A DNA stretch of 64,000 nucleotides from contig JBBRNV010000003.1 of NCBI GenBank assembly GCA_038230075.1, positions 29,329 through 93,328 of the forward strand, in the 5' to 3' direction. The stretch is from Minisyncoccia bacterium (GTDB lineage: Bacteria > Patescibacteriota > Minisyncoccia > Phycocordibacterales > CALRBL01). Numbering within the stretch: position 1 is the first letter of the stretch; each line of letters opens with the position of its first letter. Positions 1-64,000 of the stretch are shown here, one piece after another. The translations under genes were made by a program, and so were the position numbers. Under the pieces are notes generated by a model that made no database searches, was not told where the DNA came from, and saw only the letters and a program-made list of their open reading frames with translations.

Positions 1-2
1 GA

Positions 3-251
3 TTACAGAAAGTGACCCACATGAGCGCCGGAAGTGACCTTAACCCCTTCTACTTCAGATGTCGCTCGGTGGATCCTGAACGCGCGGCAACTTCGTGGCC
101 AAACAGAAGAACCACTGTTGAGGAAAGAAGGCAGTTGGTTAAGGTTGTCGACGCAATGATCGCGAAGATCGACGACATGATGAAGTAGTCGAAATGACAC
201 TTCATGACGAATTATGGCCGGTACACAATAATGGTGTATCGGCTTTTCCAA
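3..251 (-). CDS. hypothetical small protein in a GC-rich segment at the window start; coding strand uncertain, because a 55-aa ORF on the + strand at 21..188 is equally plausible
   Basis: ORF track; local GC is much higher than in neighbouring genes; no recognisable motif. Confidence 0.2.
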   Translation of the reverse strand: MEKPIHHYCVPAIIRHEVSFRLLHHVVDLRDHCVDNLNQLPSFLNSGSSVWPRSCRAFRIHRATSEVEGVKVTSGAHVGHFL

Positions 252-325
252 TTTATGTTTATTATAGGGGAGGTCATCATGCTGTCTTGGTAGACAAACA
301 TCAATTAAAATTTAGTTCGAAATAG

Positions 326-398
326 GCCATCTTAGCTCAGTTGGTAGAGCACTTCACTCGTAGCGAAGAGGTCCCGAGTTCGATCCTCGGAGATGGCT
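326..398 (+). tRNA. tRNA-Thr, anticodon CGU
   Basis: Cloverleaf read directly: acceptor GCCATCT/AGATGGC, D-arm GCTCAGTTGGTAGAGC, anticodon loop CTCGTAG (U33, anticodon CGT, A37), T-arm CCGAG-TTCGATC-CTCGG, discriminator T; CCA not fully encoded. Confidence 0.8.
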
Positions 399-428
399 CA
401 GGTATAAAAAATAAGATAGAGTACGGAC

Positions 429-1313
429 ATGAGTAACGCTGAAGAACTACAGAAAAAGATTAATGAAATAGAGGCAGAAATGACCGACTCGTCTTTTTGG
501 TTAGATAAAGACAAGGCTCAACAACGAGTGAAAGAACATCAAGAACTAAAAGAAGAGTTAGAGCGAGGAGATGCTGGTCCGTACGATAAAGGAAATGCAA
601 TCATCACCATTTACTCAGGAGCAGGGGGAGATGATTCAGAAGATTTTTCTCGAATACTATTTGAAATGTATTCAAAGTATATTGCGAAGAAAAATTGGCA
701 AGCAGTATTAATACATTCGCATGAAAATGACCATGGTGGATTTCGAAATGTAACATTTGAAGTTCGAGGAAAGAATGCCTATGGAACGTTAAAAAAAGAA
801 TCAGGCGTTCATCGTTTAGTTCGCCTCTCTCCGTTTAATGCAAAACAATTACGGCACACATCATTTTCAATGGTTGAAGTGATTCCTGAATTTGAGAAAG
901 TAACAGATTTCAGTATTCCAGATGATGAACTTGAGATTTCATTCGCACGAGCAGGAGGTCCTGGTGGGCAAAATGTGAACAAAAGAGAAACAGCGGTTCG
1001 TGTAACACATCTGCCAACAAAACTAGCGGTTCACGTTACATCAGAGCGAAGTCAGGCACAAAATAAAGAAAGAGCCATTGCGCTCATTAAAGGAAAGTTA
1101 TTTAAAGCACTCGAAGAAGAGCGAATAAAAAAAGAAGGTGAAATGTATATTTCTAAAACCACTGAAGTTGAATGGGGAAATCAAATTCGTTCGTACGTCA
1201 TGCATCCTTATAAAATGGTCAAAGATCATCGAACTGATATTGAAACTTCGCAGATTGATAAAGTATTGAATGGCGAAATAGATGAATTCATTGAAGCCGA
1301 GAAAGGTTTGTAG
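429..1313 (+). CDS. prfB: peptide chain release factor 2, short form, single ORF without a programmed frameshift
   Basis: SPF tripeptide motif (RLSPFNAKQLRHTSF) and GGQ motif (GGPGGQNVNK); N-terminal region shortened relative to E. coli RF2. Confidence 0.85.
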   Translation: MSNAEELQKKINEIEAEMTDSSFWLDKDKAQQRVKEHQELKEELERGDAGPYDKGNAIITIYSGAGGDDSEDFSRILFEMYSKYIAKKNWQAVLIHSHENDHGGFRNVTFEVRGKNAYGTLKKESGVHRLVRLSPFNAKQLRHTSFSMVEVIPEFEKVTDFSIPDDELEISFARAGGPGGQNVNKRETAVRVTHLPTKLAVHVTSERSQAQNKERAIALIKGKLFKALEEERIKKEGEMYISKTTEVEWGNQIRSYVMHPYKMVKDHRTDIETSQIDKVLNGEIDEFIEAEKGL

Positions 1314-1363
1314 TGCCGATTTTGTGTGTGGTGTGTAATCTTGATGTTTGTTATACTCAAACA

Positions 1364-2044
1364 ATGATCCGCTTTGAAAATGTTTCCAAAATATATGCAG
1401 ATAACTCCATCGCTTTAGATGGTGTTTCATTTAATATTCAACCAAAAGAATTTGTTTCAGTTGTAGGTCAGTCTGGAGCAGGAAAGACAACATTAATTAA
1501 AATGATTCTTGGAGAAGAAAAACCTTCTACAGGAACTGTTTTTTTTGGTGACACCGACGTTCGAACTTTCAGAAGAGGTAACTTGAACGAATACCGTCGA
1601 AAAATAGGAACAGTCTTTCAAGATTTCAGACTTCTTCCTCACAAAACAGCATATGAAAATATTGCTTTTGCCATGGAAGCTGCAGGACGAAGTGATGAAG
1701 AAATTGCAGAAGATGTTCCACACGTGCTTGAACTTGTTGATCTCGGTAAAAAGATTTGGAATTTTCCTCATCAATTGTCTGGAGGAGAGAAACAGCGAGT
1801 AGCAATTGCTCGAGCAATTGTTAATCAACCAGATCTCATTATTGCCGATGAGCCCACAGGAAATCTTGATCCGGTAAACACGTACGAAATTGTGCAAATC
1901 TTAAAAAAGATTAACGATCTCGGCACCACAATTGTTCTCACTACTCATAATAAAGGGGTGATTGATAGTTTGGGTAAGCGAGTAATCACCATGGAATACG
2001 GCCGAATTATCAGAGATGATAACAAGGGTACTTATATTTTATAA
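1364..2044 (+). CDS. ftsE: cell-division ABC ATPase FtsE
   Basis: Walker A GQSGAGKTT, ABC signature [14 protein letters not shown], Walker [13 protein letters not shown]; sits immediately upstream of ftsX; the ATG at 1364 (MIRFENVSKIY) is preferred over the GTG at 1313 that overlaps the prfB stop. Confidence 0.85.
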   Translation: MIRFENVSKIYADNSIALDGVSFNIQPKEFVSVVGQSGAGKTTLIKMILGEEKPSTGTVFFGDTDVRTFRRGNLNEYRRKIGTVFQDFRLLPHKTAYENIAFAMEAAGRSDEEIAEDVPHVLELVDLGKKIWNFPHQLSGGEKQRVAIARAIVNQPDLIIADEPTGNLDPVNTYEIVQILKKINDLGTTIVLTTHNKGVIDSLGKRVITMEYGRIIRDDNKGTYIL

Positions 2045-2049
2045 TCAAT

Positions 2050-2976
2050 ATGTTTTTCACTAAATTAAAAAGAGTTATAAAAAGCGGATTCATTAGCTTT
2101 TGGAGAAATGGTTCAGTATCACTCGCGGCAGTTCTTGTCATGATCGTTACGCTCTCAGTCATTCTTTCTCTTGTTCTTGTTGGAATTCTTCTCAATTCAA
2201 CACTCACAGGAATCAAAGATCGAGTAGATATTAATGTATACATCACAAAAACTGCAGAAGAACCACAAATTCTCGCTCTAAAAACCGCGCTCGAAAAGTT
2301 GCCTCAAGTATTAACAGTTTCATATCAATCTCGAGATGAAGCATTAGTAGAGTTTAAAGCGCGTCACCAAAACGATGAGTTGATTCTTCAAGCGCTCGAT
2401 GAAGTGTCTGATAATCCGCTTCGTGCAAGTCTCACAATTAAAGCAGTCGATCCTTCACAATACGAAACCATCGCAAATTTCCTTGTTTCATATGCAGATC
2501 AAACACAAGATCAAGGGAAGATAATCGACAAAGCAAACTATCCAAATAATAAAGATGCGATTGATGCGCTTAGTCGAATTATTGCTTCAACTAAAAAACT
2601 TGGTTTGTCACTCGCTATTATTTTTGGATTTATCGCAACGCTCATTACGTTCAATACGATTCGTTTGGCAATTTATGTTTCTCGAGATGAAATTGCTGTG
2701 ATGCGATTGGTGGGTGCATCACGTGCATTTATTCGTGGTCCATTTATTATTGCTGGTTTAATGTACGGAATCGTTGCTACTGTCAGTACGATGCTTATCT
2801 ATTGGCCAATCGCAAAATGGATGGGGCCCATCACGGTAGATATTGGTACCGGAATTAATCTTTACGACTACTATACGTCTCATGTTTTCTACTTGTTCGG
2901 AGTTATCATTCTTATCTCACTTGTTCTCGGTGCGGTATCAAGTTTCTTGGCGATAAAAAGATATCTTAAGGTGTAA
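2050..2976 (+). CDS. ftsX: cell-division permease FtsX
   Basis: N-terminal TM segment, periplasmic domain and C-terminal TM bundle typical of FtsX; follows ftsE. Confidence 0.8.
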   Translation: MFFTKLKRVIKSGFISFWRNGSVSLAAVLVMIVTLSVILSLVLVGILLNSTLTGIKDRVDINVYITKTAEEPQILALKTALEKLPQVLTVSYQSRDEALVEFKARHQNDELILQALDEVSDNPLRASLTIKAVDPSQYETIANFLVSYADQTQDQGKIIDKANYPNNKDAIDALSRIIASTKKLGLSLAIIFGFIATLITFNTIRLAIYVSRDEIAVMRLVGASRAFIRGPFIIAGLMYGIVATVSTMLIYWPIAKWMGPITVDIGTGINLYDYYTSHVFYLFGVIILISLVLGAVSSFLAIKRYLKV

Positions 2977-2979
2977 TAT

Positions 2980-3459
2980 ATGAAAAACCTCTACCGAAAG
3001 ATCATGCACTTCTTTGATAAGTTTGAAGACCATGTTCGAGGTTTTTTAAGTCATTATCCACTATGGTATGCAATCATCGGAAGTTTCGGTATCGTTCATT
3101 TGTGGAGAGGAATTTGGCATCTTGCTGACGACTGGGGATGGAGTTCGTATAGTTCAACTATCATTGGCCTTCTTGTTCTTTTGGGAACTGGTCTTCTCGT
3201 CTCATTCTTCATTGGAGACAATATTTTGATTACAGGACTAAAAGGAGAGCGAAAACGTGTTGAAAAAACTGAAGGTGAAATTCGTGCTGAAGAAGCAGAG
3301 ATTAGTGGTCGATTTAATGAAATGAAAAAACATATTGATCATATTGAAAAAAGACTAGCAGATTTAAAGTTGTGTGTTTCAGAAACTGACAACATTCATA
3401 CATCAGTTGCAACAAAAGAAAAGAACGCTAATAACAAAGACAATAATGTGGTGGTCTAA
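2980..3459 (+). CDS. hypothetical membrane protein with a C-terminal coiled-coil
   Basis: Two predicted TM helices, then a charged helical tail. Confidence 0.5.
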   Translation: MKNLYRKIMHFFDKFEDHVRGFLSHYPLWYAIIGSFGIVHLWRGIWHLADDWGWSSYSSTIIGLLVLLGTGLLVSFFIGDNILITGLKGERKRVEKTEGEIRAEEAEISGRFNEMKKHIDHIEKRLADLKLCVSETDNIHTSVATKEKNANNKDNNVVV

Positions 3460-4351
3460 TACGAGAAAGGTAATTACACACTCGGGTAATTTTCATCCTG
3501 ATGAAATTATGGGATGTGCCATTCTCTCACTTTTGTTTAAAGAAAATATAGAGATAATTCGAACAAGAGATCAAGATATGATGGTTAAAAAAGATACAAA
3601 CGATATCGTTCTTGATGTTGGCTATCAATATAACCCAACCGAATTTCGTTTTGATCATCATCAACCCGATTTTAAAGAAAAACGAGACAATGGTATCGGA
3701 TATGCCTCATGTGGATTGATTTGGAAACACTTCGGTGATCAGTTAACAAATTCTTCGGAAATTTCAGAACGAATTGATAAAAAGTTGATACAAACAATAG
3801 ATGCAGGTGATGTTGGAATTGAACTCGCGCAACCTATTGGTGACCATTCACTTCCATACGATATAAATCATGTGCTCACTTCATTTCGTCCTACATGGAA
3901 AGAAATATCACGAACTCATGATGAAGGTTTTTTTGAAGCAGTAGAACTCGCAAAAAAAATACTTACAAGAGAAATCGCTCTTTCATCTGCTTATGTTGAA
4001 GGAAAACAAAAAGTTCTTGAAGCGTATGAATGTGCAGAAGATAAAAGAATTATTGTAATTGACGGTGGATACTCATGGGGAAGCATTATTGAAGAGAAAA
4101 ACGAACCTTTGTACGTTGTTCTTCATTCTGAACCTCAAACAACATGGGCGGTTAAATGTGTGAATGTGAAAGATAAAGAATTTGAAAGTAGAAAACTGCT
4201 TCCTGAAGCGTGGGCTGGAAAAACAGGAAAAGAATTTGAAATGGCGAGTGGAGTTTTGGGAGCTAATTTTTGCCACACAGCTCGATTTATAGCCGTCTCT
4301 AATTCAAAAGAAGGAGCTCTCGCTCTTGCAAAGCTGGCGGTTGAAGCATAG
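3446..4351 (+). CDS. MYG1 (UPF0160) family metal-dependent hydrolase
   Basis: N-terminal HSGNFHPDE motif characteristic of MYG1/UPF0160 proteins; ATG at 3446 overlaps the upstream stop by 14 nt. Confidence 0.6.
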   Translation: MWWSNTRKVITHSGNFHPDEIMGCAILSLLFKENIEIIRTRDQDMMVKKDTNDIVLDVGYQYNPTEFRFDHHQPDFKEKRDNGIGYASCGLIWKHFGDQLTNSSEISERIDKKLIQTIDAGDVGIELAQPIGDHSLPYDINHVLTSFRPTWKEISRTHDEGFFEAVELAKKILTREIALSSAYVEGKQKVLEAYECAEDKRIIVIDGGYSWGSIIEEKNEPLYVVLHSEPQTTWAVKCVNVKDKEFESRKLLPEAWAGKTGKEFEMASGVLGANFCHTARFIAVSNSKEGALALAKLAVEA

Positions 4352-4364
4352 AGTGTACTGATAT

Positions 4365-5375
4365 ATGGCATTCGTCGATGAACTAACAGTTAGTATTAAA
4401 GCAGGAAACGGCGGGCACGGAGTAGTGCGATGGCTTCATGAAAAAGGAAAGGAATTCATGGGTCCAGCTGGAGGAAACGGTGGAAATGGAGGAGATGTCT
4501 TTGTAAAAGGAGTCAGTGATTTAGGAGTACTTGCTCACTATCGTCACAAAAAACTATTTAAAGCAGAACGAGGAGAAGATGGTCAATCAAAGAGTAAATA
4601 TGGTCAAAATGGAAAAGATTTAATAATTGAAATTCCTGTTGGTTCGATGGTTACAAATAATGATACTGGAAAAGTATATGACATTGCAGAAATTGGAGAA
4701 CCAGTTCTTATTTTAAAAGGAGGAAGAGGTGGTCTTGGAAATGAACATTTTAAAGGTTCAATGAATATCCGTCCAATGGAACACACCGATGGAAAGGTGG
4801 GTGAAGAAGCGATGTTTACCATTGAACTTCTTCTCGCTGCAAGTCTTGGATTAATCGGACTTCCAAACGCCGGAAAATCTTCACTCTTGAATGCGGTGAC
4901 AAATGCAGAAGCAAAAGTTGGTGATTATCAATTCACCACACTCGAACCAAACCTTGGAGCATTCCTCGATTTCATTATTGCAGATATTCCTGGACTTATT
5001 GAAGGAGCCGGACAAGGAAAAGGATTGGGTCACAAATTCTTACGTCATGTTATGCGCACAAAGATTTTGGCACATTGCGTATCGGTTGAAAATGAAGACA
5101 TGGGTGCCGCATACGATACTATTCGACATGAGATTAAATCATTTGATATTTTACACAAAGGTCTTGTTCATGGACAAATCGAAAGTAAAGATGAGATTGT
5201 TATTATGACTAAAGTAGACAGCGTTCTTCCTGAAGTACTTGAAACAAAACGAAAAGCGCTAAAGAAACATCTAAAACGTGGAGCTAAAATACTTGAAGTG
5301 TCAGTTTACGACGACGTCTCACTTGCAGCATTCAAAAAAGAACTTTTGACTATTCTTCAAAATACAGCAAAATAA
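4365..5375 (+). CDS. obg: GTPase Obg
   Basis: Gly-rich Obg fold at the N-terminus (GNGGHGVVRW, GGNGGNGGDV); G1 motif GLPNAGKSSL; G3 DIPGLIEGA. Confidence 0.9.
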   Translation: MAFVDELTVSIKAGNGGHGVVRWLHEKGKEFMGPAGGNGGNGGDVFVKGVSDLGVLAHYRHKKLFKAERGEDGQSKSKYGQNGKDLIIEIPVGSMVTNNDTGKVYDIAEIGEPVLILKGGRGGLGNEHFKGSMNIRPMEHTDGKVGEEAMFTIELLLAASLGLIGLPNAGKSSLLNAVTNAEAKVGDYQFTTLEPNLGAFLDFIIADIPGLIEGAGQGKGLGHKFLRHVMRTKILAHCVSVENEDMGAAYDTIRHEIKSFDILHKGLVHGQIESKDEIVIMTKVDSVLPEVLETKRKALKKHLKRGAKILEVSVYDDVSLAAFKKELLTILQNTAK

Positions 5376-5383
5376 GAAGGTCT

Positions 5384-6868
5384 ATGGAAAAAAAGTATAC
5401 GCCTACAATCGGACTCGAAATTCATGCAGAAATGAGCACTGTCACAAAGATGTTTTGCGGTTGCAAAAACAATCCAGACGAAGTGCGCCCTAATTTTAAT
5501 ATTTGCCCAGTATGTATGGGTCATCCAGGAACTCTTCCTGTGGTTAATAAACAAGCAGTTAAAAATGTCCTTAAGGTTGGTATTGCTCTTGGTTCAACTA
5601 TCGCCGACTTCACTGAATTTGATCGAAAAAATTATTTCTACCCCGATATTCCAAAAGGATATCAAATTAGTCAGTATAAATTTCCTTTAATTTCTGGAGG
5701 AACACTCGATGGAGTTGAGCTCACTCGAATTCATTTAGAAGAAGATACCGCTACTTCAAAACATGAAGAAGGAGATTTTAGTTTGGTTGATTACAATCGA
5801 GCCGGTGTGCCTCTTATGGAGCTCGTGACAGAGCCTGTGATTCACTCTCCTGAACAAGCTGGTGCTTTTGCTCGAGAGTTACAACTTCTTCTTCGAACAC
5901 TTGGTGTTGGAGAAGCGAATATGGAAAAAGGTGAGATGCGAGTTGAAGCAAATATTTCTGTTTCAGAATATTCTGCTGAAGAAACTGCAAAAGATCATAG
6001 TAAATTTGGTACAAAAGTTGAGGTTAAAAACTTGAATTCATTTAAAGCTGTAGAGAAAGCCATTGCTTACGAAGTTAAGCGGCATATTGCACTTATTGAA
6101 GCAGGCGAAAAGGTTGTTCAAGAAACACGAGGATGGGATGAAAACAAACAGAGTACCTTTTCACAACGAAAGAAAGAAAATTCTCATGACTATCGATATT
6201 TTCCTGATCCTGATATTCCAAAGTTCACTTTATCTGAAATTCCTGAATTTTCTCGAGATGTTCTCTCAAAAGAATTACCTGAACTTCCATGGATAAAACG
6301 CGATCGATTCATTGCTTCATTTGATTTAAAAAAAGAAGAAGCAGACGTGTTTCTTTATAACCCAATGTTAGGTTCATATTTCGAAGCGGTGGTCGTTGAA
6401 CTTAACGCCGAAAAGAAAGCTGTTCGACTTGCTGCGAATTATATTTTGTCAGATGTGGGTGCTCATTTAAAAGTACAACCTGAAATTGATCTTGCATTAA
6501 AAATTGCTCCGAAAAACTTTGCTTCGCTCATGGCACTCATTGTTACCAATAAAGTTTCATCTCGAGGAGCAAAAGATATTCTTGAAATTATGTGGAAAGG
6601 AGAGCGAGACGGTGTTGTAGCAAAAGATGCTGACGCACAAAAAATTGCTGAGCAGTTTGATTTACTACAAAAAAGTGACGAAGGAGCACTCAAAGAAGTA
6701 CTTCACAAAATTATTTCAGAAAACCCAGGGCCGGTCGCAGACTACAAGGCTGGAAAACAGCAGGCACTTATGTTTTTTGTTGGACAAGCTATGAAAGCAA
6801 CAAAAGGATCTGCCAATCCCGAACTTCTTAAAGATATTGCAATTAAAGTCATTGCTGAATTACAATAA
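5384..6868 (+). CDS. gatB: Asp/Glu-tRNA amidotransferase subunit B
   Basis: N-terminal GLEIHAEM...CGC...CPVCMGHPGTLPV motif typical of GatB; the length and C-terminal YqeY-like domain fit. Confidence 0.9.
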   Translation: MEKKYTPTIGLEIHAEMSTVTKMFCGCKNNPDEVRPNFNICPVCMGHPGTLPVVNKQAVKNVLKVGIALGSTIADFTEFDRKNYFYPDIPKGYQISQYKFPLISGGTLDGVELTRIHLEEDTATSKHEEGDFSLVDYNRAGVPLMELVTEPVIHSPEQAGAFARELQLLLRTLGVGEANMEKGEMRVEANISVSEYSAEETAKDHSKFGTKVEVKNLNSFKAVEKAIAYEVKRHIALIEAGEKVVQETRGWDENKQSTFSQRKKENSHDYRYFPDPDIPKFTLSEIPEFSRDVLSKELPELPWIKRDRFIASFDLKKEEADVFLYNPMLGSYFEAVVVELNAEKKAVRLAANYILSDVGAHLKVQPEIDLALKIAPKNFASLMALIVTNKVSSRGAKDILEIMWKGERDGVVAKDADAQKIAEQFDLLQKSDEGALKEVLHKIISENPGPVADYKAGKQQALMFFVGQAMKATKGSANPELLKDIAIKVIAELQ

Positions 6869-6872
6869 TAGA

Positions 6873-7430
6873 ATGAATCATTCTTCTGTTCGGCACAAAG
6901 GTTTCGTTGTATCAACAATTATTTTTGCGATAACAATCTTTCTAATTGTTACAGGAGTTTTAGTATTTAATAAATCGGCTAATACCGCCGTGAAAAATAT
7001 ACTCACTTCATCTTCTACTCAAACATCAACTAATGCAGATGGTCTTGCAGAAGTTAAGAGTCAACCTGTATCAACAAGTTCTGATCCAGTAATTATCAGC
7101 CCAACGTTACTTCAACAAGATCTCACTATTTCAAGTATTTCTCCCTCATCTGGCGCAACTGGTGACAAGGTAACAATTATGGGTACTGGTTTCACTTCAG
7201 CAAATAATGAAATTATGTTTGGAAATTATAAAGCGGCAACAACTGATTCTATTGATGGAAAAACACTCAGTTTTGATATCCCTGAACGACTTCAAAATTG
7301 TACAAAAGACGCTTGTACCGACACTATTATTTTCGTGGAGAAAGGAAGGTACTCAGTTTTTGTGAGAAATACAAAAGGAGAGAGTAATCATCTCACTTTC
7401 GATGTGACCACTTCTTCAGGTATGCAATAA
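6873..7430 (+). CDS. hypothetical membrane-anchored protein with an IPT/TIG-like beta domain
   Basis: N-terminal TM helix, Ser/Thr-rich linker, and an ISPSSGATGDKVTIMGTGF motif resembling IPT/TIG domains. Confidence 0.45.
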   Translation: MNHSSVRHKGFVVSTIIFAITIFLIVTGVLVFNKSANTAVKNILTSSSTQTSTNADGLAEVKSQPVSTSSDPVIISPTLLQQDLTISSISPSSGATGDKVTIMGTGFTSANNEIMFGNYKAATTDSIDGKTLSFDIPERLQNCTKDACTDTIIFVEKGRYSVFVRNTKGESNHLTFDVTTSSGMQ

Positions 7431-7441
7431 AATGATATACT

Positions 7442-8506
7442 TTGGATATGTCACAGCAATCATCAAACGTAATTAAAGTTGGAATTAACGGCGCAGGAAG
7501 AATTGGAAGAGCTTTTTATAAACTATCACTTGAACGACCAGAAATTGAAGTCGTCGCTTTAAATGATCTCGGAGATATCGATAATTTGGCGTATCTTTTA
7601 AAATACGATAGTGCCTATGGAAGAAGTGGTCTTGAAGTTGTTGTTTCAGATGATAAGAAAAAACTTCATATCACCACAAAAGAAGGAGCGAAACATGAAG
7701 TTGCTTACATTAGCGAAAAAGATCCAGTCAATCTTCCATGGAAGGCGCTTGGAGTTGATATTGTTGTTGAGTCTACTGGTTTCTTTACAAGTTATAGCAA
7801 GGCATATCCTCACATTGTTGCTGGTGCAAAGCGTGTTGTTATTTCTGCTCCAGTTAAAGACGATGCATCTGGTCCACAAGCAGCAACGATTCTTCTTGGA
7901 ATCAATGATGATCGATTTAAAGATTCAATGATCACTTCAAATGCTTCATGTACTACAAACTCAGCAAGTCCTGTTCTGGCTATTCTAGATAAAACTATTG
8001 GAGTTGAGAAAGCGATTTTAAACACCGTGCATGGATACACAGCGAGTCAGAGTTTGGTTGATGGTCCAAGCAAAAAAGATTGGAAAGAAGGAAGAGCGGC
8101 CGCACACAATATTGTGCCCACTTCAACAGGTGCTGCAATTGCAGTTACTAAGGCACTTACACAACTTGAATCAAAATTCGACGGAGTCTCAATGCGAGTT
8201 CCTGTTATTGCAGGCTCAATTGCTGATATCACTTTCATTTCAAAACGGCCAACAACTGTGGAAGAGGTTAATAAGGTTCTTTGGGATGCTGCACAAGATG
8301 ACCACTGGAAAGGAATTTACACTGCAACAAAGGAACAATTGGTATCTGGAGACATTCTTGGAACTTCTCACGCATCAATTGCAGACCTAGGTTTAACTCG
8401 AGTGGTTGATGGAAATTTAGTGAAGGTGTGTGCATGGTACGACAACGAAATGGGATACACACATACTCTTATTGAACATGTGGTTCGAGCTTCAAAAATA
8501 ATGTAA
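7442..8506 (+). CDS. gap: glyceraldehyde-3-phosphate dehydrogenase
   Basis: NAD-binding motif INGAGRIGR; active-site motif SNASCTTN. Confidence 0.9.
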   Translation: MDMSQQSSNVIKVGINGAGRIGRAFYKLSLERPEIEVVALNDLGDIDNLAYLLKYDSAYGRSGLEVVVSDDKKKLHITTKEGAKHEVAYISEKDPVNLPWKALGVDIVVESTGFFTSYSKAYPHIVAGAKRVVISAPVKDDASGPQAATILLGINDDRFKDSMITSNASCTTNSASPVLAILDKTIGVEKAILNTVHGYTASQSLVDGPSKKDWKEGRAAAHNIVPTSTGAAIAVTKALTQLESKFDGVSMRVPVIAGSIADITFISKRPTTVEEVNKVLWDAAQDDHWKGIYTATKEQLVSGDILGTSHASIADLGLTRVVDGNLVKVCAWYDNEMGYTHTLIEHVVRASKIM

Positions 8507-8508
8507 TT

Positions 8509-8982
8509 ATGAAAATCTATTTAGCCTCTGATCATGCGGGGTTTGAAATGAAAAATGAATTAGTAAAATTTGTTACAGAACTTGGTCATGAGGCAATAGA
8601 TTGTGGACCAACTGAATATGTGAAGGGTGACGACTATCCAGACTACATTTCAAAAGCAGGAGAAGCATTAAGTGAAATGTTAGCACGAGGGGAAGATGCG
8701 AGAGCTATTATTCTCGGAGGATCGGGACAAGGTGAAGCGATGGTTGCAAATAAATATAAAAGAGTGCGAGCGGCAGTTTTCTATGGAGGGTTAGAGGAAA
8801 TTGTTGAACTTAGCCGAATGCATAATGACGCCAACTGCTTATCACTTGGTGCTCGATTTCTTTCAATAGATGGTGCTAAAGAAGTGGTTTCGATTTGGCT
8901 TAAGACTCCTTTTTTGCCAGACGAGCGTCACGTTCGACGAATTGAAAAGGTACGACGAATTGAAGACGGACTTTCTTTTTAA
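8509..8982 (+). CDS. rpiB: ribose-5-phosphate isomerase B (RpiB/LacAB family)
   Basis: MKIYLASDHAGFEMK N-terminus and a length of about 150 aa, typical of RpiB. Confidence 0.8.
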   Translation: MKIYLASDHAGFEMKNELVKFVTELGHEAIDCGPTEYVKGDDYPDYISKAGEALSEMLARGEDARAIILGGSGQGEAMVANKYKRVRAAVFYGGLEEIVELSRMHNDANCLSLGARFLSIDGAKEVVSIWLKTPFLPDERHVRRIEKVRRIEDGLSF

Positions 8983-9016
8983 TGTTCCTAATCGGCAAAT
9001 ATGCTAATGTATCTTC

Positions 9017-9760
9017 ATGGCTGAAATCATACCGGCAATATTACCTAAAAGTTATGACGACTTAGAATCAAAACTCAATTTGATTCGAGGTTTAGTGACA
9101 ACGGTGCAAATTGATATTTGTGATGGCAAACTCGTTAAGAATGCTACATGGCCTTATGTTGGTGATAAGAAGCATCGAGAATTAGATCAAGGATCAGGAA
9201 CTCATCTTGAAGCTATTTTAAATCAAGAAGAAGGAATGCCTGGTTGGGAAGATTTTGAATTTGAAATCGATCTTATGGTTACAGGAACAACCGATGTGAT
9301 TGAAGAAGAAATTAATAAATGGGCACAAATTGGTGCATCGCGAATTATTCTTCATCCTATAATTCACGACAACTTTCTTCGACCTGAAAATGACATCATC
9401 AAACTTTTTGAAGTTGCTCGATTTAATAATATGGAAGTGGGAATTGCTATTCATATTGATACACCTGTTGAATCGTATCGAAACGCCATCGTACAAGCTG
9501 ATGTAGTGCAGTGTATGGGAATTGAGCATGTGGGGTATCAGGGGCAAGAATTCGATGAGCGTGTGCTTCGAAAAATTGAAGAAGTGCTTCATTTTAGTGA
9601 AAGTGGGGTAATCTCAGTTGATGGAGGAGTAGGGCACGATAATGCCCAATTGCTGATTGATGCCAGTGTAAATCGCCTTATTGTTGGCTCTGCAATCTTC
9701 GGAAAAGATGGTTCCCAGGGAGATGCTCGAGAATCGATTGAGTATTTACAAAGCCTATAA
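9017..9760 (+). CDS. rpe: ribulose-phosphate 3-epimerase-like TIM-barrel protein
   Basis: IDICDGKLV and HxD-type motifs of the RPE family; position next to gap and rpiB (pentose-phosphate cluster). Confidence 0.6.
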
Positions 9761-9785
9761 AACCTGCTATATTCGTGTGACATTT

Positions 9786-10043
9786 ATGAAAAAAGAAATC
9801 CACCCAGACAACTATCGAGACGTCGCATTTAAAGACACTTCAAACGGTTCTATCTTTATTCTTGGTTCAACAATTGTTACAAAAGAGACTGTAACTGTTG
9901 ATGGAAAAGAATATCCTCTCTCAAACATTGAAATCTCAAGTCAATCGCATCCATTCTATACAGGAAACGAAAAGGTTCTCGACTCAGCCGGACGTGTAGA
10001 AAAATTCAAGGCTCGACAAGCAAAAACAACTTCAAAGAAGTAA
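9786..10043 (+). CDS. rpmE: 50S ribosomal protein L31
   Basis: [14 protein letters not shown]-terminus and FYTGNEKV C-terminal region typical of L31. Confidence 0.85.
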
Positions 10044-10057
10044 CGAAGTTCGAAACA

Positions 10058-10085
10058 AAAGGGGCAACATGGGTTGCCTTTTTTG
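10058..10085 (+). terminator. rho-independent terminator after rpmE
   Basis: GGCAAC-ATGG-GTTGCC hairpin followed by TTTTTTG. Confidence 0.7.
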
Positions 10086-10105
10086 TATGATAAAATAATA
10101 CCTAC

Positions 10106-11113
10106 ATGGATCTCACCGCACTTAAAGAAAATCATAAAACATCATATTTGGCATATGAATACGAACGACTTCAAAATGAAGAAGCTGGTCTTAATGCGTT
10201 GGCTGAAGATGAATCAATGAAAGAGATGGTCCAAGAAGAAATTAAAGATATTCAAACTCAAAAGAAAGCAATCGAAGAAAAGATTCAAGAGATTTTGAAA
10301 AAAGAAGAAGAAACTGAAATGGAATCACCTCGAGAAATTGTACTCGAAATTCGAGCGGGCGCAGGAGGAGACGAAGCATCACTTTTTGCAGGACAACTTG
10401 CTGAAATGTATCAGCGATATGCTGAAGTTGAAGGTTGGGCTTGGTCTAAAGTCAGTGAGTCATTAAGTGAGGTTGGAGGTTACAAAGAAGCAGTGTTTGA
10501 GCTTCGAGGAAATGGTGTCTACGATAAATTACGATATGAAACAGGAATCCATCGTGTGCAGCGAATTCCTGCAACTGAAAAGATGGGCCGAGTTCACACA
10601 TCAACTGCTTCTGTTGCCATTCTTCCGATTCGAAAGAAAAGTAAAATTGAGATTAACCCAGCAGATATTGAAATGGAGTTTTCACGATCAGGAGGAGCTG
10701 GAGGGCAAAATGTGAACAAAGTAGAAACCGCTGTTCGTTTGATTCATAAGCCAACAGGTATTGATGTACGTTCAACCTCTGAACGAAGTCAGCTTAAAAA
10801 CCGTGAGAAAGCGATGTCTATTTTGACTGCAAAACTTGATGCAATGAAAGAAGAAGAAGAGGTTAAAAAGTACGCATCAAATCGAGCGGGTCAAATTGGA
10901 ACGGGAGATCGATCTGAGAAGATTCGAACCTATAACATTCTTCAAGACAGAATCACTGACCATCGAATTAAAGAATCGTGGCACAATCTCCCTAAAATAA
11001 TGGCAGGAGGGCTTGGTCCTATTGTCGACACAATTATCCAAAAACAGGCTGAATTGGCAGCTGGAGGCACTATTTCCGGTGGAGGGGCAGAAGATGACGC
11101 AGATTCAGAGTAA
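10106..11113 (+). CDS. prfA: peptide chain release factor 1
   Basis: PAT tripeptide (RIPATEK) and GGQ ([11 protein letters not shown]). Confidence 0.9.
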
Positions 11114-11140
11114 GTCTAAAAAGGCCCCTAAAGCCACATA

Positions 11141-11169
11141 TTGCAAAAAAAAGGCTTATCTGATATGAT
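11141..11169 (+). promoter_or_regulatory. sigma70-like promoter for rpsB-tsf: TTGCAA, 17 nt, TATGAT
   Basis: Hexamers read directly; the -10 ends 9 nt before the rpsB ATG and no SD is present. Confidence 0.5.
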
Positions 11170-11178
11170 TTTTCGACC

Positions 11179-11871
11179 ATGACAACCCAAGACAAATTAT
11201 CAGAAATGTTCAAAGCTGGAGCCCATTTTGGGTATGTTCGATCACGTCGACATCCTTCTGTTGCTCCCTACATTTTCGGTGTAAAAAATAAGATTGAAAT
11301 CTTCAATCTTGAAAAGACAGAACCTATGATTGCAGATGCTCAGGCTTTTGTTAAAAAATTGGCATCTGAAGGAAAGATAATTCTTTTTGTTGGAGGAAAA
11401 AGTGAAGCTAAAGAAGCTGTTCGACGAGGTGCTGCATCAATTGATATGCCATTTGTTGCTGGCCGATGGATAGGGGGCGCACTTTCCAACTTCGACTCAA
11501 TTCGAAAAAGAGTTCAAAAATACCTCGACCTTACTGATAAGCGAGAAAAAGGTGAGCTTTCAAAATATACTAAAAAAGAACGACTTTTGATCGACCGAGA
11601 AATTGTTCGACTTGAAACTCTTTTTGCAGGTCTTATTCCACTTACACGAATTCCTGACGCTCTTTTTGTTATCGACTCAAAACGAGAAGAAATTGCTGTT
11701 AAAGAAGCTCAGGCTCTAAAAATTCCCGTGATCAGTCTTTCTGGATCAGATTGCAATATCAAACATATCGAACATCCTATTGTTGGAAATGATGCCTCAG
11801 TTTCAAGTATTCAATTCTTTATTGATCGAATCGTTTCTACATACAAAGAAAACAAGTCTCTCAAGAAATAA
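11179..11871 (+). CDS. rpsB: 30S ribosomal protein S2
   Basis: Conserved S2 N-terminal region (MFKAGAHFGYVRSRRHP). Confidence 0.9.
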   Translation: MTTQDKLSEMFKAGAHFGYVRSRRHPSVAPYIFGVKNKIEIFNLEKTEPMIADAQAFVKKLASEGKIILFVGGKSEAKEAVRRGAASIDMPFVAGRWIGGALSNFDSIRKRVQKYLDLTDKREKGELSKYTKKERLLIDREIVRLETLFAGLIPLTRIPDALFVIDSKREEIAVKEAQALKIPVISLSGSDCNIKHIEHPIVGNDASVSSIQFFIDRIVSTYKENKSLKK

Positions 11872-11923
11872 TCTGCACTTCCGACAGTTGGTATTTGTTT
11901 TTTATAAGCTATAATTTATATCT

Positions 11924-12514
11924 ATGGAAATTTCAAGCGACATGATTAAAGATCTTCGAGAAAAAACTGGTATCTCTGTGATGCAGTGCAAAAAAGCTCT
12001 TGAAGAGGCGGGTGGTGACATGGAAAAGGCTATTATTATTTTAAAGAAGAAAAGTTCAGCAATTGCTGAAAAGAAAGCCGATCGAGAGTTGGCAGCTGGT
12101 TCTGTAGCAGCTTATATTCACGGAAATGGCATGATTGGTGCCATGGTTGAACTTATGTCTGAAACAGACTTTGTATCTAAGAATGAAGAGTTTAAGATTT
12201 TGGCCCGAGAAATTGCAATGCAGATATCTGCAACAAATCCAAAATTTACCAAGCGTTCAGATGTCTCATCTGAAGAAATTGCAAAAGCATCAGAAGTTTT
12301 TGCAGCAGACGTTGCTGGAAAGCCTGAAGAATTGAAAGCAAAGATTCTTGAAGGAAAACTAAACGCATATTTCAAAGATCAGGTTCTACTCGAACAAGAT
12401 TATATTAAGAATCCTGAAAAAACTATTGGAAATTTGATTGAAGAAGCAACACAGAAATTTGGTGAAAAGATTGAAATTGGAAAGATTGCTCGATTTTCTC
12501 CTCTTGAAAAGTAA
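11924..12514 (+). CDS. tsf: elongation factor Ts, short form
   Basis: UBA-like N-terminus (IKDLREKTGISVMQCKKALEEAGGD); follows rpsB. Confidence 0.85.
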   Translation: MEISSDMIKDLREKTGISVMQCKKALEEAGGDMEKAIIILKKKSSAIAEKKADRELAAGSVAAYIHGNGMIGAMVELMSETDFVSKNEEFKILAREIAMQISATNPKFTKRSDVSSEEIAKASEVFAADVAGKPEELKAKILEGKLNAYFKDQVLLEQDYIKNPEKTIGNLIEEATQKFGEKIEIGKIARFSPLEK

Positions 12515-12542
12515 TATCTACGTTGGCTAAGCCAACTTCTTT

Positions 12543-12941
12543 ATGTTGATCACTTCTTACATTTTATTCTTCGCAGCTCTTCTTGTTATGACATATCTTC
12601 TTGTCTCAAAAGAGAAGAAGATTACTATTGAACATCAAACATTTGAAGCATGGTTGCTGAGTGTTATTAATAAGATAAAAATGTTTTCTCGGTACGTTAA
12701 TAAAAAAACAGCAATCCTTTTTTTCCATTTCTTTATTGATTCTATTGAAAAAGGAGTTCTCAAAACAACTTCGACGTTGAAGAAAGGTTCACTGCAATCA
12801 AAAAAGTTTAGAGGAAAAATTGCTACTGGCCTCACAAGAAAGAAGACGGGAGAACCAACTTCCTTGCCTTCAGAAGAGCAGATAATCAAAGAAATAATAG
12901 AAGAGAAGATTCCAGAAGATGGTTGGGAGTCAAAGTCGTAA
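12543..12941 (+). CDS. hypothetical membrane protein
   Basis: N-terminal TM helix, then a Lys-rich tail. Confidence 0.4.
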   Translation: MLITSYILFFAALLVMTYLLVSKEKKITIEHQTFEAWLLSVINKIKMFSRYVNKKTAILFFHFFIDSIEKGVLKTTSTLKKGSLQSKKFRGKIATGLTRKKTGEPTSLPSEEQIIKEIIEEKIPEDGWESKS

Positions 12942-13018
12942 AATGTCTCAAAAAGCGGTTTGTGGAAACAAAAAGCTTGTGTTAGCATGGTTTTTACTGT
13001 CAGTTTGTGGCGCTTCGT

Positions 13019-13086
13019 CACAATTGCTGACTTGGTAGGAAGCATAATCAAAATGCCACAATTGCTGACTTGGTAGGAAGCATAAT
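13019..13086 (+). repeat. tandem direct duplication, period about 38 bp, of the unit CACAATTGCTGACTTGGTAGGAAGCATAAT, immediately upstream of tRNA-Thr(UGU)
   Basis: Two identical 30-nt copies at 13019-13048 and 13057-13086; each copy holds promoter-like TTGCTG/TTGACT and CATAAT hexamers. Confidence 0.8.
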
Positions 13087-13093
13087 AAAATAC

Positions 13094-13169
13094 GCCACCT
13101 TAGCTCAGTTGGTAGAGCAACGCTTTTGTAAAGCGAAGGTCCCCAGTTCGAATCTGGGAGGTGGCTCCA
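13094..13169 (+). tRNA. tRNA-Thr, anticodon UGU
   Basis: Acceptor GCCACCT/AGGTGGC, D-arm GCTCAGTTGGTAGAGC, anticodon loop TTTGTAA (anticodon TGT), T-arm CCCAG-TTCGAAT-CTGGG, encoded CCA. Confidence 0.85.
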
Positions 13170-13199
13170 AAGAAGGTTACGTTGGTAACTTACATTAGT

Positions 13200-14738
13200 A
13201 TGTCTTATAAAGATTCTCCTTATTTTCATGTTGGACGAGCAAGTGACCTTACTGGAAAAGATCGAATTCTTTATCGTTTCTTTGAAATGGTTCCAGGAAT
13301 TTTAGCGTGGGGCACTATTTTATTAACTGTTATTCTTTCTCGATTTGTTCCAACTGAAGCTGCTATTTTTATTATTATTTTTGATTTGTATTGGCTTCTT
13401 AAAACTGTCTATCTTTCAATTCATCTTCGACAAAATTGGAAACGAACTAAACACAATATGAGTCTTGATTGGATAGAAATGCTTAAGCCATTAAAGCATC
13501 AAGATTTATGGCATATGGTTATTCTTCCTTTCTATGATGAGAGTGAGGAAATTATTACAAAAAGTATTGCTGCACTTTTGAAAGCGAGAGTGAATCATAA
13601 GCAAATGATTATTGTTTTAGGTGGTGAAGAAAGAAAAGGAATATATGCCACCGAAGTTGCAAATAGTGTGAAAGCAAAATTCGAAAAAGAATTTGGACAT
13701 TTCATCACCACAATTCATCCAAAAGATACTCCAGGTGAAATGCCAGGAAAAGGATCAAACATTACTTATGCAGCTAAAGAAGCACGGGTGAAGATTCTTG
13801 ATGTTCATAAGATTGCTTATGAACATGTTATGGTCTCGGCTCTCGACATTGATACAATTGTATATAAAGATTATTTTGCTTGTGTGGCGTGGCATTTCTA
13901 TACCGCTGAAGACCGCTACAATGCCTCATATCAGCCTGTTCCGTTTTTTAATAACAATATGTGGGATGCACCTGCACTTTCACGTGTGGTTGCTTCTTCA
14001 GGAACATTTTGGCAAATGGTGCAGCAAGAGCGACCTGAAAAGCTTGCTACGTTTTCATCTCATTCAATTCCATTCAAAACACTTCATGATGTTGGATACT
14101 GGCAGGTGAATATGGTATCTGAAGATTCTCGTATCTTTTGGAATGCATTTGTCGCGCACAATGGAAATTATCGCGTGATTCCACTTTCATATCCGGTTTC
14201 GATGGATGCAAACCTTGCAAGTTCGTTTTGGAAAACTCTCATTAATATTTACAAACAACAGCGACGGTGGGCGTGGGGAAGTGAAAATGTTCCCTACATT
14301 CTTTTTAATTTTATTAAGAATAAAGAAATTCCATTGAAGAAACGCTTAAGAGCATCATTCATTCAACTCGAAGGATTCTGGTCGCTCGCGACGAATCCTA
14401 TTCTCATCTTTCTTCTTGGATGGCTTCCGTTAATTCTTGGGGGAAAAGCATTTAACTCAAGTGTCCTTTCTTACAACCTTCCTTTCATTACACGAAATTT
14501 AATGATTCTTGCCATGAGTGGTTTAGTTGTCTCATCAATGATTTTCCTTAGTTTCTTGCCAGAACGGCCAGAGCGATTTTCAAAATACCGAAAATTATAC
14601 ATGATCATTCAATGGCTTCTTGTGCCATTTACTATTGTTGTGTTTGGCGCGTTTCCAGGACTCGATGCAGAGACTCGATTAATGATAGGCCGACACTTAG
14701 GATTCTGGGTTACTCCAAAGCATAGAAAGAGCGTATAA
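13200..14738 (+). CDS. membrane-embedded GT2-family processive glycosyltransferase (cellulose/hyaluronan-synthase-like)
   Basis: TM helices flank a cytoplasmic domain with DxD-type acidic motifs and a QQRRWAWG (QxxRW) motif; start set at the first ATG after the tRNA. Confidence 0.6.
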   Translation: MSYKDSPYFHVGRASDLTGKDRILYRFFEMVPGILAWGTILLTVILSRFVPTEAAIFIIIFDLYWLLKTVYLSIHLRQNWKRTKHNMSLDWIEMLKPLKHQDLWHMVILPFYDESEEIITKSIAALLKARVNHKQMIIVLGGEERKGIYATEVANSVKAKFEKEFGHFITTIHPKDTPGEMPGKGSNITYAAKEARVKILDVHKIAYEHVMVSALDIDTIVYKDYFACVAWHFYTAEDRYNASYQPVPFFNNNMWDAPALSRVVASSGTFWQMVQQERPEKLATFSSHSIPFKTLHDVGYWQVNMVSEDSRIFWNAFVAHNGNYRVIPLSYPVSMDANLASSFWKTLINIYKQQRRWAWGSENVPYILFNFIKNKEIPLKKRLRASFIQLEGFWSLATNPILIFLLGWLPLILGGKAFNSSVLSYNLPFITRNLMILAMSGLVVSSMIFLSFLPERPERFSKYRKLYMIIQWLLVPFTIVVFGAFPGLDAETRLMIGRHLGFWVTPKHRKSV

Positions 14739-14739
14739 T

Positions 14740-15666
14740 ATGATGATGCAACCCATGTCATATCGAAGGCGAATGGTGTTTTTCATCTCTTTTGTATTGC
14801 TTTTCATAGTTCTCATTCCTGTCGTGCTTTTGTATTCTTTGGGTTATCGTTTGGGGAAAGATTTGTCGATTGCTAAAACGGGAGGAATTTTTATTTCATA
14901 TGGAAAAGCGGGAGCTAGTATTTATGTTGACAATGTTCTCAAAGAACAAACATCACTTTTTCAAAGAGGTAAGTTTCTTGAAAATATGAAGGCAGGTGAT
15001 TACAATGTTCGATTTGATCTTGATGGATATATTTCTTGGAATAAAATTATTACCGTTGAAGACGCAAAAGTGGCAGAAGGATATCCGTATTTGATAAAAA
15101 AAGAAATTTCAACAACGTCGATTCTAAAATACGACGGTGTTATTGAAGAGGGTGAAGGAATTGTGAACGAAGATTTTGCAAAAGCCGATGCACTATTTGA
15201 AGCACCAACAACAACCGTTTCAACAAAATATAAAATTAAAGTGCACGCACCAACATCAACTATTGCATACACTGGTTCATCAACCACTATAGTTAGTGCA
15301 CCAACTTCAACTATTATCGCAACGAAAGGTGATATTCAATTACTTAAAACAGAAACGTCGATTGATGCCTACTACACAGGCGATTTAAACGCTGCGCCAT
15401 TCACTTTTTGTTTGCAAAAAGTGTGTCTCAACGAAATCAGACTACTCGCAACATCAAGTATTTCTCATGTTGAATTTTTGTTTAACAGAAACGACGTTAT
15501 TTTATACTCTACAAAAGATGGAATTTATGTTACTGAATTCGATGCGAGATCACCTCGAAACACTCATAAATTAATCAACGGAAATAATCTTGATTTCCGA
15601 ACATTCGATGGAACTCACATTGTTGTAAAGGATGGAACAGAGTATTACAATGCAGAAATAATCTAA
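14740..15666 (+). CDS. PEGA-domain membrane-anchored protein
   Basis: N-terminal TM helix; PEGA-like segment GASIYVDNVLKEQT...YNVRFDLDGY; 2 bp downstream of the GT2 gene. Confidence 0.45.
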   Translation: MMMQPMSYRRRMVFFISFVLLFIVLIPVVLLYSLGYRLGKDLSIAKTGGIFISYGKAGASIYVDNVLKEQTSLFQRGKFLENMKAGDYNVRFDLDGYISWNKIITVEDAKVAEGYPYLIKKEISTTSILKYDGVIEEGEGIVNEDFAKADALFEAPTTTVSTKYKIKVHAPTSTIAYTGSSTTIVSAPTSTIIATKGDIQLLKTETSIDAYYTGDLNAAPFTFCLQKVCLNEIRLLATSSISHVEFLFNRNDVILYSTKDGIYVTEFDARSPRNTHKLINGNNLDFRTFDGTHIVVKDGTEYYNAEII

Positions 15667-15667
15667 T

Positions 15668-16420
15668 ATGAATTCCGAAACAAGTAAACTAACGACAGAA
15701 GGTCATCTACATCCGCTCACGACTGCTATTCGTGAAGTACAAACTATCTTCGAAAAGATTGGTTTTGAAGTTGCAGAAGGTCCAGAAGTTGAAGACGAAT
15801 ATCACAATTTTGATGTATTAAACATGCCAGCAGATCATCCTGCTCGTGATATGCAAGATACGTTTTGGCTTAAGGCAACAAAAGAAGAACGAAAGAAAGC
15901 AGAAGAATCAGGAATACCACTTGTACGAAAAGTGCTTCGAACACAAACCTCTGGTGTTCAGGTTCGATTCATGGAACATAATAAACCACCCTTTCGAATT
16001 ATTGTTCCTGGGCGCGTTTTTAGAAATGAAGCAACAGACAGAACTCACGAAGCGCAATTCTATCAAGTTGAAGGAATGTATATCGATAAAGAGGTTAGTT
16101 TGGCAACGTTAAAAGGAACTCTCGAATATTTCTATAAATCATTTTTCGGACCAGATGCTGAGATTCGTTTTCGACCCAGTTTCTTTCCTTTCGTTGAACC
16201 CGCAGTTGAGGTTGATGTGAAATATAAAGGAAAGTGGCTTGAGGTGACAGGTGCAGGTATGGTTCATCCTCATGTATTACGTGCAGGAGGTCTTAATCCT
16301 GATGAGTGGCAAGGGTTCGCTTTCGGAGCAGGTCTTGATCGATTACTCATGATTAAATATGGAATCGATGATATTCGTCATTTGTATAATGGCGACATGC
16401 GGTTTATTAATCAGTTTTAG
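15668..16420 (+). CDS. pheS: phenylalanine--tRNA ligase alpha subunit (N-terminally minimal)
   Basis: Class II motifs: FDVLNMPADHPARDMQDTFW, GAGMVHPHV, FGAGLDRL. Confidence 0.9.
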   Translation: MNSETSKLTTEGHLHPLTTAIREVQTIFEKIGFEVAEGPEVEDEYHNFDVLNMPADHPARDMQDTFWLKATKEERKKAEESGIPLVRKVLRTQTSGVQVRFMEHNKPPFRIIVPGRVFRNEATDRTHEAQFYQVEGMYIDKEVSLATLKGTLEYFYKSFFGPDAEIRFRPSFFPFVEPAVEVDVKYKGKWLEVTGAGMVHPHVLRAGGLNPDEWQGFAFGAGLDRLLMIKYGIDDIRHLYNGDMRFINQF

Positions 16421-16484
16421 ATTTTGCAATATGGCGTGAAAAAGTCAATGATTTTTAGCCATATTTTTGATAGACTATATATCT

Positions 16485-18488
16485 ATGAAAGTCTCACATT
16501 CGTGGCTCCAAACATATTTTAAAGGCCCTATTCCTTCTGCTGAAGTCTTGGCAGATCTTTTCACTTTTCATTCTTTTGAAATTGAAGGAGTCGAAGGGTA
16601 TAAAACTGAAAAAGGAATTGATATGGTTATTGATGCAAAGATTCTTCCTGATCGTGCGCATTTTGCATTATCGCATTTAGGTATTGCAGAAGAAATTAAA
16701 GCTCTTACGAAAACAAGTATTCTTGAAGAGAAGAGTCGAGATAAACGATCGAGTATCGATGAAGAAAAAGTGGCGATTGCTCCGGATGTTTCAGTTCCTA
16801 CTATTGTGGTCACCGACGAAAATTTTTGTACTCGCTATGTTGCACGAATAATAGAAAATATTGAAGTGAAAGAAAGTCCGCTTTGGCTTAAAGAAAAACT
16901 TGAAGCAGTTGGTGGGCGATCAATCAACACCATTGTCGATGCAACAAATTTTGTGATGTTTGATATTGGTCAACCTCTTCATGCATTTGATGCAGATAAG
17001 GTAAAAGGTTCAATTGTTATTCGTCGAGCAGAAGATGGTGAAAAAATGACAACGCTTGATAATAAAGAACTCACTCTTTCAATTAATGATTACGTTGTTG
17101 CTGATGAAGAAGGTATTCTTGCTCTTGCTGGAATTAAAGGAGGAAAGAAAGCTGAAGTAACTTCAACTACAAAACGAATTATCATTGAATCCGCACATTT
17201 TCATCCATCAATAGTGAGACGAACTGCTGTTAAGGTTGGTATTCGAAATGAATCGTCAAAACGATTTGAAAATGAAATCACCCCTAATCTCGCATCTCTT
17301 GGTATGCATGGCGTTTCTCGTCTTATCTTTGAATTGTGCAGTGATGTTGTGTTTGGTGCTGTTACAGATGTGTATCCAACCAAAACAGAAGTATACAAAC
17401 TTGGAGTCAGTATTTCATATATCAACAATTTACTTGGAGCCAACATTTCAAAAGAATCGATGAAAGAAATTCTTGAAAGATTTTCTATTGCAGTTCTTGA
17501 AACTCAAAATAACGATGAACTTTTGTTAACCATTCCAACTCATCGACTCGATCTTCGAATTCAGGCAGATATTGCAGAAGAAGTGGGACGTATGTATGGA
17601 TATGCAAACATTAAAGGAATATTGCCACCAGCTGTCGTTGGTGATGTTCGAATTCTTCCATCGTTGTATCAAACAGAACGACTTAAAAATGCTCTTATTG
17701 AGCAAGGTTTTTCCGAAGGGTATTTATATACACTAGTTGCAAAAGGTGATGTTGAAATTGCATACCCACTCGCATCAGATAAAGCTTTTGTTAGAAATAA
17801 CTTAAGTGATGGGCTAGTTAAGTCATTAACAATGAATGTTCGAAATGCAGATCTCTTCGGACTCGACGTTATTAAACAATTTGAAATCGGAAATGTGACA
17901 AAAGGTGAACAAGAATTTACTTCACTTACTATTGCAGTCTCTCGAGTTAAAAAAGTGAAAGGAAGAACTCATGAAATCGAATTAAAAGAAGTCTTAGAAA
18001 ATCTTAAAACTTGGTGTGATCTCGATATGATCGCGCTTGGTGGAGAAATAAAGAATACTCAAGATTATGCCATTATTGAAGTTGTTCTTAATAGTTGGAT
18101 AGCATCTCAGAAAATAGAAAGCTCGTCATACCTTCCGCTTCACTTTGATGAATCAATTACCGGTGCAAAAGAAAAGACTTATAAACCATTCTCAGTATTT
18201 CCATTCATTGTTCGAGATATTGCCTTATTTGTTCCACAAACAGTTTCAGTGGAACAAGTTGAAAAGGTTGTCACTGAGAAGGGAACAGAACTTCTTACTG
18301 CCACCAGACTCTTTGATGTGTTCACTAAACCAATGAAAGATGAGCATGGATATGAACACATAAAAACTTCATATGCTTTCCGAATGATTTTCCAATCATT
18401 TGATCGAACACTAACTGACGAAGAAATAAATCCTATAATGGACTCGATATACACTTCTGCAAAAGAAAGTGGGTGGGAGGTTCGTTAG
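16485..18488 (+). CDS. pheT: phenylalanine--tRNA ligase beta subunit
   Basis: MKVSHSWLQTYF N-terminus, B3/B4 and B5 domains, C-terminal FDV anticodon-binding-like domain; follows pheS. Confidence 0.85.
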   Translation: MKVSHSWLQTYFKGPIPSAEVLADLFTFHSFEIEGVEGYKTEKGIDMVIDAKILPDRAHFALSHLGIAEEIKALTKTSILEEKSRDKRSSIDEEKVAIAPDVSVPTIVVTDENFCTRYVARIIENIEVKESPLWLKEKLEAVGGRSINTIVDATNFVMFDIGQPLHAFDADKVKGSIVIRRAEDGEKMTTLDNKELTLSINDYVVADEEGILALAGIKGGKKAEVTSTTKRIIIESAHFHPSIVRRTAVKVGIRNESSKRFENEITPNLASLGMHGVSRLIFELCSDVVFGAVTDVYPTKTEVYKLGVSISYINNLLGANISKESMKEILERFSIAVLETQNNDELLLTIPTHRLDLRIQADIAEEVGRMYGYANIKGILPPAVVGDVRILPSLYQTERLKNALIEQGFSEGYLYTLVAKGDVEIAYPLASDKAFVRNNLSDGLVKSLTMNVRNADLFGLDVIKQFEIGNVTKGEQEFTSLTIAVSRVKKVKGRTHEIELKEVLENLKTWCDLDMIALGGEIKNTQDYAIIEVVLNSWIASQKIESSSYLPLHFDESITGAKEKTYKPFSVFPFIVRDIALFVPQTVSVEQVEKVVTEKGTELLTATRLFDVFTKPMKDEHGYEHIKTSYAFRMIFQSFDRTLTDEEINPIMDSIYTSAKESGWEVR

Positions 18489-18589
18489 TTATAGACACAA
18501 AAGAAGTCTAATTTTCACTCAAAAAACCATACCAGACAACACTTTTTAGACATTTAAATGATGGCAAAAAAGACCTAAATTTGATATAA

Positions 18590-20692
<2,103 letters not shown>

Positions 20693-20712
20693 ATAGAGAA
20701 ATAAGTTTAAAA

Positions 20713-20745
20713 ATAATAACACCTAGGTGTTATTATTTTTTTATT
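20713..20745 (+). terminator. AT-rich palindromic terminator after gyrB, probably bidirectional
   Basis: ATAACACCTAGGTGTTAT perfect palindrome with an A-run before it and a T-run after it. Confidence 0.6.
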
Positions 20746-20812
20746 TATATAGATCAGAAATGACGAAGCCCACCGATGGCGGGTTCGCCATGATGGGCTG
20801 TTTTGCAAGATA

Positions 20813-21130
20813 TCAGACGGCACTTTCTGAGAGTGTGTCGTGCAGTAAAATGGCGGTTGCGTGCATTGCTTGTTGCAGGGTGGGAATGAGTCTCGTGGCG
20901 CAACCAAACGGAGTGATGTGCGTAAGAGTGGTACCACCATCAACAAGGATGAGATAATCGAACAGGGTATCTTCTTCGAGAGGAACTCCTGCTGCCGTAA
21001 GTTCAGCAGCTTGAAGATGTTTCGAGTGGTTTTGGCTGAGATCGTCTTCGCAAGAAAGCACAACATACACTCGGTCTGGTTGTTGCGAACGTACGTAGTT
21101 TATTCGGCCCTTCAGGAGTCTTATGATCAT
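20813..21130 (-). CDS. hypothetical protein in a GC-rich island
   Basis: 105-aa ORF with GC-rich codons (LILVDGGTTL motif); overlapping + strand ORFs look less protein-like; strand assignment is tentative. Confidence 0.3.
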   Translation of the reverse strand: MIIRLLKGRINYVRSQQPDRVYVVLSCEDDLSQNHSKHLQAAELTAAGVPLEEDTLFDYLILVDGGTTLTHITPFGCATRLIPTLQQAMHATAILLHDTLSESAV

Positions 21131-21242
21131 GTCGCTAGAGTTGGGGGTGGGTGGTATTTCGATTGGGTTGATTTGGCTCGAATGTAAAGTGGTTTGAAAG
21201 AGCCTTCATAGAGACTACCGCTCACACCTACCACTGTCAAAT

Positions 21243-21277
21243 AAACAAAAAACCACCGCTTGGGTGGTCTTTTGTTG
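21243..21277 (-). terminator. rho-independent terminator for the minus-strand gene ending at 21300
   Basis: ACCACC-GCTTG-GGTGGT hairpin; on the minus strand it is followed by TTTTTTGTTT. Confidence 0.6.
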
Positions 21278-21299
21278 TAACTTCTTGTTGAATACAAGA

Positions 21300-22337
21300 T
21301 TACTGTCCGATGTTCAATGTGTTGTTTGATCGATTGATATCGTTAACTTTTGCATTCTGGTCTACAGTGATTGAACCAAAACTTTTTGTTGGACTAGTGT
21401 ATCCAAGGGTGAAGATAATGCCGTCACCTGGCTTTAATGATTTCTGTGAAGGAGATGCGTAACTTTGATTGTTTACATCAGATGAAGGAAGTGTTGCATT
21501 GAAGTTCCATGACCCAGAAACTGCTGATCCAATGTTTTGAACTTCGAATCGAACTGCTGCAATGTCTGAAGAAGTAACATCTCGCTTGAGTGTATCAAGT
21601 GATACGAACTGGTGATTCTGATTAAGAATTCCATATTTCACAAGTGTAACAGAAAGGTCTGGTGTTCCTCCGATGACTTCTTGATATTCTGATGTGTGAG
21701 TTGTTTGAGGAGCAACACTTGCTTCTGCTGGATCTCCACCTTCGTACGCTGTGTGCTGATGAGGAACCATTGTTGATGGAGGATTGATTTCTGTTCCAAG
21801 TTTAATATTGATTGAACTTGTTCCCATAGCAATGATCGATCGATCAGTGCTAGACATAAGGAAGGCTTGGAAATTACTCTTTACCTGACTTGATGTTGAA
21901 GATGCAAGATTCTGATTAAGAAGAGGTCGAAGAATAACATCGTATTCTGTTCGGTCTAATGTATTTGTTGTTGATGCAACAGGAAGAGAGAATCGCTGTC
22001 CACATTGAATAGCTTGAACAGATGCATTTCGCACAAGTTCATAGTTCGCTACATCTGAACATTCATATTGAAATGAATATGTTCCGGCAATAGTGCTAGA
22101 ATGAATAACTCGAAGCATGAATGGTTCACCTGATCGAACAACTGTTTTGTCAGGGGATACATTAAGCATTACGATTCCTGATGGAGTACTTGTTGAAGTA
22201 CCTTTAATATTTGAAAGCGCTGTTAATGCTCGAGGAATAAGTTTTACAATTCCGAAAGCAATGAGAAATAATACGACTACAATAACGATAATAAAGATGA
22301 CGCGCAGAACTTTGTATAATGTTGAATCTTGATTCAT
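21300..22337 (-). CDS. hypothetical membrane-anchored extracellular protein
   Basis: N-terminal TM helix (VLRVIFIIVIVVVLFLIAFGIV), Ser/Thr-rich beta-type sequence, no catalytic motif. Confidence 0.5.
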   Translation of the reverse strand: MNQDSTLYKVLRVIFIIVIVVVLFLIAFGIVKLIPRALTALSNIKGTSTSTPSGIVMLNVSPDKTVVRSGEPFMLRVIHSSTIAGTYSFQYECSDVANYELVRNASVQAIQCGQRFSLPVASTTNTLDRTEYDVILRPLLNQNLASSTSSQVKSNFQAFLMSSTDRSIIAMGTSSINIKLGTEINPPSTMVPHQHTAYEGGDPAEASVAPQTTHTSEYQEVIGGTPDLSVTLVKYGILNQNHQFVSLDTLKRDVTSSDIAAVRFEVQNIGSAVSGSWNFNATLPSSDVNNQSYASPSQKSLKPGDGIIFTLGYTSPTKSFGSITVDQNAKVNDINRSNNTLNIGQ

Positions 22338-22384
22338 ATGGTGAGACTATACACTGTTTTTAAGGTCCCGTCAAGTATTGATAT

Positions 22385-22413
22385 TTGACTTTTATCAACA
22401 AATGAGCTATAAT
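22385..22413 (+). promoter_or_regulatory. sigma70-like promoter for the sortase gene: TTGACT, 17 nt, TATAAT
   Basis: Near-consensus hexamers; the -10 ends 6 nt before the ATG and no SD is present, so leaderless transcription is likely. Confidence 0.55.
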
Positions 22414-22419
22414 GTTCCC

Positions 22420-23103
22420 ATGTCAAATTTGAAATCTATGTTAAAAAACTTGCTTTCTACCAACGAAATAATCTTTATTTCGATCTTTGGTCTTGTCTTT
22501 CTTTTCTCTTTTGTTGGACTCTACCTCTTTGGAGCTGTGCCTGATGAATTTCGGTACTCTATGAACAATAACTCTATTATTGATAATGTTGAATCTCTTA
22601 AAGATGGAAAGGAAGGCCTCACTAATTTACAAAATACAAATGCCGAATACGACAATAGTACTATTGGTCTTAAACCAACTCGTATTGTTATTGCAAACGC
22701 CAGTGTTGATTATGCAGTAGAAAATCCACAAAGCACTAATGTGAATATTCTCGACGAAGCCCTTAAACGTGGAGCTGTTAGATACCCAAGTTCAGGAACT
22801 CCTGATAAAGGAAATATGTTTATTTTCGGCCATAGTACGAGCTTTAAGGTGGTAAACAATAAAGCCTATGAAGTCTTTAATAACTTGAAAGAATTGAAAG
22901 CTGGAGATGATATTAAAATCATTACTGACAAAGAAACCTTTATCTATAAGGTACGAACCGTTGATCTAGTTGATAGTCGAAAAGCACTTGTTGACCTTTC
23001 AACTGACAGACACATGCTCACTCTTTCAACATGTAATAGCTTCGGAGCTAGTTCTGACCGATATGTTGTTGAAGCTGACTTTGACCACACAGAAACTATA
23101 TAG
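22420..23103 (+). CDS. sortase-family transpeptidase
   Basis: N-terminal TM anchor; conserved His (MFIFGHSTSF); catalytic Cys in TLSTC (the TLxTC sortase signature). Confidence 0.7.
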   Translation: MSNLKSMLKNLLSTNEIIFISIFGLVFLFSFVGLYLFGAVPDEFRYSMNNNSIIDNVESLKDGKEGLTNLQNTNAEYDNSTIGLKPTRIVIANASVDYAVENPQSTNVNILDEALKRGAVRYPSSGTPDKGNMFIFGHSTSFKVVNNKAYEVFNNLKELKAGDDIKIITDKETFIYKVRTVDLVDSRKALVDLSTDRHMLTLSTCNSFGASSDRYVVEADFDHTETI

Positions 23104-23157
23104 TAGGCTCTCACAAAAGTAGGGAATTACTACTCAAATAAGACCACAATGAAGTAC

Positions 23158-23185
23158 TTGACAAATCCTTTAATTATGATATGAT
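23158..23185 (+). promoter_or_regulatory. sigma70-like promoter: TTGACA, 16 nt, TATGAT, about 190 nt upstream of the GC-rich ORF
   Basis: Consensus -35 and good -10; the downstream leader holds two perfect hairpins, at 23270-23308 and 23320-23339. Confidence 0.45.
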
Positions 23186-23374
23186 AGTAAATGAAAGTAG
23201 AGTACATTAAAAACTTGTCAGACTAAAAAAAGAAAGTGTTGGTTGTAACAGGTTAAGAGATTCATTGGTGAAGGAAATAAGAACGAATTATTTGTTTTTA
23301 TTTCCTTCACTAAACAAAGTCTGCTTCTCACGAAGCAGATGGTGAATACTCAAACCCAGTAGACCCACACGACC

Positions 23375-24460
23375 ATGCCCACACCCTCCGAAATCCGCAA
23401 TCTCCGCCGCGCCGTTACCGCCGCAGCTGGAGACGTCACCCGCACGTGCTCCGAGAAGCAGGCCGCTGAGCTCGCGCTCCGCAACGCCCGTTCCGCCACC
23501 CCCGTCGTTCCCGCCAACGTGACCGCCGCTGAGCTCGCGCTCAGCAACGCCACCACCGCGCACGACGAGGCCCTAGAAGTCCACGAGGAAGCCCAAGAAG
23601 AACTCACCACCACGACTGCTCCCCAGCCGTCGTTCGTCAAGAAGAATTGGATTCCGCTCAGCATCGCTGTTGCGGCCGTCCTGGTCCTTCTCATGATGTT
23701 CATGTTCATGATGTCCCGCATCGCTTCTTCCGAAGCGCGCGCGAACAACATCGCGAACACGACCCAGACGGAGATCACCCGCCTCGAAGCCGCCAAGGCC
23801 AAGGCCACCAGCGAAGCTTCCCAGGCCGAAGCCGCCAAGGCCAAGGCTGTCGCCGAAGCCGCCAAGGCCGAAGCCGCGCGTCAGACCGCGCTCGCTGAAG
23901 CCTCCCAGGCCGAAGCCGGGCGTCTGCAAGCTGAACGCAACGCCAACGCCCTGAACGAAGCCGAAACCGCCCGCCAAAAGGCCGCCGCTCAAAAGGCCGC
24001 GTCCCTCCCAGCGAAGCGTTTCGACCTGGCCGCCGGTGAAATCCCGACCAAGCCCAGCATGTGGGCCATTGTCGAAGGAGGCATTGTAACTTCGAACACC
24101 TTGGCCAACTCCAAGCAGTTCGTGCCAGCAATGGGTGACACGATCGTCCTCACCGACGCCGTGACCCTCATCCATGTCGAGATGCCCCTCCTGAACAAGG
24201 ACGGATCGCCCGCCATGCGCGCCGACGGTATCACTCCCGTCGGAAAAGTTTGCATCTTCAAAGGCATCGGCATCGACGGACAGCGTTACGACTTCGCCCT
24301 CAAGGGAGGTCTGCGTGTGACCTTCGTCCCGCAGGGTAGCAATGGCAAGGTGCGTGAGCAAGAGCTCGCGACCCAGCTGCCTTCCGGCAATCGGCCAACC
24401 GCGGTTCAGACTCCGATGGTGCCCGTTCGTCGCGCCATTGCGGTTCCTCCAAAGTCCTGA
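23375..24460 (+). CDS. hypothetical single-pass membrane protein with an Ala/Glu/Lys-rich coiled-coil; about 65% GC island
   Basis: GC3-rich codons on the + strand, central TM helix (PLSIAVAAVLVLLMMFMFMM), AEAAKAKA repeats, duplicated AAELAL(R/S)NA segment. Confidence 0.55.
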   Translation: MPTPSEIRNLRRAVTAAAGDVTRTCSEKQAAELALRNARSATPVVPANVTAAELALSNATTAHDEALEVHEEAQEELTTTTAPQPSFVKKNWIPLSIAVAAVLVLLMMFMFMMSRIASSEARANNIANTTQTEITRLEAAKAKATSEASQAEAAKAKAVAEAAKAEAARQTALAEASQAEAGRLQAERNANALNEAETARQKAAAQKAASLPAKRFDLAAGEIPTKPSMWAIVEGGIVTSNTLANSKQFVPAMGDTIVLTDAVTLIHVEMPLLNKDGSPAMRADGITPVGKVCIFKGIGIDGQRYDFALKGGLRVTFVPQGSNGKVREQELATQLPSGNRPTAVQTPMVPVRRAIAVPPKS

Positions 24461-24491
24461 CAAGTCTACTCCAACAGGAGTCCCACTAAGT

Positions 24492-24545
24492 GGCCAGCAA
24501 GTAATCGAGTTCGCTCGAAATCCTTTGCTGGCCATTTTTGTTTAT
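24492..24545 (+). terminator. hairpin with T-run after the GC-rich ORF
   Basis: GGCCAGCAA ... TTGCTGGCC stem (24-nt loop), followed by ATTTTTGTTT. Confidence 0.4.
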
Positions 24546-24628
24546 ATGATTTGACTTTTTATACTATCTAATGTATAATGATTCTACTTATCCGTAAGAC
24601 GATAGGTTATCAAATTAATAATACTTTT

Positions 24629-26338
24629 ATGAACACATATACAATTATCAAAAAATTATCAGCAGGATTTCTAATCTTCGCTACTATTGCGGTATTTTCA
24701 GTGTCACAAGTGACACCTGTTCGTGCAGACGGAGAAGATGAAGGTGATGGATATGCAACGAACTACTTTGGTTCAGGTTCAGACTTTGGATCATATGGAT
24801 CAAATTACGAAACTCCTTCATATGCAACTAATTACGAAACACCGTCTTACGCAACAAACTATACTCCATACGCTACAAACTACAATTCTCCATCTTACGC
24901 TTCAAACTTTGATGCATTCGCAACAAACTACCAAACTCCTACATACGTAACAGACTACGGAGCTTTCGCAACAAACTATCAGACAACATCATATGTAACT
25001 GATTACGGAGCATACGCTACCAACTATGAAACTCCTACATATGCAACAAACTACCAAACTCCTACATATGCAACAGACTACGGAGCTTATGCAACAAACT
25101 ACCAAACTCCTACATATGCAACAGACTACGGAGCTTATGCAAGTAATTACCAGACTCCATCATACGCAACAGACTATGTTGCTTTTGCAACAGACTATGG
25201 TGCTTTCGCAACAAATTATAACTACCCAACAAACACATCATGTTCAACTTGTGGAACTACGTATAACCCAACTACATGTTCAACATGTGGATCAAGTTAC
25301 ACACCCACAACATATGTAAGTACACCTTCTTACAACTACCCAACAAACACATCATGTTCAACTTGTGGCACTTCATATGTTCCTCCAGTTCGAACACCAA
25401 CATATAACCCTCCGGTTTACACACCTACAACATACACACAGCCACCTACATACACTCCTCCAACATATGTTCCTCCTGTGCGATGTACAACTTGTGGAAC
25501 AATTCCTACAACACCTGTAGTGTATAATCCACCAACATACAATCCTCCTACATATAACCCTCCAACGTATATTCCTCCAGTTTACAACCCACCTGTATAC
25601 ATTCCTCCAACAACTTGTTCAACATGTAACTATGTTCCTCCTACCTACAATCCTCCAGTTTATTACAACAATAACTACACAGCATATTGTGTAGGAACAA
25701 CACGAGGAAACTCAATTGAATGGAATATCTTCATTACAAACAACATCTACCACTTTACTCCAATAGTGTCATGGACAGGATCAAACGGATTCTATGGATA
25801 CGGTTCAACTGCTACTTACACATATCCAAACGGAGGTGTGCAGACAGCAAATGCAACTGTTAACTTGAATGGTCAGATTCAGAATGTGTCATGTACTTCA
25901 ACAACTGGTGGTGGATACGTTTCAGTTAATGAAAATCCAGGTGGAGTATATCTAAGTTCAATTCCTGCTACTGGCCTCTCAGCCAATATGAAGAACGTTC
26001 TCTTCATGGTAGGACTCCTTATGTGGTCAGCCTTCCTTGCATACATGTACGTTGCACGACGAAACTCTTCAATGAAATTCGCTCATGCACTTAACGGAAA
26101 TGCAGCAGGAGACTCTGTCTCAGAAGATGCAAGCGCATCAACTGAAGTAATAAGTCAGTCAGTTGATTCAAAAATCTCTGATATGGCTCGAGCAAAGAAT
26201 GTACTTCTTTCACACGACGCACTTCAATCTCTTGTAAATGCAGGTGAGTCACATGCATCAGCTGTACTTGCAAAGGTTGCAAACAATGGTGAATGGTCAA
26301 CTCTGAACAAAGCGAAAGTAGAAGAATTGTTAGGATAA
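24629..26338 (+). CDS. secreted repetitive surface protein with a C-terminal TM helix
   Basis: Signal peptide; tandem YATNYQTPT-type repeats; PPTYNPPVY Pro-rich repeats; three NTSCSTCG(T/S) units; IPATG followed by a hydrophobic helix and RR, then a roughly 100-aa tail. Confidence 0.65.
   Translation: MNTYTIIKKLSAGFLIFATIAVFSVSQVTPVRADGEDEGDGYATNYFGSGSDFGSYGSNYETPSYATNYETPSYATNYTPYATNYNSPSYASNFDAFATNYQTPTYVTDYGAFATNYQTTSYVTDYGAYATNYETPTYATNYQTPTYATDYGAYATNYQTPTYATDYGAYASNYQTPSYATDYVAFATDYGAFATNYNYPTNTSCSTCGTTYNPTTCSTCGSSYTPTTYVSTPSYNYPTNTSCSTCGTSYVPPVRTPTYNPPVYTPTTYTQPPTYTPPTYVPPVRCTTCGTIPTTPVVYNPPTYNPPTYNPPTYIPPVYNPPVYIPPTTCSTCNYVPPTYNPPVYYNNNYTAYCVGTTRGNSIEWNIFITNNIYHFTPIVSWTGSNGFYGYGSTATYTYPNGGVQTANATVNLNGQIQNVSCTSTTGGGYVSVNENPGGVYLSSIPATGLSANMKNVLFMVGLLMWSAFLAYMYVARRNSSMKFAHALNGNAAGDSVSEDASASTEVISQSVDSKISDMARAKNVLLSHDALQSLVNAGESHASAVLAKVANNGEWSTLNKAKVEELLG
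24770..25215 (+). repeat. in-frame tandem nucleotide repeats (27-nt and about 54-nt periods) encoding YATNY/YATDYGA units
   Basis: Near-identical copies such as actcctacatatgcaacagactacggagcttatgcaacaaactaccaa occur repeatedly. Confidence 0.8.
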
Positions 26339-26341
26339 TAA

Positions 26342-26433
26342 AAAAGAAAAACACTAGATTTGTTACTCAGTCCTCAGTCTTCAGAATCTTATTGAAGGCT
26401 TGCAGGATGGTTTCAAACTAGTGTTTTTCTTTT
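26342..26433. terminator. long inverted repeat between the convergent repeat-protein gene and hisS
   Basis: AAAAGAAAAACACTAG ... CTAGTGTTTTTCTTTT 16-bp stem with a roughly 60-nt loop; runs of A on one side and T on the other. Confidence 0.5.
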
Positions 26434-26435
26434 GC

Positions 26436-27725
26436 CTACGTAAGCGCTTTCACCAACTCTTCAAAAGAAACTGATGTCTCTTCGCTCGTTTTTAAGTTCT
26501 TCAATTTGTAAGATCCAGTTTTTTCTTCATCTCCGATCACGATAATATTTGGAATTGATAATTTATCTGCGTTCTTTATTCGATCGCCAAGACTTTTTGT
26601 TGTTGGATCAACCGAAACATTAATTCCTTCACTTCTTAATTTTGTTGCTAGGTTTTCAGCAAGTTCAATGTGTTGAATTCCAAAAGGAATTAACGCAAGG
26701 TGAGTGTGAGGAAGTAATTTAGGAATGAGTCCATATGTTTCAAGCATGTCTTTCATGGTGACATCACCCATGCCGAATCCTGCAGCAGGAATGTCACGAT
26801 CGATAAATAATCCTACTAATCCGTCATATCTTCCACCTCCAAAGAGTGATCGATTGTTATCTTTATGAGTATCAAAGATTTCGAAAATGATTCCAGTGTA
26901 GTAATCGAATCCACGCATTAACTCGTGGTCAAGAACAACATTGGTGATTCCTCGTGCAGTTAGTATTGCAATAACTTCATTCACTTCCTGCAAGGCTTCT
27001 TTAATAGGAAGAAGAGCTAAAGCTTCTTGGTACTCTTCACTTGATTCTTTAAGGCTCAGAAAATGAAATGCTTTTCCGACAATTTTTTCAGCATCTCTTT
27101 GAAACTCATCTTCAGTCATTTTCTTTTTTCGATCAATCAATTTTGAAAGAGCTTGAGCTTTTTCATCTGATAATTCATACCACTCAGTCATGATTGCATT
27201 GATGAGACGTTTTGAACTTACTTTAATTTGAAACTGATCATCTTTGACTCCAAAGTTTTTTAAGAGTGATGAGGCGATTTGAATCAATTCAATTTCTGCA
27301 TCTTTTGTTGGAATACCAAAGACATCGGCATTTAATTGCCAGTGTTCACGAAGTCTTCCTCGTTGTGGTCGTTCATAGCGAAAAAGATTTGGAATTGAGT
27401 AAAGTCGAAGAGGGAAACCTAGTTCGCGATTTCTTCCTGCAACTAATCGGGCTACACTTGGAGTCATTTCTGGTCGAAGTGTTACTTCACGTTCCCCTCG
27501 ATCAATAAATGAATATGTTTGTTCATTAACAATTTCCTGACCAGATTTCGCACGATATAATTCTGCAGGTTCGAGAACTGAAACATTGTATTCTTCGTAT
27601 CCGAACTGTTCGAGAGTTTTTCTCCAGATAGAAAACATATAGTTTTGTACTCGTAAATCTTCAGGGTAAAAGTCACGAACACCTTTGTATGGTTCGGTCG
27701 ATAGTTTAGAAGAAGCATCTTTCAT
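26436..27725 (-). CDS. hisS: histidine--tRNA ligase
   Basis: Class II aaRS motifs (FRYERPQRGRLREHWQ, GGGRYDGL) and a C-terminal anticodon-binding domain. Confidence 0.9.
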   Translation of the reverse strand: MKDASSKLSTEPYKGVRDFYPEDLRVQNYMFSIWRKTLEQFGYEEYNVSVLEPAELYRAKSGQEIVNEQTYSFIDRGEREVTLRPEMTPSVARLVAGRNRELGFPLRLYSIPNLFRYERPQRGRLREHWQLNADVFGIPTKDAEIELIQIASSLLKNFGVKDDQFQIKVSSKRLINAIMTEWYELSDEKAQALSKLIDRKKKMTEDEFQRDAEKIVGKAFHFLSLKESSEEYQEALALLPIKEALQEVNEVIAILTARGITNVVLDHELMRGFDYYTGIIFEIFDTHKDNNRSLFGGGRYDGLVGLFIDRDIPAAGFGMGDVTMKDMLETYGLIPKLLPHTHLALIPFGIQHIELAENLATKLRSEGINVSVDPTTKSLGDRIKNADKLSIPNIIVIGDEEKTGSYKLKNLKTSEETSVSFEELVKALT

Positions 27726-27765
27726 ATGTACATTCTAAAGGATTTACTTCAAAATACCAATACGA

Positions 27766-28539
27766 ATGAATACTATTCAGCCAATATATAAAAAGAAGGG
27801 AGAAACTCCGCTTGAGGCGATTGAGCGTTTTCGAGATGAGCAAATTATTAAAGGCGATCAAAGTTTTGAGGAGGCTAGGCTGACTTATTTAGGAAGACTT
27901 GATCCAATGGCTGAAGGAGTATTACTTGTTGGAATTAATGTAAATGAAGAAGAGCGGAATCAGTATCTACACTTAGATAAAGAATACATTGTCGATATTT
28001 TGTTTGGAATCGAAAGCGATACATGGGATGCGCTTGGTATAGTGAAAGTTGATGAAAATTTGTTAAATAAAACTTCATATATTATTGATCAGTCTGTGCT
28101 TCAGGAAGTTGTTGAAGATTTTGTTGGAACTCATCAGTTGCCATATCCGTTATATTCTTCAAAACCAATTTCTGGAACACCACTTTTTTCGATAGCTCGC
28201 ATGGGGGGTTCTGTTGAAGAACTTCCAACAAGAGACATGACATTTCTTTCTATTGAAATAGTGAGTACCGAAAAACGCGCATTCTTAGATATTCAAAAAG
28301 AAGTAATCGAAGATATTAAAAAGGTGAGTGGTGACTTTAGACAACAAATTATTACAGAATCATGGCAAACAATTTCAATACCTTCTGAGCAAGAGATGAA
28401 TATGGTGAGAGTAAAGGTGAAATGTACGAGTGGAACCTATATGCGAACTTTGGCCCATGAAATTGGCCGTCGACTTCAAACTTCTGCCATAGCATGTGGC
28501 ATAATTCGTACAAAAGTAGGCGAATTTGAAATAAATTGA
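27766..28539 (+). CDS. truB: tRNA pseudouridine(55) synthase TruB-like
   Basis: GRLDPMAEGVLLVG matches the TruB catalytic motif (GTLDPxAxGVL). Confidence 0.65.
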   Translation: MNTIQPIYKKKGETPLEAIERFRDEQIIKGDQSFEEARLTYLGRLDPMAEGVLLVGINVNEEERNQYLHLDKEYIVDILFGIESDTWDALGIVKVDENLLNKTSYIIDQSVLQEVVEDFVGTHQLPYPLYSSKPISGTPLFSIARMGGSVEELPTRDMTFLSIEIVSTEKRAFLDIQKEVIEDIKKVSGDFRQQIITESWQTISIPSEQEMNMVRVKVKCTSGTYMRTLAHEIGRRLQTSAIACGIIRTKVGEFEIN

Positions 28540-28561
28540 AAAGCTCAGTTGTACCAATAAT

Positions 28562-29062
28562 ATGAAACGAAAAAAACGAATTAACCAAACAATTATTAAC
28601 TCAATGCTTGGGGTTGCTGTCATGGCCTCAGGTTTAGGAATTTCTTCATACGCTCATGCAGACACGGGTATTAGTAATAACATTACAAATCGTCCGGCTC
28701 ACACTCGTACATTTCGATCAATGGCACCGAGAGTATTCGGAAGAGTAACTGCGATTAACGGAACAACAATTACTCTTGTAGGTTCTACGCACATTTCTGG
28801 TGAGAACCACAAAGATAGTACTTCAACTACTATTGCTGTTGCTCCTACTGAAATTACCTACACAATCGACGCAAGTTCTGCCAAAGTAATGAAAAATTTT
28901 GCATCAGCCACAGCAACTCTCACCGATATTTCAGTTAACGATAAGATAATGGTTGAAGGAACGATAACTGGAAGTAATGTACTTGCCGCAACCATTTTTG
29001 ACGGAAAATTCTCAGCTGGTCATGGCAAAATTGTTAAAAACAGGCACCACCATATGCACTAA
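28562..29062 (+). CDS. hypothetical secreted protein with a His-rich C-terminus
   Basis: Signal peptide (AVMASGLGISSYAHA); tail KNRHHHMH. Confidence 0.45.
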   Translation: MKRKKRINQTIINSMLGVAVMASGLGISSYAHADTGISNNITNRPAHTRTFRSMAPRVFGRVTAINGTTITLVGSTHISGENHKDSTSTTIAVAPTEITYTIDASSAKVMKNFASATATLTDISVNDKIMVEGTITGSNVLAATIFDGKFSAGHGKIVKNRHHHMH

Positions 29063-29071
29063 GACCAGAGG

Positions 29072-29100
29072 TTGCATTAAAAGTCAATATGTAGTATAAT
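29072..29100 (+). promoter_or_regulatory. strong sigma70-like promoter: TTGCAT, 17 nt, TATAAT, about 95 nt upstream of the RRM gene
   Basis: Hexamers read directly with consensus spacing. Confidence 0.6.
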
Positions 29101-29191
29101 ATCAGCGATTCGTTAATTTCTCTTTACGCACACATTGTATGGTCGTGGGGAAGGTCGGACGATTCGATTAAACATAAGACACACTATACAA

Positions 29192-29497
29192 ATGGCAAAA
29201 AAATTGTACGTAGGGAACCTTTCATGGGGAACTACAACAGAAAGTTTGAAAGAAGCTTTCTCTCAGCTTGGTGAAGTCACAGAAGCAATCGTTATGATTG
29301 ACAAAATGACTAACCGAAGCCGAGGATTCGGATTCGTTACTATGGCAGACGACGCTGCAGCAGATGCAGCCGTAGCCAAGTTCAACGGTTCTGATCTTGA
29401 TGGTCGTCAACTAACTGTGAACGAAGCTCGACCTCGAGAAGATCGACCACAGGGAGAACGAGCACCTCGACGAAACTTTGATGATCGACGATTCTAA
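29192..29497 (+). CDS. RRM-type RNA-binding protein with an RG-rich tail
   Basis: RNP2 KLYVGNL and RNP1 RGFGFVTM motifs. Confidence 0.85.
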   Translation: MAKKLYVGNLSWGTTTESLKEAFSQLGEVTEAIVMIDKMTNRSRGFGFVTMADDAAADAAVAKFNGSDLDGRQLTVNEARPREDRPQGERAPRRNFDDRRF

Positions 29498-29550
29498 TAG
29501 CGGTGAGATCTCGCAAGAGATTTCAAAACTATAAAATCTTGTAAATCAAG

Positions 29551-29590
29551 TTAACAAAATACCCACACGTAGAAATACAGTGGGTATTTT
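29551..29590 (+). terminator. rho-independent terminator after the RRM gene
   Basis: AAATACCCAC ... GTGGGTATTTTGTT hairpin with T-run. Confidence 0.6.
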
Positions 29591-29624
29591 GTTAACTGAG
29601 TGTATACTGTCGAATACATTTATC

Positions 29625-29975
29625 ATGAGCAAAAAAGATTACGAACGATATAAAGAACTTGCTCGAACTCTTGTTCATGAACGAATTCTCTATTTTAAAG
29701 AATTTTATAAAATAAACTTTGAGACTGATTTTTTGTTTAATCGAGTTGCTATCAAAAATTCAAAAACACGATGGGGAAGTTGTTCGAGTAAAAAGAATTT
29801 AAATTTTAATTACAATATTATTCATCTTCGGCCTGAAGTTGTTGACTATTTAGTAGTTCATGAGCTTTGTCATTTAATACAAATGAATCACGGGCCAAAT
29901 TTTTGGAATTTAGTTGAAAAAGCAATTCCTGACTATAAAAACTTAAGACGAATATTGCGAGCGGTGAGGCTTTAA
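29625..29975 (+). CDS. DUF45/YgjP-like zinc metallohydrolase (HExxH)
   Basis: HELCHLIQMNH zinc-binding motif and the YgjP-family context (WGSCS...). Confidence 0.6.
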   Translation: MSKKDYERYKELARTLVHERILYFKEFYKINFETDFLFNRVAIKNSKTRWGSCSSKKNLNFNYNIIHLRPEVVDYLVVHELCHLIQMNHGPNFWNLVEKAIPDYKNLRRILRAVRL

Positions 29976-30047
29976 TTGATAGAATCTTTATATTTTGACT
30001 ATTTTTTCATATCATATAGGCTTCGAGCAGAGCTTTTTTACGTTAGT

Positions 30048-30800
30048 ATGTCGGTCAACCCAAAACCCCATGTTCCTATGTCAGAACCTAAAGAGAAAAA
30101 CAAAGACATTCGCTTAGCCCTCGAGGCGGCAGGAGTGGTCCACCGTGGTCACTTTGTTTACAGCAAACCAGACCCTGCTGGCCAAGGAGATCATGGTGAA
30201 GTCTACGTCAACAAAGACGGGATCTATACCAAACCCGAGTTCGTTCGTGATCTCTGTGAAGAAATGGCTGATGAATTGCGGCCTATTATCGCTCAGTTTC
30301 CGAACGCGTCAGTCGTCGTCGGACCAGAGAAGGGTGGGATCATTCTTGCTCAGTGGCTGGCCTTCAGCCTGAACCTTTTGCTTGAGGCACAAGGAAGTGA
30401 GCCTTGCTTTCGCGCTGTCTTTGCAGAAAAGAAGGCCGGAGGTGGCTTCTTTCTCGGTCGTGGTTACGACTTAATCGTTCGCGACCGAGATGTCATTGTC
30501 GTCGAAGACATCCTCAACTCGGGCGGGAGCGCCAAACAGGCTGTTGCTGCAGTTCGTGACGCGGGAGGAAATCCTGTTGCACTCACTGCCATTTGGAATC
30601 GAGGTGGTGTGACCGCGGGTATGATTGGTGGCCCACATCTGTTTTCGCTCGTCGATATGCAGTTCAAGAAATACACGTGGCAAGCATGTCCAATGTGTGC
30701 GGAGGGAGTTCCAGTTCGCACCGACCTCGGCCACGGTCAGGCATTCCTCGATCGCATGCAAATGCGCGTTCTCGATGGTCGAAATACACCACTCGATTGA
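30048..30800 (+). CDS. type I phosphoribosyltransferase (orotate PRTase-like); GC-rich gene
   Basis: PRPP-binding loop DVIVVEDILNSGGSA; about 58% GC with GC3-rich codons; start codon uncertain (30048 or 30078). Confidence 0.6.
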   Translation: MSVNPKPHVPMSEPKEKNKDIRLALEAAGVVHRGHFVYSKPDPAGQGDHGEVYVNKDGIYTKPEFVRDLCEEMADELRPIIAQFPNASVVVGPEKGGIILAQWLAFSLNLLLEAQGSEPCFRAVFAEKKAGGGFFLGRGYDLIVRDRDVIVVEDILNSGGSAKQAVAAVRDAGGNPVALTAIWNRGGVTAGMIGGPHLFSLVDMQFKKYTWQACPMCAEGVPVRTDLGHGQAFLDRMQMRVLDGRNTPLD

Positions 30801-30821
30801 AGGTGTGACTGATTGCCAATG

Positions 30822-30860
30822 CAAAAGGCGGAGTCTCTCGCGAGACTCCGCCTTTTCACA
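30822..30860. terminator. GC-rich bidirectional terminator between the PRTase gene and typA
   Basis: GGCGGAGTCTC-TCGC-GAGACTCCGCC 11-bp stem flanked by AAAA and TTTTC. Confidence 0.75.
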
Positions 30861-30871
30861 TTCCAATATTT

Positions 30872-32674
30872 TTATTTTCGCGCGTACTTTGCTCGGTCAG
30901 TTTTTGTTAAGAATTTTTTTCGAAGTCGAGTTGAAGTTGGAGTGATTTCTAAATATTCGTCTTCATTCATTAATTCAAGTCCTCGTTCAATGGTGACTTC
31001 AAGTGGGGGAACCAAGTAAATAGTATCGTCTGATCCTGAGGCTCGCATGTTGGTGAGTTGCTTTCCTTTGGTTGGATTCACATCGAGATCTTCTCCTTTT
31101 GATGTATTTCCAATAACCATTCCATCGTACACTTCGGTACTTGGTCCGATATAGAGCACTCCTCGTTCTTGAAGATTTCCAAGAGAGAAGCCTAGAGCCT
31201 TTCCATTTTCCATTGAAACCATTGAACCAACTTCTCTTTTTTCAATCACACCTGCATATTCTTTAAATTCCATAAATCGAGAACTGAGAATTCCTTCTCC
31301 TTTCGTATCAATCACGAATTGATTTCGAAAACCAAGAAGACCTCGAGTTGGAATATCAAATGTCATTCGAGTAATACCTCGATCGCTATGCATGTTGGTC
31401 ATGATTCCTTTTCTTTTTCCCATTTTTTCAATGACAGTTCCAGAAGTTGTGTCAGGTACGTCGATAATTGCTTCTTCATACGGCTCCATTTTCTTTCCAG
31501 CTTCTTCTTTGATAATTACCTGAGGCTGAGAAACTTGAAGTTCATATCCTTCTCGTCGCATGTTCTCAAGAAGTACGGCAATGTGAAGTTCTCCTCGTCC
31601 AAACACTTTAAAATATTCAGATGATGAAAAATCAACTCGAAGACCAACGTTGATTTCAAGTTCTTTTTCAAGTCGATCTCGAATCTGTCGAGTTGTTACG
31701 TATTTTCCTTCTCGTCCTGCAAATGGTGAGTCGTTCACAAAAAAGTTCAAAGAAATAGTTGGTTCGTCGATGGTGATTGAAGGAAGGGGAAGTTGATCTG
31801 CATTTTCACACACGGTTTCTCCAATGTAGATGTCTGAGATTCCTGCAATCATGACAATATCTCCTGCAATTGCTTCCTGCACTTCTTTTTTAGTTGAGCC
31901 TTCGAAGGTGTAGAGTTTAGTAATTCGAGCTTGTCGTGTTTCAGCAACTTCAGCTCCAGGAGCTAGAGGTTTTTTAATGAAAACATTTTGACCCATTTTG
32001 ATAGTTCCTTTATAGATTCGGGCAACAGCCATTCGTCCGAGAAAGTTGTCATATGCGAGGTTGAATGGTTGTGCTTCAAGCGGAGCAGACACGTCGTTCG
32101 CAGCTGCCGGAACTTTTTCAAGAACGGTATCGAGAAGAGGATTCAATGTTTTTGAATCATCGTTTATGTGTCGTTTTGCAATTCCGTCTCGTCCAATTGC
32201 GTATACAGTTGTGAAATCGAGTTGTTCATCAGTTGCTCCAAGTTCCATGAAAAGTTCAAATACTTCGTCGTGTACTCGATCAGGATTTGCTGCGGGCTTA
32301 TCAATTTTATTTAAAATAACAATGGGCTTCAAACCAAGTTCAAGAGACTTTTTGAGAACGAATCGAGTTTGAGGCATAGGACCTTCTTGAGCGTCGACAA
32401 CTAAAAGCACACAGTCGATAGATCGGAGTACTCGTTCAACTTCTGAACCGAAGTCGGCATGACCTGGTGTATCTACAATATTAATTTTTGTATCTTTGTA
32501 GAAAAGAGAGGTGTTTTTGGCATAAATCGTAATACCACGCTCTCGTTCGAGATCGTTTGAGTCCATACTTCCAGCATCTCCTTTAACAGAACCAGTCTGC
32601 TTAAGAAGGGCGTCAGTAAGGGTGGTTTTGCCGTGGTCCACGTGAGCGATGATTGCAATGTTGCGAATTTCCAT
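30872..32674 (-). CDS. typA: translational GTPase TypA/BipA
   Basis: AHVDHGKTTL G1 motif, DTPGHADF, NKID; about 600 aa with the BipA-type C-terminal domain. Confidence 0.9.
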   Translation of the reverse strand: MEIRNIAIIAHVDHGKTTLTDALLKQTGSVKGDAGSMDSNDLERERGITIYAKNTSLFYKDTKINIVDTPGHADFGSEVERVLRSIDCVLLVVDAQEGPMPQTRFVLKKSLELGLKPIVILNKIDKPAANPDRVHDEVFELFMELGATDEQLDFTTVYAIGRDGIAKRHINDDSKTLNPLLDTVLEKVPAAANDVSAPLEAQPFNLAYDNFLGRMAVARIYKGTIKMGQNVFIKKPLAPGAEVAETRQARITKLYTFEGSTKKEVQEAIAGDIVMIAGISDIYIGETVCENADQLPLPSITIDEPTISLNFFVNDSPFAGREGKYVTTRQIRDRLEKELEINVGLRVDFSSSEYFKVFGRGELHIAVLLENMRREGYELQVSQPQVIIKEEAGKKMEPYEEAIIDVPDTTSGTVIEKMGKRKGIMTNMHSDRGITRMTFDIPTRGLLGFRNQFVIDTKGEGILSSRFMEFKEYAGVIEKREVGSMVSMENGKALGFSLGNLQERGVLYIGPSTEVYDGMVIGNTSKGEDLDVNPTKGKQLTNMRASGSDDTIYLVPPLEVTIERGLELMNEDEYLEITPTSTRLRKKFLTKTDRAKYARK

Positions 32675-32756
32675 ATGAAAAGGTGATTGAGAAATAAAAA
32701 ACGGCTTTTGGCCGAACGGGTATATTTAACCAAATTTTAAGGCTTTGGTCAAATAG

Positions 32757-32812
32757 AAAGCCCGCCCCGTTAAGACTGCACAGGGGCGGTCTTACTATGG
32801 GCGGGCTGGGCC
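32757..32812 (-). terminator. GC-rich nested stem-loop element between the upstream minus-strand gene and typA
   Basis: AGCCCGCCCC / GGGGCGG / GGGCGGGCT complementary blocks; on the minus strand followed by TTTCTATTTG. Confidence 0.4.
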
Positions 32813-32819
32813 GTACCAA

Positions 32820-33500
32820 TTAAGGTTTGTCGATGTCTGACTCTGCCAACAAAGCTAACGATCGAACTCGGTCGGTGCCACTTAACGATTCAAATGTCGC
32901 AACCGCGAGGGTGTTGAGAAATTCATTGATCGCCAGATCTTGCTCAGAAAGCAGTGTCGAACGACTGATAACCTCAAGTCCAAAGTGTCGCTTCAAACCT
33001 TTTGTTCCGTTGTAAACTCTCAGGGCTGCTTTCAGCCTTTCCGACATCTTTGACGAAAAATGTTCCTCAGCATCAATACGTTTCTTGGCTAACGGTATGA
33101 ATTGAAGCACATCAAACAAAACCTGTTCGAAGTGCTGTTTGTCGAGTGTGGGGTGGAGATGAGCGAGCCCTTCGAAAAGGCCTGTGATGATAGCGTGGAA
33201 CAGCTCTGCACTTTCTCGATTTTTTGCCGAGATGAGAGCCTCTTTCTTTGCGGACAACGCCTTGAAGAGTGACTTCCGATTGCCGTAGAAGCAGCAAAGT
33301 AGCGCCATGATGGTGACAGCGATATTGTTCAACATCACATCGATTGGCTTTCGTTTTTGACCGATCAAGCCGATAGCTTCAACGGCTTTTCCAACCCTTC
33401 GACCAACTATGGCTTCGAGGGCTGTTTGAATCATTTGGTCTTCGAAATGCACTGCACATTCTGAGATAATGAGGACTGATTTTACTTGTGAACGAACCAT
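32820..33500 (-). CDS. hypothetical helical protein, possibly a regulator
   Basis: 226-aa ORF at moderate GC with no clear HTH; a G-tract lies immediately upstream at 33508-33526. Confidence 0.4.
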   Translation of the reverse strand: MVRSQVKSVLIISECAVHFEDQMIQTALEAIVGRRVGKAVEAIGLIGQKRKPIDVMLNNIAVTIMALLCCFYGNRKSLFKALSAKKEALISAKNRESAELFHAIITGLFEGLAHLHPTLDKQHFEQVLFDVLQFIPLAKKRIDAEEHFSSKMSERLKAALRVYNGTKGLKRHFGLEVISRSTLLSEQDLAINEFLNTLAVATFESLSGTDRVRSLALLAESDIDKP

Positions 33501-33645
33501 GGCGTAAGGATGGGGGGTGGGGGTGTTTGAAAGATCAGAATAGCCACATGGCTATACAAAAGGCAGTGCCAAATGCGGGATAAGAATGTCATGATATAAG
33601 TAATGTGTCAATAATTTACTATTGAAAATTCCATACAATCAACGG

Positions 33646-33673
33646 TTGACATGTTAACTATACTGTATATACT
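33646..33673 (+). promoter_or_regulatory. sigma70-like promoter for marR: TTGACA, 16 nt, TATACT; leaderless
   Basis: The -10 ends 6 nt before the ATG and no SD is present; an AT-rich imperfect palindrome overlaps the site. Confidence 0.5.
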
Positions 33674-33679
33674 ATTTAT

Positions 33680-34186
33680 ATGGCAGAAACAGAGCAGTAT
33701 ATCGAAACAAGACTCATTGTTCAGAACCTATATAAGACAATGTTTCTGATGGATAAACTGGTTAACAAGACCCTCGACAATGCTGGTCTCATTACTTTTT
33801 CCCAATTTCGAATTCTCATTATCATTTTAAGAAATCCACAATTTTCTCAAAAAGATGTTGCTGATGCATTGCACTTAACAAAAGCTGCAATTAGTAGACA
33901 CGTTGAACAGCTTCGAAAACTGTTACTGCTCGATACAAAAGTTAAACATGATAATAGACGAGAGCAAGAAATTATTTTAACAGAGAAAGGAAAGAAGATT
34001 ATGACTCAAGCGCTTACACTTCTCGATGCAACATTTAAAAAAGTATTTAATGAAATGGATCCGAAAGAACAATCTCAGCTTCTTACTTCCTTCGGAAAAA
34101 TAATAAAAAAAATGCAGAACGAAAACAGTATCGAATGTGAACAACAAAAAACAAACAAACAGAACGCTATTAATAAAAATAAATAA
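33680..34186 (+). CDS. MarR-family transcriptional regulator
   Basis: Winged-HTH core (FSQFRILIIILRNPQFSQKDVADALHLTKAAISRHVEQL). Confidence 0.8.
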   Translation: MAETEQYIETRLIVQNLYKTMFLMDKLVNKTLDNAGLITFSQFRILIIILRNPQFSQKDVADALHLTKAAISRHVEQLRKLLLLDTKVKHDNRREQEIILTEKGKKIMTQALTLLDATFKKVFNEMDPKEQSQLLTSFGKIIKKMQNENSIECEQQKTNKQNAINKNK

Positions 34187-34190
34187 TATT

Positions 34191-35753
34191 ATGAATATCA
34201 ACACATTCAAAAACAAAGCTTGGTCAGTTCTCAAACTAAAATCTGTGTATTTTCCTTTAATTGCACTCATTGTAATTGTTGGAGCGACAAAAGTACTTGG
34301 AGGAAATAAGAAAAGCGCTGTTGAAACAATGACTGTGCAACCCTCTACGTTTTCGCAACAAGTTTCTGTAACGGGAAAAGTGGTATCTGCACAAGATGTA
34401 GATATGAGCTTTGAAAGCGGCGGACGCGTATCTGTTGTTAATATCGACGTGGGACAGCATGTAAAAGCTGGCCAAAGCCTTTCAGTTGTTGATAGTGGAG
34501 ATGCCTACGCTTCATATCTTCAACGACAAGCGGCACTTGAAGCTGAACAAGCTCGACTAAATGCAATGCTTGCAGGAACTCGTCCTGAGGAATTGGCAAT
34601 TGCGCAAACAAGCTACGATCAAGCAAAGAATGCAATTATGAATGCAATCACAAGTGGCTTTACTACTACTGACGATGCAATTCGAATTAAAACAGATCAA
34701 CTTTACACCGATCCTCGAAAGATTAATCCAAAGATTATTTATTTCGATAATTATGATTTAAAAACTAAGTTGGAAACAGAGCGAGTAACAATTGGAACCC
34801 TGTTAGACGCATGGTCAGCGTCAGTTAATAAACTCCAATCAGCTGGATATAGTGATAGTTATCTTGCAGAAGCAAAGTCTAATTTGGTTACAATAAAAGC
34901 TTATCTAGACGAAATTAATATCGCAACTGGTTCAATTCAGCCAGCGACAACAATTCCTCAATCAACAATTGATAAATACCGAAGTGATGCATCAATTGCT
35001 CGATCAAATATTGTAAACGCTATCACTACACTTAACTCTGCTGAAAATTCATTTCGATCTGCGGGAGATCAGTTAGCGCTCAAGAAAGCAGGTTCTCGAC
35101 CAGAAGATATTGATGCCGAACGTGCGAATGTGAAAAGTGCTCAAGCTAATCTTTTAAGTGCTCAAGCGCAACTTAGTCAGCGAAGTATTAATGCTCCGTT
35201 TGATGGTGTGATAACAAAAGTTGATGCAAAAATTGGTCAAATCGTTTCTCCAAGTGTTCCTGTTATTTCAATGATTAGTGATTCAGCCCTTGAAATCGAG
35301 GCGTATATTCCAGAAGCTGATATTGCTAAAGTGCAACTTAAACAAACTGCAAAAGTGTGGCTCGACTCATACGGACCAGATAATAATTTTGACGCGGTTG
35401 TAACTTCAATTGATCCTGCAGAAACAGTTGTTGAAGGAGTGGCGACATATAAAACAAAACTTCAATTCACTAAAACAGATGATCGAGTTCGATCAGGAAT
35501 GACAGCAAACATTGATATTCAAACTGATAATCGAGAAGGGGTTATTTCGATCCCAGCACGAGCGGTGGTAAACACCAATGGAGTAAAAACTGTGTATGTT
35601 GTTGTTAAGGGTTCAAACAACTCATCATCAACTTCAAATCAAGGAGAAGCTCGAGTTGTTGAAACAGGCTCAACTGATACAAAAGGAAATACTGAAATTA
35701 AAACTGGTTTGAAAGCAGGTGACATTATTATTACTAATCCGGTAAGAAGTTAA
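34191..35753 (+). CDS. HlyD/MacA-type membrane-fusion (periplasmic adaptor) protein
   Basis: N-terminal TM helix, long coiled-coil hairpin, lipoyl/beta-barrel segments (APFDGVITKV); sits upstream of the ABC ATPase and permease. Confidence 0.7.
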   Translation: MNINTFKNKAWSVLKLKSVYFPLIALIVIVGATKVLGGNKKSAVETMTVQPSTFSQQVSVTGKVVSAQDVDMSFESGGRVSVVNIDVGQHVKAGQSLSVVDSGDAYASYLQRQAALEAEQARLNAMLAGTRPEELAIAQTSYDQAKNAIMNAITSGFTTTDDAIRIKTDQLYTDPRKINPKIIYFDNYDLKTKLETERVTIGTLLDAWSASVNKLQSAGYSDSYLAEAKSNLVTIKAYLDEINIATGSIQPATTIPQSTIDKYRSDASIARSNIVNAITTLNSAENSFRSAGDQLALKKAGSRPEDIDAERANVKSAQANLLSAQAQLSQRSINAPFDGVITKVDAKIGQIVSPSVPVISMISDSALEIEAYIPEADIAKVQLKQTAKVWLDSYGPDNNFDAVVTSIDPAETVVEGVATYKTKLQFTKTDDRVRSGMTANIDIQTDNREGVISIPARAVVNTNGVKTVYVVVKGSNNSSSTSNQGEARVVETGSTDTKGNTEIKTGLKAGDIIITNPVRS

Positions 35754-35755
35754 GT

Positions 35756-36478
35756 ATGGCCACACTTTTACAAATACAAGATTTAGTAAAAGAATATGTT
35801 GATGGTGACACCATCACACGTGCATTAGATGGTATTAACTTTAATGTAAATAAAGGGGAGTTTGTTGCAATCATGGGCCCATCAGGATCAGGTAAATCAA
35901 CACTTCTTCATATGCTTGGTTTCCTTGATAGTCCAACGAGTGGTCAATATATATTTGATGGCATTAACACACATGAGTTAGTAGAAGAAGATGTGGCGAA
36001 ACTTCGAAGTAGAAAAGTAGGGTTTGTTTTCCAAGCATTTAATCTTCTTGCAAAAACGTCTGTTCTTGAAAATGTAAAACTTCCTCTTCTCTATTCTGAT
36101 ATTCCTGAACATGAATGGAATGATCGTGCTAAAAAAGCAATCGATTCTGTTGGATTAACACATCGTTTATATCACGAGCCATCTGAGTTGTCGGGAGGTG
36201 AGAAACAGCGTGTCGCTATTGCTCGTGCTCTCATTAACGATCCTGAAATTATTTTTGCCGACGAACCAACAGGAAATCTTGATTCAACATCGGGAAAAAA
36301 AGTAATGAGCATTCTTGAAGATCTTCACGATAATAAAGGTCATACGATTATTTTAATTACACACGAAACTCACACTGCAGAGCACGCAGAACGAATCATT
36401 CGAATTCTAGATGGAAAAGTAGAGAAAGATGAGAAGGTTCTTAATAAGCGATCATCAACTGATAATTTCCTAAAATAA
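35756..36478 (+). CDS. MacB/LolD-type ABC transporter ATP-binding protein
   Basis: Walker [10 protein letters not shown], signature [14 protein letters not shown], Walker [13 protein letters not shown]. Confidence 0.85.
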
Positions 36479-36479
36479 T

Positions 36480-37718
36480 ATGAATATCAGACATTACGCA
36501 CATGCTTCGTTTATCGGATTGAAAACAAATCTTGTACGATCAATTCTTACCATTCTAGGTATTGTTATTGGTATCGCATCAATTATTTTGATTGTTTCAC
36601 TTGGAAATGGAGCACAAAATTTGATTCTTGATCAGGTGAAAGGATTGGGAACTCGAACCATTATTATTTCAGCAGGAGGTGATGCGGCTGGCCCTCCAAA
36701 CAGAACTCAATCAACAAAGGTGTCACTTAAGCAACGAGACGTAGATGCACTTGAACAGAAATCAAATGCACCGCATATTTCAAAGGTTATGCCCTTGGTT
36801 AATGGAGCGGGAACTGCTGAAGTTGGTTCAAATAGTTATCGAATCTCGCTTTTTGGAGCAACCGATGCTATGTCTGAAATATATTCTTTAGTACCTGTAG
36901 AAGGGAGCTTTTTTGCTGAAGAAGAGGTACGCTCATCAAGTGATGTGGTAGTTATCGGATCTGAAGTAAAAAATCAGTTATATCCTAATGAAGATGCACT
37001 TGGAAAAAGAATTAAAATCGAAGGACATAACTTTGTCATTGTTGGAGTTCTTCCCTCAAAAGGTTCAAGTGCTTTAATTAACTTCGATAAAGCTGCGATC
37101 ATTCCATATACAACTGCTCAAAATTATATCTTTGGTACAAAATATTTTAATAATATTGTGGTTGAGTCTGATAGTGAAAAAACTATTGCACTTTCTGTTG
37201 ATGACATTAAAAATACCCTTCGAACATTACATAAAATTGAAGATCCAACAAAAGACGACTTTCAAGTTCAAAATCAAGCTGACCTTTCAAATCGGTTAAG
37301 TATCATCACTGATGTTCTGACATATTTCTTAGCAGCAGTTGCTGCAATCTCACTTCTTGTGGGAGGAATTGGTATTATGAATATTATGCTCGTTTCTGTT
37401 ACTGAGAGAACTCGTGAAATTGGTCTTCGAAAAGCAGTTGGGGCAACCAATCGAAATATTCTCATTCAATTTCTTTTGGAAGCAGTGTATCTCACACTCG
37501 CGGGAGGAATTGTTGGGGTGTTAATTGGAACAACACTTTCACTCATCGCTTCATTTTTGATTATTAAAGTATTTGGTTTCGATTGGACATTCATCTTTCC
37601 ATACAGTGCTGCAATTATTGGAGTTGCTGTGTCTGCTGTTGTTGGTCTCGTCTTTGGATTGTATCCTGCTCGTCAGGCTTCAAAGAAAAGTCCGATTGAA
37701 GCACTTCGGTACGAATAA
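36480..37718 (+). CDS. MacB/FtsX-family ABC transporter permease
   Basis: N-terminal TM helix, a large periplasmic domain and a C-terminal three-TM FtsX-like bundle. Confidence 0.8.
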   Translation: MNIRHYAHASFIGLKTNLVRSILTILGIVIGIASIILIVSLGNGAQNLILDQVKGLGTRTIIISAGGDAAGPPNRTQSTKVSLKQRDVDALEQKSNAPHISKVMPLVNGAGTAEVGSNSYRISLFGATDAMSEIYSLVPVEGSFFAEEEVRSSSDVVVIGSEVKNQLYPNEDALGKRIKIEGHNFVIVGVLPSKGSSALINFDKAAIIPYTTAQNYIFGTKYFNNIVVESDSEKTIALSVDDIKNTLRTLHKIEDPTKDDFQVQNQADLSNRLSIITDVLTYFLAAVAAISLLVGGIGIMNIMLVSVTERTREIGLRKAVGATNRNILIQFLLEAVYLTLAGGIVGVLIGTTLSLIASFLIIKVFGFDWTFIFPYSAAIIGVAVSAVVGLVFGLYPARQASKKSPIEALRYE

Positions 37719-37724
37719 GAGAAA

Positions 37725-37752
37725 GGGCGCACGACTTGCGTGCGCCCGATCG
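37725..37752. terminator. GC-rich bidirectional terminator
   Basis: GGGCGCACG-ACTTG-CGTGCGCCC hairpin plus a CCCGATCGGG mini-palindrome; T-rich sequence on both strands. Confidence 0.65.
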
Positions 37753-37768
37753 GGTGATTTTTCCGGCC

Positions 37769-38122
37769 TCAATAGCCGGACTTTCCCGGATGAAACCACC
37801 AGCCTTTGCGAAGAGGTTTGGTGTTTTCTGTTCGGGATGCTTCGGGTTGAGTGGTCTTTTGCCAAAAGTTTTGACGCCACTTGGTGAAGGGATCGTTGAT
37901 GTTCCGCTCAAACCAGTCTTCGAAGGGGCTGCAGAGCAGCTTCAAGAGCGAGACAGTCAAGAAGGTTGCCAAAACAGAGCCGACAACCAAGATCTTAACG
38001 AAGTGGAAGGGGTCATTGAAGAGCATCCAGAAGGTGAGGAAGAGCAGTGCGGCCGAGATGGCGAACATCTTGATGAACCAAATGAAAGAGCGAGGTTGTG
38101 GGGCGGGTTTCGATTTTTTCAT
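37769..38122 (-). CDS. hypothetical small two-TM membrane protein; GC-rich cassette
   Basis: 117-aa ORF with GC3-rich codons and two hydrophobic helices; the overlapping + strand ORF (37736..38200) is less protein-like. Confidence 0.5.
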   Translation of the reverse strand: MKKSKPAPQPRSFIWFIKMFAISAALLFLTFWMLFNDPFHFVKILVVGSVLATFLTVSLLKLLCSPFEDWFERNINDPFTKWRQNFWQKTTQPEASRTENTKPLRKGWWFHPGKSGY

Positions 38123-38190
38123 GAATCAGTTGAGCGGGGGGTTGGGGTTCAGAATCTTTATATAACACTTTTACTACAATGTCAAAGTAT

Positions 38191-38814
38191 TTATTTTTGA
38201 ATTTCAGTTTTTGTATCTTTTGACAACATTTCTAACGCAGCAGGTATTAGAGTAATAATAATAATTCCAATACAAATAGGTAGAAGATATTTTTCGAGAT
38301 TGGGAATGTGTTGACCTAAAAAATAAGCAAGCAGAATTGTTCCCCATGTCCACATGAAAGCACCGATGATGTTGTATGAAAAAAAGTCTTTGACTTTCAT
38401 TTTGGCAACTCCTGCAAGAATGGGAGTGAATGTTCGAATGACAGGAATGAATCGAGCAATAATAATTGCTTTTTTTCCATGTGTTTGAAAAAAGCGTTGT
38501 GTCTTTTCAATGTGTTCTTTTTTAATAAATCGATGCTCTTTGGTAAGAAAAACATCTCCAATCTTTACTCCTAAATAGAAACCAATAATGTCACCAATGA
38601 CTGCTGAAATAAATGTCATGAAAAGCAATGCTGTAAGCGAGAAGTATCCTGCACTTGCAAGTATACCTGCTGCGAAAAGAAGCGAAGCACCAGGAAGAAA
38701 GAAGCCAAGTGGAATACCTGATTCAAATAGAATAATGAAAGAAATACCAAATAATCCGGCTGTTTTTATGAATGGAATTGGGTCAAAAAAATGCATGAGA
38801 ACTACAGTATACAA
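38191..38814 (-). CDS. DedA/TVP38-family membrane protein
   Basis: Conserved DedA core (GFFLPGASLLFAAG, IIARFIPVIRTFTPILAG). Confidence 0.8.
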   Translation of the reverse strand: MYTVVLMHFFDPIPFIKTAGLFGISFIILFESGIPLGFFLPGASLLFAAGILASAGYFSLTALLFMTFISAVIGDIIGFYLGVKIGDVFLTKEHRFIKKEHIEKTQRFFQTHGKKAIIIARFIPVIRTFTPILAGVAKMKVKDFFSYNIIGAFMWTWGTILLAYFLGQHIPNLEKYLLPICIGIIIITLIPAALEMLSKDTKTEIQK

Positions 38815-38854
38815 TCTTTAGCAGAATTTCATAAAGTTTCCTTATGATAGGAGC

Positions 38855-40063
38855 ATGAATCAATCGTTTAGAGATATATTTTCAACATTTATAGAAACAG
38901 GAGACAGAGCTGGTCCTCAGGGAACAGAAATCGTAGACATGATTCTTAATGAAGGGATACAAAGAAATGCATCCGATATTCATATTCGCCCATATGATGC
39001 TGCAATACAAATATTATTTCGTATTGATGGGATACTCGAAGAAGTACTCATACTTCCTATACATCTTAAAGGTGAAATTATCGCCCGAATAAAAATATTA
39101 GCTCGAATTCGACTCGATGATCACGTGATGCCATATGATGGAAGGTTTAAACATCAATCTCAAACAGTACAAGTTGATATTCGTGTGTCCATGGTTCCGA
39201 CTCAGTTTGGACACAATGCAGTTCTTAGAATCTTAGGAAGCAAACAAGAAATATCGTTAACTTCTCTTGGTTTTTCAAAAACTCAATCAAAACTTCTTGA
39301 AGAAGCAGCACAGAAAGAACAAGGAATGATAGTGGTGGTTGGACCAACAGGATCTGGAAAAAGTACAACATTGTATTCTCTTCTCGACCTTGTTGATACT
39401 AAAAGAAAAAGCGTTATTACTATTGAAGATCCAATTGAGTCCACTCTTGAAAACAGTATTCAAATGCAAGTACAAGAAGAAACTGGATTCACATTTGAAA
39501 AAGGTTTGAGAGCAACATTTAGGCAAGATCCAGATGTCATTATGGTTGGTGAAATGAGAGATGCTGAAACTGCTCGTATTGCGTGTAATGCATCGCTCAC
39601 CGGTCATCTTGTCTTTTCAACCCTTCATACCAAGAGTTCAATTGATGCTATTCCAAGGCTCATCGATATGGGTATTCAACAATACGCCGTCGCTTCAGCG
39701 ATCGATCTCATAATTAGCCAAAGATTGTTACCACTTCTTTGTTTGATGTGTAGAAAAGAGACAGTTCCTCAAATTCACGAAGTTGTTCAACTTGAGAAAA
39801 TGCATATTTCTGAGTATCGAACATTTACAGCCAATGGTTGTGAAGATTGTTCGCATAAAGGATATAAAGGAAGAATTGTTATATCAGAACTTCTTTTCAT
39901 CACACAAACCATTCGAAGTTGTATCGTTTCTAAAAAACAAATTCACAACATGTGTGTATCAGGTCAAAACTTTTATTCAATGAAGAGTGATGTATTTGAA
40001 AAGTGTTACCAAGGATTATTAGACTATCGATCAATATTTTTGTATGAAGAAATTATCACATAA
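38855..40063 (+). CDS. pilB: type IV pilus / type II secretion assembly ATPase (GspE/PilB family)
   Basis: Walker A GPTGSGKSTT, Asp/His boxes, tetracysteine motif (CLMC...CEDC). Confidence 0.8.
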   Translation: MNQSFRDIFSTFIETGDRAGPQGTEIVDMILNEGIQRNASDIHIRPYDAAIQILFRIDGILEEVLILPIHLKGEIIARIKILARIRLDDHVMPYDGRFKHQSQTVQVDIRVSMVPTQFGHNAVLRILGSKQEISLTSLGFSKTQSKLLEEAAQKEQGMIVVVGPTGSGKSTTLYSLLDLVDTKRKSVITIEDPIESTLENSIQMQVQEETGFTFEKGLRATFRQDPDVIMVGEMRDAETARIACNASLTGHLVFSTLHTKSSIDAIPRLIDMGIQQYAVASAIDLIISQRLLPLLCLMCRKETVPQIHEVVQLEKMHISEYRTFTANGCEDCSHKGYKGRIVISELLFITQTIRSCIVSKKQIHNMCVSGQNFYSMKSDVFEKCYQGLLDYRSIFLYEEIIT

Positions 40064-41087
40064 AGAGAAAATTCAATTATGGAAAAAGTTGCATGCACTA
40101 CTCGCTGCCCATATTCCTTTTGACAGAGCTTTAACTATACTTATTGACCAATATAGCAAGACTCCCTTTATGAATAGACTGGAATCTGTCAATAAAGATA
40201 TTTCATCAGGTAAGTCTATTTCTGAGTCATTATTTATTTCAGGGTTGTGTACTACATACGAATTATCTTTGATTAGAATTGGAGAGGAAACCAGAAATCT
40301 TCAACAATCTATTCACTTTCTCATTACGTATCATGAAAAGTTGAATGAACTTAAATCTAAAGTAGTCGGTGTGTGTTTGTACCCTGCAATCATTGGCCTG
40401 TTTATGTTTGGTTTGATTATCTTTCTGGTGATGATTATTTTTCCAAAAATTGTCCCGATGTTTAAAAGTATGAAAGTTACTTTACCTATCAGTACGAAGA
40501 TAATGATTGGTATCAGTGATCTTCTTTCACACCACTATGTGTATGTTATTTCTGGAACTTTAGTAATGCTTGTCTTTGGTTACACAACCTTTACAAAGAG
40601 TAAGGTGGTTAAGAAACATCTTTCTCTTATTCCTTTTTGTATTCCATATATTAAACAAATGATGCATTTGTATGTGTATGCTTCGTGGTCACGAACAATT
40701 GGTATTTTGCTTGCAAGTGGTGTTACAGCTCCACTGTCATTTTCAATCGCTGCTGAAACCATTTCATTTTCTAAGATAAAAAAGTTAAGTATCAGTATTT
40801 CTGAACATATTACTGACGGTGGTCTGATCACGCATCTTTTAAAAAAAGAAAATCAAACTCTTCAACTTTTGTCAGGATTGGTAGGTGTTGGTGAAGAAAC
40901 AGGGACACTTGCTCATAGTTTTATATACGCTGCTGATATATATGAAAATGAATGCTCAGAAGCTGTTAAAAGACTGTCTTCCCTTATTGAACCACTACTC
41001 ATGATATTTCTCGGTGGAATTGTAGTTTTCATTGCTATGGCAATTTTAGGGCCGATTTATCAAATGACCTCTGTAATGAATCATTGA
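40044..41087 (+). CDS. pilC: type IV pilus / T2SS platform protein (GspF/PilC family)
   Basis: Duplicated GspF-type domains with three TM helices; follows the ATPase with a 20-nt overlap. Confidence 0.75.
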   Translation: MKKLSHKEKIQLWKKLHALLAAHIPFDRALTILIDQYSKTPFMNRLESVNKDISSGKSISESLFISGLCTTYELSLIRIGEETRNLQQSIHFLITYHEKLNELKSKVVGVCLYPAIIGLFMFGLIIFLVMIIFPKIVPMFKSMKVTLPISTKIMIGISDLLSHHYVYVISGTLVMLVFGYTTFTKSKVVKKHLSLIPFCIPYIKQMMHLYVYASWSRTIGILLASGVTAPLSFSIAAETISFSKIKKLSISISEHITDGGLITHLLKKENQTLQLLSGLVGVGEETGTLAHSFIYAADIYENECSEAVKRLSSLIEPLLMIFLGGIVVFIAMAILGPIYQMTSVMNH

Positions 41088-41088
41088 T

Positions 41089-42393
41089 ATGCAAAAGCAT
41101 GGAACTAAAGGAATATTGCTTCTTGAGCTTATGCTTTCGTTTGCGTTAGGTACTTTTTTTATTGCAGAGTTATTCTCACTTATTCATGATGAAAGTGGGG
41201 TGGTTTATTCACTTCCAAAGTTAATTCAGAGCTCTTTTGATTTTGAAAAAAAGTATATAAGTCTCATTTCCAATGAAAGCTCTTCGACTGAAAATGTTTT
41301 ACCGATAGATGAATATTCAAAAACTTTCTTTGAAGACGATGAGCGTGGACTTTTAGTTAACATCGATCACGCACTTGGTAGTTCTTCGTGCAACCCATTC
41401 ATTTCCTATGTTTTTGGATCGACAACACACGCAAACATTTATCATTCAACGATTTCTTTTGCAGCAAGAAATATTCCAACGGCTCTTTATACAAGAAATG
41501 GATATGCGTACATAACTACCGATTCTTCAACATCATCTGACCCCGATTTTTACATAGTCAGCCTCAGCGCAACTTCGTCGGAAGTTATTTCAAGTTTACA
41601 AACTGGTCCGGGCCTTTTAAGTGTTGTGGTGGCGGGAAATTATGCATATGTTGGAAATTCCAGTGTTAACTCCCAACTACAAGTTATTGATATTTCGAAT
41701 CCCTATAGTCCAACTTTGGTGAGCTCATATAAACTTCCAGGAAATTACAATGATGCAACAACTGTTGGATTTCATTTATTTTTTGATTCGCACAAAATTT
41801 ATCTCGCTACAAAGAAAAGTCAGATTGAGGAATTACATGTGATTGATGTGAGTGATCCATACCACCCCATTAAGATCGCCGCAGCAGAAATTGGTGCTCA
41901 GATAAATAATATTGATGTTGTCGAAGGTCATATTTACATTGCAACACCACTGAATGAAGAACTTCAAGAATACACATTGCACGGTAATGTTCTTTTAAAG
42001 GTAAGAGGGTATGATGCGCCCAAAGGATCGGGAAATGGACAAGTCTCGCTTGTAAGAGGTTCTCGTGTTGTACTTGGTCGTTCGTTGGGTGATAAAGAGT
42101 TGTATTTTTTACAAAGTTCATCAAGTAACGCCTTTGATGTTTTATATGCAACTTCTGTTGCTGCGAGTATCGACCAATTATTTTTAAGAGGAGATTTGTT
42201 GGTGGCTGTTACTTCTGACTCTGGAAGTCATCTTCGTTTCTATCATGTTTCGAATGACTCTAAACTAGTTACGTTATCGCAAAGTTTTAGTTTGCCAACA
42301 ACCGCTCGATCAGTGGGTTTTGATTGTGATAATGAGTACTTTCTTACTCTAACATCAGAACCTACACCACTTTATATTATTTCAAGTATATGA
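41089..42393 (+). CDS. hypothetical large pilus-associated protein with a pseudopilin-like N-terminus
   Basis: N-terminus GILLLELMLSFALGTFF resembles a prepilin leader/helix; the rest is beta-rich. Confidence 0.4.
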   Translation: MQKHGTKGILLLELMLSFALGTFFIAELFSLIHDESGVVYSLPKLIQSSFDFEKKYISLISNESSSTENVLPIDEYSKTFFEDDERGLLVNIDHALGSSSCNPFISYVFGSTTHANIYHSTISFAARNIPTALYTRNGYAYITTDSSTSSDPDFYIVSLSATSSEVISSLQTGPGLLSVVVAGNYAYVGNSSVNSQLQVIDISNPYSPTLVSSYKLPGNYNDATTVGFHLFFDSHKIYLATKKSQIEELHVIDVSDPYHPIKIAAAEIGAQINNIDVVEGHIYIATPLNEELQEYTLHGNVLLKVRGYDAPKGSGNGQVSLVRGSRVVLGRSLGDKELYFLQSSSSNAFDVLYATSVAASIDQLFLRGDLLVAVTSDSGSHLRFYHVSNDSKLVTLSQSFSLPTTARSVGFDCDNEYFLTLTSEPTPLYIISSI

Positions 42394-42863
42394 AGTCTAT
42401 TTTATCGCCAAGTGAGAAAGGATTCAGTTTACTAGAAGTGCTTGTGTACATTGGAGTTTCAAGTATTTTCCTCTCGTCTATTGTTGGTTCTTTATTTTTT
42501 GTTCAATTTGAATCACAAAAGAATCAGTTGTTATTAACAAATGAAGTTGAAATTTCATCATTTCTTTTGTCATTTGAGAATGTGTTACAAGATTATGCCT
42601 TGAAAGATTTATTGGTTTCGGAACATGAAGTACGTTTCTATGATCAAAATCAGCATATTAACAGAGGATTTGGAATAGAGAACGGATCGTTAGTTGATAA
42701 TACATTTAATTCAAGTAGTTCACGAACTATTGTTGATTCACTTCAAGACATTCGTTTTGAATTACTTCTAGCAACCTCTACTTCACACATACAACATCTC
42801 TTGAAAATCACTCTAAGTTCTAAGGTTTCAGATTATGAAAGGATATATGAAATTAAAGAATAA
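42390..42863 (+). CDS. type IV pilin-like protein (minor pilin)
   Basis: Prepilin motif KGFSLLEVLVYIG. Confidence 0.65.
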   Translation: MKSILSPSEKGFSLLEVLVYIGVSSIFLSSIVGSLFFVQFESQKNQLLLTNEVEISSFLLSFENVLQDYALKDLLVSEHEVRFYDQNQHINRGFGIENGSLVDNTFNSSSSRTIVDSLQDIRFELLLATSTSHIQHLLKITLSSKVSDYERIYEIKE

Positions 42864-43263
42864 AACTGGCTCGACATCAAAACAAGGATTTTTAACCATT
42901 ACAGCTATTCTACTTTTAAGTACGATTGCATTCTTTTATGTATTTCTAGCTTTTTCCCAAACTTTCACACTGCAACGAATATTGACAAGAAGTTACTTGG
43001 CATCGATAGCTAGTATTTATTCTAAAGGATGTTTACATTTCGTCGCTCAACGATTAATCGATGATCATTCTTTCTCTGTATTGTTTTCGATTCCTTACAC
43101 AAAAGGCTTTTGTCAGGTATCAGAAATTTATAAAAATCATGACGGAACTTATAACATCTCAATTAAAACAGTCGTTAAACAACAATATGTCACTGTCGAA
43201 ATCGCAAAAAATATTCAATTGAAAGTTACGAATGAATCTTTTTCAATCTTATCTTCGCACTAG
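42835..43263 (+). CDS. pilin-like protein (degenerate prepilin N-terminus)
   Basis: QGFLTITAILLLSTIAFF N-terminal hydrophobic helix; position in the pilin block. Confidence 0.45.
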   Translation: MKGYMKLKNKTGSTSKQGFLTITAILLLSTIAFFYVFLAFSQTFTLQRILTRSYLASIASIYSKGCLHFVAQRLIDDHSFSVLFSIPYTKGFCQVSEIYKNHDGTYNISIKTVVKQQYVTVEIAKNIQLKVTNESFSILSSH

Positions 43264-43327
43264 ATTTTCTTCATCTTGCATTTAACTGTCATCGATACGA
43301 TGTGTTTATTATTAATAAATAACAATA

Positions 43328-43792
43328 ATGAATAATAAAAATAAACAGAAAGGATTTACGTTGATAGAGTTGTTGGTTGTTATCGGAATTATCGCAATTT
43401 TGGCTGCTGTGGTTTTAATCGCGATTAATCCAGGTCGTCAATTTAAAATTGCCCGAGACTCTCAAAGACAAGCCAATGTCGCAGCTATCTTAAATGCAAT
43501 TGGACAAAATATGACAGAGCATAAAGGTTTGTTCACTTGTGCAGTTCTTCCGATTTCAATTCCGTCAGATCCAATTGCTATAAAAAGAGACAGCGGCTTA
43601 GATATTGCATCTTGCCTTGTTCCATTCTTTCTTTCAGCAATGCCCTTTGATCCAAGTAAAGAAGGAGCTCATTTTATTGATGTTACCGACTACGATACCG
43701 GATATAAAATCTCACAAGACACAGCAGGTAGAATCACTATTTCAGCGCAAAGTGAAGTTACACCTGATACAGAAATATCAGTTACTCGATAA
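43328..43792 (+). CDS. type IV major pilin
   Basis: Canonical prepilin leader and helix KGFTLIELLVVIGIIAILAAVV. Confidence 0.85.
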   Translation: MNNKNKQKGFTLIELLVVIGIIAILAAVVLIAINPGRQFKIARDSQRQANVAAILNAIGQNMTEHKGLFTCAVLPISIPSDPIAIKRDSGLDIASCLVPFFLSAMPFDPSKEGAHFIDVTDYDTGYKISQDTAGRITISAQSEVTPDTEISVTR

Positions 43793-43900
43793 TTACTGAG
43801 ATAATTAGATGTATTTACCTTCTAAAATTGAGACAAATAACTCTCCATAACCCCACGTGGGTTTGTTGCACACAGCCATGAAATAGCTGATAATGAGGCC

Positions 43901-45376
43901 ATGGATAACCAAACTCCTCAAGCACGCACCATTGTTGCTGATGTTGCTCACCTCATAAAAAACAATCAAATTTCCACAGAAGAACTTGCAAAAATTGACC
44001 CATTACTTAGAAGTCAGGCAGAAGAATACGCAAAAGGAATTACAGACGTTGTTATTGATCTTGCAACACTTTCAAAAGAATATAAAAATAAGCAATCTTC
44101 AAAAGATCAAAATTCTTCCAAATCACTTCAAAATGACACAATCGAAATCATGCATCAAAGTTCAGATCCATATGATATAGAAGATGTTTCTCGGTCAATT
44201 GAAGACAATAAAGAAGCAAGGTCTGGAGAGTTGCCAACTGAAGATGTCCCAAAAGAAAAAATGGTAGATATAAACGGAGACTCTCTTGCTGGTCAAGACG
44301 AAACAGATCTAAATTCGAACACAACAGATGGAACAGATGAAGGAGTGGTTAAAGATACGAAATCACTCGCATATCGAGAAGAGCTTGAAAAGGCTATGCA
44401 GGGAGGTAATGATCAGGGGGTAAATTTGATAGACGAATCTATTGTAGTGCCTGTGAAAAAGGTTAAAAAAACAAAGATTGTCGTAGGTGATGCGTCAGAA
44501 ACATCTCAGTCTAAAAAAATTGATGAAAGTATGCCAGTAGAAGTTAATCCAAAGACCGAACTGCAACAAAAAATTGAGGAGCTTCATTCAAAACTTGATT
44601 CGTTTGATATCCGCATTAAAGATATTGATACAAAGAAACAAGAAGAACTCACTAGAAAACAAGAAATTTTAACGTCAGTAGATGAAATTGTGCAGAAGCA
44701 ACACACTATTCAAAATAAAGAATCAGAAATTGAGACTTCGATTGAAAAAGAAACAGAACGAAACAGAAAGAAAGAATATGAACAAGAGAGATGGAATTTA
44801 GAAGATCAAAGAAAATCTCTTGAAGACACAAGATGGAGTCTTGATAAAGAATTAGGCACTCTTTCGAAAGAAGAAAAAGAATTATCTGATGAAGAAAAAG
44901 ATTTAGTTCAAAAAAAGTCTCAAATTGAAAAAGATTTGGTAAAAGTTGAAAAACGCCTTAAAACAATTGAAAGCTTTGAACAAGTCGATGATTTAAAGAA
45001 AAAAGTGTTGTTTTTAAAAAAAGAGATAGATCGAAAAAATAGTGAAGTTCAAGGTGCGCAGAAGACATATGAGGTAAGCAAAAAGTCGTATGAGGAACAA
45101 GAAACTGAAGAAAAGAAAATACGAGCACAAATAAAAAGAATCGAAACAGAAGAAAGCTCACTCAAAACAGAAGAAGAGCGTCATATAAAAGAAGATCAGC
45201 GATGGGCTCTTGAACAACAACTCCGAGCTTTTGTTCAGAAGGTGTGGGGAACTGAGGATGAGATGAGTTCAAAAGAGAGTCTTTTTCAAGCATCTCTCGA
45301 AGAGCTCTCAAGGTTGTCAGAAGAATTGCAGAAACTTCAAAATGAAATTTCTAAACTTGAAGGTGATATTGTATAA
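43901..45376 (+). CDS. hypothetical long coiled-coil acidic protein
   Basis: Lys/Glu-rich heptad-like sequence across 490 aa, no TM helix. Confidence 0.5.
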   Translation: MDNQTPQARTIVADVAHLIKNNQISTEELAKIDPLLRSQAEEYAKGITDVVIDLATLSKEYKNKQSSKDQNSSKSLQNDTIEIMHQSSDPYDIEDVSRSIEDNKEARSGELPTEDVPKEKMVDINGDSLAGQDETDLNSNTTDGTDEGVVKDTKSLAYREELEKAMQGGNDQGVNLIDESIVVPVKKVKKTKIVVGDASETSQSKKIDESMPVEVNPKTELQQKIEELHSKLDSFDIRIKDIDTKKQEELTRKQEILTSVDEIVQKQHTIQNKESEIETSIEKETERNRKKEYEQERWNLEDQRKSLEDTRWSLDKELGTLSKEEKELSDEEKDLVQKKSQIEKDLVKVEKRLKTIESFEQVDDLKKKVLFLKKEIDRKNSEVQGAQKTYEVSKKSYEEQETEEKKIRAQIKRIETEESSLKTEEERHIKEDQRWALEQQLRAFVQKVWGTEDEMSSKESLFQASLEELSRLSEELQKLQNEISKLEGDIV

Positions 45377-45384
45377 TAGTCACT

Positions 45385-46023
45385 ATGAATAAATACATTT
45401 CTGAAGGGTTTGGAACATTCTTATTATCTTTCGTTGTTGGAACTGCTGTCTTATTTAAAACATCATTTCTGCCGGTTCCAATTATTGCCACTCTTGCGTT
45501 GTTTTTAATTGTTAGTTACTTCGGACATGTGTCAGGTGCTATGGTTAATCCCGCCCTCACTATTGCTGCGTGGACAATAAAAAAGATTTCTTGGCAAGAC
45601 GCACTTGTTTATATTTTGTCTCAATTTGTGGGAGCTTCTTTTTCAGTCTTTGTATTTCATGTATATATTCAAACGTACGGTAAGGCATTTCCTGTTGCGT
45701 CAATGGGCAGTCCAAGTATTGTTTTTATTGCTGAATGTGTTGGTTCTATCCTTTTTGGACTCGGAGTTGCTGCGGTTTTATTTGGCAGAGTAGAAAAAAA
45801 TCGTACAGCTTCTGTTGTCTCTCTTTCATTGTTGGTTGGAATTGCTTTCGCTTCAATGTTTGGTTCTGCAGGAATTCTTAACCCCGCAGTTGCATTTTCA
45901 ATTCTTGGTACATCATTTACATGGATCTATGCAGTTGCGCCAATAGTCGGAGCTATTATTGGAATGAATATATTTAAACTAATTTCAGAAGTGACAATTG
46001 ATCTTCCTGAAGCAAAGGTGTAA
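45385..46023 (+). CDS. MIP-family channel (aquaporin/glycerol facilitator), short form
   Basis: Two NPA motifs (SGAMVNPALT and GILNPAVAF) and six hydrophobic segments. Confidence 0.8.
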   Translation: MNKYISEGFGTFLLSFVVGTAVLFKTSFLPVPIIATLALFLIVSYFGHVSGAMVNPALTIAAWTIKKISWQDALVYILSQFVGASFSVFVFHVYIQTYGKAFPVASMGSPSIVFIAECVGSILFGLGVAAVLFGRVEKNRTASVVSLSLLVGIAFASMFGSAGILNPAVAFSILGTSFTWIYAVAPIVGAIIGMNIFKLISEVTIDLPEAKV

Positions 46024-46053
46024 AGCAGTACTTCTCAGTAAGTTTAAAGCTAT

Positions 46054-47397
46054 ATGTATATTCGTCGAAAAAAGAATACGCTTAGTATAGTGTACAGTCT
46101 TATTTTGGCGACCATTCTTTCAGTTGGAATTATCGGATCGATCTTCGTATATAAAATAGTTGATAATATCAACAAGCAGCATTTAATTGACCGTGCAAAT
46201 ACCGTTGCACAAGCTCTGTATAAGCCTGATCTTGAGAAATTAAAAGGATCTGAGTCAGATCTAGCATCACCCTCGTATGAGGCGATTAAAAACACTCTCA
46301 CCAATATTAGAGCTGTAAACAGCGATGTGCGATTTGCATACTTGGTTGGAATCACTGATAAAGACGTTTTCTTTTATGCGGATTCAGAGGATCCAACATC
46401 ACCCGATTATTCACCACCTGGGGAAACGTATCCTGAAGCGAGTGATTTACTAAAATCTGTTTTTTTAAAAAACCAAGTAAATATTGAAGGCCCACTCAGT
46501 GATCATTGGGGAACATGGATTTCAGCATTTGCACCGATTTCACTTAGTAACGACGGGGGAATCACTTCAAAAATGGTTATTGGTCTTGATATTGTTGCAC
46601 ACGATCATATTGTTGATGGTATTGCATATGCTGCAATTCCATTAATCTCGTCACTTCTTGTTCTTATTATTCTTTCGAGTGCATATAAGACACGAAAAAG
46701 AGAACAAGAGTATATTGCACAAAAAGAAGAATTCTTAGCAATAGCCGCACATGAAATTCGTGCGCCACTTACTGGTATTCGTTGGGCCTCAGAACACCTT
46801 CTGGCAAATTCAAAAGATTTTCCGAGTGAAGATCGAAATGTTATCTCAATGATTTATACAAGCTGTGTTAATTTGATTTCTCGAATTAATAATCTGTTGT
46901 CTCTTACACAAATTGAAAGTCAGTCAGCAAAAACAATGACATTAGAGAAAGTTGAAATTCGTCCGTTTATTCAAGAAATAATAGATAATCTTACCCTGTC
47001 GGCTAAAGAAAAAAATATCACATTGACAATAGATAGCTCTATTTCAAACACACTTAGTCTAATAGTTGATAGGGAAAAAATGAGACAGGTATTTCTCAAT
47101 CTTATTTCAAATGGGGTTAAGTATACAAAAGATAATACTGAGGTAAAGGTTGAGTACGATCTTTCTGATCATGCACATGTCTTTGAGATAATTAACCATA
47201 GTGAAAAGATATCTGAGTATGACCTACAACACATCTTCGATGGATATTATCGGGCCAAAGAAGCTATTAAAAAGTCACCATATGGAACGGGAATTGGCCT
47301 CTTTCTTTCAAAACAGCTTATAGCACTTCACAAAGGAACACTTAGTGTGTGGAGTAATGAAAACAGCACAACGTTCATCGTTGAATTACCTCGATAG
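46054..47397 (+). CDS. sensor histidine kinase with an extracytoplasmic sensing domain
   Basis: Two TM helices flank a periplasmic domain; H-box IAAHEIRAPLTGI; HATPase motifs (ISNGVKYT, GTGIGL). Confidence 0.8.
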   Translation: MYIRRKKNTLSIVYSLILATILSVGIIGSIFVYKIVDNINKQHLIDRANTVAQALYKPDLEKLKGSESDLASPSYEAIKNTLTNIRAVNSDVRFAYLVGITDKDVFFYADSEDPTSPDYSPPGETYPEASDLLKSVFLKNQVNIEGPLSDHWGTWISAFAPISLSNDGGITSKMVIGLDIVAHDHIVDGIAYAAIPLISSLLVLIILSSAYKTRKREQEYIAQKEEFLAIAAHEIRAPLTGIRWASEHLLANSKDFPSEDRNVISMIYTSCVNLISRINNLLSLTQIESQSAKTMTLEKVEIRPFIQEIIDNLTLSAKEKNITLTIDSSISNTLSLIVDREKMRQVFLNLISNGVKYTKDNTEVKVEYDLSDHAHVFEIINHSEKISEYDLQHIFDGYYRAKEAIKKSPYGTGIGLFLSKQLIALHKGTLSVWSNENSTTFIVELPR

Positions 47398-47416
47398 CCA
47401 GCAACAATGGTAAGAC

Positions 47417-47794
47417 TTATAGAAGTTTACTTTTCACCACCTCAACAATATTTGAAAGTTGTTGTTCTGATTTAACTAGATATGCTGCAACGTTGTGACT
47501 CATGGCGCCTGCAAGGTATTCCATTTGTTGAGCGTTCGTTAAAACAATAACAGGAGTTTTGTTTTCTGGATCTTTTTTTCTAAACTCTTCGAGAACTTGA
47601 AGACCATCCATTTTAGGCATTACCATATCTAAAATAATTGCATCTGGTTTCTCACTAAATATCTTATCAAGACCTTCTTCTCCGTCATGAGCCACAACCG
47701 CATTGAACCCTTCTTTGGTAAATTGACTCAAAAGAACTTGTTGGAGCATTTTGTCGTCTTCAATAATGAGTACTTTTTTTAGATGTGTTGTCAT
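47417..47794 (-). CDS. stand-alone response-regulator receiver (CheY-like)
   Basis: KVLIIEDD; phospho-acceptor IILDMVMPKMDG; conserved T and K (VIVLTNA, AYLVK); no output domain. Confidence 0.8.
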   Translation of the reverse strand: MTTHLKKVLIIEDDKMLQQVLLSQFTKEGFNAVVAHDGEEGLDKIFSEKPDAIILDMVMPKMDGLQVLEEFRKKDPENKTPVIVLTNAQQMEYLAGAMSHNVAAYLVKSEQQLSNIVEVVKSKLL

Positions 47795-47837
47795 AGTAAT
47801 AGTATAAAGGGGATTCTTATTTTTGGACAGGTAATAA

Positions 47838-49136
47838 TTATAGGAAAGCAATAATAGAGGCAACACCTGAGATAAGCATGAGAATGGTGACAATCCACCC
47901 GACAAAACTTGTAAAGGGCTTATTCTTTCGTTTTCCCATAATACTTTCTTTACTACTCATGCTTACAATAAGCACAAGAATGACAGGGGCAATAACTCCA
48001 TTTGCAACAGCAGAGTAAATAAGGGCTTTTATAGGGTCGAGTCCAATAAAATTAAGAAGAAGACCAATAATGACAGAAACAATAATAACGCCATAAAATG
48101 CGTAGGCATCTTTTAGTTTTCGGTAAAGTCCTTGTTTCCAATCAAAACTTTCTGCGATGGCGTATGAGGTTGATCCTGCAAGAATTGGTACGGTTAAAAG
48201 CCCAGTTCCGATAATGCCAAGAGCAAAAAGTAAAAAGGCCCAATCTCCCGCGAGTGGTTTAAGAGCGGTTGCAGCATCAGCTGCGGTTGTAATGTTAGTT
48301 ATGCCATGTGTGTACAACGTTGCCCCACATACCATGATAATAAAAAACATCACAATATTTGAGACAAACATACCAGACCACACATCGACTCTCATTGATG
48401 TAACATCTGCATCGGTTGTTATACAAAGCTCTTCTGGTGTGGTTTTTCCTTCGAGAATTTCTTCTTCAATTTCTTGTGATGTTTGCCAGAAAAAAAGATA
48501 AGGCGAGATGGTAGTACCCAAAACTGCACAAAGCAAAATGATGTGCTCTTTTGAAAATGAAATTGAAGGAATAACAGCATGACGAAATACTTCTTGTATA
48601 TCAACATGAATTAAAAATCCTGTAACTACATACGATACCAAAATTAGCGCCAAATATTTTAAATATTTGGCATATGTTTTATATGATGTAAATATTTGAA
48701 GCAATAAACTAATGAGTGCAAATAGAATAACTGAAACGGTAAATGGAATAGGAGTAATGAGCTCGGTTGCTTTTGCCATCGCACCTAAGTCTGCACCTAA
48801 ATTAAATGTGTTTGCGATAAATAAAAGTGACGTGCAAATATACAACACCCATTTCGGATAATGTTGTCGAATATTTCCCGCTAATCCTTTTCCGGTTACC
48901 AATGCCATTCGGGCACACATCTCTTGAATAGTTGCCATAAGAGGAAGGGTAAATATGGCGAGCCATAAGAACTGAAATTTATATTGAGCGCCAACCTGTG
49001 AATAGGTTGCGATACCTGATGGATCGTCATCAGCTGCTCCTGTGGTTAACCCTGGCCCAAGTTGTTTCCAATACTTATTAGCGCCATCAATTGTCTGCCG
49101 AATCATTGTTGGTTTTTGAAATTCTTCTGGGTTCAC
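47838..49136 (-). CDS. mntH: NRAMP-family divalent metal transporter (MntH-like)
   Basis: NRAMP signatures GPGLTTGAADDDPSGIATYS and MATIQEMCARMALVTG. Confidence 0.8.
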   Translation of the reverse strand: MNPEEFQKPTMIRQTIDGANKYWKQLGPGLTTGAADDDPSGIATYSQVGAQYKFQFLWLAIFTLPLMATIQEMCARMALVTGKGLAGNIRQHYPKWVLYICTSLLFIANTFNLGADLGAMAKATELITPIPFTVSVILFALISLLLQIFTSYKTYAKYLKYLALILVSYVVTGFLIHVDIQEVFRHAVIPSISFSKEHIILLCAVLGTTISPYLFFWQTSQEIEEEILEGKTTPEELCITTDADVTSMRVDVWSGMFVSNIVMFFIIMVCGATLYTHGITNITTAADAATALKPLAGDWAFLLFALGIIGTGLLTVPILAGSTSYAIAESFDWKQGLYRKLKDAYAFYGVIIVSVIIGLLLNFIGLDPIKALIYSAVANGVIAPVILVLIVSMSSKESIMGKRKNKPFTSFVGWIVTILMLISGVASIIAFL

Positions 49137-49159
49137 AATAAATATAGTATACCTTTAAT

Positions 49160-51094
49160 TTATTTTGTTTTGAATTCATAGACCCCGTTCCAATTTTCTG
49201 GAGGTTGTTCAATCAAATGTGTGCATCGTTCAATATATACAGCACTTGGTCCGTCATGGTGAAATGATAATGCTTGATTGAAAGAATTGATAGCATTTTT
49301 AAAATCTCCTTGAACATACAACACTCTTCCTTGTTCAAACTTTTGTAAGATTTCTGTAATGTGAGGAGTCTCTGGACGAGTAAGAAGTTCATATATTACT
49401 TTTGGCTCTTTTTTCCCTTTTACAATTACTCGGTCAAGTTCTCTGAATAGAATTTGAGGATGATTTTGTTGTGTCGAAGGTGAAAGTTTTTTAAGACTCG
49501 CTTCGCATTGTTTTTTTGTTTCTTCAGTAATAATGCATTCAACTCCATATGCCTTAGTTAAACCTTCGAGTCGTGATCCTAAGTTAACCTCGTCACCCAT
49601 AATGGTGTAATTGAATCGCCGTTTGCTTCCCATATTTCCAACAACAACATCTCCTGTGTTGAGTCCAATTCCAATCGCAATAGTTGGCGAATTTCTTTCA
49701 ACGAGTGATTCATTTAATTTTTTCAACTCTGCAGACATGGTAAGTGAAGCGACACACGCATCGTATGCTTGATCGTTATTTTGAAGTGGTGCTCCCCAGA
49801 ACGCCATAATTGCGTCACCAATATATTTATCAACCAATCCTCGTTTGTTCATGATGGTGTCGGTCATTAATGTGAGGTATTCATTTAACAGATTAGTCAG
49901 TTCTTCTGGAGACAATTTTTCAGAAAGTGTGGTGAAGCCTCGAATGTCTGAGAATAAAACAGTAACTTTCTTTCGTTCACCCCCCAATTTTAATTTATCT
50001 GGATTTTCGAGAAGTTCGTTGATAACATCGGGCATTAAATAATACTGAAATGTTTTATGAATCATTCGCTTTTCTTTTCCTTCAGAAATATATGAATACA
50101 GAAAGCTTAAGATTCCTGAAACAATAAAAGCAAGAAGTGCATACAATGTTCCGAAAATATAATGAAAATGAAATACACTAAATGTTCCAAGAATGATAAG
50201 AGCAAAGATACTTGAAAGACTAATAATTACGAGAGAAAGTCTCTTTGAAAGAACAATAGAAAGAGAAGTGAGGAGTGAGATAAGGAAAAGAATTAAAAGG
50301 AAAAGTGCGTTTGGAATAGGTGTGAGAAAATTTTTCTCAAGAAGTGTGTTGATGGCATTTGCATGAACTTCAACACCAGCCATGCTTCCGAATGGAGTCT
50401 GTAGTTGATCATGTAAATCATTCGCCGTCACTCCAATAAGCACAATGGCATTATCAAATATTCTAGCAGGAATTTTATGTTCGAAAACGTCAGCAAAAGA
50501 AAGTATTAAAAAACTTTTTGAGGGACCGACGAACGTAATTCTGTTTTGAGTTGATGTTTCTGTTTGTCCTGAGACAACACTTGAAAAGCTGCGCTCACTA
50601 TCATTACTCGTATTGTTAATTCGTCGAACGATTCCGTCAGAATCTACAGGGATATTTACAAAGCCTTTTTTTACCGACTGATCAAAAAGAGGGAGTGGGC
50701 GTACTCCAACTGTACTGTCATCTCTTAATTGAAGAGGGAAAGTGACAGGGACTTTTGAAGCATTGATAGCTTCTTTAAAAACCAGGTCATCATTATTGTC
50801 TTTGAACGAAGGACTTGAGAAGTCGATATCAAAACCGATAGCTTTAGCAAGTTGAAGATCGGGAATAACCGACGCAAATGTTTTTCGTTCCCAAGGCCAA
50901 CGTCCCATACTCTGAAGACTTTCATCGTCAATTCCAAGAATGATAATAGAAGATGTAACTTTTTGCTTCAGAAATAAATGATCAGTGATTTTTTCTTGCC
51001 ATGTTCCAAAAACATTGTATGTGTAGGCGAAAGCAGAAAGAATAAAAGCAACAAGTACAAATAAACTCGTAATAATTATTTTTTTATTTGGCAT
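49160..51094 (-). CDS. CHASE2-sensor class III adenylate/guanylate cyclase with a C-terminal TPR-like tail
   Basis: N-terminal TM helix plus CHASE2-like periplasmic domain, a four-helix TM block, and a cyclase core (VTVLFSDIRGFT ... GDAIMAFWGAP ... IGLNTGDVVVGNMG). Confidence 0.8.
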   Translation of the reverse strand: MPNKKIIITSLFVLVAFILSAFAYTYNVFGTWQEKITDHLFLKQKVTSSIIILGIDDESLQSMGRWPWERKTFASVIPDLQLAKAIGFDIDFSSPSFKDNNDDLVFKEAINASKVPVTFPLQLRDDSTVGVRPLPLFDQSVKKGFVNIPVDSDGIVRRINNTSNDSERSFSSVVSGQTETSTQNRITFVGPSKSFLILSFADVFEHKIPARIFDNAIVLIGVTANDLHDQLQTPFGSMAGVEVHANAINTLLEKNFLTPIPNALFLLILFLISLLTSLSIVLSKRLSLVIISLSSIFALIILGTFSVFHFHYIFGTLYALLAFIVSGILSFLYSYISEGKEKRMIHKTFQYYLMPDVINELLENPDKLKLGGERKKVTVLFSDIRGFTTLSEKLSPEELTNLLNEYLTLMTDTIMNKRGLVDKYIGDAIMAFWGAPLQNNDQAYDACVASLTMSAELKKLNESLVERNSPTIAIGIGLNTGDVVVGNMGSKRRFNYTIMGDEVNLGSRLEGLTKAYGVECIITEETKKQCEASLKKLSPSTQQNHPQILFRELDRVIVKGKKEPKVIYELLTRPETPHITEILQKFEQGRVLYVQGDFKNAINSFNQALSFHHDGPSAVYIERCTHLIEQPPENWNGVYEFKTK

Positions 51095-51098
51095 GTGT

Positions 51099-52277
51099 TT
51101 AATACCCAGTCGTGTACGAACCGTATGAGTAGGTAACTGTTAGGCCACTTTTATATGAAACAGTAGAGTCATCTTTTAATAGAAGATATACATCGTAAGT
51201 GCCTGGAGAAAGCTGGCCGATATGAAATTGAAGTGTTCCATCATCGATAACAGAAAGATCTTGGACATTGTTTTCTCCAATGATGACATCTGAAACATTT
51301 TGGAAACCAGTTCCTTTAAGAATGACATATGTTTTATTGTCGCCAGAAGCAATACTTGATGGAGTAACACTTCGAATACTTGTTGGTGTTGAAGCACCAC
51401 TTGTTCCTCCTGAAGAAGCTGGTGCAGATGGTGATGGAGCCGATGTGATTCCTCCTCCCGAAGATTGTCGAGGAGGGACTGGTGTTACCGGTGGTGGTGT
51501 TATGCTCGAATTGTTTCTTGTAGTGGTTGTAGCTCGAGGAGTACTTGTTGAAGTTGTTATTGGTTTTACAGAAATTGTTGCGTCGCTTGTAATAACAACT
51601 GGCTTTGCATCTGCATTATTATAGACATACCATTCTTTCTTCATGTCATCACCTGAAATGGGAATAACCACAATATCTTTTCCATCTTCAATGATTGCTT
51701 TAAATCCTGCCTTAACAGAAGTTTCAGTTCCTTGAATAGGTTCTCCTGTTGTAGGATCTTTTTTGTACACAAATACTTCACCTTCAGTAACATTTACTTC
51801 AGTAATGCCACCTGCAAAGTTCACGCCAAATGATGTACCACGAACAACAGCAACAGCATTTCCTGTTTTAATTTCGAAAAATTCTCCTTGTTCAGCAGAT
51901 TTTTTAGCACGTGCCCATAATTCACCACCAAGTAGTTCAATGTTATTTTTTGTCGTGTCGTCAGAGGTGCTCACTACCACCTCACTGTTGTAATCAACCA
52001 TAGTTGGATGTCCGTGAGGAGATTCAATAAGTGCTCGTCCGGTTGATGAGGTTTTAATTACAGAGTTGCTTGGAGTAGTTGTACTTGTTGGAATAGCTGT
52101 GTCGGAAGAAGCATCTTTCATTCGAAGTGAAACATTCTGTTCAACGGTCGTTACGGTAATAGGAAATGTTGCTGCAGATGTGGGCATGACTGTTTTTGTG
52201 TCCGATTGATTTTTGTATAAAAGAAAGACAGCCCCAAGAATGATAATCGCGACTATACCAAGTGAAAGTTTTTTCAT
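51099..52277 (-). CDS. FecR-domain plus IPT/TIG-domain secreted or anchored protein
   Basis: N-terminal TM helix; FecR-like beta region (AVVRGTSFGVNFAGGITEVNVTEGEVFVY); Pro/Ser/Thr linker; C-terminal IPT-like domain; 4 bp upstream of the cyclase start. Confidence 0.55.
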   Translation of the reverse strand: MKKLSLGIVAIIILGAVFLLYKNQSDTKTVMPTSAATFPITVTTVEQNVSLRMKDASSDTAIPTSTTTPSNSVIKTSSTGRALIESPHGHPTMVDYNSEVVVSTSDDTTKNNIELLGGELWARAKKSAEQGEFFEIKTGNAVAVVRGTSFGVNFAGGITEVNVTEGEVFVYKKDPTTGEPIQGTETSVKAGFKAIIEDGKDIVVIPISGDDMKKEWYVYNNADAKPVVITSDATISVKPITTSTSTPRATTTTRNNSSITPPPVTPVPPRQSSGGGITSAPSPSAPASSGGTSGASTPTSIRSVTPSSIASGDNKTYVILKGTGFQNVSDVIIGENNVQDLSVIDDGTLQFHIGQLSPGTYDVYLLLKDDSTVSYKSGLTVTYSYGSYTTGY

Positions 52278-52358
52278 TCGAATATCATAGCAAACATTAG
52301 TCTTTTGTTCGACACTCCTTCAAAGTGCGACTTTTTATGTCGTAATTTGTTATCCACA

Positions 52359-52388
52359 TTGACGAGTGAACGATTGTTCACCTATACT
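52359..52388 (+). promoter_or_regulatory. promoter TTGACG, 18 nt, TATACT with an embedded perfect palindrome GTGAAC-GATT-GTTCAC (candidate operator)
   Basis: The palindrome at 52366-52381 sits exactly between the -35 and -10 hexamers. Confidence 0.5.
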
Positions 52389-52415
52389 GTAATCATACAA
52401 AATAATTAAAAACAT

Positions 52416-52607
52416 ATGAGCGAACAACAATACAAAAACTGGATAGGAAGAGAGTTGCAGCGATTAAATGAAATAATCGATTACAACATATTACATGGGT
52501 TCAACTATCGAGAAGAATCAAAAAAACATAAAGCACTTTTAAAACAGACTGAAGTGATGCAAAAGAAAGAACAGAAAAGAAGTGTCTTCAGTTTTATGTT
52601 TAGTTAA
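52416..52607 (+). CDS. hypothetical small basic protein (63 aa)
   Basis: ORF downstream of the promoter/operator; no recognisable domain. Confidence 0.35.
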   Translation: MSEQQYKNWIGRELQRLNEIIDYNILHGFNYREESKKHKALLKQTEVMQKKEQKRSVFSFMFS

Positions 52608-52661
52608 TCTTTATACTATCTTTATTTTGTTGTTCGCCGAATTTTAATGTTTGAATCTAAA

Positions 52662-52704
52662 TAAAAAAACCGCCCGCCTCGAGTTGTGCTCGAGAGCGGG
52701 GCAG
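52662..52704 (-). terminator. GC-rich rho-independent terminator for the minus-strand gene ending at 52721
   Basis: CCGCCCGCCTCGAG-TTGTG-CTCGAGAGCGGGG hairpin; on the minus strand followed by TTTTTTT. Confidence 0.65.
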
Positions 52705-52720
52705 TTGGTTCGGTCTGCGT

Positions 52721-53020
52721 TTAGTTGCGCAACCGAATGCTTAAGGGGCCAATGTTGATGGCGGAAAGCCGTTGCGCCAACTTCTGACGCTGCTGCGGAG
52801 GAGTAGTATGGTTGAAACCACCATGAGTGGTTGGAGGGACAAACTTTTGACCTTCAGGTTGCATGATCGGATAGAGCCGACCATCTTTCAACAAGTAGGC
52901 CACATGGACCAATTTCTTGGTTGGGCGGCGCGCAGGCTGCTGAGCCTGTGCGGAAGGGGTGAAGATGACGGAGGTGAAGGCGAACACGAGGAGCGCCAAG
53001 ACGAGTTTGAGGATGTTGTT
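52721..53020 (-). CDS. hypothetical small secreted protein; GC-rich cassette
   Basis: Signal peptide (LALLVFAFTSVIFTPSAQA), GC3-rich codons; start set at the Met that begins the signal peptide. Confidence 0.5.
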   Translation of the reverse strand, partial: NNILKLVLALLVFAFTSVIFTPSAQAQQPARRPTKKLVHVAYLLKDGRLYPIMQPEGQKFVPPTTHGGFNHTTPPQQRQKLAQRLSAINIGPLSIRLRN

Positions 53021-53146
53021 CATGCTATCTAAAGCCAGGCTAACTAGCTTCACATAGCATGAACACATCGAAGAACTTTACTATCGTATTATACCATATT
53101 ACTGATAAATGTCAATTAATCAGACAACATTAAACCAGCCTTTATG

Positions 53147-53833
53147 TTAGGTTCTTTTATGACCTTTCTTCCATTCAATGAGTGATCCAGCTTTTAATTC
53201 CATGTTGTCTGCCTTTCTTAGGTATTTGATATTTTGTTGAGGAATAATTGATGTATGTGGTGATTCATCAAGTGCATCTGCTATGTGATCTAAGTTTTGT
53301 TCTGAGGTTATCCACTTTGTTCCAAACTTTTTTACATTAAAAGGTTTTGAAAAACTGCGAAGAGTTTTCTTTTTTGTTTTATTATCAAAATATTCATGAA
53401 AGTATGAAAGTGCTAATTCTCGAATTGTTTTATATACAGGATCTCTAAAACGAAGTGTTGAATGATTTGTTTTACTAATCGCTCCCCAGTATCCATTAAT
53501 TTTATAAAGTGCAACGACATGATCAACATCATCTTCTGTTTTTAAATCAAGAATGAGTGGTTCTTCTCCGTGAATCCACAAAGCTAGAGCGGCAAGAAGT
53601 GCACCTTCAAAACAATGCGCTTTTTCTTCCTTTAACACTCTTCGTGGTGACATATAGGTGTCACCTTTCTTTTCCCAATTAACAGGAAGGGAATCGAGAA
53701 AGTCTTGTATTTTAATAGGTGTTGAAAGTGCCTTAAGCTTTTTTAATTCGTGTGATGAAAGTCCAAACATTAATAAAGTATAACAAAACCAAAGAGAGAT
53801 GTTCTGGTATTCATTCCATTCATGCGGTACCAT
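53147..53833 (-). CDS. hypothetical protein with a papain-fold Cys-His-Asp arrangement (transglutaminase-like or arylamine-N-acetyltransferase-like)
   Basis: AHCFEGALLAALAL (Cys74) then DHVVALY (His105) then RFRDP (Asp131); the spacing is compatible with a TGase-like or NAT catalytic triad; this is motif-level evidence only. Confidence 0.45.
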   Translation of the reverse strand: MVPHEWNEYQNISLWFCYTLLMFGLSSHELKKLKALSTPIKIQDFLDSLPVNWEKKGDTYMSPRRVLKEEKAHCFEGALLAALALWIHGEEPLILDLKTEDDVDHVVALYKINGYWGAISKTNHSTLRFRDPVYKTIRELALSYFHEYFDNKTKKKTLRSFSKPFNVKKFGTKWITSEQNLDHIADALDESPHTSIIPQQNIKYLRKADNMELKAGSLIEWKKGHKRT

Positions 53834-53841
53834 AATGCTCT

Positions 53842-54243
53842 ATGCGAAAAAGTAAGTACACTCCTGGAGACTACAAAGTTGTTGTTAAGCGTTCATCTGC
53901 AGGTCTTGGTTTATTTGCTTCTGAAGAAATTCCAAAAGGAAAGTGTGTCATCGAATATGTGGGAAGAGTAATTAAAGGAAAAGAAGAATATACCAGCAAT
54001 AGTAAATACTTATTTGAGGTTCACTCTCGAAAAACTATTGATGGAAGAGATCGCTCAAATATAGCTCGATATATTAATCATTCATGCAAAGCAAATGCTG
54101 AACCGACTATTCATAAAGCACGAGTATTTATTATGTCTAAAAGGAAGATACTTGCTGGAGAAGAGATTGTGTATGACTATGGTGAAGATTATTGGGGTGA
54201 ACACATACAACCAAAAGGATGCAGGTGTAGAAAGTGCTCATAG
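53842..54243 (+). CDS. minimal SET-domain protein lysine methyltransferase
   Basis: GLGLFA (GxG), RYINHSCKANAE (NHSCxxN), EEIVYDYGEDYW (ELxxDY) and post-SET CRCRKC. Confidence 0.8.
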   Translation: MRKSKYTPGDYKVVVKRSSAGLGLFASEEIPKGKCVIEYVGRVIKGKEEYTSNSKYLFEVHSRKTIDGRDRSNIARYINHSCKANAEPTIHKARVFIMSKRKILAGEEIVYDYGEDYWGEHIQPKGCRCRKCS

Positions 54244-54823
54244 CACCACGTTTCGTTGACTTTCTTTGTAAAGATTGTACTGTATTTTAAGAATGAAAAC
54301 TATTTCTGGTTGGAGGCCGACATTGTTGGCAGAAAGGTTGTTAGAAGAGCGTGAGAATCGCGGTGGGTTTATACAAAAAAGGTAGTTGAGAAGACAAAAA
54401 TCAAAAAGGTCTGGGGAAAAAATGCAAAAAAAAGACCGAAAGCTCGTCCCGGATTTCACCTGACCAGCAAACCCAAAGAACTTGCTCGACATTTTGTTGG
54501 AAACCGATTTCTGACTGCTTTGAAAGGAAAGTTGTTTCGAGATCCTTCCAACTTCTATTACTTTATGTGGAATGCTGTGCACGTGCACATTTTACACATG
54601 AGCGAAGAGGGGTTGGTGGATGTTCTTGAAAAGTTCTCTTCGAACGATCCTTCTTTTCCGCGAAGTATGACCGCAGAACGGCTGCTTCGTGGTAATCTCA
54701 CTAACAGCTTTTACCAAAAGGGACAAGTTGTTACATATGTAGATTCGGTGATTGCAATCATCGTTGCTGCCGTCTATGATTTTGTTTTTCCTCCCACACT
54801 TTCTGTTGCTCAAAAACAAGGCA

Positions 54824-54857
54824 ACAAAAAGAAAAAGAAAAAGAAAAAGAAAAAAAA
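54824..54857 (+). repeat. (AAAAAG)n microsatellite
   Basis: aaaaagaaaaagaaaaagaaaaagaaaaaaaa read directly. Confidence 0.8.
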
Positions 54858-55027
54858 TTTCGCGCTACAATCTCACTCCAACCACTGACCTCGCCTTAAA
54901 CCGGCGAGTTTTGTGTTTTATAAAACAAAGCTCCGCGTATCAATATATAAAAAGGAAAACCGCTCGCCGAAGGTGAGCTCATTGAGCGGGTCCTTGGGGA
55001 GCGATTTGTGTACCGAATGTTCGAAGA

Positions 55028-55759
55028 CTAGCCGCCAGGAGTGTAGATCGGCATCTCCTTAAACTTGAGACGACGAATCAGGTCGGTGAGGATGAGTCGA
55101 ACCACTTGGTCTCGATTCATATCAGTATTGTCGATTTCCATCGAACAAGGATGCCTCACGAATGGTGAAACCGATCTTTCGGTATCGTGCCTGTCGCGCT
55201 TCTGGAGCCCTTGTACGATCTCTGCGTACGTTTGTTCGGGCTGATCTTTCGGCTGATCCTTAAAGCGGCGAGCTGCTCTCGTGGCGACCTCGGCGGTGAT
55301 GAAGTAGCCGCTGCACCGACCGTTTTCGGCGTCGAAGATTTTTCTCATGTCCCGACCTTCGGGCACGAGACCAGGCAGTTGCCTGCGGGACATCTGATAG
55401 TCGTGCATCATCGCACGTACTTCTGGTATTGCGCTGACAGCGGAAACCCGATCCGAGCAAGCCTTGTAGCGAATTTCTTCGGTGACTTCGATTTCACCGA
55501 CGAAAACCTTCCCATCGACGAACGTTGTCGGATACTGAAGTGCGACTTCGATCACATTGTTCGGATTGGTGATGTCGATACCGTGGACGATGGTGAGGTG
55601 TGCCACCGACCGGTAGAGAGCGCCGCTGTCGAGGTGTTTGAAGCCGAGAATTCGAGCAAGCTCACGAGCGGTCGAACTTTTGCCGGATCCGCCAGGACCA
55701 TCGATGGCGATAACTTCTGCGAGTAGATTAGGAGGTGTTAGTTGAGTGAGGGTGGCCAT
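55028..55759 (-). CDS. cmk: cytidylate kinase; GC-rich gene
   Basis: IAIDGPGGSGKSSTARELARILGFKHLDSGALYR matches the Cmk P-loop/NMP-binding signature; GC3-rich codons, about 55% GC. Confidence 0.8.
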   Translation of the reverse strand: MATLTQLTPPNLLAEVIAIDGPGGSGKSSTARELARILGFKHLDSGALYRSVAHLTIVHGIDITNPNNVIEVALQYPTTFVDGKVFVGEIEVTEEIRYKACSDRVSAVSAIPEVRAMMHDYQMSRRQLPGLVPEGRDMRKIFDAENGRCSGYFITAEVATRAARRFKDQPKDQPEQTYAEIVQGLQKRDRHDTERSVSPFVRHPCSMEIDNTDMNRDQVVRLILTDLIRRLKFKEMPIYTPGG

Positions 55760-55902
55760 TCGGCCTCCTTTCTTTTTCGAGGGGTGAAACTGTGGGTGAG
55801 GTTCGTCTTCGAAACACATGTATGAGTCAAAGAAGAGCTTTCAATAGAGTAGTGGTTTAGAGCATTAAAGTCAAACCATATATTACAACAAAGAGAATAA
55901 CT

Positions 55903-56072
55903 TAATCGGTACTAATTTTATATCCGAGCCAGATACCAGCAAGTCCTCCAACAGCAGTTAATATTACTGATGAGAGTGAAAAGAAGCTGTCACCCCAGAG
56001 TTCAGGAATGAATCCTCCGATAGTTGATCCGATAAACAAGAAGAGAAAAATAATTTGTTTTGATGCCATATA
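55903..56072 (-). CDS. small hydrophobic protein (55 aa), absent from the ORF track because it is under 60 aa
   Basis: ATG at 56072 directly abuts the stop of the AI-2E gene; translation is MASKQIIFLFLFIGSTIGGFIPELWGDSFFSLSSVILTAVGGLAGIWLGYKISTD, i.e. two predicted TM helices. Confidence 0.4.
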
Positions 56073-57098
56073 TTATGAGACCTTCTTTTCTTTAAAGAAG
56101 TCGTATATTTCTGTTGCAACAATTTGGACAACTGCTGCCGCTGGAATCGCAAGAAGGATTCCGGTTATTCCTCCAATTTCTCCTCCAATAATTGAAGCGA
56201 CAACAATCAAAAGTGCAGATAGGTCGATTGAATGTGAATACACTGCTGGTTGAATAAAATGTCCTTCTACAAATTGATACACCAATAGAACGACAACACT
56301 AATGACCACTGCAAAAATTCCTTGTGTAAGTGCAACCAATCCTACGATAATTGTTGCGATAGCTGCCCCAACAAGAGGAATAAGGTCGAAGAGCGCAACA
56401 AGTACCGCTAATGCAAATTTGTAAGGAACACCAAGAATCCACAATGTGATGAGCGTGACAAGGCCGGCAATGAGGCTAATAAAAAGATTTCCAGACACGA
56501 AACCACTGACTGAGCGTTGAATACGTGAACCAACTCGTTCGGCAATTGATGCGTCTTTTTCTTTCAAAAAACTGAGAAATCCTTTCCAAATATACAACCC
56601 TTCGATTTGAAGAAGAAAGGTCAGAACAATAACCGAGGTAATACCAACAAGTTTTGAAATCACATTATTGGTGATAACAATCAGTGATGTTCCTCCTCCA
56701 AGAAGTAAAACCGAAATTTCATTCGAGAATTCTTTTAACGTATCAGCAAAATGAAACTTTTGATTAAGTGAAACAAAACTTGGATTATTCAACATTCGGT
56801 TGGTAATTTCAGGAAGATGTTGGAAGAGGTCCATTCCTTGGTTAATGAGGGGAATTGCAATCGTTCCTAGAAGTCCAAGAACAATAATAAGGAGGAAGAT
56901 ATCTGCAATAACTGCCGCCCACACTTTTGATGCTCCCCATTTTTCAAGCTTGGTGACAACGGGATTGATAGCGAATACCAGTAGTGTTGCAACAACAAGG
57001 TATAAAATTACAAGATTCGATAAAACAATAAAGTAAAGTATTGCAGTGAAGGCCACAATAATAGTACAAATGAGTAATGTTTTTTTAGCTGTTTCCAT
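56073..57098 (-). CDS. AI-2E family transporter (PerM/UPF0118)
   Basis: Eight TM helices; overall AI-2E family topology and family resemblance. Confidence 0.7.
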   Translation of the reverse strand: METAKKTLLICTIIVAFTAILYFIVLSNLVILYLVVATLLVFAINPVVTKLEKWGASKVWAAVIADIFLLIIVLGLLGTIAIPLINQGMDLFQHLPEITNRMLNNPSFVSLNQKFHFADTLKEFSNEISVLLLGGGTSLIVITNNVISKLVGITSVIVLTFLLQIEGLYIWKGFLSFLKEKDASIAERVGSRIQRSVSGFVSGNLFISLIAGLVTLITLWILGVPYKFALAVLVALFDLIPLVGAAIATIIVGLVALTQGIFAVVISVVVLLVYQFVEGHFIQPAVYSHSIDLSALLIVVASIIGGEIGGITGILLAIPAAAVVQIVATEIYDFFKEKKVS

Positions 57099-57139
57099 GC
57101 AACTATCCTAGCACATTTTAAAATGTATACTTATTTTAT

Positions 57140-57667
57140 ATGATCGATCGAAAAAAGCTTGTCGTTGTGAATGACCATATGCAAAAAGGATATACATATG
57201 AATTAACTGAACCAGAGGGAAAAAATTTTGATCCTGAATTTAAGCCAGACCTCACACCAAAACAAATGCTTGAACTCGGGGTGTTTGGAGGAATATACAT
57301 GAGAGATTGTGCTAATGAGTTTCCAAAATCATGGTTTGCTAAAGCTAAGTTTGTTCCCGTTGAAAGCAGTATCAAAGATCTCAAACTTAACTACTTTGGG
57401 GTCGATGCAAGTCAATCACTTGAGGTGTGGAAAAAGAATGGATGGATCAACGAGAAATATGATCCGCGAGGTTGGTTTCAGTGGTATTGCCGATATTATG
57501 TAGGAAGAAGAATTCCAGATGAAGATCGACGACAGATTAAACGTTGGAAAGCAATTAATAGGCATATTGCACAAGTAATTCACAATTGTAGACCTCAAGA
57601 TTTTTCATGTAGAACGAAGCAGCGACAAGCTATTTTGCACTGGGCCTATGATAGTCGAAAGCTATAG
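57140..57667 (+). CDS. hypothetical conserved soluble protein (unidentified DUF)
   Basis: 175-aa ORF rich in Trp/Tyr (GWFQWYCRYYVGRR); no motif I can assign. Confidence 0.45.
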   Translation: MIDRKKLVVVNDHMQKGYTYELTEPEGKNFDPEFKPDLTPKQMLELGVFGGIYMRDCANEFPKSWFAKAKFVPVESSIKDLKLNYFGVDASQSLEVWKKNGWINEKYDPRGWFQWYCRYYVGRRIPDEDRRQIKRWKAINRHIAQVIHNCRPQDFSCRTKQRQAILHWAYDSRKL

Positions 57668-57690
57668 TCTGTTCGTGTTATAATGGAGGT

Positions 57691-58122
57691 ATGAATAAAA
57701 ATACCTACATTACCTTAGCAGTTATTTTATTAGCCCTTATTGCCCTCGTTTTTGTACAAAAAAAGAATTCAGTTGCCCCTACAACATCTGAGAATGCAAC
57801 AACAACACAAAAATTAGTAACTGGAACAGATCAAGAAACATTTTCAGGAACAATTACCGCAGTAGACACTGGGTGTTTTTCAGATGCTACGTGTAGTGTG
57901 ACTGTTGATGGAAAGAAAATTGTTTTAGTAACTGGCGGTCGAGGAGTTTCTCCTGATGTTAAAGTTGGAAAACTTCTCGGAGTAAACTCAGTAGGAGACT
58001 TAGAACAAAAAATTGGTGCTCATGCAAATGTCTTTGCAACAACAACTCCTGATGGTAATTACAGTATTTATGGAAATGAAAACTATTATGTTGAAGTGGT
58101 AGTAATGCAGTCTGCTTCGTAG
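57691..58122 (+). CDS. hypothetical secreted protein
   Basis: Signal peptide or TM anchor, Thr-rich beta region. Confidence 0.45.
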   Translation: MNKNTYITLAVILLALIALVFVQKKNSVAPTTSENATTTQKLVTGTDQETFSGTITAVDTGCFSDATCSVTVDGKKIVLVTGGRGVSPDVKVGKLLGVNSVGDLEQKIGAHANVFATTTPDGNYSIYGNENYYVEVVVMQSAS

Positions 58123-58149
58123 TTTATTAGAAAGATTTAATGTATTTTT

Positions 58150-58572
58150 ATGCCAATTCCATTTAATGTATGGTCAATTTTAGGCTCAATGATAATTTCT
58201 GTTATCTTAGGATTTCTTTGGTACGGCCCGTTTTTTGGAAAGAAGTGGATGGAGCTTTCGGGATTAAAAATGCCAGATGAAAAGCCGTCATTTAAAATGA
58301 TGCTCAAACCAATTCTTTTATCGTTTATTGGAGCAATATTAATGAGTTATGTTCTCAGTGCTTCAATTGCCTTTGGAAACTTTTATTTAGGAACAACCGG
58401 TATTTGTGCAGGTCTCACGTGTGCATTCTTTATGTGGCTTGGATTTATTGTTCCAACATATTTAAACTTATCAGGATGGGAAGGAAGGTCGTGGACACTC
58501 TTCTTTATTAATGTGGGATATTGGTTGGTATTTCTTTTTATTTCAGCATCACTTATTTCTTGGTTGATGTAG
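58150..58572 (+). CDS. hypothetical four-TM membrane protein
   Basis: Four hydrophobic helices; no motif assigned. Confidence 0.45.
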   Translation: MPIPFNVWSILGSMIISVILGFLWYGPFFGKKWMELSGLKMPDEKPSFKMMLKPILLSFIGAILMSYVLSASIAFGNFYLGTTGICAGLTCAFFMWLGFIVPTYLNLSGWEGRSWTLFFINVGYWLVFLFISASLISWLM

Positions 58573-58595
58573 GTTTTGTAATACATAATGTGACT

Positions 58596-59750
58596 ATGTT
58601 AAAAAAAATCTCAGCACTTTGTCTTTTTATTTTTCTTGTAATACCTTTCGTGTCTCAAGCTGCTGAACTGGTTCCTGATACACAAACAACTGTTAAGGCT
58701 AAAGTATTGAAAGTAAGTTCAGCTTCAGATGAAATACTTCCTGGAACTAACACAACACACAAATCTCAACATATAACCGTTAGTCCTTTAGAAGGAAATG
58801 ATGCGGGCTCTATTGTTCAGTTTGATAATGATTATATTCAATTAGAAGAAGGACAAATTTTTTATCTCACTAAAACTGTCTATGCAGACGGGAGTAATTC
58901 AACGTATGTAGTATATAGTCCATATCGACTAAATACATTGTTATTTTTCGTAATTCTATTTGTAGTTCTTGTTGTTATTTTTGGAGGAAAACAAGGTGTT
59001 CGAGGGCTTCTCAGTTTGATTGGAAGTATGGCTCTCATTTTGTATGTTTTGCTACCTGGGATTATTCACGGAATTTCTCCAATTTTTCTGAGTATTATTA
59101 TTTCTTCATTTATTATTATTCTAGGATCTTATGTTACGCACGGTTTTAACAAGACAACATCATCTGCGGTTGTTGGAATGATTGTAACCATAATTTTTAC
59201 AGGAATTCTTGCTCACTTTGCTGTTCATGCAGCATCACTTACAGGATTTGAAACAGAAGAGTCTGTGTATCTTAATATTAATACACAAGGAAAAATTGAT
59301 TTCGTGCAGTTATTGATGGGTGGAATTGTTATTGGGCTTCTTGGAGTTTTATACGATGCTGCGATTGGTCAAGCGGTTTCTGTCGAAGAACTTCATGCTG
59401 TGGCACCTCATCTTCCTCGATGGACTATTTACAAACGAGCAATTCGAATCGGAAGAGAACACATTGGAGCACTCGTTAATATTTTAGCTATTGCATATGT
59501 TGGAGTGTCTTTACCCCTTCTTCTTCTGTTTGCAACAGGAGCAAATGGATCGATTTCGGTTATTTTAAACAGAGAAAACTTTTCAACTGAAATCGTACGC
59601 ACATTAATTGGAAGTATTGGTCTTATTTTAGCGGTTCCCATTACCACATGGCTTTCGGTTATGATTCTTATAAAAAAACAAAAACATGTTGACATTGAGG
59701 TGTTAAAGAAAGAAGAAAAAAATATCGAACACATTGGACATCATCATTAA
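58596..59750 (+). CDS. YibE/F-like polytopic membrane protein
   Basis: Signal peptide plus a soluble N-terminal domain, then a multi-TM core typical of YibE/F; start set at MLKKISALCLF. Confidence 0.45.
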   Translation: MLKKISALCLFIFLVIPFVSQAAELVPDTQTTVKAKVLKVSSASDEILPGTNTTHKSQHITVSPLEGNDAGSIVQFDNDYIQLEEGQIFYLTKTVYADGSNSTYVVYSPYRLNTLLFFVILFVVLVVIFGGKQGVRGLLSLIGSMALILYVLLPGIIHGISPIFLSIIISSFIIILGSYVTHGFNKTTSSAVVGMIVTIIFTGILAHFAVHAASLTGFETEESVYLNINTQGKIDFVQLLMGGIVIGLLGVLYDAAIGQAVSVEELHAVAPHLPRWTIYKRAIRIGREHIGALVNILAIAYVGVSLPLLLLFATGANGSISVILNRENFSTEIVRTLIGSIGLILAVPITTWLSVMILIKKQKHVDIEVLKKEEKNIEHIGHHH

Positions 59751-59794
59751 GCAGATTCCTTTCTACTTTCTGAGAATGATAGTAGTATGTCGAC

Positions 59795-60697
59795 ATGCAA
59801 ACATCTTCACTCCGAGACTCTCTTAAGAAAATTCCAGGTGCGATTTCACTGTACTATGTTGGTGTCTATGGGTTTAATGTGGTTAATAGTTGGTACACCA
59901 AGCTTTTTATCACTATTTTTATGCGAAAAGAGGCCTCTCTTTTGAAAGATTTACCGAAGAAAGTTGTGGCAGTTCATAGTAAGCAAGAGCTCAATCTTTC
60001 AAATAAAAAACAGTATTATGTTGGAAAAAATATTCTCGGGTATCCTGCACTTTCGTATATTGAAAAGAATGGAAAAATGATTGGGTGGTCAGATAAGGTT
60101 CTTGAGAGAAATGGTGAGACACTTCCTTTTCTTCAAGTAACTCCAGATATTGAAATAAATATTCCTCTTATTTTTGAAACATTGAAGCCTGATTTTGTGA
60201 TAGATTTCGGAACGGCGTCTGGCGGTTCTGCTGTGTACTATTACGAACTCATTTCAAAATATACAACTCCACATATTCTAACAATTGATATCACTGACGC
60301 AGATGTTGTTCGTGGAAAAGCCTTTCATGATAAAAACAAAAGTTTTGAAAAGATTAGTTTCCTCACAGGAAAAAGTGGACTTGATCGGGTGAGTGAAGTA
60401 CAAGCATTTCTTGCAAATCGAACTGATGAACAGAAAGTATTATTTTCATTCGACGATGATCATTCATATCAACATACATATAATGAACTCACTACATTTG
60501 CGCCTCTGCTAAAAACTGGAGATGTAATTTTAATGCAAGATACATGGGATCAGGGATTATATAATCACGAAACATCTCCCATGCTTGCAGTTGAAAGATT
60601 CCTTCAAGAGAATAATGATTTTTTGCTTGATATTGATCTACTTTCTAAACTCGAATTGCCAAGTAATTTCATCTACGGAGTTTTAGTGAAAATATAG
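59795..60697 (+). CDS. class I SAM-dependent methyltransferase-fold protein of the CmcI / rhamnosyl-O-methyltransferase family
   Basis: DFVIDFGTASGGSAVYY Rossmann-like motif resembles CmcI (PF04989-type) proteins. Confidence 0.5.
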   Translation: MQTSSLRDSLKKIPGAISLYYVGVYGFNVVNSWYTKLFITIFMRKEASLLKDLPKKVVAVHSKQELNLSNKKQYYVGKNILGYPALSYIEKNGKMIGWSDKVLERNGETLPFLQVTPDIEINIPLIFETLKPDFVIDFGTASGGSAVYYYELISKYTTPHILTIDITDADVVRGKAFHDKNKSFEKISFLTGKSGLDRVSEVQAFLANRTDEQKVLFSFDDDHSYQHTYNELTTFAPLLKTGDVILMQDTWDQGLYNHETSPMLAVERFLQENNDFLLDIDLLSKLELPSNFIYGVLVKI

Positions 60698-60699
60698 GG

Positions 60700-61233
60700 T
60701 TATTTCTTCAAGGTATTTAACAGAAGCTCATATTGCTCATATCGAGGTGTAAGAGTTTGGTCTTTTTCATCAACCATTTGTTGTAGTTTTTTTATTTCAA
60801 TCCATTTCAAATCTTGCACTTCAGTGGTCTGCATTACAAAATCTTTGATGGGTTTATCTGTCCGAAGAAGATACACATCACTAAATTCATTATCAAAATA
60901 TGTTCCATCATTTTTAATGAGAGATGTTTTAAGAGCACCTAAGTGTTCGAGATCTGTTTCTGTAATGTGTAAACCAATTTCTTCTTCAACTTCACGAACA
61001 GCAACACGTAATGAATCTTCATTAGTTGAAACATGTCCTCCTATTGATACGTCCCACAAGTTTGGATAGTGATCTTTAATAGCCGATCGATGTTGAAGAA
61101 GTACTTCATTTTTTGAATTAAGAACGAAAACAAAAATAACTCGATGCCACTCACCAAGTTCATGAACAGCTTTCCGCGATTTTGCTAATCCTGTCAGATT
61201 TCCTTCTGAAGTGAGGGTGTCAATTAATTCCAT
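60700..61233 (-). CDS. NUDIX hydrolase
   Basis: Nudix box GGHVSTNEDSLRVAVREVEEEIGL; start set at MELIDTL, since the upstream in-frame extension is GC-rich and not protein-like. Confidence 0.75.
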   Translation of the reverse strand: MELIDTLTSEGNLTGLAKSRKAVHELGEWHRVIFVFVLNSKNEVLLQHRSAIKDHYPNLWDVSIGGHVSTNEDSLRVAVREVEEEIGLHITETDLEHLGALKTSLIKNDGTYFDNEFSDVYLLRTDKPIKDFVMQTTEVQDLKWIEIKKLQQMVDEKDQTLTPRYEQYELLLNTLKK

Positions 61234-61309
61234 TCGAGTATTATAGCAAAAACAAGAACACCCACCGAAATGGGGTTCGTGTGGGTGGGGTGGGCGACAT
61301 TCATCATTG

Positions 61310-61612
61310 TCACCAAGGTCTGACGTATTCCGTGAGAACCCAGTGTTCAACTTCGCCGGCAAAGATGTGATCGGTCACTGGTTCAAAAAGTTTGATTACT
61401 CCACCATCTTGCAGTTGACGAAAGTCGCTGATGTGAGGTTGAGTCGGAAAGAATTCCCGAAATCTTTCTCCATACATGAGTGCAACCGTATTTCTGCCAA
61501 TTCGATAGAGTCTCGCGCCCACCTTGAGCGCCTGCACGATACTTTTTCCGTTCATGAGTATTTGTGGGTAAGGGGTGGTGTAAGAGTTGGACAGCCGATA
61601 TATAAATATCAT
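61310..61612 (-). CDS. hypothetical small protein; GC-rich cassette
   Basis: 100-aa ORF with GC3-rich codons; an overlapping + strand ORF (61307..61666) is the alternative; strand tentative. Confidence 0.3.
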   Translation of the reverse strand: MIFIYRLSNSYTTPYPQILMNGKSIVQALKVGARLYRIGRNTVALMYGERFREFFPTQPHISDFRQLQDGGVIKLFEPVTDHIFAGEVEHWVLTEYVRPW

Positions 61613-61662
61613 GTTTTGACCGACCTGTCGAAGTTTTTAAGAGTTTTGTTCTTTATGATAAA

Positions 61663-62085
61663 ATGAGACATATGCATAAAAATATACGAACAGACGACGA
61701 GCTTAAGAAAGAAAATCCTGAACTATATGCTGTTGCAAGACAGAAAGGAACGGAAGCTCCTTTTAAGAGTGAACTTCTTAATGTTAAAGATAAAGGAATG
61801 TACAAATGTGCGGTGTGTGATCAAGAACTATTTTCATCAGATGCAAAATTTGATTCAGGTACTGGGTGGCCAAGTTTTGATCAAGCAATTCCAGGGCGTG
61901 TTATTGAAGTTCCTGACATGAGTCATGGAATGCAGAGAACAGAAGTGGTGTGTTCACGATGTGGATCACACTTAGGTCATGTATTTAATGATGGGCCAGC
62001 AACTACAGGCAAACGATATTGCTTGAATGGTATTTGTTTAGATTTAGAAAAGACAGTTGGTGAAGAAAAGAAAAATATTATTTAG
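61663..62085 (+). CDS. msrB: peptide methionine-(R)-sulfoxide reductase MsrB
   Basis: Two CxxC zinc motifs (CAVCDQ, CSRCGSHLGHVF) and RYCLNG (catalytic Cys). Confidence 0.9.
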   Translation: MRHMHKNIRTDDELKKENPELYAVARQKGTEAPFKSELLNVKDKGMYKCAVCDQELFSSDAKFDSGTGWPSFDQAIPGRVIEVPDMSHGMQRTEVVCSRCGSHLGHVFNDGPATTGKRYCLNGICLDLEKTVGEEKKNII

Positions 62086-62094
62086 TGTAAGATT

Positions 62095-62478
62095 TTATTT
62101 TAAAAACAAAAACCACCCAAACAAGCGCAGTTCTTGTTGGGTGGCAACTAGGCCTCTTTTTTTAAAACAAATCGCAACACCGGCATTCCGAAGTCCGCGA
62201 GCTATTGCGGTTCTTGCGGTTTGAATGTTAGTGGTATAGATACGAACATCTTGAACGCTTATGTTTCCTCTGACCGAGAGGAGTATTATTCCACCACTAT
62301 CGCTGATTTTCACTCGCGTGTTGCCGTTTACCGATTTTGTGCCAGACACAATGAAGCCTGGTGAAATCTTAGTTACTTGTGGACAAGCGTCTGCTATGTC
62401 ACACGCAATAGCAGCGAGTTCGATTAAAGTGGTGTGTTTTCCTGTAAACTTACCGCCATTTCTGGAGTCTTTAGACAT
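62095..62478 (-). CDS. hypothetical protein
   Basis: 127-aa ORF, moderate GC, no motif assigned. Confidence 0.4.
   Translation of the reverse strand: MSKDSRNGGKFTGKHTTLIELAAIACDIADACPQVTKISPGFIVSGTKSVNGNTRVKISDSGGIILLSVRGNISVQDVRIYTTNIQTARTAIARGLRNAGVAICFKKRGLVATQQELRLFGWFLFLK
62107..62142. terminator. bidirectional hairpin between msrB and the convergent minus-strand gene
   Basis: CCACCCAAACAAG-CGCAGTT-CTTGTTGGGTGG stem flanked by an A-run and CTCTTTTTTT; it lies inside the last codons of the minus-strand ORF. Confidence 0.55.
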
Positions 62479-62623
62479 ATAAGTTTTCTAAGCTTGTTAA
62501 GCTGTAAGGGGTGAATGAGCTATGATAGTATTTAACCATTTATTCATAAAATGTCAATAATATAAGCATGATGAATTAAGTCTGGGTAGAGATTTATTTT
62601 TTTGATATTGTGGTAATCTAAAT

Positions 62624-63622
62624 ATGCGAATGAATGTTTTCTTTAAAAAAATGAGCACTATTGTTGTTTCGGTAACAATACTTAGTGTGCTCTTTGGGTT
62701 TTTTTCTGGTTATCTGTTTTTTAATTTCAATACGATAATTCCTTGCACTGCCCAACTTAATTTTATTCGAACGGTTGCTGATTGTGAACAAGCTGATAAA
62801 AAGTCAGAAGAACTTTCATCTTTGAAAGATGTGATTCAAACTTCAGTCGACCAGTATATTGCTTCACATAAAGCAACAAAACTCGGTGTTTTTGTGAGAG
62901 ATTTAAAATCAACTGAATATGCAGGGGTTAACGATAATGATGTGTTTGTGATGGCGAGCCTTTTGAAAGTGCCACTTGCTATTGCTGTATATAAATTGGC
63001 AGAGGTTCAACCCACTATTCTTGATCAAAAGATTCAATATTCAGGTATTCCTAATTTGTATAGCGGTCAAACATATGAAGTTTCAGATCCTTTGGTTAAA
63101 GGACAAGAGTACACCATTAAAGATTTAGTTGATCGAATATTGATATATTCTGATAACACAGCAACAGATCTTATCTATCATTTTTTGCAGCCAGGTTATT
63201 TTGATTTAATCTTGAAAGATGTTGCAATTCAATTTAAGAGACCAGAAGGAACAGAAGAAAATTTGGTGAGCGCTCGATCGTATGCCAATCTTTTTAGAAT
63301 TCTTTATAACTCTTCATATTTGAATAGAGAATATTCAAATGTTATTTTGTCTGATTTGAGTAAATCCACATTTAAATCTGGTGCCGTTGCAAAGCTTCCT
63401 CAACAACTCGATGTTTCGCATAAATTTGCTGAGCGAATTGAAAGTGAAAATACTGCAGGAGATATAGCCTTGCGACAACTTCATGATTGCGGAATTGTTT
63501 ATACAGAAAATAAGAGTGAAACATATATATTTTGCGTTATGACCGAAGGGGAGAATTTCTCGGATCTCGAACAAATTCAGCAAGATATGTCTTTAGAGAT
63601 TTATAATAAACTTGTGCGATAG
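62624..63622 (+). CDS. class A beta-lactamase-like serine hydrolase (membrane-anchored or secreted)
   Basis: N-terminal TM/signal segment; S-x-x-K (MASLLK), SDN (YSDNTATD) and KSG (FKSGAVAK) motifs in the canonical order. Confidence 0.65.
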   Translation: MRMNVFFKKMSTIVVSVTILSVLFGFFSGYLFFNFNTIIPCTAQLNFIRTVADCEQADKKSEELSSLKDVIQTSVDQYIASHKATKLGVFVRDLKSTEYAGVNDNDVFVMASLLKVPLAIAVYKLAEVQPTILDQKIQYSGIPNLYSGQTYEVSDPLVKGQEYTIKDLVDRILIYSDNTATDLIYHFLQPGYFDLILKDVAIQFKRPEGTEENLVSARSYANLFRILYNSSYLNREYSNVILSDLSKSTFKSGAVAKLPQQLDVSHKFAERIESENTAGDIALRQLHDCGIVYTENKSETYIFCVMTEGENFSDLEQIQQDMSLEIYNKLVR

Positions 63623-63653
63623 TGTTAAAATCGAGAATAATCGGTATGTGGTA

Positions 63654-63944
63654 TTAATATATCGAATATAAAATAGTAGCCAAAAACGGTCCAATTATAA
63701 TAGCTGCAATCATGATGGAGTTGGCAACTTTCAGACTTATGAACTTAGAAAGAACATTCATAAAAGTTGGTTGAAATCTTCCAACGGTTTGCTTGTGACC
63801 AGTTGATTTGCGAAGGATATTTGCCCAGACAAGAAGTGGGCAGGTAAAATTGTATGAAAGTTGTGCAATTAAAATAATCCAAGTGAGTGTTATGTGTGCT
63901 AATTTTAATTCGGTAAATTTGTAAGGAATAAAAAATCCTCCCAC
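63654..63944 (-). CDS. hypothetical membrane protein (possibly a fragment; the window ends nearby)
   Basis: Hydrophobic ORF at the window edge. Confidence 0.25.
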   Translation of the reverse strand: MGGFFIPYKFTELKLAHITLTWIILIAQLSYNFTCPLLVWANILRKSTGHKQTVGRFQPTFMNVLSKFISLKVANSIMIAAIIIGPFLATILYSIY

Positions 63945-64000
63945 AAAACAAAAAATAACTATAAGGTCAAGAATTTCAAGAGATCGAGCAAGTTTATATC

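Follow-up and report, generated by a model that had tools for sequence, protein, structure and literature searches.

A two-gene locus, which probably encodes a sensory module conserved in CPR bacteria (Patescibacteria, Parcubacteria-type) and made of a CHASE2 adenylate cyclase set by a FecR-like co-sensor, resides in the 64-kb window (the whole stretch of 64,000 nucleotides analysed here, from a Minisyncoccia bacterium). Both genes lie on the minus strand, as do all the features described for them below. The gene of the FecR-domain/IPT partner (392 aa; 51099..52277) comes first, and is followed by that of the CHASE2 class IIIb adenylate cyclase (644 aa; 49160..51094); both were defined by the ORF list, Pfam matches and AF2 models. 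By direct reading of the sequence, the stop codon of the partner gene is at 51099-51101 and the cyclase ATG at 51092-51094. The 4-nt spacer in between (51095..51098) reads ACAC on the coding strand. The sequence agrees with the positions, shared strand and spacing given to the two ORFs in an earlier note made from the sequence alone. The view of that note that the two genes make up one unit is sustained by the 4-nt spacing and by the adjacency found in 18 of 20 assessable CPR-type loci, and partner and cyclase are likely co-transcribed and translationally coupled. The Nramp gene starts 23 nt after the cyclase gene with no terminator in between, so the transcript may exceed the two genes. A sortase locus and a second TIG protein (6837-7430) are also found in the window.

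The sensory part of the cyclase is marked by a CHASE2 domain (PF05226; residues 19-275, 50270..51040), matched by Pfam at E=5.9e-43 (147.7 bits, versus a cut-off of 26.3) over positions 5-254 of the 257 in the profile. According to hydropathy and the AF2 model (monomer; mean pLDDT 90), TM helices span residues 2-25, 262-282, 286-309 and 316-~338, the last three (aa 262-338; 50081..50311) following CHASE2. In the model the last helix measures more, spanning residues 316-349. Residues K4/K5, K284/R285 and K340-K347 conform to a positive-inside pattern, and the predicted topology is one TM helix, CHASE2 facing outward between TM1 and TM2, and three further TM helices. The extracytoplasmic CHASE2-type sensor proposed earlier is in keeping with both the Pfam score and this topology; the four-helix membrane block is right as to the number of helices, but these are not contiguous, one being N-terminal and three located after CHASE2. 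In 25 family members the CHASE2 domain features many invariant Asp residues and a GxWPWxR motif. A helical linker (aa 339-372, 49979..50080; KTFQYYLMPDVINELLENP) leads from TM4 to the catalytic domain. It aligns from residue 344 with the Cya2-derived linker of 6fht, and is a continuous helix in the AF2 model.

The class III cyclase homology domain (aa 375-565; 49400..49972) matches Guanylate_cyc PF00211 at E=9.8e-25 (87.6 bits, versus a cut-off of 21.9). The metal-binding aspartates, D383 (in FSDIRGF) and D427 (in IGDA), align to those of Cya2, CyaB and OaPAC. Alignments to Cya2 (2w01), CyaB (3r5g) and OaPAC also identify the transition-state pair N504/R508, within EVNLGSRLE. The specificity residues are K423 and T497, the latter matching the CyaB motif DYTIIG. 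All codons have been verified. Across 25 family members D383, K423, D427, N504 and R508 never vary, and at least 90% of them keep T497. Among PDB sequences the best match of the catalytic domain is Cya2 (2w01, E=3.7e-34), followed by CyaB (3r5g, E=9.6e-31); the model of the domain fits Cya2, CyaB and CyaC with TMt of 0.84-0.88. The core is canonical, as had been proposed, and sequence identifies the protein as a class IIIb adenylate cyclase with intact catalytic residues.

The C-terminal tail of the cyclase (aa 577-644; 49163..49366) comprises a single TPR-like motif and a capping helix, and closes with a conserved end peptide, W-x-GVYEFKTK. In the AF2 model three helices, about 1.5 TPR repeats, are seen at 577-629, and the family-conserved residues G589, A601 and F605 match the G8/A20/F24 spacing of TPRs. 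F586, Y593, A601, F605, D614, R623, P632, G637 and K644 are invariant in the family alignment. The matches of Pfam TPR_11 and TPR_2 reach 17 bits, below the cut-offs of ~27. The TPR-like tail of the earlier note stands as one motif, by spacing and helices, but not by Pfam score. Some cyclase homologues carry precomputed TPR Pfam matches, and in most non-CPR loci tblastn matches extend to residue 644.

The partner (AF2 model, mean pLDDT 81) begins with a signal-anchor TM helix (aa 3-24; 52206..52271), denoted by a hydropathy peak of 2.37 and by helix H3-24 of the model. About 2 residues precede it on the cytoplasmic side, and most of 37 family members are alike. No Cys lipobox is present at the N-terminus. 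An extracytoplasmic FecR-type all-beta domain follows (aa 40-206; 51660..52160), modelled with pLDDT above 90. Pfam matches FecR (PF04773) to residues 73-168 at E=1.6e-15 (57.7 bits, versus a cut-off of 24), and Foldseek relates the domain to the putative anti-sigma periplasmic domain of 4m0h/4m0n (E~1e-6, TMt 0.51) and to the C-terminal cell-surface signalling domain of PupR (6ovk, TMt 0.54). A disordered linker rich in Ser, Thr, Pro and Gly (aa 232-293, 51399..51584; pLDDT below 50) differs from one family member to another in both length and sequence, and no tandem repeat was found in its DNA. The C-terminus is an IPT/TIG beta-sandwich (aa 300-382; 51132..51380), modelled with pLDDT of about 90-97. 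Pfam does not call an IPT domain in the 392-aa protein. The modelled domain superimposes on the EBF1 IPT/TIG domain (3mqi) with a TMt of 0.75, and the family profile, compared with the PDB, matches the IPT-like domains of SGBP-B (6e57) at E=6.6e-10, and domain D of CGTase too. Nine of the 40 partner homologues carry a precomputed PF01833 (TIG) match. Both domain names of the earlier note can be retained, FecR by Pfam, IPT by family profile and structure model. Across loci partners measure 327-698 aa; the FecR domain is constant, the C-terminal domain varies.

Residues Gly147-Thr148 of the partner (51834..51839) lie in an invariant VRGTSF motif which, in an HMM alignment, pairs with ALGTEF of E. 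coli FecR and brings the dipeptide onto Gly181-Thr182. Self-cleavage of E. coli FecR at this Gly-Thr site is documented (PMC8144685, PMC12036975). The Gly-Thr pair is invariant in 37 CPR partners, and of 36 partner domains from different phyla 34 have GT. Judged by the alignment, the FecR domain may self-cleave between G147 and T148, as bona fide FecR does; conservation of the dipeptide could also be structural rather than catalytic.

Homologues of the cyclase are numerous (7763 with E<=1e-10), and the closest reside in Parcubacteria, Paceibacterota and Uhrbacteria, in agreement with the small-genome host supposed earlier. The rarity that had been implied for such a cyclase in a minimal genome is contradicted, the family being abundant in CPR. 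A FecR gene is located directly upstream on the same strand in 18 of the 20 assessable CPR-type loci (L001, 3, 4, 5, 7, 8, 10, 11, 16, 17, L021, 35, 48, 49, 74 and L083-85), with gaps mostly of -4 to +20 nt and unrelated flanking genes; it is missing in L012 and L014. FecR makes up the largest cluster of neighbours (37 loci, 28 of them with the gene at position -1 on the same strand). Adjacent FecR genes were also found in 13 Acidobacteriota loci. In 11 proteobacterial or acidobacterial loci position -1 is taken by an FHA-domain gene instead, which, together with L012 and L014, indicates that FecR is not a universal partner. Public CPR genomes already annotate these genes as adenylate cyclase, CHASE2 and FecR family proteins, and the pairing of FecR and cyclase has been reported before from other bacteria and is common in CPR.

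Related clusters have been described in three groups of bacteria. In Campylobacterota a CHASE2 adenylate cyclase, a phosphodiesterase, a FecR-domain protein and a TPR protein are clustered (PMC9239204). Both systems link a CHASE2 class III adenylate cyclase to a FecR-domain protein and include a TPR or TPR-like element. However, the Campylobacterota FecR is described as an outer-membrane protein, whereas the partner analysed here has a signal-anchor TM helix and an IPT tail, and the sortase gene of the window fits a single-membrane envelope; the TPR protein is separate and a cAMP phosphodiesterase is clustered there, whereas here the cyclase itself bears the TPR-like motif and no phosphodiesterase lies nearby. 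In Sinorhizobium meliloti the FecR-domain gene smc02177 adjoins cyaD1 (PMC5498481). CyaD1, CyaD2 and CyaK are also adenylate cyclases of the CHASE2 receptor type, and an accessory envelope protein passes on a proteinaceous cue from outside the cell. Signal entry in S. meliloti requires the outer-membrane beta-barrel NsrA and the CRP-family receptor Clr, and for neither was a counterpart found in the 64-kb window. The Burkholderia 'BiofilmReg' operon encodes a response regulator, a LysM-FecR protein and a CHASE2 histidine kinase (PMC5192318). There too the gene of an extracytoplasmic FecR-domain protein directly precedes that of a CHASE2 sensor, whose TM topology is likewise 1 + 3, but a histidine kinase takes the place of the cyclase as output and the partner has LysM in place of IPT. 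This case shows that the FecR link is tied to the CHASE2 sensor and not to the output domain. Among solved structures, the catalytic domains of Synechocystis Cya2 (2w01) and P. aeruginosa CyaB (3r5g) come closest. Cya2 shares the pre-catalytic helical linker, but has Glu/Gly as specificity residues, unlike the Lys/Thr found here and in CyaB. The membrane module of CyaB is MASE2 rather than CHASE2. Compared with E. coli FecR, the partner has the FecR-fold extracytoplasmic domain and GT at the aligned self-cleavage position, but lacks the cytoplasmic sigma-binding domain, the C-terminal transducer-binding domain and FecI/FecA, and its N-terminus (MKKLSLG) is devoid of the twin-arginine motif by which E. 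coli FecR enters the Tat pathway.

Alternative readings concern the enzyme and the partner. As the best PDB match, 2w01, is Cya2, called guanylyl cyclase in its PDB entry, the enzyme might be a guanylate cyclase of the same kind, or a catalytically dead pseudo-cyclase, but both are very unlikely. Lys423 occupies the place of a Glu of wild-type Cya2 (idEfmGD in 2w01) and corresponds to the Lys of 6fht (idKfmGD), in which an engineered substitution of Lys for Glu confers adenylate specificity; Thr497 replaces a Gly of Cya2. Lys423/Thr497 places the enzyme among class IIIb adenylate cyclases and outside the guanylate cyclases, and of the cAMP/cGMP signalling capacity of the earlier note the first half stands and the second does not. 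Loss of the metal Asp pair or of Asn/Arg had been named beforehand as the sign of a pseudo-cyclase; none of the six catalytic residues is missing, and the family conserves them all. A different possibility, also unlikely though less so, is that inorganic carbon (bicarbonate or CO2) acting on the catalytic domain is the main regulator, CHASE2 and FecR serving mostly localisation or dimerisation. Lys423/Thr497 is the class IIIb signature, and Lys/Thr class IIIb cyclases respond to bicarbonate. The closest structures include P. aeruginosa CyaB and CyaC, the latter solved with bicarbonate (1wc5, 1wc6). This leaves unexplained, however, why a CHASE2 domain of ~230 aa, rich in invariant residues, and an extracellular partner dedicated to it should be conserved, and the two inputs are not mutually exclusive.

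As to the partner, its FecR Pfam domain, GT self-cleavage motif and structural neighbours, which are periplasmic domains of anti-sigma factors, would suit a true cell-surface-signalling anti-sigma factor subject to regulated proteolysis, the cyclase being incidental. This is extremely unlikely, since only ~2 residues precede the TM helix and no cytoplasmic anti-sigma domain is present, IPT is found in place of the C-terminal STN-binding domain, and the window has neither ECF sigma factor nor TonB-dependent receptor (no Sigma70_r2/r4, TonB_dep_Rec or STN match by Pfam among the window ORFs). A single-membrane envelope is reported for CPR, and the sortase gene fits it. No ECF sigma or transducer genes were found near CPR pairs either, L084 having a primary-type sigma factor (regions 1-4) only. 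With its defining parts missing (the sigma-binding domain from the partner, ECF sigma factor and transducer from the window), a FecR/FecI-type system was rejected, and the anti-sigma-like role first suggested for the partner finds no support. The partner might instead be an independent surface adhesin or wall protein, akin to Leptospira LipL45 and Lsa33, which shares the transcript but exerts no control on the cyclase. Partial, far sub-threshold NCBIfam matches to Lsa33 (E=3e-8, 33 bits versus a cut-off of 420) and LipL45 point this way, as do the IPT/TIG domain on a Ser/Thr/Pro stalk, typical of surface proteins, the second TIG protein and sortase locus of the window, and the finding that SMc02177 is not required for signal perception in S. 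meliloti (PMC5498481). The probability of this reading is low, since the adjacency to CHASE2 cyclases is kept in CPR-type loci despite full turnover of the other neighbours, recurs in Acidobacteriota, Campylobacterota and rhizobia, and with CHASE2 kinases, and since the FecR domain is constant while the C-terminal domain varies. Unless the genes are functionally linked, recurrent adjacency amid such turnover would be difficult to account for.

In the preferred reading, a co-sensor paired with a CHASE2 cyclase, the partner would be a type II membrane protein lying wholly outside, with signal anchor, FecR-fold beta-domain, flexible Ser/Thr/Pro stalk and IPT/TIG domain, the last possibly extending into the wall or up to a ligand at the surface. 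From synteny, it is plausible that the FecR-like protein is an extracytoplasmic accessory or co-sensor which contacts CHASE2 and sets cyclase activity. With its single catalytic domain the cyclase is expected, like other such class III enzymes, to work as a homodimer with active sites across the interface, in which D383/D427 would hold the metals, K423/T497 the adenine and N504/R508 the transition state, converting ATP to cAMP. Persistence of the FecR-CHASE2 pairing in a probably single-membrane lineage argues that FecR works directly with CHASE2, and argues against action through TonB-dependent outer-membrane receptors.

The earlier note had named a genome without cNMP receptors as evidence against its reading, and such genes were sought in the window and around the CPR pairs. 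No cNMP-binding, GAF or phosphodiesterase genes were found in the 64-kb window (Pfam, ~68 ORFs) or near any CPR pair, and two custom cNMP HMMs detected no receptor in six-frame translations of the window. Applied to the surroundings of non-CPR cyclases, these HMMs did detect receptors, next to 12-13 of them, and receptor and phosphodiesterase genes sit beside proteobacterial cyclase homologues. A more elaborate mechanism, quite unlikely as a whole, would make the CHASE2-linked FecR-like proteins self-cleaving, membrane-tethered co-receptors, in which release of the C-terminal fragment switches the CHASE2 cyclase. Cleavage at the conserved Gly-Thr would split the beta-domain; the IPT domain on its stalk would catch a surface or host-derived cue and pull off or release the C-terminal fragment, as is the case for the FecR C-terminal fragment in ferric-citrate signalling. 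The result would be a CPR contact sensor working without an outer membrane, with cAMP addressed to a non-canonical effector, as no CRP, cNMP-binding or GAF protein is near any CPR pair. What CHASE2 domains sense is stated as not known in the Burkholderia study (PMC5192318), and this mechanism, if true, would supply the long-missing CHASE2 input.

At least some CPR bacteria have retained, in spite of their small genomes, a receptor-type system predicted to generate cAMP and, with it, a dedicated partner outside the cell. The two-protein system and its conserved Gly-Thr provide a simple, testable handle on CHASE2 sensing. The practical value is modest. The genes are already annotated in CPR and the pairing is published for other phyla, so that the module counts as a secure annotation and not as a discovery.

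The non-coding region upstream of the pair (52278..52660) is the expected site of its promoter. A promoter scan found no strong minus-strand promoter in it, and none could be confidently placed. The preceding small gene is closed by a terminator-like hairpin followed by a T-run (~52700-52660). A palindrome, GTGAAC-N4-GTTCAC, is located upstream of the pair at 52366-52381, and occurs once in the 64-kb window.

Two adjacent genes on the reverse strand encode a 392-aa protein with FecR and IPT domains, hereafter the partner (51099-52277), and a 644-aa CHASE2 class III cyclase (49160-51094). Both ORFs lie at the coordinates and on the strand assigned to them in an earlier note, and direct reading of the sequence confirms the 4-nt gap proposed there, the TAA stop of the partner gene being separated from the ATG of the cyclase gene by the spacer ACAC. 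The domain calls are similarly confirmed, all far over the curated Pfam cut-offs: FecR spans partner residues 73-168 (E=1.6e-15), CHASE2 and Guanylate_cyc span cyclase residues 19-275 (E=5.9e-43) and 375-565 (E=9.8e-25), respectively. The original annotation of the pair is largely right. The G+C content of the region (0.36-0.40) is close to the window mean (0.384), and gives no sign of recent import.

Catalytic residues of the cyclase were placed by alignment to Cya2 (2w01/6fht), Pseudomonas aeruginosa CyaB (3r5g) and OaPAC. Metal aspartates correspond to D383 (FSDIRGF) and D427 (IGDA), the purine-selecting pair to K423 and T497, the transition-state pair to N504 and R508. In a 25-member family alignment D383, K423, D427, N504 and R508 are invariant, and T497 is kept in at least 90% of the members. 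The catalytic core is thus canonical, as had been claimed, with a full and conserved set of residues which makes a pseudo-cyclase very unlikely. The Lys/Thr pair, which matches the DYTIIG motif of CyaB, is the signature of class IIIb adenylate cyclases, and the predicted substrate is ATP; wild type Cya2, named guanylyl cyclase in its PDB entry, features Glu and Gly at these positions. Of the cAMP/cGMP capacity originally suggested, only the cAMP part is retained, given the Lys/Thr pair.

In the AlphaFold model of the cyclase (mean pLDDT 90), TM helices span residues 2-25, 262-282, 286-309 and 316-349. The four helices formerly described as one membrane block are all present, but are laid out as 1 + 3. 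Positive charges (K4/K5, K284/R285, and a K/R cluster past residue 338) predict that CHASE2 is extracellular, and the catalytic domain intracellular; the protein is a complete class IIIb adenylate cyclase with a sensor predicted to face outward. The helix of the last TM segment runs unbroken into the catalytic domain, which reaches TM-scores of 0.84-0.88 when overlaid on Cya2, CyaB and CyaC. Three helices are found at the C-terminus (577-629). The tail is conserved in the family alignment to the final residue (W-x-GVYEFKTK, K644 invariant), and belongs to the family at large, since in the majority of non-CPR loci, too, tblastn matches extend as far as residue 644. As for its description as TPR-like, G589, A601 and F605 are at TPR consensus spacing, and the Pfam TPR matches at residues 586-618 score under the cut-off.

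The partner, modelled with a mean pLDDT of 81, is predicted to be wholly extracytoplasmic. It features a TM helix (3-24), a confident all-beta domain (40-206), a disordered linker rich in Ser, Thr, Pro and Gly (232-293), and a confident beta-sandwich (300-382). A lipobox is absent, and no tandem repeats were found in the DNA coding for the linker. Searching PDB with the single sequence gave zero matches. The family profile matched the IPT-like domains of SGBP-B (E=6.6e-10) and CGTase domain D, recovering the IPT part only, and the FecR fold emerged from structure comparison. A second IPT/TIG protein (197 aa, PF01833, E=8.7e-10) is encoded at 6837-7430 (+), between gatB and the GAPDH gene, denoting that IPT domains recur among the predicted surface proteins of the organism.

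Cyclase homologues number thousands. The closest, 41-53% identical over the full length, come from records named Parcubacteria, Paceibacterota, Minisyncoccia and Uhrbacteria. Detectable partner homologues are 40, alike in architecture, and many reside on contigs equal in size to those carrying cyclase homologues. Gene order was analyzed in 80 loci from species-representative genomes and four fetched contigs. The coupling of the two genes is tight and conserved: of the 20 CPR-type loci with sufficient upstream sequence, 18 have a FecR-domain gene immediately 5' of the cyclase and in the same orientation (the exceptions are L012 and L014), mostly at gaps of -4 to +20 nt, and all other neighbours vary from locus to locus. 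Among these CPR-type loci are MAG records labelled Gammaproteobacteria or Methanosarcinales. FecR adjoins the cyclase also in 13 Acidobacteriota loci, and is found within 6 kb on either side of it in 35 loci overall. An FHA-domain gene, not FecR, occupies position -1 in 11 loci, mostly of Betaproteobacteria and Acidobacteriota; FecR is therefore a frequent, not universal, partner of CHASE2 cyclases. In seven Betaproteobacteria loci (L032, L038, L056, L058, L073, L077, L078) the CHASE2 adenylate cyclase gene recurs in similar company: genes for a CHASE2 Ser/Thr kinase, a PP2C phosphatase and an FHA protein come before it, and those for a PDEase_II/MBL hydrolase (class II cAMP phosphodiesterase-like) and a cNMP-binding/rhodanese protein come after. 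The set resembles a full cAMP module connected to Ser/Thr phosphorylation, in which FHA occupies the place that FecR has in CPR.

The VRGTSF motif of the partner (G147-T148) is invariant in the family and aligns with ALG181-T182EF of Escherichia coli FecR, where G181-T182 is a documented self-cleavage site (PMC8144685, PMC12036975). GT was found in 34 of 36 FecR domains tied to CHASE2 cyclases, across phyla, and is one feature of true FecR proteins that the partner retains. The partner may be cleaved at GT.

Foldseek paired the first domain of the partner with the periplasmic domain of a putative Parabacteroides anti-sigma factor (4m0h/4m0n), and also with the cell-surface signalling domain of PupR (6ovk), matches which recall the anti-sigma-like role once suggested for this protein. 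Only about 2 residues precede the TM helix, so the partner has no anti-sigma domain, and a Pfam sweep of the window ORFs detected neither an ECF sigma factor nor a TonB-dependent receptor. The anti-sigma-like reading is therefore unsupported, and a true anti-sigma factor is effectively excluded. The last domain matches IPT/TIG domains (EBF1, TM 0.75); set beside the conserved gene order, an adhesin unrelated to the cyclase is an improbable reading of this IPT-bearing protein. In the mechanism preferred here the two genes would be co-transcribed, and the partner, possibly cleaved at GT, would contact CHASE2 and modulate the cyclase through the helix joining TM4 to the catalytic domain, and the IPT domain, carried on a flexible stalk, would sample the wall or an external surface. 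That bicarbonate is instead the dominant input of the cyclase seems equally unlikely.

FecR and CHASE2 have been associated before. A Campylobacterota cluster encodes a CHASE2 adenylate cyclase, a phosphodiesterase, a FecR-domain protein and a TPR protein (PMC9239204). The FecR-domain gene smc02177 of Sinorhizobium meliloti, Clr-regulated and studied with the CHASE2 cyclase gene cyaD1, is reportedly dispensable for signal perception (PMC5498481), and CHASE2 cyclases of this species answer a proteinaceous plant signal, for which the outer-membrane protein NsrA acts as relay (PMC13001267). In a Burkholderia operon a LysM-FecR protein gene precedes a CHASE2 histidine kinase gene (PMC5192318). The pair is a CPR member of this association, already published in three settings; a search for literature specific to CHASE2 cyclases or cAMP in CPR found nothing. 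Pfam detected no cNMP-binding, GAF, CRP or phosphodiesterase domains in ORFs of the 64-kb window. Two custom cNMP-binding HMMs picked up receptors beside 12-13 non-CPR cyclases, and had no match in any of the CPR-type loci or in the window translated in all six frames.

The promoter of the pair should lie at 52278-52660; scanning this interval gave no confidently placed candidate. Rfam returned no matches in the 443-nt gap upstream of the pair, and the idea of a riboswitch or structured RNA there was rejected. A perfect palindrome, GTGAAC-AATC-GTTCAC on the coding strand, is found at 52366-52381, 104 nt ahead of the FecR start. It was rejected as a regulon operator, being present in one exact copy, with near-matches at chance level, and not common to other pairs. 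In another locus (L004) the FecR gene is preceded, at a distance of about 156 nt, by GCTCAC-AATC-GTGAGC. The 4-nt centre is common to both sites, whereas the arms differ, each set being mutually complementary; the sites look hairpin-like, though with two instances this may be due to chance.

Further upstream, the automated gene calls for the matching contig leave out a small secreted ORF (52721-53023, reverse strand), which counts about 100 aa if begun at the ATG at 53023 and has a clear signal peptide (MNNILKLVLALLVFAFTSVIFTPSAQA). Its promoter (53115-53088) is a perfect sigma-70 consensus, a TG-extended TTGACA-16-TATAAT, and its terminator (about 52700-52660) is a strong, GC-rich hairpin plus T-run, making it a transcription unit apart from the pair. 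Its G+C content is 53.8%, versus 38.4% in the window. A role as cognate ligand was discarded in view of these signals, the lack of homologues in any fetched locus, and of counterparts upstream of other CPR pairs. A 133-aa SET-domain protein (E=4.6e-22) is encoded divergently at 53842-54243 (+), on the upstream side of the FecR gene and about 1.5 kb from it. In L005, another compared locus, an ORF at 2891-3400 with a SET-like N-terminus, as judged by eye, precedes the FecR gene by about 700 nt, and the two may represent residual synteny.

At the opposite side, an Nramp gene lies 23 nt downstream of the cyclase with no terminator between, making read-through possible. Just past it, at 46054-47905, a histidine kinase gene (+) converges with that of a REC-only response regulator (-), which measures 125 aa in the contig gene calls and 162 aa as an ORF, the start of the latter being probably too far upstream. 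The Nramp neighbour and the kinase/regulator pair accompany FecR-cyclase pairs nowhere else, and all three genes were dismissed as module parts, being conserved in no other locus. A type IV pilus/pseudopilus cluster (38855-45376, +), about 4 kb from the pair, encodes a PilB-like ATPase, a PilC-like platform protein, an LVIVD beta-propeller protein, two to three prepilin-type N-methylation proteins and a 491-aa product without Pfam match. PilM/PilO genes are found nearby in L001; the link is regarded as a coincidence, because three CPR loci with the FecR-cyclase pair (L083, L084, L085) have no pilus genes within 10 kb.

Two release-factor-type genes (PCRF + RF-1) reside within 10 kb, at 429-1313 and 10106-11113 (+); the former is short (294 aa), its PCRF match covering profile positions 95-194 only. 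At 22378-26338 large ORFs come after a sortase gene, and these either lack Pfam matches or have a proline-rich 'extensin-like' one; G+C is raised to about 44%, and ORFs overlap on both strands at 23375-24535, where either strand may be the coding one. G+C is raised also in the cytidylate kinase region (54500-56000, 47.7%), where a doubtful 122-aa ORF (54520-54888) contains a poly-lysine-coding run.

Follow-up and report, generated by a model that had tools for sequence, protein, structure and literature searches.

A conserved head-to-head gene pair in CPR bacteria encodes a predicted CPR-C4-family cysteine peptidase and a predicted minimal SET-domain lysine methyltransferase

Two genes lie head to head within the window, by which we mean the whole 64,000-nucleotide stretch of a Minisyncoccia bacterium contig (JBBRNV010000003.1) that was analyzed. 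Specifically, a minus-strand open reading frame (ORF) of 228 aa (53147..53833) is divergent from a plus-strand ORF of 133 aa, and the gap between their longest-ORF starts is 8 bp (53834-53841), as a first-pass annotation of the sequence had stated. Both ORFs represent genuine genes rather than chance reading frames: at least 7,688 database homologs exist for the 228-aa protein and 3,630 for the 133-aa SET protein, a solved homolog of the former is matched at E 4e-63, and the latter scores above the Pfam SET gathering cut-off. The window holds one copy of each gene. To the right of the SET gene, the ORFs in 54238-54888 have no Pfam match, and Rfam returned only noise. Coordinates of the features are given in Table 1.

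Table 1. Features of the protease–SET locus, in positions of the window
Feature	Position	Strand	Remarks
CPR-C4-family cysteine peptidase, probable true CDS	53147..53770	-	207 aa from Met22; stop codon within coordinates
Asp131 codon, aligned to CPR-C4 Asp119, in R-x-R-D-P motif	53441..53443	-	invariant, 82/82
Leu127 codon, aligned to CPR-C4 Leu115; backbone carbonyl as predicted third triad member	53453..53455	-	Leu 61, Ile 18, Val 3 of 82
His105 codon, aligned to CPR-C4 His93; predicted catalytic base	53519..53521	-	invariant, 82/82
Cys74 codon, aligned to CPR-C4 Cys61; predicted catalytic nucleophile	53612..53614	-	invariant, 82/82
21-codon N-terminal extension of the longest/annotated protease ORF	53771..53833	-	probably untranslated
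Divergent intergenic region with both inferred promoters	53771..53841	.	71 bp, counted from the Met22 start
-10-like hexamer TATACT, inferred leaderless protease promoter	53777..53782	-	6 nt upstream of Met22 ATG
-10-like hexamer CATAAT, inferred SET promoter	53831..53836	+	5 nt upstream of SET ATG; sequence inspection
Predicted minimal SET + post-SET protein lysine methyltransferase CDS	53842..54243	+	133 aa; Pfam SET 4.6e-22
NHSC motif, residues 79-82	54076..54087	+	N79, H80, C82 120/120; S81 118/120 homologs
Y-D-Y of ELxYDY, residues 111-113	54172..54180	+	Y111 118/120, D112 116/120, Y113 120/120
Post-SET CxCxxC, C127/C129/C132	54220..54237	+	C127, C129 120/120; C132 118/120

The true start of the protease is almost certainly Met22 (codon 53768-53770). 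We infer this start because homologs are 207-208 aa long, an ATG occupies the equivalent codon in 48 of 81 protease loci, and a -10-like box lies 6 nt upstream. Query coverage is 91%, with the N-terminal extension outside it, and the longest ORF begins exactly at the Met22 equivalent in 35 of 80 protease loci. The TATACT box itself falls inside the 21-codon extension. The proposal in the first-pass annotation of a downstream start at Met22 was therefore borne out, and the assignment corrects the annotated start. Counted from Met22, the divergent region extends to 71 bp.

Equivalent intergenic regions in nine related divergent pairs measure 39-79 bp. A TAnnnT hexamer is positioned exactly 6 nt upstream of the protease start in 17 of 50 loci, compared with 0-5 loci (mostly 0-3) at any other offset. 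The 6-nt spacing is present in every divergent-pair locus scored, namely seven GTDB loci, locus L082, and the window; one further divergent locus, L029, had no aligned start codon and was left unscored. On the SET side, TATAAT- or TATATT-like boxes are found 5-11 nt upstream of the start in most related divergent loci. No Shine-Dalgarno sequence precedes the SET start. A consensus scan of the intergenic region returned no full sigma-70 -35/-10 site, and 53740-53870 contains no direct or inverted repeats, operator-like palindromes, or shared operator motif; the -10-like boxes are the only conserved promoter elements of the divergent region. Given that these boxes stand 6 nt and 5 nt before the protease and SET starts, respectively, both mRNAs are probably leaderless or near-leaderless. 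The box spacing suggests leaderless expression of the protease gene across many CPR genomes.

Sequence and structural-model comparisons place the 228-aa protein in the CPR-C4 family, which is subfamily CP01A in the published scheme (PMC9108980). It is thus a predicted cysteine peptidase of vasohibin-like type that resides in the cytoplasm and has the papain fold of the transglutaminase-like superfamily. The solved homolog is CPR-C4 itself (PDB 7pjo/7ob6), matched by phmmer against the PDB at 54% identity, with query residues 24-223 aligned to chain residues 22-232. An AF2 model of the protease (pLDDT 87.7) aligns in Foldseek to 7ob6_B with a TM of 0.87 and an rmsd of 2.0 Å over 203 columns; vasohibins follow CPR-C4 in the Foldseek order, and LapG and a transglutaminase (TGase) come next. 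Full-length similarity, Cys/His, a hydrophobic third position, the fold, and the tri-Asp Zn site are all present, the Zn site being intact as D96, D104, and D189 at positions aligned to CPR-C4 D83/D92/D182. That site is common in the family, not obligatory (PMC9108980). Pfam DUF553 matches the protease weakly (E 0.0074). The first-pass annotation was right to call a transglutaminase-like cysteine peptidase. Its other suggestion, an arylamine-N-acetyltransferase (NAT)-like acyltransferase, fell away: there is no Pfam NAT match, and the Foldseek matches to NAT structures, at E 0.07-0.13 and TM 0.25-0.32, are not significant.

The motifs AHCFEGALLAALAL (Cys74), DHVVALY (His105), and RFRDP (Asp131) are found at the residue numbers that the first-pass annotation gave, and the three residues that it read as a Cys-His-Asp triad are conserved throughout the homologs compared. 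The catalytic triad of CPR-C4, in turn, is Cys61-His93-Leu115, with the leucine contributing its backbone carbonyl (PMC9108980). Catalysis by the window protease is thus predicted to involve Cys74, His105, and the Leu127 backbone carbonyl. Asp131 is not supported as the third catalytic residue because the solved homolog uses the Leu115 carbonyl, and the presumed third member is corrected accordingly. R128, R130, D131, and P132 are each invariant in 82 of 82 sequences, and Asp119 of CPR-C4 receives no mention in the structure paper (PMC9108980). Crystal structures and an in vitro protease assay on casein have been reported for CPR-C4 (Cornish et al., J Biol Chem 2022, PMC9108980). In that assay, CPR-C4 slowly cleaved labeled casein, releasing fluorescent fragments (PMC9108980). 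The homodimer and the protease activity are established for the published protein only (PMC9108980), and no active-site mutants were found in the text of that paper.

The 133-aa protein is, as judged from its sequence, a minimal SET plus post-SET AdoMet-dependent protein lysine methyltransferase in which every catalytic motif is intact. It scores 78.9 bits against a Pfam SET gathering cut-off of 22.4 and covers the whole profile (1-105). Its best PDB matches are the SET-postSET domains of KMT2D, KMT2C, and MLL1 (E 2e-15), and the KMT2 post-SET alignment extends to residue 129-132. G21 and G23 of the GxG motif and E108 are present, and all SET motifs are at least 95% conserved in 120 homologs. 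Like the KMT2/MLL catalytic domains, the protein retains GxG, NHSC, ELxYDY, and the CxCxxC post-SET cluster; unlike them, it has no flanking eukaryotic domains. Stand-alone SET proteins are known from Chlorella virus (vSET), Methanosarcina (Go1-SET), and chlamydiae, and the window protein is similar in size to vSET (~130 aa). A divergent pairing with a vasohibin-like protease was not found for the known minimal SET proteins in the literature searched.

How does the window protease compare with characterized relatives? It shares with CPR-C4 (7OB6, 7OB7, 7PJO) the Cys-His-Leu(carbonyl) positions, the tri-Asp Zn site, size, and source group of organisms (CPR). The published protein derives from a 75 °C hot-spring contig, whereas the window protein belongs to a mesophile-like, low-GC genome. 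Moreover, the published gene adjoins ABC-transporter genes and has no informative context (PMC9108980), whereas the window gene is head to head with SET. With human VASH1/VASH2 the protease shares the core fold (Foldseek E 1.5e-6, TM 0.46-0.50), and CPR-C4 and the vasohibins have the same non-canonical triad geometry, their triads having been superposed (PMC9108980). Identity to the vasohibins is, however, ~15%, and the window protease has no match to Pfam PF14822 (Vasohibin), even at E up to 1. CPR-C4 likewise differs from vasohibins in having neither an SVBP partner nor the helices that bind SVBP, and in a pocket charge described as opposite (PMC9108980). Tubulin, which the vasohibins detyrosinate in an SVBP-dependent manner, is absent from these bacteria. 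LapG/DUF920 and other bacterial transglutaminase-like cysteine proteases have the superfamily fold in common with it and likewise use Cys and His (Foldseek E 4e-3 to 3e-2). LapG works in the periplasm, where it depends on calcium and cleaves an adhesin by means of a Cys-His-Asp triad; the window protease, in contrast, has no signal peptide and has a Leu carbonyl at the predicted third catalytic position. We note that CPR-C4-like proteins also exist in eukaryotes, some of them fused to MYND fingers (choanoflagellate-derived clusters), and that some long eukaryotic relatives match PF14822 weakly (~5e-4).

The gene pair is conserved in Paceibacteria-type CPR bacteria amid reshuffled surroundings. 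Among 80 species-level GTDB loci of the protease gene, 25 have a SET ortholog at most 1.7 kb away, in several arrangements: 8 divergent and adjacent, 3 tandem and adjacent, and about 12 in tandem but separated by one or two genes. SET is a neighbor in 16 of the 52 protease loci with full flanks and is the most frequent neighbor cluster of the protease gene across the GTDB loci. Each of the six close SET homologs that were sampled from long contigs is accompanied by a protease gene in divergent orientation. Sixteen divergent pairs fall into at least seven flank-context groups that have no other flank gene in common, and in the protease tree, divergent pairs are spread over several of the deep branches. 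A SWIB gene adjoins SET in 6 of the 16; the window contains no SWIB, CSD, or F420-ligase-like genes. Neither protein matches any PADLOC or PHROGs model, and a defense-system or phage origin of the pair was rejected.

Co-occurrence of the two genes is real but partial. No SET gene lies within 5 kb in 55 of the 80 protease loci, and a metagenome scan of SET genes at 52-60% identity found the protease gene in 1 of 19 loci, most of which are short; the exact look-ups of the six close homologs are the more informative sample. The protease probably does not need SET, since its family is apparently the larger (at least 7,688 versus 3,630 hits). No fused protease-SET protein occurs among the top matches to a concatenated query, all of which are at most 228 aa. 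Comparative genomics, which the first-pass annotation had recommended, thus upheld linkage in relatives but not in those 55 loci or in the 52-60% SET group. Neither of the outcomes that it listed against itself, variable Cys/His/Asp residues and genes that never co-occur, was observed: the residues are invariant, and the genes co-occur in relatives.

Conserved divergently transcribed gene pairs reportedly predict functional association, as proposed by Korbel et al. in 2004. The present pair resembles such pairs in being head to head, in its very short common upstream region, and in its conservation across divergent genomes. Most conserved divergent pairs include a transcription factor, whereas here both partners are predicted enzymes. 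Our working model, which we consider somewhat probable as a joint explanation, combines the two enzyme identities, the Met22 start, divergent co-expression, and a two-enzyme modification pair. Specifically, the protease and SET genes would be transcribed divergently and hence co-expressed, given their back-to-back -10 boxes in one 71-bp region. We infer, further, a shared function: more tentatively, the two enzymes may work as a pair that modifies one and the same endogenous protein after translation. A lysine of this shared protein would be marked by the methyltransferase, and a specific tail, probably an acidic one, would be trimmed or cleaved by the protease, much as vasohibin acts on the tubulin tail. 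Candidate substrates are small nucleoid- or RNA-associated proteins, since SWIB and cold-shock genes are repeatedly found next to the pair in relatives.

The strongest competing explanation, which we regard as unlikely while giving it real weight, is that an old neighborhood has been kept by descent and genome compaction, with the enzymes as identified and their targets unrelated. The 55 protease loci that have no SET gene nearby fit this notion, as do the unlinked SET group and the absence of a protease-SET fusion. Similarly, the tandem form is essentially confined to one clade with wider synteny (c3, protease, F420-ligase-like, SET, CSD, PAP2), and the CPR-C4 paper reported no conserved context (PMC9108980). 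Shared descent, however, sits poorly with a divergent pair that persists in at least seven contexts having no other common flank gene and with the retention of the divergent protease by all six close SET homologs. Proximity also outlasts orientation changes and gene insertions, and no other neighbor spans both arrangement classes at comparable frequency.

Two further alternatives concern the enzymes themselves. The CPR-C4-like protein could be a side-chain transglutaminase-type enzyme (isopeptidase, transamidase, or deamidase), not mainly a peptidase in vivo; its link to SET would then lie in the same lysine epsilon-amines, in competition or in sequence. The transglutaminase-like fold, the DUF553 match, and the Foldseek matches to TGase and LapG are compatible with such chemistry, slow casein cleavage with no catalytic mutants in the paper text is the sole activity shown for CPR-C4, and the invariant R-x-R-D-P motif, Asp131 included, is without explanation. 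We nonetheless judge this alternative improbable: the nearest characterized fold relatives after CPR-C4 are vasohibins, which are main-chain carboxypeptidases, and CPR-C4 did release fluorescent casein fragments. Still less probable, indeed very improbable, is a eukaryote-like effector pair delivered into a host cell, comparable to Legionella LegAS4/RomA or chlamydial NUE-type SET effectors but paired with a protease. In its favor, the two folds are characteristic of eukaryotes, eukaryotic CPR-C4-like proteins exist, CPR bacteria are episymbionts (PMC9108980), and NCBIfam LegAS4 (NF043024) gives a partial match at E 3e-12. That match, however, scores 46 bits where the cut-off is 550, and it is limited to the SET core (profile positions 27-140 of 439), short of an equivalog-level match that would include the ankyrin region, so a LegAS4/RomA-type effector was rejected. 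Neither N-terminus is signal-peptide-like, neither protein has extra domains, secretion genes are not among the recurrent neighbors of the pair in relatives, and the family is near-ubiquitous in lineages whose hosts are mostly thought to be prokaryotic (PMC9108980). The label "effector-like" in the first-pass annotation consequently has no support.

Beyond the working model of a co-expressed modification pair, we speculate, at low probability, that the pair belongs to a dedicated bacterial protein-tail code. The notion is that a SET lysine "writer" and a tail-trimming CPR-C4 peptidase, joined by SWIB in some genomes, would share a single divergent promoter region of 40-80 bp for their co-expression and have a common target, a protein associated with the nucleoid, RNA, or division. 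If so, the system could be a prokaryotic counterpart of the systems that modify chromatin and tubulin in eukaryotes, and perhaps be related to them by descent, with the MYND-fused eukaryotic CPR-C4-like proteins as remnants.

The components are known, and their conserved pairing appears unreported: no bacterial SET-CPR-C4, SET-vasohibin, or SET-transglutaminase neighborhoods are described in the literature searched, in which subscription journals were poorly covered. The first-pass annotation's phrase "uncharacterised module" was only half right, since the pairing is new but the CPR-C4 family already has structures and a protease assay (PMC9108980). Should the coupling not be functional, the finding comes down to two enzymes that are unremarkable within families already known. 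CPR-C4 is among the most conserved CPR proteins lacking an assigned role, and its gene context was explicitly stated to give no hint of its physiological function (PMC9108980). The recurrent pairing with SET, together with SWIB in some genomes, would be the first genomic clue to that role and offers a testable lead.

The 228-aa and 133-aa proteins are encoded by single-copy genes in the window, and both ORFs are real genes. The head-to-head arrangement described in the first-pass annotation is present, with longest-ORF starts 8 bases apart, and its motif positions (Cys74, His105, and Asp131, together with Met22 at 53770) are all correct. The interpretation placed on them is, as a whole, partly supported.

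The 228-aa protein adds a new member to the CPR-C4 family. No Pfam family matches it above threshold, and its sole match is the "transglutaminase-like" DUF553 (E 0.0074). A PDB sequence search retrieves CPR-C4 (7PJO, 7OB6, and 7OB7) with E 4e-63 over residues 24-223. An AlphaFold model, made with 26 homologues as input (mean pLDDT 87.7), likewise ranks CPR-C4 first in Foldseek (TM 0.87, 54% identity), followed by human vasohibins (E 1.5e-6, TM 0.46-0.50), LapG (E 4e-3), and a TGase (E 3e-2). In fold and triad the protease is vasohibin-like, yet it is not a member of Pfam Vasohibin. More than 7,600 database homologues exist, almost all in Patescibacteria/CPR assemblies. The arylamine N-acetyltransferase alternative, also raised in the first-pass annotation, is rejected: those enzymes come last in Foldseek, with E values (0.07-0.13) that are not significant.

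CPR-C4 is described as a dimeric cysteine protease with a Cys61-His93-Leu115(carbonyl) triad and a tri-Asp Zn site (Cornish et al., PMC9108980). We aligned the window protease with CPR-C4 and with 80 homologues taken at species level (n=82). Cys74 and His105, rightly proposed as catalytic, map to the nucleophile C61 and the base H93, and each is conserved in 82/82 sequences. Asp131, proposed as the third catalytic residue, is also conserved in 82/82, within an invariant R-x-R-D-P motif. Its CPR-C4 equivalent, D119, receives no mention in PMC9108980, and the alignment places the third triad member, a backbone carbonyl, at Leu127 (CPR-C4 L115; L in 61, I in 18, V in 3). Asp131 is thus not the residue assigned to the third catalytic position. 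All three Zn-site residues are present (D96, D104, and D189, equivalent to D83, D92, and D182). Ser120, equivalent to Ser108, is invariant in all 82 sequences, versus 41.9% Ser in the wider subfamily (PMC9108980), a mismatch that probably reflects our sampling of closer relatives.

Long CPR-C4-like proteins also exist in eukaryotes, at 40-45% identity to the window protease. Among these homologues, P0317 is from the choanoflagellate Stephanoeca diplocostata and P0304 from the cryptophyte Guillardia theta (XP_005825204); the P0392 cluster includes a choanoflagellate member (Bicosta minor), and P0302 comes without a named source. A zf-MYND finger is present in P0302 and P0392; P0392 also has an fn3 domain, as does P0317. 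Because P0392 and P0304 directly, if weakly, match Pfam Vasohibin (about 5e-4), CPR-C4 and vasohibins are bridged at the sequence level.

The 133-aa protein is an ordinary minimal SET plus post-SET enzyme. It matches Pfam SET (4.6e-22) and aligns to the SET and post-SET catalytic domains of KMT2D, KMT2C, and MLL1 (E 2e-15). Across 120 homologues, the GxG motif, Y39, N79-H80-S81-C82, E108, Y111-D112-Y113, and the post-SET cysteines C127, C129, and C132 are at least 95% conserved. The protein is a predicted active lysine methyltransferase.

The co-occurrence of the two genes in relatives holds in part. Our forward test covered 80 loci from different GTDB species, each encoding a protease homologue at 57-71% identity. 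A SET orthologue (51-70% identity) lies within 1.7 kb of the protease in 25/80, and near it in 16 of the 52 loci whose flanks reach at least 3 kb on each side; SET ranks first in frequency among genuine neighbour clusters. No SET gene is nearby in 55/80. The pair is divergent-adjacent, as in the window, in 8 loci (gaps 39-94 bp), tandem with SET immediately downstream in 3 (gaps 53-101 bp), tandem with one or two intervening genes, often an opposite-strand F420-ligase-like one, in about 12, and otherwise arranged in 2 (L078 and L064). Neighbour-joining of the protease sequences groups the tandem loci essentially into a single clade; divergent loci are spread over several deep branches. In the reverse direction, scanning metagenomes with SET yielded 19 loci, mostly short, with the pair in the closest only (66% identity); where flanks were usable, SET genes of 52-60% identity had no protease gene beside them. 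Among six close SET homologues (69-73% identity) picked only for their long contigs, 6/6 have a divergently adjacent protease gene. The 16 divergent pairs sort into 7 groups, between which no gene within 5 kb is shared apart from the pair. Therefore, the linkage is real and not confined to a single synteny block; it persists through rearrangement, yet is partial. No fused protease–SET protein was found. Of the two families, that of the protease looks the larger (at least 7,688 matches, versus 3,630 for SET; 1,303 clusters at 50% identity).

Highly conserved small SWIB/MDM2-domain genes (80-88% identity between loci) lie just beyond SET, mostly convergent with it, in 6/16 divergent-pair loci, and cold-shock-domain genes recur near SET in divergent and tandem classes alike. 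Neither is in the window; in relatives they hint at mechanism and prove nothing. In the tandem clade, an opposite-strand F420-0:gamma-glutamyl-ligase-like (CofE-like) gene commonly lies between protease and SET or just upstream (16 loci, including L018, L020, L055, L057, L061, L067, and L077). A glutamyl ligase adjoining a peptidase whose pocket is basic may deserve a look.

Met22, suggested earlier as the true protease start, is favoured by homologue length, ATG conservation, and an upstream box. Homologues of 207-208 aa cover 91% of the ORF; the longest ORF starts exactly at the Met22 equivalent in 35/80, and that codon is ATG in 48/81 loci. TAnnnT stands exactly 6 nt 5' of this start in 17/50 loci (other offsets, 0-5 loci, mostly 0-3), including the window and each related divergent-pair locus scored; L029 has no aligned start codon. 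The start has no Shine-Dalgarno sequence. We infer a leaderless protease mRNA starting at 53770, and the box suggests that CPR-C4-family mRNAs are often leaderless in CPR bacteria. The intergenic region becomes 71 bp (versus 39-79 bp in relatives), and boxes like that on the SET side lie 5-11 nt upstream of SET in most relatives. Because a simple sigma-70 scan of this region found no full promoter, and no repeats are present, promoter assignment stays putative.

Features of the window and of related loci
Feature	Position	Strand	Remarks
Protease, longest ORF	53147..53833	-	228 aa
SET ORF	53842..54243	+	133 aa
Ser120 codon	53474-53476
Intergenic region (Met22 start)	53771-53841
TATACT box	53777-53782	plus-strand coordinates	6 nt upstream of Met22 start
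CATAAT box	53831-53836		5 nt upstream of SET ATG
Sigma-70 promoter	53088-53115	-	TTGACA, 16 nt, TATAAT, TG extension
115-aa ORF	52721-53068	-	no Pfam match
CHASE2-sensor cyclase (644 aa), then FecR-domain gene	49160-52277	-
Interval right of SET	54244-55027		about 780 bp
(AAAAAG)n tract	about 54826-54858		A-rich
End of Logan contig	54854
Cytidylate kinase	55028-55819		Pfam 1.6e-48
SWIB/MDM2, L022	3603-3845
SWIB/MDM2, L062	823-1074
SWIB/MDM2, L082	4383-4634
SWIB/MDM2, L101	5509-5760
SWIB/MDM2, L102	5478-5729
SWIB/MDM2, L104	5519-5770

Elsewhere around the pair, a perfect 12/12 sigma-70 consensus promoter lies directly 5' of the 115-aa ORF, both within a patch of GC about 0.45. The CHASE2-sensor nucleotide cyclase is followed immediately by a FecR-domain protein containing a long stretch rich in Ser, Thr, and Pro; Nramp, response regulator, histidine kinase, MIP, and pilin-like genes are near. 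The interval right of SET yields no credible ORF, Pfam match, or Rfam match, and an independent Logan assembly contig with the same genes stops within its repeat tract. The cytidylate kinase patch (GC 0.53-0.55 versus about 0.36 around) could reflect horizontal acquisition of the gene or a chimeric join in the assembly.

The identities of both enzymes and their conserved pairing are established. The two genes are probably co-expressed from a compact divergent promoter region. More tentatively, both enzymes may act on one common endogenous protein, the SET enzyme methylating a lysine and the vasohibin-like peptidase processing a specific tail, suggested to be acidic because the CPR-C4 pocket is positively charged (PMC9108980). 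We consider it improbable, as matters stand, that the pair forms a writer-plus-trimmer module of bacteria, related to the systems by which eukaryotes modify chromatin and tubulin. One rival to this common-target reading is an old adjacency, neutrally retained; the linkage is partial, and it persists through rearrangement. Another gives the CPR-C4-like protein a side-chain (transglutaminase-type) activity: CPR-C4 belongs to the transglutaminase-like superfamily and is active on labelled casein (PMC9108980), and we saw no active-site mutants described in that paper's text. Least supported is the notion that the two proteins are host-directed effectors; the SET protein scores 46 bits with the Legionella LegAS4 model, whose cut-off is 550.

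Gene position gave no functional clue for CPR-C4 (PMC9108980), and we found no description of a SET–CPR-C4 neighbourhood in the literature searched. The components are known; the new, if modest, observation is their conserved pairing, which makes the in vivo role of CPR-C4 more testable.

Follow-up and report, generated by a model that had tools for sequence, protein, structure and literature searches.

We found that the open reading frame at 53842..54243 of the window (the whole stretch of 64,000 nucleotides that was analyzed) is a real and intact gene of a Patescibacteria (CPR) bacterium; it encodes a SET-domain protein and stands head-to-head with a gene for a CPR-C4 family cysteine protease. 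What we observed directly is the identity of the domain, the intactness of its motifs, the size of the family, its conservation, and the gene context. As one joint reading, we consider it reasonably probable that the product is an active cytoplasmic SAM-dependent lysine methyltransferase with an endogenous target, made from a leaderless mRNA and co-regulated with CPR-C4. The first-pass annotation had named a minimal SET lysine methyltransferase that ends in post-SET cysteines and belongs to a reduced-genome organism, and this description is supported.

The SET protein and its family

The gene and its motifs are as follows:

53842..54243, + strand: gene for the putative SET-domain protein-lysine methyltransferase; open reading frame of 133 aa plus stop, with Pfam, PDB, and AlphaFold2 matches
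53896..53919, + strand: motif I, SAGLGLFA (aa 19-26), GxG S-adenosylmethionine-binding turn; aligns to GLGLYA of KMT2D
54064..54105, + strand: ARYINHSCKANAEP (aa 75-88), NHSC pseudoknot and SAM-binding motif; aligns to ARYINHSCAPN of KMT2D
54157..54201, + strand: GEEIVYDYGEDYWGE (aa 106-120), catalytic-tyrosine segment; aligns to GEELTYDY of KMT2D and KMT2C
54217..54240, + strand: post-SET motif GCRCRKCS (aa 126-133), C127-x-C129-x-x-C132; cysteines conserved in 21 relatives

The reading frame runs on the + strand from an ATG at 53842 to a stop at 54241-54243 and encodes 133 aa. The start codon is supported by relatives, whose proteins open with M-[KR]-K-x-K-[YF]-x-P at the equivalent point. 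The first-pass annotation had proposed a check against Pfam PF00856, and this domain was recovered over the whole profile (positions 1-105 of 105; E 4.6e-22; 78.9 bits, cut-off 22.4). Since the profile match begins at residue 21, a distinct targeting segment at the N-terminus is absent and further domains would not fit. The protein would be a bare SET core with a short post-SET motif, putatively a SAM-dependent lysine methyltransferase.

Searched with phmmer against PDB sequences, the protein matched the SET domains of KMT2D, KMT2C, and MLL1 (E ~1e-15), EHMT1/2 (E ~1e-13), and SETD2, and also 5CZY, the Legionella RomA/LegAS4 entry (E 1.3e-8). The AlphaFold2 model (pLDDT 72, pTM 0.67) adopts the SET beta-fold, matching the structures of the G9a, GLP, and MLL1/3 SET domains (E ~1e-8, probability 1.00, TM 0.6-0.72). 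Eukaryotic KMT2 (MLL/Trithorax) and EHMT (G9a/GLP) proteins are therefore the best matches by both sequence (31-38% identity, E ~1e-15 to 1e-13) and structure, and they share with our protein the motif order, the YDY catalytic segment, and a cysteine-rich post-SET. In contrast to them, the protein comprises only 133 aa, lacks the pre-SET, N-SET, and Win segments and the partner-binding regions, has a very short SET-I insert that is of low confidence in the model, and sits in a bacterial context without nucleosomes.

The four SET signatures occur in the order that the first-pass annotation had given, far beyond what chance would produce: GLGLFA (aa 21-26), RYINHSCKANAE (aa 76-87), EEIVYDYGEDYW (aa 107-118), and CRCRKC (aa 127-132). 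The SAM-binding GxG and the (R/K)(F/Y)INHSCxPN pseudoknot were found as GLGLFA and RYINHSCKAN, and the ELxF/YDY segment as EEIVYDY, aligned to ELTYDY of KMT2D and KMT2C. We assessed conservation in an alignment of 21 relatives, in which the conserved Tyr and Cys/NHS residues do align. Invariant positions include G21, L22, G23, and L24 in motif I, E38, Y39, N79, H80, S81, C82, and N85, then Y111, D112, Y113, and G114 in the catalytic segment, and C127 and C129; C132 is at least 90% conserved.

From these motifs, Y113 is the predicted catalytic tyrosine. C82, within ARYINHSCKANAEP, is a predicted fourth zinc ligand that, together with C127, C129, and C132 of the post-SET motif, would form a zinc site closing the lysine channel. 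By published rules, we take Y111 to be the Phe/Tyr-switch position; a tyrosine there predicts mono- or di-methylation and not tri-methylation. MLL1 likewise has a tyrosine at the switch position. The model is only moderately confident (residues 51-55 and 68-76 fall below pLDDT 50), and on that ground the protein might be a catalytically dead or structural SET-like protein, for example a binder of methyl-lysine or peptide. However, the GxG, the NHSC, the YDY tyrosines, and the post-SET cysteines are all present and invariant across the family, and we regard a dead enzyme as extremely unlikely.

Chlorovirus vSET-type proteins have a similar minimal size, as the first-pass annotation had noted. 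The best viral structural match was M1IDW8 (116 aa; TM 0.76 over the target, E 2.9e-8, 27% identity), which we take to be vSET-like. We rejected vSET as the closest relative: its 27% identity is below the 31-38% to KMT2/G9a at a similar E-value, and our protein has the post-SET motif. To our knowledge, vSET lacks this C-x-C-x-x-C motif. Ten longer relatives comprised tandem SET-SET proteins, a SET domain interrupted by GIY-YIG, and a probable ClpX/SET chimeric gene call; none of the ten carried a targeting or substrate domain fused to SET. vSET forms dimers, and the tandem fusions hint at a similar dimeric unit here.

The first-pass annotation had also called SET proteins rare in bacteria, which fails in this lineage; we recovered at least 3,630 homologues. 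The best 120 of these are 66-76% identical to our protein and carry the names Parcubacteria, Paceibacterota, or Taylorbacteria, and the genome loci with SET relatives came from Paceibacterota, Vogelbacteria, and Saccharibacteria. SET genes in Parachlamydiales, Waddliaceae, and Rhabdochlamydiaceae genomes are ~27-36% identical, and the sole archaeal relative recovered, from Methanothrix (L025), is 30% identical. The family is a very large and slowly evolving one of ~133-170-aa SET proteins centered on Paceibacteria/Parcubacteria, with more distant relatives in Saccharibacteria and non-CPR bacteria. Already by 2014, a review had counted SET genes in more than 500 bacterial genomes.

The SET protein evolves about as slowly as adjacent ABC ATPases. 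Between L106 and L113, identities were 84% for SET, 79% for CPR-C4, 89% for an ABC ATPase, 67% for an AI-2E transporter, and 69% for GNAT; between L026 and L003, they were 69% for SET, 53% for VanY, and 80% for ABC-F. GC content over the SET and CPR-C4 genes is 0.35-0.36, and most of the surrounding region lies at 0.33-0.40, a native composition. Genes of this family are already annotated automatically as "SET domain-containing protein". A full-text literature search returned no paper joining "SET domain" with Patescibacteria or Parcubacteria, and "Candidate Phyla Radiation" led to unrelated work only, so the family and its context appear undescribed.

The CPR-C4 gene and the common spacer

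Upstream of the SET gene, and divergent from it, lies the protease gene, separated by a spacer with two -10-like elements:

53147..53833, - strand: gene for a CPR-C4 family cysteine protease, vasohibin-like; open reading frame of 228 aa, with profile and structure matches to CPR-C4
53771..53841, no strand: divergent intergenic spacer common to the SET and CPR-C4 genes; 71 bp long with M22 as the CPR-C4 start
53828..53836, + strand: -10-like element TACCATAAT, ending 5-8 nt before the SET ATG; in register with related loci
53777..53782, - strand: -10-like element TATACT, 6 nt ahead of the putative CPR-C4 start at M22

The true start of CPR-C4 is probably M22 of this reading frame, at 53770, which gives a protein of 207 aa; its relatives are 207-208 aa long. 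A profile built from 21 homologues matched the PDB entries 7OB6, 7OB7, and 7PJO, all named "CPR-C4" (E 1.5e-74). The AlphaFold2 model (pLDDT 87.8) matched 7OB6 at TM 0.83 and 53% identity, followed by VASH1/2 at E ~1e-6. The catalytic triad, as defined for CPR-C4 (PMC9108980), is C53/H84/L106 in the 207-aa numbering; in the 21 sequences, C53 and H84 are invariant and L106 is mostly Leu, with a few Val or Ile. The neighbor therefore resembles the crystallized CPR-C4 in sequence, in fold, and in its conserved Cys-His-Leu(carbonyl) triad, and belongs to that family.

The equivalent spacer measures 42-57 bp in L003, L005, L106, L108, L113, and L114 and ~45 bp in most loci. In ~10 loci, such a ~45-bp spacer carries -10-like boxes 6-10 nt before both start codons: on the SET side, at least eight related loci have TATAAT, TAGGAT, or TAGAAT 8-10 nt ahead of the ATG, and on the CPR-C4 side the boxes are TAAAAT, TACTAT, or TAGAAT, ~6 nt ahead of the ATG. 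We saw no Shine-Dalgarno motif before the SET ATG and, given the -10-like box just ahead of it, the SET mRNA is predicted to be leaderless; the paired boxes suggest leaderless transcripts for both genes. Across the window, 7 of 56 ORFs had a Shine-Dalgarno motif and 28 of 56 had start-proximal -10-like boxes. The boxes in the spacer emerged only from comparing the spacers of related loci; a scan of 53000..55100 for consensus sigma-70 promoters and terminators returned neither a promoter between SET and CPR-C4 nor a terminator directly behind SET. The boxes sit in AT-rich DNA. An Rfam search of 52200..56200, around the SET gene, yielded nothing above chance level, and the whole window held two tRNA-Thr genes and nothing else in Rfam.

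Read together with the related loci, the SET gene appears to form a transcription unit of its own, with a leaderless mRNA; its promoter would lie back-to-back with that of the divergent CPR-C4 gene, in one compact region common to both. Co-regulation of the two genes is suggested by the conservation of this back-to-back arrangement in the SET subfamily nearest to our gene, and the arrangement may point to a common substrate or pathway.

Conservation of the pair across related loci

CPR-C4 adjoins SET in 12 of the 15 distinct loci whose SET protein is at least 65% identical to ours, in 3 of 11 loci at 58-65% identity, and in none of 62 below 58%. The pair-carrying loci are themselves diverse, with pairwise SET identities from 55% to 93% (median 66%); close SET relatives without an adjacent CPR-C4 were L004/L118, L027, and L119. 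The outer flanks of the pair vary, with VanY, AI-2E, DUF4230, or IGPS on one side and SWIB, FtsJ, a cation ATPase, or PDDEXK_1 on the other. In L036 and L039, SET and CPR-C4 are co-directional, so adjacency was kept despite a change of orientation. The head-to-head pairing, absent from the first-pass annotation, is the most informative feature of the locus.

The published CPR-C4 gene comes from a thermophilic CPR contig, with ABC-transporter genes on its flanks; the protein is highly conserved and its crystal structure is known, but its gene context gave the authors no functional clue (PMC9108980). Here and in 11 further loci, by contrast, the CPR-C4 gene is paired with SET, and this pairing, together with the frequent SWIB neighbor described below, yields a short list of candidate substrates or partners for CPR-C4.

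A general CPR-C4/SET linkage across CPR was rejected, as no SET gene lay within 4 kb of the three CPR-C4 genes that we examined from Magasanikbacteria, Gracilibacteria, and another Parcubacteria lineage. An AI-2E transporter was considered as a third conserved partner; it adjoins CPR-C4 in L106 and L113, and the window has a copy at 56073..57098. We dropped this idea because tblastn detected no match between the window copy and the others, so that it is not closely homologous to them.

CPR-C4 is far more widespread than SET and in the three lineages above does not lie beside it; the pairing might therefore reflect gene order inherited within one clade, and not a functional link. The SET protein would then be an endogenous housekeeping methyltransferase with no functional tie to its neighbors, its target would belong to the apparatus of translation or transcription (ribosomal protein, elongation factor, or RNA-polymerase-associated factor), and its adjacency to CPR-C4 and SWIB would be residual synteny kept by the common compact promoter. 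The wide occurrence of CPR-C4 without SET and the slow evolution of the SET protein agree with this account. So does a partial wider synteny with VanY (L002, L003, L005, and L112), by which some of the adjacency is inherited, and so does L118, where SET lies within an rpsP-KH-trmD-SET-PDDEXK_1-rpoB-rpoC cluster and overlaps trmD. Yeast Rkm1-4, eukaryotic SET enzymes that methylate ribosomal proteins, provide a precedent. Yet the SET/CPR-C4 pair persists while both outer flanks and the relative orientation change, and by rough, uncomputed reasoning two given genes would be adjacent by chance in far fewer than 1% of ~1,000-gene genomes. Nor did we see a pointer to a specific ribosomal target. 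We hold this account to be a minority possibility that nonetheless deserves weight, and we favor an endogenous methyltransferase that is co-regulated with CPR-C4.

Candidate targets of the putative methyltransferase

We infer the catalytic activity, methylation degree, cellular location, and nature of the substrate of the SET protein from the features above. The target is most likely one of the bacterium's own proteins and not a host histone; this target may have a connection with CPR-C4, or with a protein of the nucleoid type. Most discussion of bacterial SET proteins treats them as effectors aimed at the host, and the first-pass annotation had called this one a candidate effector. Under such a scheme, the protein would be secreted into a host cell and methylate host histones or chromatin proteins. 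Nearly all characterized bacterial SET proteins are host-directed, NUE, RomA/LegAS4, BtSET, and BaSET among them (Table 1, PMC3980110), the closest sequences of solved structure are eukaryotic histone methyltransferases, and the source is a reduced-genome CPR bacterium that is probably host-dependent.

However, SET and post-SET elements occupy all 133 aa of the protein, and its N-terminus, MRKSKYTPGDYKVVVKRSS, runs directly into the SET core. The conserved GLGLFA strand is the only hydrophobic N-terminal stretch, and we saw no secretion signal on inspection of the N-terminus by eye, a point on which the first-pass annotation had proposed a test. Ankyrin repeats, an NLS, or other targeting modules are absent from the 133 aa. 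There is a partial, weak match to the LegAS4 model, but with the NCBIfam equivalog NF043024 (AnkI/LegAS4) the score was 46 bits where the cut-off is 550, and the match was confined to the SET core. Legionella RomA/LegAS4 and Burkholderia BtSET have SET cores homologous to ours; unlike our protein, these effectors exceed 400 aa, carry ankyrin repeats, and are delivered through Dot/Icm. NUE of C. trachomatis bears a signal for type III secretion and modifies histones of the host (PMC3980110), whereas around our SET gene we saw neither such a signal, by inspection, nor a secretion system; no secretion-system genes occurred in the neighborhood in the window or in 12 related neighborhoods. The conservation of the protein is housekeeping-like rather than effector-like, one relative lies in the ribosomal and RNA-polymerase gene cluster described above, and the CPR-C4 authors argue that CPR partners are mostly bacteria or archaea, without tailed histones (PMC9108980). 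The effector proposal is thus left without positive evidence, and we regard it as very unlikely. With thousands of members, slow evolution, and occurrence in free-sampled Patescibacteria, the family instead makes a case that bacteria with tiny genomes also use SET-type lysine methylation routinely for internal purposes.

Endogenous targets have precedents. Chlamydial cpnSET (C. pneumoniae) and NUE are, like ours, small SET proteins from reduced-genome bacteria, and cpnSET methylates the endogenous histone-like protein Hc1 (PMC3980110). Go1-SET of Methanosarcina mazei, a stand-alone prokaryotic SET enzyme, is reported to methylate the endogenous chromatin protein MC1-alpha (PMC3980110), which is the mode that we propose here; Go1-SET is archaeal, and the likeness lies in its reported activity and not in direct sequence comparison.

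The gene context offers a leading candidate. A gene for a small SWIB-domain protein (81-92% identical) lies 3' of SET in 8 of the 15 close loci, and this protein, or another nucleic-acid-associated protein, would be the most promising target. For CPR-C4, however, an acidic substrate was proposed from its positively charged pocket (PMC9108980), which does not obviously fit a basic, lysine-rich target. We found no SWIB gene within the 64-kb window, nor a degraded one in 54244..55027, 3' of SET, by tblastn (E up to 50) or tblastx against all loci. Chlamydiae also carry small SWIB-domain proteins, and the co-occurrence of SET and SWIB has been remarked on (PMC6426960); it parallels the SET-SWIB adjacency in relatives of our gene. 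The first-pass annotation's other suggestion, a nucleoid modifier, remains plausible in this light, weakly backed by the SWIB gene beside SET in those eight loci.

Carried further, SET, CPR-C4, and the small SWIB protein might constitute a conserved endogenous protein-modification module in one Paceibacteria clade. Here the SET protein would serve as lysine "writer" and CPR-C4 as site-specific processing protease; a single back-to-back leaderless promoter would co-regulate them, and both would act on a common small nucleic-acid-associated substrate: SWIB, or a neighboring cold-shock or DEAD-box partner. We consider this full scheme doubtful. If it is true, three protein families that are otherwise associated with the regulation of chromatin and the cytoskeleton in eukaryotes would have in this module a bacterial counterpart, or even an antecedent, and CPR-C4 would gain its first physiological context.

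The SET gene, its catalytic residues and its family

The window gene SET (53842..54243, +) comprises 133 codons between an ATG start and a TAG stop, and its translation reads GLGLFA, then RYINHSCKANAE, then EEIVYDYGEDYW, then CRCRKC: the four SET signatures reported in the first-pass annotation are all there, in the same order. A Pfam search, which that annotation had proposed as a check, recovered the complete SET profile (PF00856) at residues 21-114 with an E-value of 4.6e-22 (78.9 bits; cut-off 22.4). The observation of a SET-domain gene at this position is therefore confirmed. The top PDB sequence matches were the SET domains of KMT2D, KMT2C, and MLL1 (E about 1e-15), then EHMT1/2 (about 1e-13), then SETD2 and NSD2; Legionella LegAS4 matched at 1.3e-8. 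An AlphaFold2 model with 21 relatives as input was of moderate confidence (pLDDT 72.4, pTM 0.67), its low-confidence parts (residues 51-55 and 68-76) being the short SET-I insert. In a structure search, the model matched G9a/GLP and MLL1/MLL3 SET structures (E about 1e-8, TM 0.6-0.72, 31-38% identity).

To score residue conservation, we built an alignment of the window protein and 20 relatives that are 65-74% identical. Invariant positions were G21, L22, G23, L24, E38, Y39, G41, Y56, N79, H80, S81, C82, and N85 and, toward the C terminus, Y111, D112, Y113, G114, C127, and C129; C132 was at least 90% conserved. The conserved Tyr and Cys/NHS residues, whose failure to align would have spoken against a SET protein, are thus all in place (N79, H80, S81, C82, Y111, and Y113). 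In a HMMER alignment, EEIVYDY of SET stands opposite EELTYDY of KMT2D. The residue two before the catalytic tyrosine fixes the degree of methylation (the Phe/Tyr switch; DIM-5 F281, MLL1 Y3942), and we take Y111 to be this position, where a Tyr predicts a mono- or di-methyltransferase. By their pattern, C82 (of NHSC), C127, C129, and C132 form a putative post-SET zinc site. SET and post-SET elements fill the protein, with no space for more. Overall, the gene encodes a genuine lysine methyltransferase of minimal SET plus post-SET build, belonging to a large Patescibacteria family; judged from its residues, the enzyme is probably active.

The top viral structural match was a 116-aa protein (TM 0.76, 27% identity), presumably vSET-like. 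Chlorovirus vSET works as a dimer and, unlike the window protein, has no post-SET motif. The earlier comparison with vSET therefore holds for size, but vSET is an analogue rather than the closest kin. Longer relatives of SET are mostly tandem SET-SET proteins, which suggests, by analogy, that the single-domain protein may also work as a dimer. Tandem proteins are among the relatives of odd architecture (P0241, P0260, P0299, P0313, P0352, P0305, and P0377); P0305 has a GIY-YIG nuclease domain inserted inside its SET domain, and P0377 joins ClpX-N/AAA with SET in what is probably a chimeric gene call.

At E 1e-3 or better, a word-indexed search among 5.8 billion proteins gave at least 3,630 SET matches, so the rarity of SET proteins in bacteria, as first assumed, does not apply to the Patescibacteria lineage; a 2014 review already counted SET genes in more than 500 bacterial genomes. 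The best 120 matches were all 126-171 aa long and 66-76% identical, and the named entries among them were "SET domain-containing protein" of Candidatus Parcubacteria, Paceibacterota, and Taylorbacteria. The identical protein is also recorded on a 95.5-kb NCBI contig and in an independent Logan assembly. Scanned exhaustively with HMMER, 1.84 billion cluster representatives (50% identity) gave 7,796 matches at E ≤ 1e-3, of which 585 reached 1e-10 and just 23 reached 1e-30, since the close family is strongly conserved and falls into few clusters.

On GTDB contigs (one genome per species), relatives fell into three identity bands: 66-76% (Parcubacteria, Paceibacterota, Vogelbacteria), 50-55% (Saccharibacteria and a few other bins), and about 27-38% (Verrucomicrobiae, several Chlamydiales families, one further Saccharibacteria bin, Methanothrix). 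Many metagenome loci with SET at 44-65% identity lie on contigs of 60-70% GC, indicating that this small SET plus post-SET family reaches past low-GC CPR genomes. In the window, the GC content across SET and its neighbor CPR-C4 (0.35-0.36) is inside the range of most of the surrounding region (0.33-0.40) and hence gives no signal of recent acquisition.

A divergent protease gene and putative back-to-back promoters

The features immediately upstream of SET are:

53147..53833 (-), ORF of CPR-C4, 228 aa, directly upstream of SET and divergent from it
53777..53782 (-), -10-like element of CPR-C4, TATACT, just upstream of M22
53828..53836 (+), -10-like element of SET, TACCATAAT, from a cross-locus spacer comparison

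As a single sequence, the CPR-C4 product gave only a sub-threshold Pfam match to a transglutaminase-like domain. Its homologues number at least 7,688, almost all of 207-208 aa and without protein names, spread over Paceibacterota, Nomurabacteria, Magasanikbacteria, and Gracilibacteria. A profile built from 21 of them matched the PDB entries 7OB6, 7OB7, and 7PJO, "CPR-C4" (E 1.5e-74). An AF2 model of the window protein (pLDDT 87.8) superposed on 7OB6 with a TM of 0.83 and 53% identity, and its next matches were human vasohibin 1/2 (E about 1e-6). Cornish et al. (PMC9108980) describe CPR-C4 as a cysteine protease of the CPR that is highly conserved and whose triad, C61/H93/L115, is of the vasohibin-like Cys-His-Leu(carbonyl) type. 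It accepts casein as an in vitro substrate but is an orphan as to its natural substrate, which the authors infer to be acidic from a positively charged binding pocket. In the family alignment, C53/H84/L106 of the window protein, numbered from M22, occupy the triad positions.

The first 21 codons of the ORF (53771..53833, -) had no counterpart in 15 of 20 aligned homologues. Because the family alignment and the promoter comparison both point to M22 at 53770, this is probably the true start rather than the upstream ATG at 53833, and the longest-ORF annotation is probably overextended by 21 codons. Counted from M22, the SET/CPR-C4 spacer is 71 bp (53771..53841); it is 42-57 bp in six related loci (L003, L005, L106, L108, L113, and L114). 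At least eight related loci carry a -10-like hexamer (TATAAT, TAGGAT, or TAGAAT) whose end lies 8-10 nt ahead of the SET ATG; on the CPR-C4 side, related loci have a similar box (TAAAAT, TACTAT, or TAGAAT) ending about 6 nt ahead of that gene's ATG. No Shine-Dalgarno motif was found before either gene, and a generic promoter scan did not call their -10-like sites. Of the 56 window ORFs that reach 150 aa, an SD-like motif precedes only 7, while in 28 a TAnnnT box ends 5-11 nt upstream of the start codon (by our rough estimate, about 0.19 per gene would be expected by chance). In this organism leaderless mRNAs may be the norm, and the motif positions make it likely that SET and CPR-C4 are both leaderless, transcribed from overlapping back-to-back promoters.

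About 780 bp after SET (54244..55027) hold no supported gene and are followed by a convergent cmk. SET therefore looks monocistronic in the window. The gap showed no similarity to any related locus. It contains an ORF (54520..54888, +, 122 aa) that has no Pfam match and ends in a lysine-codon run, (AAG/AAA)n, with a terminator-like hairpin directly after it (54890..54908); the Logan assembly of the locus breaks near 54854, within this repeat.

A conserved SET/CPR-C4, often SWIB, neighborhood and the probable role of SET

We placed SET and CPR-C4 by tblastn in 119 loci (24 genomes, 80 metagenomes, and 15 from an exact-protein look-up). CPR-C4 was adjacent to SET in 12 of the 15 loci whose SET is at least 65% identical to the window protein (the exceptions being L004/L118, L027, and L119), in 3/11 loci with enough upstream DNA at 58-65%, and in none of 62 below 58%. 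When all ORFs within 3 kb of SET were clustered without bias, CPR-C4 recurred more often than any other neighbor. No SET was found within 4 kb of CPR-C4 of Magasanikbacteria, Gracilibacteria, or another Parcubacteria lineage; we therefore reject the pairing as a general property of CPR-C4, and it marks instead one Paceibacteria clade and SET subfamily.

Pairwise SET identity among the paired loci is 55-93% (median 66%). VanY belongs to a wider synteny at L002, L003, L005, and L112, so the adjacency is partly inherited. The flanks nevertheless shift, with VanY, an AI-2E transporter, DUF4230, IGPS, or hypothetical genes past CPR-C4, and SWIB, FtsJ, a cation ATPase, PDDEXK_1, or, in the window, a non-coding gap past SET; the pair stays adjacent in L036 and L039, although both genes there run in one direction. 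We argue from these changes of flank and orientation that selection also holds the pair together.

A SWIB-domain gene (PF02201; 76-84 aa, 81-92% identical between loci) lies downstream of SET in 8/15 close loci: about 70-145 bp away in L003, L106/L107, L112, and L113, overlapping the SET end in L119, and 0.9-4 kb away in L026, L028, and L005. Genes for a DEAD-box helicase and a cold-shock-domain protein often come next. In place of SWIB, the gene calls for L113 show a spurious antisense ORF of 112 aa. The 64-kb window has no SWIB gene, and the gap that follows SET holds no remnant of one. In Chlamydiae, the joint occurrence of SWIB and SET has been noted before, and a small SWIB protein there binds along the full length of the chromosome (PMC6426960). 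Reported substrates of SET enzymes include two endogenous chromatin proteins, Hc1 for chlamydial cpnSET and MC1-alpha for archaeal Go1-SET (PMC3980110). The authors of the CPR-C4 study explicitly found no functional clue in gene context, and neither that paper (PMC9108980) nor other literature we found mentions this neighborhood. We regard the conserved SET/CPR-C4, often SWIB, neighborhood as the most useful new point: through it, an orphan protease and an orphan methyltransferase become a testable pair.

SET had also been put forward as a candidate effector. This idea is unsupported: the N terminus leads straight into the SET core, there are no accessory domains, the NCBIfam equivalog model of the Legionella Dot/Icm effector AnkI/LegAS4 failed by a wide margin, and no SET neighborhood examined contains secretion genes. 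SET is also among the slowest-evolving genes in matched locus pairs. Between L106 and L113, identity is 84% for SET, 79% for CPR-C4, 89% for an ABC ATPase, 67% for AI-2E, and 69% for GNAT; between L026 and L003, it is 69% for SET, 66% for CPR-C4, 53% for VanY, and 80% for ABC-F. In L118 (SET at 5001..5432), which has no CPR-C4, SET overlaps the trmD end in an rpsP-KH-trmD-SET-PDDEXK_1-rpoB-rpoC array. Slow evolution, this array, and the lack of export signs together favor an internal, constitutive role. An endogenous target is more likely than an effector role, and a SET methyltransferase with such a target is the overall reading to which we lean; candidates are a nucleoid-type protein or a CPR-C4-linked protein. 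The PDDEXK_1 nuclease-fold gene directly follows SET in L114 too (SET at 5001..5414).

Other genes in the window

The cytidylate kinase gene cmk (55028..55819, -; Pfam E 1.6e-48) has a GC content of 0.52-0.55, whereas both flanks are at about 0.35-0.38; this island of deviant composition, about 1 kb long, suggests recent horizontal acquisition. The region 49160..52277 (-) encodes a 644-aa CHASE2 plus nucleotidyl-cyclase protein and, after it, a 392-aa FecR-domain protein with a long Ser/Thr/Pro-rich low-complexity region; an Nramp transporter adjoins them. Three ORFs (175, 63, and 115 aa) at 57140..57667 (+) and 52416..53068 had no Pfam match; that of 115 aa has a signal-peptide-like N terminus and sits where the local GC content rises to 0.45.
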